A stretch of 63,169 nucleotides of DNA, the filler included, from Reclinomonas americana ATCC 50394 (lineage: Eukaryota): the NCBI GenBank assembly GCA_048213135.1. It is 4 parts of 3 records of this genome, joined end to end, with 100 filler letters (N's around TTAATTAATTAA, not from the genome) between each part and the next. Parts side by side here need not be neighbours in the genome. Positions count along the whole stretch, not along the records: positions 1 to 26,845 come from PS015238.1; 3 more parts are not named here. One strand, 5' to 3'. Positions 1-63,169 of this stretch are shown in pieces; the first letter of the stretch is position 1; each line of letters starts with the position of its first letter. Below the pieces are notes generated by a model. That model worked only from the letters and a program-made list of their open reading frames with translations. It was not told the DNA's origin and did no database searches. The translations under genes were made by a program, and so were the position numbers.

Positions 1-196
<196 letters not shown>

Positions 197-471
197 TCGA
201 ATGAGGAACAGGGTTTCGAGAAGAAGGGAGTGTGCATGCATTTGAGTGCGCGAATATGTGAGCGAGTGAATGAGGGAGCAAACACGTGTGCGCGCGCATG
301 AGTGGGAGAGAGAGAGAAGAAGAAGAGAACAAGAGACAAGTGCAGATGCATGACAGAGAGACAAGTGAGGATATCAACTGCTCACGATCATGACACACAC
401 ACACACACTCCCGCTCCCACTCCTTCCCTCCCACTCCTCCCACTCCCCACACAACACACAAACACACACAC

Positions 472-963
472 CTTTGCCGAGAGTGCGGTTGGTGATGGCA
501 CCGCCGCCATGTCCGCACCTCCCCCGCGCTGCTGCTGCTGCAGCGGTTGCGTGAGATGATGATGATGATGATGCTGGTGATGATGCGGCGAGGAGCGGTC
601 GATGCTTCCGCGCCGGATATCCGACGACACACGACGCATACCCCCTCCTCCTCCTCCACCTATCGACGAGGAAGGCGACGAGGAGGCAGAGCGGTCGGCG
701 GCGGGTGGCGTGCCCGCCAGTGGCGAGAGATGCGTTGGCAATGAGTGTGGCTCGCCTATGACAGAAGCAGGAGGTGGCGGTGTGGGAGGAGAGGCAGTTG
801 CAGCATGGTTGTTCACATCGGCGTCTGCTGCTGGTGTTGCTGGTGTTGTTGTTGTTGAGGTGGGTGGTGGCGCCAGTGTGCGCTGTGGTGGAGGTGGGCG
901 CAGGAGGTTCGGCTGCAGTGGGTCGGCCACTGTCGCAGTGGACTTGCTCTGGCAACAGCCCAT
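472..963 (-). CDS. First exon of a probably myristoylated/palmitoylated protein; 3' part lies outside the window
   Basis: ATG at 963 gives MGCCQSKS, a G2/C3/C4/S6 dual-acylation motif. A Pro/Thr/His/Gln low-complexity region follows, ending at the donor AAG|GTGTGT at 471. Confidence 0.7.
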
Positions 964-1172
964 TCGTTTCGCGCACGCGTGATTGACGGAATGATATAAT
1001 GATGACGACAACTCCCGCCACTTTCGTAGTCGGAGGAGGCGACTCGCGGAATGTTGTGTCGGTGCTGCTCTCCTGTGTGTGTGTCGTTGTTGGTGCTCTT
1101 GCTGCTGCTAGCGCTGTGTGCAATGCGATATCGGGGGTTTTGTTATTTATTGCATTAGTTAGCTAGTAGTGA

Positions 1173-4100
1173 TTACAAGTGATGGCCGCCGCTTGCGTGT
1201 GCGTGATGATCGTCGCTGTCGTGGCGATTGTCGGCGTCGTGCTTTTCCGTGGCGTGACCGCCTTCTTCTTCGTCGTGGTGGCCCATGGGAAGCAGTGGGA
1301 TGTGCAGCGCGGAGGAGCCGGACGACGCTCGGGCACGACTGTGGCTGTGCGCTGTGCAAAGAAGATGAGATTGGTGAGGTGTGTGCACGTGCAATCTCAT
1401 AGCAAAAAACAAACGTACCTGTGGTTGGCGCATGGCTGTGCTGGTCGTGGTGCTCGCCATGGTGCTCGTCGTGACTGTCATGGTGGTCGTCGTCGTGTCC
1501 GTCGTGCTCCTCGTGATGGCCGCCGTGCTTCTTCCTCTTTTCCGGGTTCCACAGTTGCGACACGACCTCCCACAGCTTGTACAGCACCGGCAGCGCGAGG
1601 ATAAAGGCAATGGTGGCCATGATGGCCAAGCACGTGTACTTCTTGAAGTCGAGCGACACTTGCGAGGCGAACAGTGTGGAGATCACCACCAGGCCACCGA
1701 GCCCGATTGACTGTTGCGCGCCACTCGTCAGCTCACACGTGCACACACCTATACACACACTCTTACGTGCAAACCTCCAACACATTGTCGACGGTCGTGT
1801 GGTAGGCGCGGCAGCACAGGTGGACAGTCAGGAACGCCACACACACGCACCACAGAGCCAGAGGGAGAACTTGCAGCTGATTGCTGGCCGCCAGCGGAAA
1901 GAGAACACCGAGTACCACCAAGCGACGCGTAAGCTGGTATCCTTGGTACCACACGAACGTCGGGCGGAAGTGATGGTACAAGTGGCCGTAGCTGCGTACG
2001 ACCTGTGGCGTGCACCATCGTGAGATGCCAGCACAATCATTGACATGCACGGGGCCAGGCAACTCACCGCACGGTTGTGCAACAAGTGCCGTCGCTTCAA
2101 ACGCAGGGTCCACAAGATGACAAGCACCGGAGCCGAGAGGGCCAGCGCACCGAGAATGGCAAACAGCGGCACCAAGTTAGTCCATCTGCGTACCCGTCGT
2201 GAGTATGCATCATCACCAGCAGACAAGCAGTGAGTGCTGTGCGAATCCACGCAACATTCCCTGGTAACACACAATGCTGGGCGAGAACAGCACGACACTC
2301 GACTGTCCAACTGGCGTGCACGTAAAGAATGTAATAACCGTCTCTGCCACACCCTCGTACACAGCGAGCGCCAGCACGACGGTGGTGGCCTTGTACATCG
2401 GCACCGATGCACCCTTGTCGAACCACACCGCGAAGCGATGCATACGACCGGGACCGGAGCAGCACCATCGGCGCATGAGCCAGCCGAGGAAGCGGTGAAG
2501 CAGCCAGGTGAGCCACAGAATGATGACATAGAGCACCGGTGACACGATGCGACTTAGCATGTCGCCCATGGCGTCGAGGTGGAATGGACAGCCAATGTCG
2601 AACAGGTGCGGAATCCAGAAGCTGACCAGTCGGCCAAGCGCCACCAGCTCCACGTTGGGATAGAAGAGGAGTGTGGTCGTTTGCAGCAGGAAAATGAGCA
2701 TTTCAGCCGCGGCTGCAAGTCAGCGTGAGCAGCGCGACACACACACATGCACGCCCTCGCGACACGCTCACAGCACCTTCACCACCGCCGCCGAGGAAAA
2801 GCATGTGTACAAAGACCACAAACACCCACATCTTGAAGACGGTCCATGCGACGGCACCAATCGAGGTGGTGGCGCACGGAATGCAGTCGCCCTGCCACTG
2901 CGAGAATCCGGCCTGCAAGCAGAACGCACGTGAGAGGAGAAGAGCTCACGGCAGCACTTGGAGAGCAAATAAGGGAGCGCGCGCACCTGACAGGCGCCAC
3001 ACATGGTGGAGTTGGCCAGTCGGTTCGTCTCCTCGTTGCAGTACTCCGAGTCGGAGCCGACCGGCTCGTCGTCATCTCTTTCGCAGTAATCAAAGGGGCA
3101 AATGTAGGCCACCAGGAGACCACTGGCATCGGGTAGCACCTGCGAGCCGGCAATGCCACCGGAGAGCACCGACAGTGTGATGGAGTCGTCGTCGACAGGG
3201 AAGGCCCAGTAGTTGGACAGCACCGACACCGGATCGCCCAACTGACACACCATGTTGGGCGGGCACGGCTGACACGTCTGATTGAAGGCCACGCTACCGA
3301 GAGCGTACTGGCCATTGGGGCACGCCTGACAGCCGACACCGTCGACATACGCGGTGCCGCCTGGGCACGGCGAAACATCGATGGAGATGGAAGGCGACGA
3401 ACCGCCAAATGAACCGCCGCCCACATTGCTGATCGTGAGTGGGAAATCAGTCGAACGGGTGTCGAGCATGGCGAGGTGACGCGCGCGGGAATGCGTGTAC
3501 GACAGTTGCTGCTGCACGGGTGCCATCTCCACCACCGAGATCTCAAACGTGGCTGTGCCGGCAACTGTGGCTTGAAGATCCTCTTGATCCTGTTAAAAAT
3601 TACGCACACATATACACACTGTCATTTCGGAGAAACGGGAGCGCGAGGCATCGAGACGCGCGCTGCTCACCGCGGCCGCGCAACCAGGGCAGTTGATCTG
3701 AAACACGGCGCCATTGTACGTCGTCATGGGCTGGTTGAACACATCGGTGGCGTTCACCAACAGCGTGCGCGGAATCTGACTGCTCGGATACGTCACCGAA
3801 CCCGGAACCAGACCGGCTGTCACTGTCCACAGAGCTGCAATGAATGACGAGAGAAACACATGCGTAAGGAAACGTGCAGCAGTGGCGAATTTGGTGCAAG
3901 GCGACGAGCACGCAACAGCTGGCCACATCATTCGCCTCATAATTCGAGGCCAAGTTGCTGGTGACCAACACGCCAAGCGACTGCATGTAGTTTGTCCAGC
4001 CACCCGCCAATAGCACTGCACTCGCCATGGAGCTCAGTAGCGACGGATCCGATCCACCGTCCCAATAGATGCCACCGCCTGCACCGGAACCCACCGAGTC

Positions 4101-7100
4101 GGGCATGCCAAAGGCGGAATTGAAGGAGAATGTCGAATCACGTAAGCTGATGCCAGCACCGCTCGACGTCGACGTCGGGGCTGAAAGGGACACGTAGAGG
4201 CCACCTCCACGACCCGCGTTCGCCGTGTTACCGGTGAATGTGGAGCTGACAATGTTCACGGCTACGACGCTCTCAACGTACGCTCCGCCGCCGTCGCTCT
4301 GAGACGCAGTGTTCGATGTGATCATGCAGCCCGTGCAGTTGAATATGCCACTGCCAGAGGCAACAATTCCTCCACCATACGATGCGGCCGTGTTACCGAC
4401 AATAGTGGTACCGGAGAGCAGTGAAATCACCTGGTTGCCAGTGTACAGAGCTGCTCCGAATTCGGCGCTGTTTTGCGCCAGTCGAGCACCCACCAACGAG
4501 AGAGTCGACGACTCAGTGGCACAAATACCGCCACCCCCACCGAGGCTGCACGAGTTGCTACCAATGTAGGCACCGTTCAGCGAGACAGTGGTGGTGCCGG
4601 TGATGAAAGCTGCACCCCCCTCCAGCCCAGACCGTCCGCCGACCAACGTTCCGTCCACATCGGACCACGTACTGAGGCCAGTGAGTGTCAGGTGACCGCC
4701 ACTTGTGCCCGCTGCATTGCCCGTAAAGGTAGAGTTCACCGTGGTGATCGAGGCCAGTTGCGAAACAGCCAATCCACCACCCGACAGCGCCGCCGAATTA
4801 CCAGTTACGTTGCAGGCGCGCAAATTGACAATGGCAGCGCCTTCCACGTAGAAGCCACCACCGTCGGCGCGTGGCGCGTAATTTGCGTAGATCACCGTCG
4901 ACGTCAGATTGTGCACACTGCTGTCCGACACAAAGAAACCGCTGCCAAATGTTGCGCGATTGCCGTAGAGACTCGCGTCTTGCCACACCGATGCAGAGTT
5001 GGAGTCGGAAAAGACTGCGCCTCCAAACTGCACTGCCGTGTTGTTGTGCACCCTGGATAAAGTGAACACTGACAACGTCGATCGCTGCGTGAGATACACG
5101 CCACCGCCTCGCTCGCCAGCCGCATTGCCGTACACAGCTGTGTTGTTGACGAGATTCAATTGCGCCAAGTTGGAGATAACAGCCGCACCACCACCCAGCA
5201 GAGCTGTGTTGGCCGCCACCACAGTGTTCGAGACGGTAGCAGTGGAGGCAGCCTCCGCCAGCAAGATACCACCACCAAAGCCGAGGACAGAGTTATTCTG
5301 TACGCTACTATTTTCTAGGACATTCTCCAAGTCACTCAATAGCACACCACCGCCACCGTACTCCGCAGAATTGCCACTGATGACGGCACTGGCCAGGCGG
5401 GAGCGTGTACCCATCAACACACCGCCGCCCATCGCCAAAGGTCCACTGACAGAGTTGCCAATAATAGTGCAGCCGCTGGATGAACTCACCGAGTACAGCA
5501 ACAAGGCGCCACCGCCACACGATGTCCCCGCCGCCACCTCAGGCGACAGGAGCACTGCGCTGTTGGCCGAAAAAGTCGACGAGTTGATCTGCACTCCGTT
5601 GAATGTCAAAACACCACCGCCACCACAATAGTCGCCGGACGAGTAACGACGCAGGAGTTGGAGCGCCTGCTGCCCGCCGATTCCGGGATCGATGGCTGTG
5701 TTGTTGACAAACGTGCACGAGGAGATCACAGAGGGCGCATTCAACACCATCAGCGCTCCACCTCCGTTGACCGAGCTGCCTTGCGAGTTGAGCAAGTTGT
5801 TGTTGCCGCCTGATCCGTCATGGTACGAAGTATTGTTGGTGAAGGTGCTGCCGGTCAGCGAGAACAGAGCCTGCATGGACGATGAGCGACGACTGTGTGG
5901 TATTAGTCGAGCAGGTGACTGACGTACCTGAGGCGACGCCAAGAATGGTGCCGAAATGAGTGCACCACCGCCACCATTGAGGCCACCGAATGAGGCGCCG
6001 AGTGACTTGGAGTTGCTGCCACCAGAGCCATTTTGCCGGGACTGATTGTTGACGAACACGGCTCCACTAATCGTCTGCGTTTGGCGTATGTGTGTACAAG
6101 TTGCACGATTGCGAATGAACAACTCGCATGCTACTCACCGCCTGTCCAGGCAGCGTGCCAACCCCATACAGAAGCAATCCTCCTCCACCGCAGTACGAAG
6201 CTGAGCTGGAGCCGGAGCCCACATTCCCGCTCCCACCGTTTCCTGCACCTCAAGCACATCAGCGCTCAACGCTCTCTCGATAGGGTCGCTGTGCAACGCA
6301 CCATTTTGCGCCGCCACGTTGTTGGTAAATGTGACTGCCGACATCTACACGACAATGATTTCGTGTGAGGAACACCAAGGAAAAAAAGAAGCTTGCAATC
6401 TGGACGCCACCTGCACCACGCCCGAGTACGTCACCAGCAGCGCTCCGCCACCATGCGCAAATCCAGTAGCGTCGCCGCGATCCGTACTGCCATTGCCGCC
6501 ACCACCGTTGCCGACTGCCGAATTTCTGGTGAAAGTCAGTCCAACCATGGACTGGACACATATGCACAATGTGAGCGACTGCTCGTCAAATGCAAGGAAC
6601 CTATTCGGTAGCACTCACCAGCGTGGTGTTTTGGAAAGCAGAGAGAAGTGCTGCACCGCCACCGCAGGTGCCACTGGACGAATTCGCAATGGTTGAGTTG
6701 GAGCCACCGCAGCAGGACGATGTCACACTGTTGCTGTCAAAGACGCAGTTGCTGATCAACTACAGTACCATGATCACTTATTAAGATATCGACAGCAATA
6801 GCATCTTAAGGTGACAGGAAACTGCACCTGACTTCCGGCCCCGTATTGGACCATTATGGCGCCGCCGCCACTGCTTCCTTCCTCACTCGACACATCGTAC
6901 GCGATACCTGAGCACAGCAGTTTCATATGGAGAACAGCGACGCACGCGTACACGGACGGCACAAACCGCCATTGCTACTGCCAGTCACAAAGTTCCGTCG
7001 AAAGACGCAGTTGTCAATCACCTGCCGACAGCAGTGTCAAGCATCACCCCCCATGCCCTCCTTCGTGTGAGTATGCACTGACCTGATTGCCCTGAGTTAC

Positions 7101-10100
7101 GAATTGCACGTTGAGTGCGCCGCCTCCACAGTATCCACCACTGCCACGCGCTGTGCCCAAGGTGGCTTGTAATGCAGAGCCTGTGTAGCGCGGATGAGAG
7201 CCGAAAAACATGGAGATGATGAACGCAGGCAGACGGCGATGCATGCCACACCAGCTGTGCCCGCTTGGGAGACGGAATTGTCGAGAAACTGGGAGCCGGT
7301 GATGGTCTACGATAGAACGAGCGAATTCAAATGAGTGTGACAGGTTTATCTCTCTTTCTCTTTCTTGTACGCACCTGATTTGCGGCTACATTAAAATACA
7401 CGAACATGGCTCCGCCCCCGTTTCCTCCACCATTGCTGTTCGCGGAGGCCGACGACTGCACGTTGCTGGCATAGCCTGCGAAGAAATGAACACAACGACC
7501 TGCAAGTACAGAGGAAGGCAGGTGGACGAATGCACACACGCACCTCCGCTGCCACTCCCAACAGCAGAGTTGTTGAAGAAGGTGCAGTTTTGCGTCAACT
7601 TTTTTTACGCAGCAACACGCGTGAGCAACAAACATGCGTTTCGTGTAAAACTCGAAGGAGCACACACTGTGAGAACCTGCACGGCGGTGCCATAAAAGAA
7701 GACATTGACTCCGCCTCCCCCGTCTCCACTGCTGTACGAGTCCGCAAACGACGACGTGCCGCCGACACCTGCCACTGGCGAGTCGGCAAACAGCATCAAC
7801 ACGAATGCACGTGGCGGCGTACGAAACTACTGCCACCAGCACCATCCATCGTCGACAGATTGTTGGCAAACGTGCAGTTGCTCATGATCTGCACCACGGG
7901 CAACAATGTAAACCCAGCAGCGCGCGCATGTCCTTCGCTGACAAAGATAGAAGCAAACCTGCGAGCCATTTCCATTGAAAAATACAAAGGCGCCGCCACC
8001 ACCGCTCGTGTACCCGTTGGCCACGGACGTCACAGAGCCAGTTAGAAAGAACCCATTGGCGAGACCTGCAAACAGACCCATCATCATTCAGTGATCAATT
8101 GAACACGCTCATCATGGCGAGGCGTAACACAACCTCCTGCGCCATTGTATGACGATACGTTCGACGTGAAGTCCGACGAAGAAATGTACTGCGCACAAGC
8201 GAGATCAGCTCACGACACGCGATATTAAAGACGCATGTGAAACAGACCTGCGCGCTGGTGTTGTAAAAGAGGACCCACAATCCACCGCCACCACTCAGCG
8301 ACGCAGCTGAGATGGCACTCGACGGACCCTGGTTGAGCGAGGTACCTGCGCAACTCAAGTGAGCAGAGGAAGCACGCACGCACGCCAGCGGGCACCATGC
8401 ACACACACACACACCTCCGGCACCGTTGAACGCGGCCGTATTGCTGGTGAACGAGCACCGAGTGATATTCTATATTCAACAATGAGTGAATAGGCTCCAG
8501 CCACAGCACAAAAAACAGGCAACACGACGACTGCCGGCGCCCCACCTGACTGCCAACATTGTTGAACAAGGAGAGGACTCCACCACCTCCGACCATACTC
8601 GACGACGTATCAGTCACCACTTGATTTGTCGCCAACACATTCGTTGCTTGTGCTACACACGAGAGAAGCACATGAGTGAAGAAGGAACAGAGGAAGAGAG
8701 AATGCGAAAGCACACTACCTTGGCCGCCACTGCCGCATCCAGTGGCCGAGTTGAGCGTGAACAAGCTGTCTGTAAATGTCTGTGACGATTTGAACCAACG
8801 GCATGAGAGCTCTTGGCACACATGCGGAAGAGAGAGGGCTCGGCGGCAGACACGCACCTGGTTGGCATTCTGGTTGAATGCAGCGAGCATGCCACCACCG
8901 CCGCTGACAATCGTGAGAATCGTCTCTGCGAGTGCATTGCCGCCATTTGTTGCCGTAGCTTGCAAATCGCCAACGGTATTAGCACGACGAGGAGTAGAGG
9001 GGGAGGCAGCACAACAACCAAGAGGTAGCTTACCAAGTCCACCACTGCCACAGTTTAGAGCCGTGTTGTTGCGAAACACTGTCGACCCGATACTCTGCAT
9101 ACAAGTCAGCGACACACCGCACCAGCCGACCAACCTCAGTTGAATCACGTAGATGTACCTGTGCGCCGTTGGTATTCATGTAGAGAAACAGGCCGCCACC
9201 GCCAGCGGTTCCGCCCAAACTGTGCGCGGTGGCTACACCGGCGCCAGTGACCGTGGCTGCATCGATCCAGCACAATCAGCACACACCCACATCCGCAGTA
9301 TTCATCTTGTTGTCCACTCACCAGTACCGCCTCGACTGTTGCCACTCGAGACATTGTTCGTGAAGAAACTGCGCGTGACCACCTGCACCACACAAGGGTT
9401 GAGAGGCAAGCAAGGCGATTGCTTTGTTGTACAGAGAGACTGCCGCACCTGACTGCCAAGACCGTACGCCACAGCCCACAGACCCCCACCACCAGCGAGA
9501 CCTGTGGCACAATTAGCCGACGCCGTGTTGGCGACGGTCGTCGCGTTACCTGGGGAGCCCGAAATGTATCAGAGGCGGACAGTGAAACGATACACCAGCG
9601 ACAACATACCGCCACTGCCGTTGTTGATCGCCGTATTGGCGTCGAATGTGCATCGATCAACGGTCTGCGGTTTGCAAAGTCAGCGACAGGGATCGAGAAG
9701 TGGAAACCCAAGAAAATGCACACATACCTGTTGCATAGACTGGGAGAACATGGCATTCAGGCCTGCGCCACCGTGGAATCCACCATTCGAGTTTGCCGAT
9801 GCACTCTGCGCGCCCATCGCAGTGCCTGTTCCCCGCGTCATGAGCGACAATAACCCAGCAGCAGGCACAGTACAACTGTCATCTTCTCACCGCCAGAGCC
9901 ATTGCCGGTGGCTGAGTTGCGCAAAAACGAACTCGCTTGCACTACCTAAGCGAGCAACGCCTCTGAGGAACCACGCACCCCCCGACGCAAACAATCTTCG
10001 ATACCCCCCCACCTGTGTGCCAGCCACCTGGAAGAAGGCAAGAATGCCACCTCCACCGGTATGTTGCGCTGCAGTGTCGGACACGGCTGTGGGGCTCGAA

Positions 10101-13100
10101 GTGATGCGGCCACCGACGCCGTTGTTGCTGGCCATATTGCTCACAAAATAGCAATTTGTGGTGTTCTGAGAGAAAAACTCGCGTGAGCGCGACGAGCGAC
10201 AGGAGGCAGCGCGTGCACGATTCGCACCTGGAAAGCAGTACCCCCGAAACTGGTCCACACGCCTCCACCACCGCTGGTGTTGGCACCACTTGTCGCCACC
10301 GCCGCGCCCCCAGAGTTCGAGATTGAGCCTGTGCGCAACAATGAGCAGCAACATTACCATAAGGAGGAGACACAGCTGCGCACCACCCGCTCCATTGGCA
10401 GCAGCGACATTGTCGGTGAAATTGGAGTGCGTAAAGGACTGTTTTGGGTGAAAGGAGTGAGAGAAAGAACGCACTCATAGCAAGTATCCCCCCACACGTA
10501 CTTGCGAAGCAGTGGAACTAAAGTATGTCCATACTGCGCCACCGCCATTGCCGACACCGTTGGCTTCAGCTGTCGACGACAGCGTGCCACTGGCCACACC
10601 TGCGCACGCGGGAAAAACAATTTGAATGACATATACACAGCACATACACAAGCGATTTGCATGCATGCGCACCGCCGTTTGCATTGCCCGACGCAAGATT
10701 GGAAGCCACGGTTGAATTGGAAATGGTCTGTCGGCGGAGGGAAAAACTACGTGATGAACACCGCCAAGGTGCATGAAAAATATGTGCGAATGCAAACCTG
10801 CGAGCCGGCACCGGTGAAGTACGACCACAGAGCACCGCCGCCGCTGAGGCCGCCGCTCGCGCTTGCAGCCTTCTGACCTTGCCCAGTGGCCGTGCCTGTC
10901 AAGCCCACGAGCTGAGGCGACCGACATGTATCACAGATCATCAACACACGGGCCAACGACTCACCTCCGCAAGCGTTGCCGGTTGCGCTGTTGCCCGTGA
11001 ACATGCTGTCGGTGATCAGTTGAGTGCCAGTGCCCGTAAAGTTCGCCCAGATGCCGCCACCGCCACTGAGCGATGCACTCGCCAAGGCAGTTCCACTGCC
11101 GTTGCAGGTGGATGTGCCTGCACGAGGAGACAAGATGACACTCAATACATAAGTTGACAGAGATGGCGGCGGCCCCTCGCACACGAACCACCCGACGCAT
11201 TGTTCGTGGCGGCGTTGAAGGTGAAATTCGACGCAGAAGTCACCAGTGATCCATTGACATCGAACCGGAGCCACATGGCGCCGCCGCCATGACTGCCACC
11301 ACCGCTGTTGGATGTCGCTCCGCCGTATGTGCCGGAGGCCGTCGAGTTTCCTGCCAAGCACAACAATGCAGTCGAGTGAGACTCCTGACCGATTTGCACG
11401 ATCTCCACAATCGAACACGAACCGGCATTGCCATTACCCATGGCCACATTTGACTGGAAGCTGGATCTGCTTGTCAGCTGCGCACACATGGGAAATTTCG
11501 AGACATCGTGAGCGCGAGTAACAAGTCGTGAATGAGCACCGACCGACTGGCCGCACCTGGTTGCCACCCGCAGCAAAGCGCGTCCACACAGCTCCACCCC
11601 CGTTGCCGACACCGTTCGCGCCAGCGGTGACCAGCAGGCTGGTGACACCCGTGGCTACGATATCAATGTGCACGTCAGAGAGACGCGATGGTGAACAAGA
11701 ATACCAGTTTACGCACAGTTACCACCAACTCCATTCGAGATGGCACCGTTGCCGAGAAAGACGCTATCGGTAATGGTCTGTGACCAACGGAGAGGGGCAC
11801 CATGAATCACCAACCACGGACAATCACTGCAGCTCTTCGACCACCTTCCTCGCCGCACCTGCATGCTGCTTACTCCGGCAAAGTGTGACCACAGACCTCC
11901 ACCGCCGCTAGAGCCGGTGCCGGAGCTGGCAGTGGAACTGGTGACACCGCCCGAACACAATCCACCCGCACCATTCAATTCGGCGCGGTTACAAGAAAAC
12001 GTCGCAAGCGACAGAGTCTGCGCATCATTCGTGAGTGGCGGCGACGTGGGGATAAGAGACAGAAATGGCAGACCTGGTTGCCGCCCGCAGCAAAGTACGA
12101 CCACAGCGCGCCGCCGCCATTTGCAGAGGTAGAACTGAGTGTGCTAGCCAGATTGCCCGACGCAGTGCCTGCATCACTGGTGGGCACGGCGGAAGGATGG
12201 CATCATTACACAAGGAGACACGAACGTACCGCCATTGCTGTTGCTCCATGCAGTGTTGTTTGAAAAGTTGGTGGAGTCGACCATCTGCCACCAGCGTATG
12301 AGTACTACCACCAAGCAACGCAGGGGATGAGCGGAGACGAGGGAAGCAACCTGCAAGCCAAAGGCGCCAAAGTAGACCCACGCAGCCCCACCACCTGCTT
12401 GTCCGCCAGTGCTCTCTGCAAACACAATCGTGCCAGCGAGTGCCGTACCTCCGTTGCAGTTGAGAGACGCGGTGTTGGAGGTGAATGTGGATCTCGAAAT
12501 GACCTGCGCGCGCTTGTAGTGTCAAGACAGAGCAGGAGAAAATCGCAGTTGTGTGATAGTGGGTGGAGATTCATGCATACCTGGCTTCCAGTGCTACTGA
12601 AATACACCCACAGAGCACCACCACCAACTGCAGCGCTGGCACTGTCCGCCGCTGATGTCACAGTATCCAGCGATATGCTGGTCGCAGCACCTGTCGGCAG
12701 TCACATTATCAGAAAAGACCCCTCCACTCGATAAGAACACACAGAGCGACAACTCACCACCGACACCATTCGACGACGCACTGTTCATCGAGAAGGTGCA
12801 GTTGGCAATGGTCTGCGCACTGCCACTGACGGAGAAATACGTCCACAGACCACCACCACCGACGTTGGCGCTGTTGCTCGAGGCCAGAGCACCTCGTGCC
12901 AGGCCATTTGCAGTTCCTGCGCAGGGCACGTTGGTGAGAGGGAGGAGAGGGAGGAGAGGGAGGGAGGGTGAGCGAGGGGAGAGAGGAGAGGGAGGGGAGG
13001 GAGAGAAAGACAAACATATAGACAGGCAGGCAGACAGACAAACAGAGAGAGAGAAAGAGACAGAGCAGCCAAGCACAGAGAGTGTTCGTGAGAAAACAAA

Positions 13101-16100
13101 CAGATTGAGAAACAGAAAGAGAAAGAGAGACACATAGACACGTATACACACACACGCACCACCACCACAATTGTTACTTGCAGAGTTTCGCAGCATGGTG
13201 CAGCCCGTGATTGTCTGCGTGGGGAGCGCAAGTGAGCTTTTTTTGATTGCGTGTTAGACAGAAGGATCCCCCAACTCGCACCTGACTGCCAGTTCCGTAA
13301 AAGACCGCTGCCAATCCTCCGCCACCCGAGTTTCCACCGTTGTTCGCCGCCAAACTTTGCGCAGAAGCAGAGACTCCAGAGGCAACACCTGAGTGGAACT
13401 GGCGCATAAGGGCATCGACACAGCGCGCAGAGTGAAACGGAAGATTACTCACCGCCGTTTCCATTGTTGACAAAGAGGTTGTCCGTAAAAGTACAATTCG
13501 TGAGAGTCTGCCACGCATCATGAGCACGCAAGCAAAGCAAACACACAGTGTGTTCTCTCATTCAGGAAACGTACTTGAACATTGTTATTATAAAAGTAGG
13601 TGAAGAGACCACCGCCACCGAGATTGCTGCTGGAGCTGTCGGCATTGGCGATTCCGGCGGCAGACGCAGACCCTGGGCGATAGTGCGTACAAGCAATTGA
13701 GACTTCTCGTACACAGACTTGAGCTGCGCAGAGATCACGAACCCGCATTGCCAGTACCCGAGACCACATTGCTGGAGAAGACTGTGTTGTCGAGCGACTG
13801 CGCAAACACAGATAATGTGAGCGAGCCTCGAAAAGAGAGAGAGAGAGACTCGAAATCTCGTGCCTGGCTGCCGGCATTGTTGAAAAACACCCACATGCCA
13901 GCGCCGCCAATAAACGACCCACTGCTCCCGGCAGACGATGTCGAGGCAATATTCATGTCACCCGTGGCCGTGGCCGTCCCTGCGAGACTCGTCAGGACAC
14001 TAGACGACAATGCAAGTGCGACGCGTGTCGTCCCCTACCTCCGTTTCCACACGATGTTACAGCGTTGCTGGCAAATGTGCAGTTGCTGACCACCTGTTGT
14101 GCGCACAGTTGGTGGACCACTGCTGCTGCCTCGCGCGAAGAACGCCACTCACCTGTTGCCCAGTGTTGCCAATGAATGCCAGTGACACGCCGCCGCCACC
14201 ATGGTAGCCGCCACTGGAGATCGCCAAAGTGTGCGTGCCGCCGAGTGCCGAGCCTAAAGGTGGTGGGCGTTATGTCAGGTGAGGAAGACAGTGGTAATCA
14301 GAGCATGATGCGGGTACTGACCTGCATTTCCGGAGCTGTCGACCGTATTGTTGAAGAAGCGACACGATGACAGCGTCTGCAGGATGGCAAGCATGTGAGG
14401 GGCATAGAGGCGAGAGAGCGAGAGGACCAGCGCACGGTGCAGTACCTGCGAGCCATTGCCACCAATATTTACAAACACCGCGCCTCCACCGTTGGTGCCT
14501 CCAGAGCTGGAGGCAGAAACCTGACTGCCGGTGCCTGCACACACAGACAAGACACAGGGGGGGTGATTACTGACGATCATTTCTGCTTCGCATCCGAACT
14601 TGTCAACGTCGCAGTGTACAAACCCCCGTTGCCACTGAGGGACACACGATTCCTGATGAATGCAGAATTACTCAACACCTGCACGCACAAGAGCGGGGCA
14701 TTAGAACTGTGGAGAAAGAGGCAGGAGGATCGATACAAAGTGCACCTGCGCAGCGTTGGCATTGGAAACCAGCATAATCGCACCACCACCGCAATTGCCG
14801 CCCACACTGTTGGCCGTTCCAGTGGCACTCGCTGCGACGACGAGTGAGAAGAAGGCACATCGTCCGCGGAGACAGCAGACGCCACGGACGTACATCTTCC
14901 TGCGTTGCAATTGTTGAACGCCTGATTGCCGGTGAATGTGCCATTGACGACACTCTGCACCGCCGCCATGACAGTTGGACGCGCGCCAAAACAAACAAGT
15001 AAGCAACCACACACACCTGGCTCCCGTTGCCGTTGCTCAGCGTCAGAATAGCGCCACCACCACTGAACTGCGACTGGCTGTCGGAGGCGATGACCGTGGT
15101 GCTCGTCGACGCATCACCTGCATTTCCCCCGGGAAGACGTATTACTTCCCACAGTCTTCTTTGTGCGAGCTCAGAGAACACGTACCACCGTTGGAATTGC
15201 TGTAAGCTGCGTTGCCAGTGAATGTTGTACTCGTCACATTCTGCCACTGCGCAGCACGACACGGAGGTTGAGCGACATCCCGCGCGCGCACATATACAAA
15301 CACATATATACCTGAGCAAGCTGAGTGAGAGCGCTGGGAAAGAATGCAAGCACGGCACCGCCACCGGCACCTCCCGCAGTGGACATGCACGACGCGCCGT
15401 TGCTGTTGCCACCACGACCATTGGACAAGGCCATGTTGCCGGTAAAGTCGCTGCTGATAATCTGCGAGGTGGTGAGGGACAATGACGAAGACGACAAGCA
15501 CAAGCCTCACGGACCTCGTGCAACAGTGACGTGACGAGCGGAGCGGAGGCGAATGAGAGCCACAGAGCGCCACCGCCAGAGGCACTAATCGGCACCGGGA
15601 GCGCCAACTGCAGACCGACACTGGTCCCGCTTTGCGTGTTGCCGCTGCCGCCGCCAGCATTGTTGCTCGCCACGTTGGCCACAAACTCGCATCCCGTCAC
15701 CTGCAAGTACGATTTTGCAGTCAACGAATCGTGCAACGCGCTGCCACCGGTGGCCGCACACAGACACACCTTCAAGTTGACGACGCCGCCCACCCACACT
15801 CCACCTCCTCCGCATTGCGTACCAGAGTTCCCCGAGCCCTGCACGTTGCTGCCACCTCCGCAGCAGCTGTCCACACGATTTTGCGACACGGTTGTTTGTG
15901 AAATCTGCGAATCAACGACACATGAGCAGAAAGAGAAGCAGACGGAGAGGGTGATCATACTAAACAGTCACAGTCGGTGAGGAAAGCGCGGCTGCCATCT
16001 GAATCCACACCGCACCACCTCCACTCTGCTGCCCACCGCTGGCCTGCGTGCCGGTGATGCTGCATGGACCTGGCAGTACAGGACACTGCACGCCGTTGCT

Positions 16101-17457
16101 GCTCGACAACAGCGCGTTGCTGTCAAACGTGGAGCCTTGCAGGGAGACGGTGCTGGCCTGTTGGACGCACAGAGCGCCTCCACCGACCCCGTTACTCCCG
16201 TTGGGCGACTGCGAATCACCATTGCCACAGCCGCTGACAGTGTTGGAACTCCACAGGCTGCCGACATCCGACACGCTGACCGACAGCGCATCCGTCACAT
16301 ACACGGCGCCGCCACCGTTGGAGGGACCATACAGGTTGACGGCCGAGTTCCCCTGGAAGGTGCAGTTGGTGGCCGAGAACACAACACCGCCACCACCGCC
16401 CTGCACAAACACAGCGCCACCCCCCGCCCCGCCAGTGGCACCAGCGGCCGACCCCGCCGTCGGCCCATGCACCGCATTGTCTACAAATGTGCAGTTGCGC
16501 ATGGTCACCGACGCTCCTCCAAGCAGGCCAGCTCCCACACTCAACGCAGCACCGGATGCACCAGCGCTCTGCTTGATGCAGTCCGCAAACGTCGACGACT
16601 CCACCGACACCGTGGCAAAATGGCCGCTCACTGACACCGCCGACGAGGCGAGGCCGGCGGCCGATCCTCGGTGGTGCGCAAAGTTGCATCCGCTGATGGT
16701 GAGTGAGGCCGTGCCCGCCAACGCCGTGGCGTCGAGCGCCACTGCACCGCCGAGAGAGCTGGAGAAGGTGGCATCGACGATGCTCACTTGTGCCACGGAG
16801 CCGGGAGTGGGCACCGCCGACGTCCACGACACAACTGGCGACGCCGCCGAACCGCCGACCACAACAAGCCGATTGATGGTGAATGCAGACGAATCGTGCA
16901 CCGACACGAGAGCGGTGGTGGAGGCCGGCGAGACTTGCAGCACGGCGGCGGTGGCCACCGGCGGTGGCGTTGTCAGCGTCACATTGTGACCTGAGAAAGA
17001 GAGTGAGAGCGTGTTCTCACACACACACATGCATTGATGAATCGAGACAAGACGACGGCACCGGTGATGGAGAGCGAGGTGGTGCTCGCCAGCGTGTAGG
17101 TGCCCTCGGCAAAGAGCACCTCCAGTGCCCAGTCGAGCTGCACGAGATTGTAGTGACGATCTGTGCACGATGCAATAATGACCGATGCGTCACACGGTGA
17201 TGCGGCGCTGGAGCCGCATGGTGTGGTAGTGGAGCCGGTAGGCGACACATAGACTGGAGGGGGGGGGGGGACTGACGAGTGAGGGGTTGCGTGAAGCGGT
17301 GGACACTAAGATTATACAGAAGACCTTGGCAGAGAGGCGAGGGCGATGCCGCAGAGACGCTCAGAGGTATGCACAGAGACAGAGAGAGGAGAAGGAGGAG
17401 AAGGATGAGAGGAGGAATGTGGAGCGGTGGGTGTAATCGTGGTGGTGTTGTCGTCAT
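1173..17457 (-). CDS. Giant multi-exon surface protein: signal peptide, Pmp-like (GGA/FxxN) beta-helix repeats, Cys-rich region, multi-pass TM domain, His-rich tail
   Basis: Hydrophobic leader (LILLLLLLSLSLCIPLSVSA), then VYVSPTGS..CG..PC. Dozens of FxxNxA...GGG(A/G)(L/V/I) repeats follow. CxxCPxG/CPxxYC/CGAC motifs lie at ~2880-3380, several hydrophobic segments at ~1570-2860, and a His/Asp-rich tail ends in TAA at 1173. Introns are in consistent phases wherever checked. Confidence 0.85.
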
Positions 17458-18623
17458 TGCGCGAAGCCCATCTCTGTTCGGAAAGTGGATTTTTTCCGGC
17501 GGGAAATAAGTGTGCTGCCTTCTTGCCGAGATCGACTGCCTCCTTGTCTTGTGCCAGGTGAGGGCAGAGTCGGCACAGTTGACAACGCGATGTTGCTTGC
17601 ACAATTGTTGAATTCAATATCGATCGACGTCGACGTCCTTCGAATCGCTGCTCATCCTGCATCACCACTGTCTTGGTCATCTTGAACATCATGAACTTCT
17701 GCATCGCCGTGCTGTGCCGTTCAAGCCTTGTCTCGGCCCGGCGTCGACGTCGCGTTTTCAGCACAAATTCGCCACTGATGCGTGTCCGATATCGACGATC
17801 TCCTCGCTCCCCCTCTGCACTGCACTCCTCCGGCGCAACCAACACCCACACTCACACACACCCGCGGAGACTACGCCAGTGGTCCATTAATAGACGCACA
17901 CGCCACTTTCTGCATCACTCGACTTCAAATTGCACATAAATTTTGTCCGCTACGCCATCATTGGCCATCATNNNNNNNNNNNNNNNNNNNNNNNNNNNNN
18001 NNNNNNNNNNNNNNNNNNNNNNNNNNNNNNNNNNNNNNNNNNNNNNNNNNNNNNNNNNNNNNNNNNNNNNNNNNNNNNNNNNNNNNNNNNNNNNNNNNNN
18101 NNNNNNNNNNNNNNNNNNNNNNNNNNNNNNNNNNNNNNNNNNNNNNNNNNNNNNNNNNNNNNNNNNNNNNNNNNNNNNNNNNNNNNNNNNNNNNNNNNNN
18201 NNNNNNNNNNNNNNNNNNNNNNNNNNNNNNNNNNNNNNNNNNNNNNNNNNNNNNNNNNNNNNNNNNNNNNNNNNNNNNNNNNNNNNNNNNNNNNNNNNNN
18301 NNNNNNNNNNNNNNNNNNNNNNNNNNNNNNNNNNNNNNNNNNNNNNNNNNNNNNNNNNNNNNNNNNNNNNNNNNNNNNNNNNNNNNNNNNNNNNNNNNNN
18401 NNNNNNNNNNNNNNNNNNNNNNNNNNNNNNNNNGTGCGTGCGACACCGCACCGTCCTCGTTCCCCGCGATCGCCCATGAGATTGTATGTACCGTTGCCAT
18501 TGTGAATTTTCACGAATGCATGCGTTCATTTCAAATCGCTCTGCCCGCTCCCACAGCAACAGAACATATTAAAAACAACCAAAGGAGGGAGGGGGGAGAG
18601 GGAGGGTCCGGAACCGAAGAGGC

Positions 18624-20034
18624 TTAGGTCGACAGATCCGAGCACACGTACACCACATTGTTCTGCGCCGCAAAGCCGTTGAACGACGATGCCGACGCGC
18701 GGGTGTAGGCGCCCATCTCCTCGTACACAAGCCAGTCGCCGGGCGACACGTCCTCCGGCAGGAGGATGTTGTCGGCCACCACGTCGACCGAGTCGCAAGT
18801 CGGGCCAAAGATCTTCGAGTTCACCAGCGGCACCTTGCTCGTCTGCGCGAGGTACTGCGCCTGCGGGTCGGCGCGCAGCGGACGAGGCACTGGCTTCTGG
18901 TGGTCGTACATGATGCAGTTGAACGACTGGTACACGCCGTCGTCGACAAACAGCACGTTCTTGCCGTGCACCTTCTTGCGGCCCTGCACCGAGGTGACGA
19001 GGGTGTGCGAGGCGGAGCAGAAGTAACGGCCGGGCTCGGCAATGACGCGGACGCCGCTGCCGGCGGGGAAGTGCTCCTCAATGGCGCCAGCGAGGTTGTT
19101 CGAGATGTCCTCAAACAGGTTGCTCTGGGTGCCAGGGAAGCCACCGCCCACGTCGAGCAGGTTCATCGAGAAGCCGCGCACCGCGGCCATGTCGAACACG
19201 GCCTTGGCGTCGGTGATGGCGCGCGAGAAGGCCGTGGGGTCGGTGCAGAGGCTGCCGACGTGGAACGACACGCCAATCACGTTGAGGTTGAGCTCGCGGG
19301 CCGTGTCGAGCAGGCCGGGCACCATGTCGAGCGGCGCACCAAACTTGGCGCTGAGGTTGCACTTGGCCGACGCACCGTCGGTGGCGATGCGCAGCACCAG
19401 GTCGGCGCCAGTCGGGTACAGGCGCGCCGTCTTGTGCAGCTCGGCCTCCGAATCAAAAGTCATCATCGTGACACCGACGTTGCGGGCGTGGCGCAGGTGC
19501 GACGTCAGCTTGCACGGGTGAGCAAAGATGATGCGGTCGGGCGTCACGCCCTGACCGCAGTTCAGCACCATGTCGATCTCCTCCTGCGAGGCGCAATCGA
19601 ACGAGGCACCGAGGGCCGCCAAAGTGCGCACCACCAGCGGGTCCGGCAGCGACTTGACGGCATAAAAGGTCTCCACGTTGGGGAGACGCGTGTGCCACTG
19701 GCGATACTGGCGGATGACTGTGGCCAGGTCGCACACGTAAAAGGCGTCTTCGCGGGGTGCCGCAACGCCATTGGGCAAAACGTGATTGTCGATAAGTGAA
19801 CGCAGGAAGGCCTCGCTGTTGACGGCGGGCACCTCCGGGCCGAGCACACTCACTCCATGGGCCTCAAAGAGGGCGCGGAGAGAGGCCGGCAGCTGGTACA
19901 GGGCGCTGGGGGGCACAGGCTGGCCATGTGGCACATTGTGGGCGTTGAACGCCGACGACTGCAGCAGCGGTCCATCGACGACATTCGCGCGGCGGTGGTT
20001 CAAGTCGAAGAGGCGACTCTCAAAGTTGGAAGTG
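18624..20034 (-). CDS. ODC1: Ornithine decarboxylase (fold III PLP decarboxylase); 5' end lost in gap
   Basis: Motifs FYAVK (PLP lysine), FDCAS, GVSFHVGS, LLDVGGGFPG, EPGRY, GPTCD, MGAYT and SFNGF. One long exon, preceded by a polypyrimidine/CAG acceptor ending at 20035. Confidence 0.95.
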
Positions 20035-20131
20035 CTGTGGGAGGAAGGAAAAAAGTGAGCATCATGCAACAAACTCAAACGGTCACGCAGTGCAGCAGTG
20101 GGCGCGCGAGANNNNNNNNNNNNNNNNNNNN

Positions 20132-20719
20132 GCGTTCCGCATACAGCACAGGTGCGGAGCGTACGTGTGCCATGCATGTCCGATCGGCCGCACTTGTGTC
20201 TCAACACGCGCACATACAGAAACGCGCGAGGCGTTTGGTGGCTCCGGTGGCGTGATGAACGGAGTGGCCAGGCACGCCGACGATTTCGACCGCCGGTCGC
20301 GAGTCTCAGTCAGCAACAATGAGAATCCACCGTATCCGGGCAACACGTTGCGTTTGTCGCCTCGATGTTCTCGGCAAACGCAACATCGCTCACTGCCGAT
20401 CTACACACAGACTGAACGATCGCTTCACGACGGGCGGATTGGACGATGGCTACGGCCGCCGACCAGCCACTGCCGACCGCGGTATGAACACGATGCCCGA
20501 TCGTGATGCCGAAGAGCGCCAACCAGGTACGCAGAGGAGAGAACGTCGTCGGGTTTACAACATGCATGATGATGAATCAGCGCTCCTCGACACGCAGGCA
20601 GGGAAATAAGCAAGCTGGTGCGAGCCGACGATGTCCGTCGCGGTTCCGACTCGCCGTACGACAAGATGGGCGACTTCCGTCGGCCCAACATCCCCATCCT
20701 GTCGTATCAAGTTCAGTGA
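20132..20719 (+). CDS. 3' exons of an unknown protein; 5' part in or beyond the gap
   Basis: Three GT-AG introns (donors at 20161, 20347, 20527) splice in frame to ...EQTREAFGGSGG...NTLNDRF...QPGREISKLVR...PILSYQVQ*, with TGA at 20717-20719. Confidence 0.7.
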
Positions 20720-20924
20720 TGTGTGTGTGTGCCACCAATCGCTTTTTCCCCAGTGCTCACGCCACCCTGCACGCACGCAGACCGAATATGCATCACAGTA
20801 CCAACCGTATGCGCCGCAACGGACGCATCGGACCACTCGCTGAAGCAACAACGTTTGTCACCAATAAAAGAAACGAAGTCCGTGTCCCTGTCCCATCGCA
20901 GCGATTCATCTCGCCGAGCGCACA

Positions 20925-23167
20925 ATGAAGGCGCTAGTCACCCTTTACCAGTCCATATGTCAGCGAGAGAGAATAAGGGTGCGTGTGTATGTGTGTGCGT
21001 GAGGTGACTCTCCGTGTGAAAGAACTCACAGTGGTGATATGATCGCACAGCCGATCCGGCGAGTGGAGGCAGTGCTGGAAATGTACGATGGCGCACACCA
21101 GGCAGTGCTCGACTGCGACGATGAAGACGTGCAGGATGCCGTTGCGTGCACTTCCCTCACACAGTCGACGCCATTAGCAGTGATCACTCAATTGTGTGTT
21201 GATCAGGGGGCGATTGCACTGATCGAGGTTCTCACTGTGCAACGCCTTCGCGTGGAGCAACTCTCGCTGGCGCACAATCGACTCACCGATCGCACGGCGG
21301 CGATGCTGTCAAGTTATCTTGTGGCCAACGATCCTGTGCTGGTGCGACTGTCGCTGCGGCAGAACGAGATTGGGGTGGAGGGTGTGTCCAAGTTGGCGCG
21401 GGCCCTGCCCAAGATCACACGCCTGCGCGTACTCCATCTCGACAACAATCGTTTCGGCGCCGATGGCGCTGTGACGTTGGCGGTGGGGCTGGAGCGAAAT
21501 CGCTCACTACAGACTGTGACACTGCGCTCCAATGTCATGGGCGATCTCGGCATGCTGGCGTTTGTGGCTGTGATTGAGAACAATCGCACGCTGACAGAGC
21601 TTGACCTGTCGTACAACGCGGCGTCGGATGACGAGACCGTTTCGTCCATGGCCAAGGTACGTCGATGACGTAGGTGATGGTCATGCATTGCCGGCAGTTG
21701 CTGATCTGGCATATGGTACACAGGCACTGTCGGGCAATCACGTCATGTGTCGCCTGTTGCTGGCCGGCAATCGCTTCAGCCCGACGGTTTTGGATCCACT
21801 CGCACGGCAGCTGCGTCGCAACGAGGAACTGGCCATGTTCCAGCGCCAGGAGTCGATTGCCGAGCGACCGCAGCGGGGAGTGGGGCGTGCGCCAGGCGGC
21901 AGCGGCGGCAGCGGCGCTGGTCCCTCCAGAACAACCCCTTCATCTGCAGCCGCACGGAGCAATGGCAGAGGAGAGTTTGCGGAGGAATCTGCGGTCGACC
22001 TCAACCCGGCGTCACAGGGTGCTGGTGGCACCTTGGTCCGCAACGGCCGGGTGTTCGTTGTCAGCGGTCCACAGGATGCGCAGGGGCTCGGCAGTGATCA
22101 GGGCACCTCTGCCATGCTCGACGATGCGAGCGAGATCTCCACAGAAGCCGGGTCGTCACCCCGTGCTGCCGGCAGTGGTGCTGTTCTTGACAATGGCACC
22201 GTAGTTCTCAATCGGTATCGCGTAACCGGTCTCAGCGATGCTCACCGCGAGGAGGAGAGTGGCGGTCAGACGGTGCACCATGTTGACTATTTTGGCATCG
22301 ATCTGGACACCGACGAGCGAGTACTCATCCAAGTGTGCACCGACGCCAAGTATCTGGCTCGGTGCGTCGCAGGTCGTGATGCCGATCGACGTGTCACTGC
22401 TTGCTGATCTCCCACTATTGTACTTGCAGACTCATGCAATACTCTGAGGTTCTGTCGCCTGCTGGTGCCTTGCCGCCTCTCCTGCAAGGCGGTAAGCATG
22501 CGGGCGTGTTCGTGGCCATCAATCCTCGCCCGTTCGACACACTGGAGGAGTACATCAATCGGGTCAACTGCGTCGACGACCCGCTGGCATCAGTGACAGA
22601 CGATCTGATTGGCATTGTGCGCACACTGACGCAGCTGAAGTTGGTGTGCATCGACCTCACTCCTCTGTGCTTTCGGCGATATGCCGAGAGGTATTCTCTG
22701 TCGGGCATTGACAAACTGCGCAAGGTAAGAGGCAATGGGCGAGGCTTCAATTCATCTGCTGATCTGTTCCCCTTCTGCTCCAAGCTTGAGCATGCGCGTG
22801 ATGTTCCGCTTCACTCGTTTACCGTTTACACCGCGCCTGAACACCTGGTGCAAGTGGCCAGCAATCCGCTAACCAGACTTGTCACCTTCACGCCCGAGTC
22901 CATCATGTGGTCGCTCGGCATCGTCGTGTTGCACATGCACGTGCCAGACATATTCCAACAGTACCGTTCGTTGCAGACGTTCCTGGAGAGTCTCATCACC
23001 GGTACGTAGGCCTGCGACAGCCGCAGTGGCTGCCACCAGCGAGCTCACCGAAGTACACAGATGACTTCCGACCCGATCTCGATCACCTCGTGGAGGACTT
23101 GCGAGTTCGTGATTTTCTCCGCGCTGTTTTGCAACATCGGCCCGTCGACAGAACCCTACGGTGGTGA
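20925..23167 (+). CDS. Ribonuclease-inhibitor-type LRR protein with a C-terminal degenerate protein-kinase-like domain
   Basis: ATG at 20925 (MKALVTLYQSICQRERIR|PIRRV). LxxLxLxxN repeats with ~28-aa period at 21240-21790. Kinase-like motifs VLIQ, VCIDLTP, YTAPE, SIMWSLG and the terminal R of RPVDR. Six GT-AG introns. Confidence 0.8.
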
Positions 23168-23257
23168 TACTTTGCCGCTGCAAACGGCGACGTGTAAAAA
23201 ATTTGTATCAAGTCACCAACACCGACGTTACATCATTTTCTGCCATTTTCGAACACG

Positions 23258-23715
23258 ATGGAACGCAAAGCGGTGACAGCAGCCGTCAGTGTGCTGACCG
23301 TGTGCGGCAAGTTGCGACGCAGTGCCCTCTCGCGGCTCCACCACACAACATCACACGCATGTCTTTTTTTTTCACAGCTGTGTGATAGTTGTCTCTCTCA
23401 CACGCATGCGGATCCGGAATAACTCACACGTGCACACGCACACACATTCACATCCACAGGTTCGCTGCCGAGTTCAGTCGCGACGCGACGGTGGCTGATG
23501 TGATACGCATAGCGCGCGATGGTGTGTGTGTGTGTGTGTGTGCTTTCTCTCACACACGCGAGATGATGCATTGATGATGACGATGATGATGCTGATGACG
23601 CTGTTGGGTGGCAGTGTTCGAGACGCTCTCGGCTTGTGTGGCCATGGTCAATGGCGACAAGGCCAAGGACTCGACCAAGCTGAAGAAGCTCTTCAACAGT
23701 TACGCCACCACGCGT
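23258..23715 (+). CDS. Ubiquitin-like (beta-grasp) N-terminal module, probably the 5' end of the downstream A2M gene
   Basis: Spliced product MERKAVTAAVSVLTVCGKFAAEFSRDATVADVIRIARDVFETLSACVAMVNGDKAKDSTKLKKLF resembles the ubiquitin pattern (V+TxxGK...xxTVxDV...NG+..D.T.L). Linkage to the A2M crosses an N-gap. Confidence 0.5.
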
Positions 23716-24189
23716 GTGCCTTGTGTGGGTATTTTTGACAACGCATGCATGCATCTTGAATGGGTGTTTTTGTTCTCCTTCTTCGTTGCCTCTGTCTCTG
23801 CCACCTCCCCCTCCTCTGTCTCGTGATATCCTGTTTTTTGCATTGCGTTGCTGATGATGATGNNNNNNNNNNNNNNNNNNNNNNNNNNNNNNNNNNNNNN
23901 NNNNNNNNNNNNNNNNNNNNNNNNNNNNNNNNNNNNNNNNNNNNNNNNNNNNNNNNNNNNNNNNNNNNNNNNNNNNNNNNNNNNNNNNNNNNNNNNNNNN
24001 NNNNNNNNNNNNNNNNNNNNNNNNNNNNNNNNNNNNNNNNNNNNNNNNNNNNNNNNNNNNNNNNNNNNNNNNNNNNNNNNNNNNNNNNNNNNNNNNNNNN
24101 NNNNNNNNNNNNNNNNNNNNNNNNNNNNNNNNNNNNNNNNNNNNNNNNNNNNNNNNNNNNNNNNNNNNNNNNNNNNNNNNNTTTCCCAG

Positions 24190-36165: not shown

Positions 36166-37452
36166 TCAGTTCTTGCCGTCGGTTGTCTCTTGGTGATGAA
36201 GCAGTGCCGCTCCATCATGGTCATCTCCTGGTGTCGGCGATGTGAACATTTGCGACTGGGCGACCGGTGGAGCTGCGGCGGCAGCGCCAGGAGCAGCGGC
36301 TGGGGTTTGAGGGTGGTAGTTGGTCGGCAGCGGTGGGTAGCCGTAGTATGCGGCGGCGGCAGCGGCCATGGCCGCGTGATAGTGGTACGCGGCAGCAGGG
36401 TCTACGGGCTGCGACTGATAGCTGTACTCGCCGTCGGCACCGGCGCCACCACCACCTCCGTACGGCATGTGCGGTGGATAGCCTGGTGGCGGCTGGCCGT
36501 ATGCACCAGGCGGTGGCATGGGATACGCACCGGGCGGTGGCATGGGATACGCACCGGGTGGTGGCATGGGGTACGCACCAGGTGGCGGCGGAGGTCCACC
36601 TGGGAACTGCGGTTGTGGTTGCGGTGGTGGTCGTCCAGGTGGGTTCTGACCGCCTTGGCCGGGCATGGGAGGCTTCTGCGGAGCCGACGATGGCGCCTGC
36701 TGCTGCCCCGCTGGCTGTGCAGTGACGTTGCCGATTTCCACCTCAATGTAACCAGTGCAGGCGATTTGCGTCTCATTGTAAGGACCGACATCACGCATAA
36801 GCGTCTGCAATACCAGGCGCATGCTGTGGTACAAGAGGATGAGTGCATTCTTAATATAGTCCCACTCGTTTGTGCGCTGCAGCGAGACGCAACTTGCGCG
36901 AACGCAGCTCGGCATTCTTGTACGTCAGGTACTGCTCAATGGCTGCTCGGCATGCATCGAAAATCTCGCGCACGCGGAAATGAAAGTGCTTGAACGTCCA
37001 CGTCGGGCGGCGCTTGGTCTATGCGGAAGAAGTGCGTGAGACAGGGAAAGAGAGAGAGAGAGACAGAAGAAGGTGGCGGATGGCAACTCACATTGCCGCC
37101 GCAAATGTTGCAGTACGTGCATGCGGCAACCAGGAAGCAGCAGCAGCAGCCAATGCACCACCACATACTCTCCGTCGAGGTGCGGCAGTCGCGTGTGTCG
37201 TAGGTCCTGAGGTCACCAAGAGCCGAGAGCAAAGTACATGAGAACAGAGGAGACGCACAGCGGGGCAAGGAGAACAGTAAACGCACCATTCGAGGAGCAC
37301 AGGTGCGAGTTGTTCTTCGAAGGGCAGACTGATGGCGTTCAGTTCACGAACGACGGTGGCCTCGAGTTCCTCACTGCAATGCAGATGCAAGGGATGAGTA
37401 AAGGTGGCAGGCTGACATGACGACTGCAGCAGGGGGAGACGAACCGTGACAT
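36166..37452 (-). CDS. Erf4/GOLGA7-like Cys-rich protein with a Pro-rich tail, paralog 1; 5' end uncertain
   Basis: EELEATVVRELNAI...WWCIGCCCCFLVAACTYC...AIEQYLTYKNAELRSR|NMRLVL...GYIEVEI resembles the Erf4/GCP16 layout. Followed by (PPPGAYPM)x3 and ending DGKN*. Family assignment is by eye. Confidence 0.55.
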
Positions 37453-37857
37453 CTGCGACAACGACGAGGAGGGAGAGTGAGTGTGAGAATGCGAACAAGC
37501 AGGAAAATGGTGGAGGAGAGCAAGGGAAGTGCCAACAATAAACTGACAGAGAAAGCCAAGGAGAAGAACGCGGGTGGCTGCTGGCAATACTTGCATGCAT
37601 GAAAACCAATGCAATTGCAGCCGGACAACATCGCGACATGCGGTCAACAACATGACACAGCAACAATATCAGCTGTTCTCTCTCTCTCTCTCTCTGTGGC
37701 GTGCTTGTGACAGCAACACTGAGCACGACTTGTGCACTCACCAGCTGTTCACCCCACACTGGCCAGTCCAATACGAAACCTGTGCACATGCATGCATGCG
37801 TGTGTGAGTGAGCAGAGNNNNNNNNNNNNNNNNNNNNGTAACGGTACGGACGTCGCA

Positions 37858-37909
<52 letters not shown>

Positions 37910-38321
37910 ACAATGCAGTGATTGCCGTTCGGAAGTCCCCGAGGACTTCGTTCATGGTCTTGACGTCAGGTGCGAGGCCTTCTCAGTGCATGGTGGACAA
38001 GTGCGAACAGCTGTGGTTGTTGCTCTCCGCCACCGCCATTGCTTTCAGTTTGCATGATAATCGCCATCGTGAGTGCATGCGCACGCAGGGTGAATTCGAA
38101 TTCGAATTCGAACACCAGAAACGTGCACGCGTTGCTGCAAGAGAAACCACGGCTCGTAACAAGCATGGATTTGATGCCGAATTCCATGGCCAAGCAAGAA
38201 ATGCAGAAAGAAAGGAAGCCGCTTCATTCATCAAATTTCAAAAACGAGAAATATTAAAGCATGTCCGGCAAAGCTGAAGCCTTTTTCTGCATTCCTGTTT
38301 GGAGCTTCACTCCTTCGCACC

Positions 38322-39283
38322 TCAGTTCTTGCCATCGTAGGTGTCACGGTGATGAAGCAGTGCCGCTCGAGCGCCATCATGGTCGTCTCCTGCCGCCGGC
38401 CACGGTGTCGGCATCGTGAACATTTGCGACTGCGATACCGGTGGAGCTGCAGCGCCAGCAGCAGCGCCAGCAGGAGTTGGAGCGTAGTAGTTGGTCGGTA
38501 ACGACGGGTAGCCGTAGTGTGTGGGGTCGGCAGCGGCCATGGCCGTGTTGCTGTGGTACGCGGCGGCAGCGGTAGTTGGGCCCACCGGCTGCGACTGGTA
38601 GCTGTATTCGCCGTTAGCATCGGCACGCCACCGTACGGCGTGTGCGGTGGATAGGCTGGTACTGGTGGCGCATGGCCGTGCGCACGAGGTGGTGGCACGG
38701 GAAACGCACCACGGCCTGGTGGTGGCACCGGAAACGAATTCGAAGCAGGAGGCGGTGGAGGTCCACCAGGGAATTCGAACTGCGATTGCGGTTGCGCTGG
38801 TGGACGTCCAGGTGGGATCTGACCGCCTTGGCCATGACCGGGCATGGGCCGACCGGAAGGCCTCTGAGAAGCCGACGGCGGTGGCCCCTGCTGCTGACCG
38901 TGGCCGGGCACGGGTCGCCCGGATGGCCTCTGCGGAGCCGATGGTGGTGGCCCCTGCTGCTGCCCATGGTCGGGCATAGGCCGGCCGGAAGGCCTCTGCG
39001 GAGCCGACGGTGGAGGCCCCTGCTGCTGCCCATGGCCAGCTGGCTGTGCAGTGGCGTTGCCGATTTCCACTTCAATGTAGCCAGTGCGAGCAACTTGCCT
39101 CTCATTGTGAGGACCAACGTCGCGTTGAAGCGTCTGCAGAACCAGGCGCATGCTGTAGTACAAGAGGATGAGTGCAATCTCCTTTTCGTTCCACTCATTC
39201 ATGTGCCGAGCTCGAGACGCAACTTGCGATAACGCAGTTCGGCATTCTTGTACGCCAGGTACTGCTCAATGTCGGCTCGGCAC
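38322..39283 (-). pseudogene. Tandem paralog 2 of the preceding gene, with an apparent 1-nt frameshift; 5' end in gap
   Basis: Clear nucleotide similarity to 36166-36952, including the intron. The frame shifts near 38625 relative to paralog 1, and the homologous DGKN* end at 38322 is in a different frame. Could be a sequencing error or a novel C-terminus. Confidence 0.55.
38835..39035 (-). repeat. Three 66-bp coding tandem repeats (HGQQQGPPPSAPQRPSGRPMPx)
   Basis: The GGCCCCTGCTGCTG motif recurs every ~66-67 nt from 38883, and the protein unit is 22 aa. Confidence 0.9.
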
Positions 39284-40242
39284 NNNNNNNNNNNNNNNNN
39301 NNNNNNNNNNNNNNNNNNNNNNNNNNNNNNNNNNNNNNNNNNNNNNNNNNNNNNNNNNNNNNNNNNNNNNNNNNNNNNNNNNNNNNNNNNNNNNNNNNNN
39401 NNNNNNNNNNNNNNNNNNNNNNNNNNNNNNNNNNNNNNNNNNNNNNNNNNNNNNNNNNNNNNNNNNNNNNNNNNNNNNNNNNNNNNNNNNNNNNNNNNNN
39501 NNNNNNNNNNNNNNNNNNNNNNNNNNNNNNNNNNNNNNNNNNNNNNNNNNNNNNNNNNNNNNNNNNNNNNNNNNNNNNNNNNNNNNNNNNNNNNNNNNNN
39601 NNNNNNNNNNNNNNNNNNNNNNNNNNNNNNNNNNNNNNNNNNNNNNNNNNNNNNNNNNNNNNNNNNNNNNNNNNNNNNNNNNNNNNNNNNNNNNNNNNNN
39701 NNNNNNNNNNNNNNNNNNNNNNNNNNNNNNNNNNNNNNNNNNNNNNNNNNNNNNNNNNNNNNNNNNNNNNNNNNNNNNNNNNNNNNNNNNNNNNNNNNNN
39801 GGAGGAGGAGGAAGAGGAGGAGGAAAGGGAGAGGTGGAAGAAGAAAGAGGAGAAGTTCACGGAATAGAGCAATGGGGAGGAGAAGGAAAGGAAAGCAGAG
39901 AGGGCTGGGGCGAAGACAAAGAAAGTGAGAGACCATGACAGATGGAAAGGGAGAAGAAGAGGAAGAAGAACAGGAGGAGTTCACGGTATGCGGTGATGGG
40001 GAAGGGAGGAAGGCAGAGAGAGGGATGCGAGAAGAAGACCATGACAAAGTGGAAGAGGGAAGAGAAAAGGAGGGCGAGGGCCTGGAAGACTTCACGGAAT
40101 TATGTGACTTGATGAAAGGGTATCAACACAAGGAAAGACAGAAACAATGAGACAGGAGACGTCGAAAAAGAAGAAGAAGAAAGAGTTAACGGAATGCAGG
40201 AGAAGGAATGGTGACTGAGGAAGAAAAAGAATGTGTCTACCA

Positions 40243-42687
40243 TCACGGCACAACATACAGCATTGCTTCACCGCAGAAAAGACGAGCACAACCCGAGAGA
40301 CATGAACTGATCAAGCATTCCTCCAACAAAGCTCTCTTTTTCCAACTCTCTCTTCGACAAGAACTGCGAGCTGCTTCCCTTTCTCTCTCTCCCCCCTCCC
40401 CTCCCTGCCACTCACCGCCCTCCGACTCCCCTCCCGTGACTCCGCAGTACTCCAGCAACGCGCGCGCATGATGTGCCCCCTCAAACTCCATGCCCTCGAG
40501 ATGGAGCTCCTCCAACGAGTCGTGCACGCCTCGCAGCGTCTTTAGCATGTCGGGAAACATCTCCAATGAGTCGGGCTGACTGCAGCTCAGCGCCAGTGAG
40601 CGCAAGTGGGGCAGCCTCCTGAGTAGGCGCACCAGGGTCTCCATGTCTGCACGCGAACGCAAATGAGCGACGGCGAAATCAAGAGAGAGAGTCTCTCGCA
40701 TGCGCGCAACTTCTCTTGGTGCCGAGCCACGGAGTCTCCAACGCCAGCGTCCTCAGCCGCAGCCCGGTGCCTGTGCTCCGCAACCACAGCGTTGTCAGCA
40801 GCTCCAGAATCGCCGACTCTGCATGCTGCGCCAGTGTCTCACTCATCCTGTGCAATTGTGTGAGCTGCCAGCTGTGTCGAAACACCGCCCCTCACAAACA
40901 CAACGCAACGCCTCGGAGTGATTGCTGCCGGTGCTGAATGTGAGCTCCTCCAGTGCGAGGTTGGCGGGCGTGGCGAGACCCTGCGCCACCATGAAGACGT
41001 ACTCGGGTGTCAAGTACTCCATGGGCGGGTGGCGCACTGGGTCGGCGTTGGTGCTCGACGACACGGAGCGCGACTCGAAGGGCAGCAGGTGCATGCTGCG
41101 GAGGTGGGGGATGAGCTCGCACACGCCGCGAATGGCCAGGGCGCGGAGGTCGGATTGTGGCTGTGAAGGGGGGAGGGAAGGGGGAAGGGGGTGAGGAGAA
41201 GGGAAGGACGACTGATCTTCATCTTCGCCCAAAGCTGAAGAGGGAGGAAGAGAACAATGCAGAGAGAACGAAGAGTTGCGAAGAGGCGGAGAGAGGAGAG
41301 TGAAGCGACTGATCTCCTCTCGCTTGAAACTTGAGAGGAGAGTGAACGATGGGCGGCAACAGAGATGATGAAGGAGAAAGAGGTGAGAGAGGGAAGGAAA
41401 AAGAAGGCAGCGGCGATTGAGCGTCATCTCCTCACGTTCGCTCCACGTGGGAGAGTGAGAACGCTCAAAGGGAGAGAGAATGAAGGTTGCAAAGAAGACG
41501 AGAAGGAGAGAAAGGAGGAGCACGAGCGAGAGCAGATCGACTTCCATCCTCTTCTCTCTTCACTCCTCGTTGACGAGTGAGGAAGAATACAAAGCAGGGG
41601 AACGAAGGGTTGCAAAGAAGTGGAGAGAGGAGAGTGAGACGACTGATCTCCTCTTGAGAGGAGAGTATACGATGGGCGGTAACAGGGATAATGAAAGGAG
41701 AAGAGACGAGAGACGAGTGGGAACAGGGACGATCGATTCTCATCTCCTCACGCTCGCTCCACGTGGGAGAGTGAGAACGCTCAAAGGGAGAGAGCATGAA
41801 GGTTGCAAAGAAGACGAGACGGAGAGCACAAGCGAGAACAGATCGATTTCCATACTCTTCTCTCTTCACTCCTGGTGTACGAAAGAGGAAGAGAACAAAG
41901 CAGAGAGAATGATGGGTTGCAAAGGAGAGGAATACATGGCAGCAACGCATCTCATTTTCACTCTCTGGAAGGAAGAGGAGAAAAGGAAGAACTGGAACAC
42001 ATCGAGGCTGAGAGGAAGGCGACTCAGTTCTCGTCCCTCTTCCCGACCTCCCCCTTCTCCAGCAACGACGGTCGATCCCTTGTTTCTCCCCTCTCCCCTT
42101 CCCTTCTCCGTACGCAACATCCGACGTCTCAAACTCATACACCTCAAACGCCGACGCCGGCACAATCAAATGCCGCAATCGCATCGGCAAACCAGCCGCC
42201 GGCACCGATCGCATAAACTCAGGCCTGCATGCATGCACAACTCTATATCAGAATATAACAGATATCAAGCAATAGTATACAATCCCCAGTAAAAAAAACC
42301 TGCTATACAGTGACATTTCCCGCAACCGAGGCAGCTCACTGTGACGTGCAGTGGCGCACAGCAGATGCTGAATTTCCATGCCCGAATACGCGGCAATCTG
42401 TGCGCGCAACGCCGCAATTTCCGAGTCGCGTTGCTCCCAGGCCGAGGCCAGTGTGCCTCGCCAGTCGAGCGAGGAGACAGAGGTGCAGGCGAGGTGCGCC
42501 CTGTTTTTGCAGAGAGTGAGCGAGGCAAGGGTGGAGGGAGGTGGGGGGAAGAGTGCAAGACTCACCATCGGCGACTGACGAGGGCGTGGACTCGTGAGAA
42601 CTCGGTCAAGGTGAAAAAGGAGAGAACGCAGCGCCAGATGGACTCGTCGACAGAGTCGAAGGCGAAGAGCGGCGATGGCTCTGACAT
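40243..42687 (-). CDS. F-box / LRR-like protein; 3' end uncertain
   Basis: Exon 1 encodes SVDESIWRCVLSFFTLTEFSRVHALVSRRW (F-box pattern). Later exons have LPRLREMSL, LRLRTLAL, LPHLRSLAL and SLEELHL LRR-like motifs. Introns splice in frame. Confidence 0.7.
41230..41930. repeat. Degenerate ~316-bp tandem duplication inside an F-box gene intron
   Basis: CATCTCCTCACG.TCGCTCCACGTGGGAGAGTGAGAACGCTCAAAGGGAGAGAG occurs at ~41425 and ~41741. Confidence 0.8.
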
Positions 42688-42840
42688 GGGCGGATTGATG
42701 GAGTGAGGTGGTGGCGTGGATGGACAGGACACGATGGGACGACGGGATTTGCCGGGAATAGTGGGCGAAGGCTTGACTGGAGAGGAAGGGAGGGAGTGTG
42801 TGAGTGAGTGTGTGAGTGAGTGTGTGAGTGAGTGAGTGAG

Positions 42841-42940
42841 NNNNNNNNNNNNNNNNNNNNNNNNNNNNNNNNNNNNNNNNNNNNTTAATTAATTAANNNN
42901 NNNNNNNNNNNNNNNNNNNNNNNNNNNNNNNNNNNNNNNN
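42841..42940. other. Artificial contig linker
   Basis: Same 100-nt N/TTAATTAATTAA block. Confidence 0.95.
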
Positions 42941-43707
42941 CCCTTGCTTGCAGCAGCGCGATGCTCTCCCCACCCCACCCCTTGCTTGTCTTTTCTGGGT
43001 CGCTGCGTTTTCTTTCATGTTCTGTGTCTTGGCGTGCATTATTTTTGTGCGTGCCGGCAGGAGTGGAGAAAATGTATCGCGAAAGAGAGAGTGGCAAAGT
43101 TGGTGGCAAAAGGGAGGGAGGGTCGATTGAGGGGAAGGGTTCAAGGGTCCGAATGGGACCAAAGGTGATAGGGGGAAGGGCTAACCTGCTGATCGTCAAG
43201 GGTCGGGAATGAGGCGAAGGTGAGTTACCATGGGTTTAGAGTGATAGGGGGAGGGATCAGGGCCAACCTGCTGATCGGGAGTGAGGTCAAGGCGAGCTGG
43301 CGAGGATCGACCGTGGTCAAATTGACTTGAAAGACGCCGTTCTGCAAGAAGGGACTTGTTTGGCGAGCTGATGGTGCAGAGACTCTTGTAATCATACGCT
43401 GTAGGGCTCCCGCAACTCACAGAGACCTCCAGCCACGAGAAACCCGATTCAGCCGAAAAATTGACCGTTACGTTTCGCACCTCGCGCGAAATTGTCACCC
43501 TTACATTTCACGATCGCGGCGAGAAAAGGCCACTCTCTTTCTCTTCTCCTTTCTCCCACTCTGACTCACACACTCATCTCCTCAGTGTGACACTCTTTCT
43601 GTGAAAGTGCAGCTGGGTGCGTGTGTGTGTCTCTGTTTTGTAAACAGTCTGTCGATTTCACACTGATCTCTCTCTCCATCTTGTGTGTGTCACTCGCGCA
43701 GGCCACC

Positions 43708-46700
43708 ATGCGTATCCAAGAGATCATCATTGATGGCTTCAAGAGTTGCGCCGCGAGGCGAGAGCAGGCAGTTGTGGAGAGCAGTGTTGACAGTCAGCAA
43801 ATGCGGTGTTGTCACTCTCTCTCACACTCACACACACGCTCGACCGCAGAGAGAGAGAGCCTGCACGCCCCATCATTTGTCTTCGTCTTTCTTCTTGCAA
43901 ATCTCTCTTCTCTCGCCTCTCCTCTCCTCTCCTCTCCTCTCCTCTCCTCTCNNNNNNNNNNNNNNNNNNNNNNNNNNNNNNNNNNNNNNNNNNNNNNNNN
44001 NNNNNNNNNNNNNNNNNNNNNNNNNNNNNNNNNNNNNNNNNNNNNNNNNNNNNNNNNNNNNNNNNNNNNNNNNNNNNNNNNNNNNNNNNNNNNNNNNNNN
44101 NNNNNNNNNNNNNNNNNNNNNNNNNNNNNNNNNNNNNNNNNNNNNNNNNNNNNNNNNNNNNNNNNNNNNNNNNNNNNNNNNNNNNNNNNNNNNNNNNNNN
44201 NNNNNNNNNNNNNNNNNNNNNNNNNNNNNNNNNNNNNNNNNNNNNNNNNNNNNNNNNNNNNNNNNNNNNNNNNNNNNNNNNNNNNNNNNNNNNNNNNNNN
44301 NNNNNNNNNNNNNNNNNNNNNNNNNNNNNNNNNNNNNNNNNNNNNNNNNNNNNNNNNNNNNNNNNNNNNNNNNNNNNNNNNNNNNNNNNNNNNNNNNNNN
44401 NNNNNNNNNNNNNNNNNNNNNNNNNNNNNNNNNNNNNNNNNNNNNNNNNNNNNNNNNNNNNNNNNNNNNNNNNNNNNNNNNNNNNNNNNNNNNNNNNNNN
44501 NNNNNNNNNNNNNNNNNNNNNNNNNNNNNNNNNNNNNNNNNNNNNNNNNNNNNNNNNNNNNNNNNNNNNNNNNNNNNNNNNNNNNNNNNNNNNNNNNNNN
44601 NNNNNNNNNNNNNNNNNNNNNNNNNNNNNNNNNNNNNNNNNNNNNNNNNNNNNNNNNNNNNNNNNNNNNNNNNNNNNNNNNNNNNNNNNNNNNNNNNNNN
44701 NNNNNNNNNNNNNNNNNNNNNNNNNNNNNNNNNNNNNNNNNNNNNNNNNNNNNNNNNNNNNNNNNNNNNNNNNNNNNNNNNNNNNNNNNNNNNNNNNNNN
44801 NNNNNNNNNNNNNNNNNNNNNNNNNNNNNNNNNNNNNNNNNNNNCCGGCAAGAGCAACATTCTCGACGCCATCTGCTTTGTCCTCGGCATCTCCAACCTG
44901 CAGCAGGTACTCGTGGTTTGCATTTGTCTTTGTCTCTGCCTCTCCCTTCTCCCTCACTCTTGACGAACTGCAGGTCCGCGCCAGCAACCTCTCTGAGTTG
45001 GTCTACAAGCACGGACAGGCCGGTGTAACAAAGGCCAGCGTCAGCATCGTGTTCGACAACTCGGATCGCAGACAGAGCCCTGTTGGCTACGAGCAGTACG
45101 ATGTGATCACAGTGACGCGTCAGGTGGTCATCGGAGGTGAGAACACGTCACTGCAGACAATGGGGGGAGATGTCGTCATCGAGAACCGATTCCTGCTGGA
45201 AGTCACTGCTTTCTATGCGTGTTGCTGTCACCATTTACAGTGTGCTGTCTCCTCCTTGCGAGTCACTCGTTCTCTCCCTCTTTCCTTCTCTCTTCCTCCT
45301 TCCATTTCCCTTCCCCCGTTCTCTTTCCAGCTACCCCTGCCCCCTCTCCTCTCCTTTCCTCTCCACTTTCCCTCTCTCTTCTTCTCTCAACTTTCCTTCT
45401 CTCCCCTCATCTCTGTTCTCTCCCTGCCTTGTGTCCCTTCTCTTCTCTCTTCTCTCAGCTTCCGTTCCCCCTTCTCCTCCTCTCTTCCCCTTCACCCTTC
45501 TCCTTCTCTCCCCCCTTCTCTTCCCCTTCTTACCCCTTTCGTGGCCAGGCCGCAACAAATACCTGATCAACGGCCACGTCGCGCAACTGGCACAAGTGCA
45601 AAACCTTTTCCACAGCGTCGGTCTCAACGTGAACAATCCCACCTTCCTCATCATGCAAGGTCGCATCACCAAGGTGCTGAACATGAAGCCACCAGAGGTG
45701 TGTCTCCTTGTTCTCTCGATTCTTTTCAAATTGCACGCATCAACACCCTCTCTTTCTCGTAGGTGCTCGGCATGATTGAGGAGGCCGCCGGCACGCGCAT
45801 GTACGAGGTCAAGAAGGACGCCTCGCTGCGCACCATTGAGAAGAAGGACCACAAGCTGCAGGAGATCAATGGGGTGAGCAAGAAACATCGCACCACTCCT
45901 TCTTTCAGTCGCTCATCCCTTTCCCCACTAGATCCTGAACGACGAAATCATCCCCAAGCTCAACAAGCTGCGCGAGCAAAAGTCACAGTACGAGGAGTTT
46001 GCGCGTGCGGTCGCCGACACGGAGCGCCTCTCGCGATTCGTCGTGGCATTCACATACACGGAGCGTGAGAAGGCCGTCAAGTTGCACCTTGTGGCTGTCG
46101 AGGATCTGCAGCGCTCGGTGCAGGAGCTCGAATCGCAGCGCGAGGAGCTGGAACGCGAGGTACAGTGTCATACTCCGGAACAAAACACAGCTTGTGTGCC
46201 TCTAGTCTCACGAACTGTTATAGGTGCGCGCCATTGAGCGCGAGATCCACGAGTTGCAGGCGCAGCGCGACGCCAAGGTGGAGGAGGAGACGAAGCGATT
46301 GGAGGAGGCGACGACCCAGGCCTCCAAGGAAGTGGTCAAGGCCACCACCGTGTGGCAGAATCGCTTGGAGGCTCACAACAAGGAGCGGGAGGGCATTGAG
46401 GCGACTCGTGCCAGCGCCACCGAGGTGCGTGCGATGATGAGGAGAAGGGAGCCTACAAGATGGCTCACGTTTGCGCCACGCAGGTCCAATCCACTCTCCA
46501 GAAGCAACGGCGGCACATGGACAAGCTGCGCAAGGAGCTCGACCGCATGGTTAAGGATAAGCGCGCCGCCGAGCAGCTGCTGGAGGAGTTGCAGTGCCAG
46601 TACGAGTCGGTGCTGGCTGGTGTGGCTGGTGGAGATGGCAAGAAGACCCTCACGGAGACGTTGATGGGTGAGCTGCATGCAGGGGGGGTAGGGAACGGGA

Positions 46701-49700
46701 TAGAAAGGGGAAAAGGTCTTTGCATACGATGTGCTGTGAAGCGAGTGACAGGCGGAAGACTGTAGAATCGTGTTTGTCTCTCTTTTCTCTTTTTCTCTTC
46801 GGTATCACTTCCTGTCTTGCGTTTTTCTCTTTCCTCTGTGCTCCTCTTTTCCGTGTCTCTCTTATTTCCTCGCTCTTTCTCTCTTATGCCAATCTCTCGA
46901 CCTCTCTTCCTTCTCTTTTATTTCTCTCCCCCCCCTCTCTGTCTTTCTGTCTTCTGTGTCTCTTGTTTCGTCTCTATCTTCTTTCTCTCTTCCCGTCTGT
47001 TGTCTCTGTCTCTCTCCCGGTCATTCTTAGTCGTCTGTCTCTGTCTCGTCACTCTTTCTTGTACGTCTCTCACTCCTTTCCCTTGTCCTATCTTCTGCCC
47101 TTCTCTTCGCTCCTTCTTGTGCTCCCCTCTCCCTCTCTCTTCCGTCTCTTTCCTTCTCCCTCTCCCTTCGGTCTCTCTTCCTCTCTTTTGTTTACCTGTT
47201 CAATCTCTCCACTGCCTCTGTTGCTATCTTTAGTTTCTCTCTTCTTCCGCGTCCCTCTCTCTGTTCTCACCTTCCCTGTGCAGTCGCTTTTCTCGTCCAT
47301 ACGCTCTTTCTTGTATCCTCTCTCTTTCACTGCTGTCTTCTGCCTCGCTATTTCTCTCTTCCAGTGCCCTCCCCGTTCTCTTCCCCTTCTCTTCCCCTTC
47401 TCTTCCCCTTCTCTTCCCCTTCTCTTCCCCCTCCTTCCCCTTCCTTCCCCCTNNNNNNNNNNNNNNNNNNNNNNNNNNNNNNNNNNNNNNNNNNNNNNNN
47501 NNNNNNNNNNNNNNNNNNNNNNNNNNNNNNNNNNNNNNNNNNNNNNNNNNNNNNNNNNNNNNNNNNNNNNNNNNNNNNNNNNNNNNNNNNNNNNNNNNNN
47601 NNNNNNNNNNNNNNNNNNNNNNNNNNNNNNNNNNNNNNNNNNNNNNNNNNNNNNNNNNNNNNNNNNNNNNNNNNNNNNNNNNNNNNNNNNNNNNNNNNNN
47701 NNNNNNNNNNNNNNNNNNNNNNNNNNNNNNNNNNNNNNNNNNNNNNNNNNNNNNNNNNNNNNNNNNNNNNNNNNNNNNNNNNNNNNNNNNNNNNNNNNNN
47801 NNNNNNNNNNNNNNNNNNNNNNNNNNNNNNNNNNNCACGTCGATTCCCCCAGATTCATCCTGGTCATCTGACTTATGCCTTGATGCAGGCCGAGATTGAG
47901 CGACTGGCCTTTGATCCCAGCGAGCTGCAGGGCCTCGAGCGCCGTCGTGCTGAGATGCGCAAGTCCACCGACTCCTTCCGCTCGCGCGTGGAGGAAATGT
48001 CGGCACAAATGTCGAGACTGTCGTTCCAGTACGCGGACCCCGAGCGCAACTTTGATCGCCGTCAAGTCAAGGCACGGGCCATGCCAATTTCATCATCATC
48101 GTGTTCCCCTGCTTACGTCCTCTCGTGTAGGGTCTTGTGGCACGCCTGCTGGAGGTGCAATCACCCGAGGCCGCCACGGCGCTGGAGGTGTGCGCCGGTG
48201 CCAAGCTGTACCAGGTGGTGGTGACCACGGAAGAAGTGGGCAAGAAGCTGCTGGACAAGGGCAAGCTGCAGCGCCGAGTGACGATTATTCCGCTCAACAA
48301 GATTCGCTCGCAACGTGTGCCTGAGCAGGTGCGTTGCACAACCCTAAAATCCATGCCCTTTTGCCTCTTCCCCTCATTCTCTCTCTCCTTTCCCACCAGG
48401 TATGCTCACTGGCCAAGGACCGAGTGGGTGAAGCGAATGCCGATCTGGCGCTGTCGCTGATTGGCTACGACCGCGAGCTGGAGGCCGCCATGTCGTATGT
48501 GTTTGGTGGCACCATCATCTGCCGTGACATGGACGCTGCAAAGGCGGTGGCATTCGACCGCGATCTGCGCGTGAAGACCGTGACGCTGGACGGCGAGGTC
48601 TTTGATCCGCGCGGTACTCTGACGGGTGGATCGCTGCCATCGAACAGCTCGGTCTTGCTGCGACTGCAGGAGCTCTCTGGTGCGTCGCACAGCGAAGGAG
48701 AAGAAGAAGAAAGCAAGCACTCCAAGAAAATCTCACTTGCCTTGCTTGCAGAGGGCGAGCGCCAGCTGGCCGACTCGGAGCATGCACTCGGCGAGATCGA
48801 GCAGCGCATTGCCCAGCTGAAGACCGTGGAGGCGCGATACACGGAACTGACACGCGAGCGTGAACTCGTGCGCCACCAGGGCGCTCTGGTGCAGGATCGC
48901 CTCAAGCAGAGTGCGCAGTACAAGGTGATTGAGGAGTACCGCGCGCTGGAGATCGAGCTGGAGGAGAAGGAGAAGATCCAGACGCAGTCAATGGAGCTGG
49001 TGGCGACACTCGAGGCGCGGTACGAGGAGCTGGAGCAGGAGATGGAGAATTTCGCCGGCAAGCAGGGGAAGCAAAAGAAGGATATTGAGGTAAACAGGGG
49101 AGAGGGCGGGAAGGGGGAAGGCAGAGGGGAAGGGAGAGGGGAAGGGAGAGGAGGAGANNNNNNNNNNNNNNNNNNNNNNNNNNNNNNNNNNNNNNNNNNN
49201 NNNNNNNNNNNNNNNNNNNNNNNNNNNNNNNNNNNNNNNNNNNNNNNNNNNNNNNNNNNNNNNNNNNNNNNNNNNNNNNNNNNNNNNNNNNNNNNNNNNN
49301 NNNNNNNNNNNNNNNNNNNNNNNNNNNNNNNNNNNNNNNNNNNNNNNNNNNNNNNNNNNNNNNNNNNNNNNNNNNNNNNNNNNNNNNNNNNNNNNNNNNN
49401 NNNNNNNNNNNNNNNNNNNNNNNNNNNNNNNNNNNNNNNNNNNNNNNNNNNNNNNNNNNNNNNNNNNNNNNNNNNNNNNNNNNNNNNNNNNNNNNNNNNN
49501 NNNNNNNNNNNNNNNNNNNNNNNNNNNNNNNNNNNNNNNNNNNNNNNNNNNNNNNNNNNNNNNNNNNNNNNNNNNNNNNNNNNNNNNNNNNNNNNNNNNN
49601 NNNNNNNNNNNNNNNNNNNNNNNNNNNNNNNNNNNNNNNNNNNNNNNNNNNNNNNNNNNNNNNNNNNNNNNNNNNNNNNNNNNNNNNNNNNNNNNNNNNN

Positions 49701-63169: not shown

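What the first reader, a model, noticed from the sequence alone, without database searches (positions are those of the whole stretch)
6400..15245. About 30 phase-compatible two-exon cassettes encode the beta-helix: possible combinatorial splicing
Seen: each repeat splits into a short A exon (xxxxxxFxxNxAxxxGxG; phase 0 to 1; 55 nt in checked cases 15240-15186, 14678-14624, 14376-14322) and a B exon (variable Ser/Thr/Ala loop, GGGG, hydrophobic-W/Y-F, then GSQ; phase 1 to 0; ~90-120 nt). The introns are short and not obviously similar to each other. Any A can join any downstream B, and whole units can be skipped in frame. The loop sequences vary strongly. Inference: expansion by duplication of an intron-bearing unit, with potential for Dscam- or VLR-like diversification of a surface receptor by splicing or recombination.
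Basis: partly seen in the sequence, partly recalled or inferred. Interest (0 to 1): 0.72.

Follow-up and report, generated by a model that had tools for sequence, protein, structure and literature searches.

The report
Intron-split repeat array in beta-helix gene
A giant surface-protein gene of an unidentified protist builds the middle of its long beta-helix rod from about 38 diverged repeats, most cut by the same two short introns; this looks like an old tandem amplification, and nothing seen points to a splicing-based diversity system.

Summary
On the minus strand, one eukaryotic gene (ATG 17457 to about 1700) has 63 introns between 16011 and 5870 in my model (62 GT-AG, 1 GC-AG; median 67 nt). 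Splicing them gives 2,885 codons with no stop.

About 37 units of roughly 51 aa lie between 15904 and 5928:
- 28 are split by a phase-1 intron, in the same Gly codon in 21 of 28.
- 23 are clean A+B cassettes bounded by phase-0 introns.

Each unit is one Pmp-type beta-helix rung (FxxN...GGG[A/G]) plus a 12-23 aa Ser/Ala/Gly/Thr loop.

Amplification of an intron-bearing unit fits. It is old: units average 35% aa and 54% nt identity, and introns are no more alike than shuffles. Dscam- or VLR-like diversification rests on phase compatibility alone:
- no shared intronic pairing element was found;
- the longest exact match between units is 15 nt;
- no donor cassettes occur elsewhere in the window;
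- the flanking introns are short.

No RNA run was available, so splicing itself is untested. I rate it a new member of a known kind, of modest interest.

The parts
17325..17457 (-). Exon 1: ATG at 17457 and a hydrophobic signal-peptide-like N-terminus (133 nt, ends in phase 1). It is followed by a 53-nt GT-AG intron (17324-17272).
   Evidence: Read by eye from the three-frame translation and checked in frame. No signal-peptide predictor was run.
17062..17271 (-). Exon 2: Pro-rich linker and a beta-helix N-cap-like segment (VYVSPTGS...). It is followed by a 71-nt intron (17061-16991).
   Evidence: In-frame join with exons 1 and 3. The donor choice is by inference. No Pfam hit at E<=10.
16011..16990 (-). 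Long 5' exon of canonical, unsplit beta-helix rungs.
   Evidence: Pfam Beta_helix PF13229 at E 2.4e-7, 31 bits against a cut-off of 25.9. Exon limits.
15312..15904 (-). Three single-exon long-loop units at the 5' edge of the array: 15904-15770, 15700-15515 and 15461-15312. They are separated by phase-0 introns of 69, 53 and 65 nt.
   Evidence: Unit-profile scores of 8-25 bits make them more diverged than the core units.
6139..15246 (-). Core array. It holds 28 units split by the phase-1 intron (23 clean A+B cassettes), 5 single-exon units (12503-12351, 12017-11859, 10165-10013, 6759-6619, 6551-6417) and 3 B+A fused exons.
14094..14376 (-). One example cassette: A exon 14376-14322 (55 nt), phase-1 intron 14321-14254 (68 nt), B exon 14253-14153 (101 nt), phase-0 intron 14152-14094 (59 nt).
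13798..13863 (-). The only GC-AG intron (66 nt, 3n, stop-free). The programme had read through it.
   Evidence: Called by analogy with the other units; retention would stay in frame.
12917..13159 (-). Outlier 243-nt phase-1 intron carrying a CT-rich microsatellite.
   Evidence: The tandem repeat at 12936-13003 was found.
10965..11350 (-). Two consecutive B+A fused exons (11350-11189 and 11117-10965), where the phase-0 inter-unit intron is absent.
   Evidence: Their lengths of 162 and 153 nt equal a B exon plus 55 nt.
5928..6074 (-). Last single-exon unit of the array (147 nt).
3917..5870 (-). Long 3' exon. It starts with two long-loop units and continues with about 20 canonical rungs of roughly 27 aa.
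   Evidence: AlphaFold2 model: pLDDT 80.4, pTM 0.85, with three strands per rung. Homologues carry PF02415 or PF13229.
2987..3834 (-). Cys-rich stalk exons (3834-3671 and 3589-2987).
   Evidence: Model. Ephrin_rec_like PF07699 at E 0.011, below the cut-off. Collinear match to the Mesostigma protein P0252 at E 1e-4.
1766..2912 (-). Probable continuation of the gene: multi-pass membrane region. The exon limits are not settled.
   Evidence: Hydrophobic open frames 2719-2216 and 2176-1766. TRP PF06011 at E 9e-4, 18.6 bits against a cut-off of 28.5. Match to the PF06011-bearing P0252 at E 7e-5.

Best explanation
The region is the middle of one very large gene for a membrane-anchored surface protein. 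Its order is: signal peptide, a right-handed parallel beta-helix of roughly 70 rungs, a Cys-rich stalk, and a TRP-like multi-pass membrane domain.

The middle ~38 rungs are a derived unit type. Each is a Pmp-style rung (FxxNxA ... GGG[A/G]-hydrophobic) with a 12-23 residue Ser/Ala/Gly/Thr-rich loop inserted into the glycine turn. That loop is probably flexible and glycosylated.

An ancestral unit already carried two introns: a phase-1 intron in the Gly codon where the loop begins, and a phase-0 intron after the terminal Gln (CAG|GT). Repeated tandem duplication of that unit multiplied both the rungs and the introns. Most of the gene's 63 mid-gene introns therefore descend from two.

The amplification is old. 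Exons kept only the structural motif and introns diverged completely. A handful of introns were later lost precisely or shifted by two codons.

All units are most likely spliced constitutively, intron by intron, into one long rod. Phase compatibility is a by-product of the duplication history.

Shown: the exon-intron anatomy, the unit homology, the divergence and the fold of the 3' part. Inferred: constitutive splicing, the order of events, glycosylation and the function.
For: Anatomy: 63 introns and a spliced frame of 2,885 codons with no stop. There are 28 phase-1 and 35 phase-0 introns, median 67 nt. Intron positions fall in the column-19 codon in 21 of 28 units and after column 51 in 25.

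Amplification: a neighbour effect of 0.388 against 0.350, with 0 of 5000 permutations reaching it.

Age:
- Unit identity averages 35% and peaks at 54% at the protein level.
- Unit identity averages 54% and peaks at 63% at the nucleotide level.
- Intron-to-intron alignment scores are about those of shuffles (phase 1: -0.152 against -0.196; phase 0: -0.205 against -0.221).

Intron loss: the fused exons have exactly summed lengths of 153, 159, 162 and 153 nt.

Fold and family:
- PF13229 hits the 5' exon.
- 418 and 388 homologues at E<=1e-3 were found; the best 120 listed in each search are 22-36% identical, and many carry PF02415 or PF13229.
- The AlphaFold2 beta-helix model has pLDDT 80.4. The long-loop units score below 50-66.
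- The highest-ranked Foldseek matches are beta-helix proteins such as pertactin, Ag43 and PL6 lyases.

Architecture: collinear with the Mesostigma protein P0252, which carries PF20585 and PF06011.

No sign of selection on intron retention: length mod 3 is 19/19/25 (p 0.56), and 36 of 63 introns lack an in-frame stop against 31.3 expected.
Against: - No transcript evidence of any kind exists. The gene model comes from my own programme trained on the same gene, so constitutive splicing is assumed, not seen.
- Seven of 28 phase-1 introns are displaced by 2-3 codons. This needs splice-site shifts or indels.
- Exon ends match the proto-splice consensus (CAG in 27 of 35 phase-0 sites). That is also what independent intron insertion would favour.
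- Exons are short (median 98 nt), a feature that goes with exon skipping in other eukaryotes (PMC6142364).
- PF02415 itself is not significant on the tested exon (E 0.68).
- No Foldseek match reached E<=0.001.
- The organism is unidentified and no orthologous locus could be compared.
Confidence: 0.8

Rival explanations
1. Combinatorial or stochastic alternative splicing. Whole units are skipped, or an A exon joins a non-adjacent downstream B exon. The result would be rods of different length and loop content, a Dscam-like isoform repertoire.
For: - All 28 A-type exon ends are phase 1 and all B-type starts are phase 1, so every such join keeps the frame.
- One unit equals one rung plus a loop, so a shortened helix should still stack (inference).
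- Exons are short.
- Loops are the most variable columns.
Against: - Phase compatibility follows automatically from the duplication history.
- No shared intronic docking or selector-like element was found. Complementary matches of 10 nt or more occur in 10 intron pairs, each with a different sequence. The longest, 17 nt, pairs a CT-rich microsatellite with a GA-rich run.
- Introns are 53-89 nt long. Skipped exons in 65 eukaryotes go with longer flanking introns, and only bilaterians have raised skipping rates (PMC6142364, abstract and passages).
- Splice sites are uniformly consensus-like.
Confidence: 0.06
2. Independent, parallel intron gain. A pre-existing unsplit repeat array acquired introns unit by unit at the same proto-splice sequences (CAG|G and G|GT).
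For: - Exon ends fit the proto-splice consensus: CAG in 27 of 35 phase-0 sites and G at -1 in 57 of 63.
- Introns share no sequence.
- The flanking canonical rungs and 9 array units are unsplit.
- Seven phase-1 introns sit 2-3 codons off.
Against: - It needs more than 50 separate insertions at two homologous sites within one gene, with none at other positions of the unit.
- The narrow length range and the lack of any shared insert sequence argue against a recent burst of a mobile intron-generating element.
- Exon divergence (54% nt identity) is enough to explain why duplicated introns now look unrelated.
Confidence: 0.08
3. Recombination-based diversification. This would be VLR-like assembly, gene conversion, or rapid gain and loss of units by unequal crossing-over between repeats.
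For: The units are arranged in tandem, and the protein has a surface-exposed architecture with variable loops.
Against: - The longest exact match between any two units is 15 nt, and 1 of 703 pairs reaches 15.
- Units are not homogenised (maximum 63% nt identity).
- The gene is a complete open frame.
- No unit-like cassettes lie elsewhere in the 63-kb window.
Confidence: 0.03
4. Decaying or mis-assembled repeat DNA that is not a working gene.
For: No expression data could be obtained. The window contains masked stretches.
Against: - 2,885 codons across 64 exons contain no stop.
- Structural residues are invariant in 38 units.
- An intact signal-peptide-like start and a membrane region are present.
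- No N run lies inside the gene.
Confidence: 0.02

Closest known systems
Chlamydial polymorphic membrane proteins (Pmp; Pfam PF02415) and other autotransporter passenger beta-helices such as pertactin and Ag43
   Same: - Alternating FxxN and GGA(I/L/V)-type motifs, one pair per coil of a right-handed beta-helix. The motif definition comes from the abstracts of PMC10715098 and PMC11166332, seen in the search listing only.
- The motifs are present here.
- Homologues carry PF02415.
- Foldseek ranks pertactin and Ag43 among the top matches.
   Different: - This is a eukaryotic gene with more than 65 introns.
- It has a signal peptide with a Cys-rich stalk and a multi-pass membrane domain, not a C-terminal beta-barrel.
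- A 12-23 aa loop is inserted in each of about 38 rungs.
- PF02415 itself scores only E 0.68 on the exon tested.
Eukaryotic beta-helix plus TRP-like (PF06011) membrane proteins, for example the Mesostigma viride EukProt protein P0252 (2,884 aa; PF20585, PF06011)
   Same: The same order of parts: beta-helix, Cys-rich segment, membrane region. Local matches are collinear: 28% identity over the helix, E 1e-4 for the Cys-rich part and E 7e-5 for the membrane part.
   Different: - Identity is low.
- None of the 240 helix homologues held, P0252 among them, has a whole long-loop unit; only 3 of them hit the unit profile at all.
- Its exon-intron structure could not be seen.
Drosophila Dscam1 clusters of mutually exclusive exons
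   Same: Tandem arrays of homologous exons made by duplication, with compatible phases.
   Different: In Dscam-type genes one exon per cluster is chosen. Many use competing RNA pairings between selector sequences and a docking site (PMC6071210 abstract, search listing only). Here no shared intronic element exists. The units are successive rungs of one rod, not alternatives for one slot.
Lamprey variable lymphocyte receptors
   Same: A solenoid-repeat surface protein with variable inserts.
   Different: A VLR germline gene is incomplete and is filled in from flanking donor cassettes by a gene-conversion-like process. Here the frame is complete, no cassettes lie outside the gene in the window, and units share 15 nt or less of exact match.
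Repeat-protein genes whose introns multiplied by internal tandem duplication (for example fibrillar collagen 54-bp exons; recalled) and tandem exon duplication in general (PMC9013439, search listing only)
   Same: One exon-intron module is copied many times, giving uniform exon sizes and phases.
   Different: The module here has two exons, encodes a beta-helix rung plus loop, and occurs in a protist with introns of about 67 nt.

Membership tests
Pmp-type / right-handed parallel beta-helix repeat proteins (PF02415, PF13229) | Alternating FxxN and GGA(I/L/V)-like tetrapeptides, once per repeat | tested here: met
   F7 is nearly invariant. N10, G37 and G38 are invariant, and G39 and the [G/A]40 column are nearly so, in 38 aligned units. 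The motif definition is taken from the PMC10715098 abstract (listing).
Pmp-type / right-handed parallel beta-helix repeat proteins (PF02415, PF13229) | Pfam model hit above the gathering score | tested here: inconclusive
   - PF13229 passes on the 5' exon (31 bits against 25.9).
- PF02415 scores only 10.8 bits against 20.6 (E 0.68) on a 52-aa B+A exon.
- There is no hit on the 711-aa 3' frame.
- Homologues at E down to 1e-44 carry both families.
Pmp-type / right-handed parallel beta-helix repeat proteins (PF02415, PF13229) | Beta-helix fold | tested here: met
   - AlphaFold2 model of 4002-5870: pLDDT 80.4, pTM 0.85, with three strands per rung of about 27 aa.
- The highest-ranked Foldseek matches are beta-helix proteins, but the best E-value is 1.7e-3.
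- The spliced array itself was not folded.
Chlamydial Pmp autotransporters | C-terminal outer-membrane beta-barrel translocator | tested here: not met
   The C-terminus is a Cys-rich segment followed by hydrophobic multi-pass frames, with a sub-threshold TRP PF06011 match. No autotransporter family was listed.
Dscam-like mutually exclusive exon cluster | Docking and selector complementary elements shared by the introns of the cluster | tested here: not met
   Intron similarity is about that of shuffles. Complementary matches of 10 nt or more in 10 intron pairs are all different sequences.
Dscam-like mutually exclusive exon cluster | Only one exon of the cluster is present in each mRNA | not testable with these tools
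VLR-like somatic assembly | Incomplete germline gene plus flanking donor cassettes | tested here: not met
   The spliced frame is complete. All 62 unit-profile hits lie inside the gene, none elsewhere in the window. The rest of the genome is not held.
TRP-like membrane proteins (PF06011) | Pfam model hit above the gathering score | tested here: not met
   18.6 bits against 28.5, E 9e-4, on frame 1766-2176. It is supported only by a 63-residue match (E 7e-5) to a PF06011-bearing homologue.

The most novel reading that the evidence does not exclude
The array is read as a kit. Stochastic or regulated skipping of in-frame units, or joins between non-adjacent A and B exons, would give each cell or life stage beta-helix rods of different length and loop line-up. 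That would be a splicing-based surface-variation system in a protist, built on a solenoid whose geometry tolerates removal of any rung.
Probability: 0.05. Interest if true: 0.75.

Novelty: new member of a known kind. Interest (0 to 1): 0.3.

Why it matters
- It is an unusually clean example of intron multiplication by internal duplication. Most of the 63 mid-gene introns appear to trace back to two ancestral ones, and later precise losses and two-codon shifts are still visible. That makes it useful for teaching and for calibrating intron gain and loss models.
- It documents a eukaryotic giant Pmp-like beta-helix joined to a TRP-like membrane domain, a family with no studied member that I could find.
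- It warns that phase-symmetric repeat exons should not be read as evidence for combinatorial splicing.
- If unit skipping were ever shown, it would be a rare case of frame-preserving exon skipping used for surface variation outside animals.

Tried and rejected
- RNA evidence: no RNA holder was listed for 6000-15900.
- Whole genome: none is held for this window, so paralogues and copy number could not be checked.
- Earlier scan notes: none exist for this genome.
- Metagenome scan with the 3' exon protein: 1 locus (L001) at 27% identity, too distant to compare introns.
- Organism identification through the neighbouring ODC gene: the best hits are only about 50% identical (fungi and animals), so the taxon stays unknown.
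- Pfam on the 711-aa 3' frame and on the N-terminal frames: no family.
- Tandem Repeats Finder sees only a microsatellite, not the array, because the units are too diverged.
I used my own exact-match count instead.
- First model runs read through seven introns that are 3n and stop-free. A weaker intron penalty resolved five of them (15769-15701, 14445-14377, 11422-11351, 10964-10896 and 8715-8653) and also split off the exon pair 9945-9891 / 9825-9728. Two (13863-13798 and 9033-8959) were split by hand, and the donor at 14624 was chosen by analogy.
- The programme's 3' end beyond 2760 is unreliable, because the codon table was trained on Gly/Ser-rich repeats.
- Selection on intron retention: none seen.
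- Higher-order periodicity and a special relation between the two consecutive fused exons: none.
- Profile of 11 single-exon units against 1.84 billion proteins: 140 hits at E<=1e-3, most matching only the first 18 positions. By my spliced-unit profile, 14 of those 140 have one whole long-loop unit of 42 aa or more. The six short open frames looked up (P0370, P0434, P0391, P0401, P0466, P0421; four of them among the 14) come from unnamed 1.2-3.6 kb run assemblies and are 27-46% identical to this protein. Their DNA could not be fetched.
- Complex prediction and the protein atlas were not used.

Full report
WHAT IS THERE

The window is eukaryotic DNA with short GT-AG introns. It contains 5,861 masked N, none of them inside this gene. 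Three-frame translation of the minus strand shows that the finding sits inside a much larger gene. A long open exon lies upstream (about 16990-16011) and another downstream (5870-3917). Between them are about 10 kb of short coding pieces that change frame regularly.

I wrote a splice-aware dynamic programme and iterated it. It used codon log-odds, donor and acceptor matrices, and exact handling of split codons. The first runs read through seven introns whose length is a multiple of three and that have no stop. A weaker intron penalty resolved five of them. I split two by hand (13863-13798, the only GC-AG intron, and 9033-8959). I also chose the donor that gives a 55-nt exon at 14678-14624.

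The resulting model between 16990 and 3917 has 64 exons and 63 introns. Its spliced frame is 2,885 codons with no stop. The model is computational and was trained on the gene itself. No transcript evidence exists.

THE CASSETTES

- Of the 63 introns, 28 are phase 1 and 35 are phase 0.
- 61 of 63 are 53-89 nt long, the median is 67 nt, and the two outliers are 106 and 243 nt.
- The consensus is (C/G)AG|GT(G/A)(C)GT ... (C/T)GCAG|. A YTNAY motif lies 8-45 nt upstream of the acceptor in 51 of 63.
- 23 exon pairs are clean A (phase 0 to 1) plus B (phase 1 to 0) cassettes. A is 55 nt in 15, 61 in 6, 64 in 1 and 43 in 1. B is 80-116 nt.
- Five further units have the phase-1 intron but share a fused B+A exon with a neighbour.
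- Nine units are single exons: three at the 5' edge, three at the 3' edge and three inside the array.
- In total, 28 of 37 units between 15904 and 5928 are split. Two more long-loop units open the 3' exon.

On a profile alignment of 38 units, the phase-1 intron falls in the codon of column 19 (an invariant Gly) in 21 of 28. It falls in column 21 in 5, column 22 in 1 and column 16 in 1. Twenty-five phase-0 introns follow column 51, an invariant Gln whose CAG forms the exon end.

A unit profile finds 62 six-frame hits, all on the minus strand within 5601-16142 and none elsewhere in the window.

WHAT THE PROTEIN IS

The 5' end has an ATG at 17457 with a hydrophobic signal-peptide-like start, a 53-nt intron, a cap-like exon and a 71-nt intron, all in frame.

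The 5' long exon matches Pfam Beta_helix PF13229 (E 2.4e-7). The 3' frame has 418 near-length and 388 longer homologues at E<=1e-3. The best 120 listed in each search are 22-36% identical. Many of them carry PF02415 (Chlam_PMP) and/or PF13229; most are bacterial or metagenomic and a few are eukaryotic (Mesostigma, Cymbomonas, Thecamonas, Aphanomyces). PF02415 itself is not significant on the one exon where the motif pair is contiguous (E 0.68).

AlphaFold2 on 4002-5870, with 39 homologues as the alignment, gives pLDDT 80.4 and pTM 0.85. The model is a regular three-strand rung of about 27 residues. The highest-ranked Foldseek matches are right-handed beta-helix proteins (pertactin, Ag43, PL6 lyases, tailspikes), although none reaches E<=0.001.

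In canonical rungs the N.A and GGG motifs are contiguous. In the array units they are separated by a 12-23 residue loop (S 22%, A 16%, G 14%, T 12%, only 4% charged). That loop begins exactly at the phase-1 intron. The two long-loop units included in the model have low confidence, which fits flexible loops. The array carries 46 N-x-S/T sequons in 1,961 residues.

Downstream lie Cys-rich exons (sub-threshold Ephrin_rec_like) and hydrophobic frames with a sub-threshold TRP PF06011 match. A 2,884-aa Mesostigma protein that carries PF06011 matches these two regions collinearly, at E 1e-4 and E 7e-5.

I read the whole as a secreted, membrane-anchored rod of roughly 70 rungs on a TRP-like membrane domain. 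Its function (adhesion or sensing) is inference.

HISTORY OF THE ARRAY

- Units average 35% protein identity, with a maximum of 54%. At the nucleotide level they average 54%, with a maximum of 63%.
- Neighbours are slightly but significantly more alike: 0.388 against 0.350, with 0 of 5000 permutations reaching it.
- Introns of the same class align no better than shuffles.
- The simplest account is an old tandem amplification of a unit that already held both introns. Complete intron divergence followed, then a few precise losses (the fused exons have exactly summed lengths) and some two-codon shifts of the donor.
- The rival, more than 50 parallel insertions at two proto-splice sites, fits the CAG|G exon ends but is far less parsimonious.

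THE SPLICING AND RECOMBINATION IDEA

Every A-to-B join would indeed keep the frame, but that follows automatically from the history. I looked for anything beyond it.

- No shared intronic element. Complementary matches of 10 nt or more occur in 10 intron pairs and are all different. The longest, 17 nt, pairs a CT-rich microsatellite with a GA-rich run. Counts exceed mononucleotide shuffles (23 pairs with matches of 9 nt or more, against 3-13), which I put down to low-complexity tracts.
- No bias in intron length mod 3 (19/19/25, p 0.56), and no excess or deficit of stop-free introns (36 of 63 against 31.3 expected; 116 of 1000 shuffles reach the observed value).
- The longest exact match between units is 15 nt, and 1 of 703 pairs reaches 15. 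This is poor substrate for homologous recombination.
- No cassettes lie outside the gene.
- A survey of 65 eukaryotes reports raised exon skipping only in bilaterians. It links skipped exons to shorter exons and longer flanking introns (PMC6142364, abstract and passages). Here the exons are short, but the introns are about 67 nt.

No RNA run was listed, so isoforms are untested. I put regulated or stochastic unit skipping at about 5%.

RELATIVES OF THE UNIT TYPE

- Only 3 of 240 helix homologues hit the spliced unit profile, and none has a whole long-loop unit.
- A profile of 11 single-exon units, searched against 1.84 billion proteins, gave 140 hits at E<=1e-3. Seven were at E<=1e-10 and none at E<=1e-30. 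Most covered only positions 1-18.
- By my spliced-unit profile, 14 of those 140 contain one whole long-loop unit.
- Six short open frames were looked up (P0370, P0434, P0391, P0401, P0466, P0421; four of them are among the 14). They come from unnamed run assemblies and are 27-46% identical to this protein.
- Some read like single exons running into flanking intron sequence. That reading is my own, and their DNA could not be fetched.
- The unit type therefore exists in a few unidentified relatives but is rare.

VERDICT

The diversification part is unsupported and, on indirect grounds, unlikely. The finding is a new member of a known kind: a repeat gene whose introns multiplied with its repeats, and a eukaryotic Pmp-like beta-helix protein. 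Interest is modest.

Noticed in passing
window 18627-20309 (-): Intronless 561-codon open frame for an ornithine decarboxylase with a long N-terminal extension. A 20-N masked run lies inside it. The best database matches are only about 50% identical (fungi and animals), so the source organism has no close sequenced relative in that collection.
   Followed up: partly
window 43600-52100 (+): Pieces of an SMC-type gene (SMC_hinge PF06470, E 3e-7) separated by long CT-rich, low-complexity introns. This is very unlike the 67-nt introns of the beta-helix gene. Several parts are masked.
   Followed up: partly
window 36169-36924 (-) and 38234-39265 (-): Two neighbouring paralogous open frames with similar ends and Pro/Gly-rich repeats (PPPGAYPMPPPGAY type). 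Neither has a Pfam family.
   Followed up: partly
window 56827-57849 (-); 21003-21665 (+): A Galactosyl_T (PF01762, E 7.8e-11) open frame and an LRR_6 (E 4.1e-17) open frame.
   Followed up: partly
window 53199-54050 (-): Open frame with long His-rich runs (GHDHGH type) next to hydrophobic frames at about 54110-55530. By eye it resembles a metal transporter loop. No Pfam hit.
   Followed up: partly
window 6139-15246 (-), column 19 of each unit: The loop that distinguishes the 51-aa units from canonical 27-aa rungs starts exactly at the phase-1 intron. The loop may therefore have arisen in the ancestral unit by a splice-site shift that turned intron sequence into exon. This is speculation.
   Followed up: no
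window 15241-15252 and 14600-14623 (-): In-frame alternative splice sites. Two acceptor AGs lie 6 nt apart before the first A exon, and two phase-1 donors lie 24 nt apart after the third A exon. Which site is used is unknown.
   Followed up: partly
window 1-400 and many intergenic stretches: Abundant (CT)n and (CA)n microsatellites and masked N runs throughout the window (21 runs, 5,861 N).
   Followed up: no
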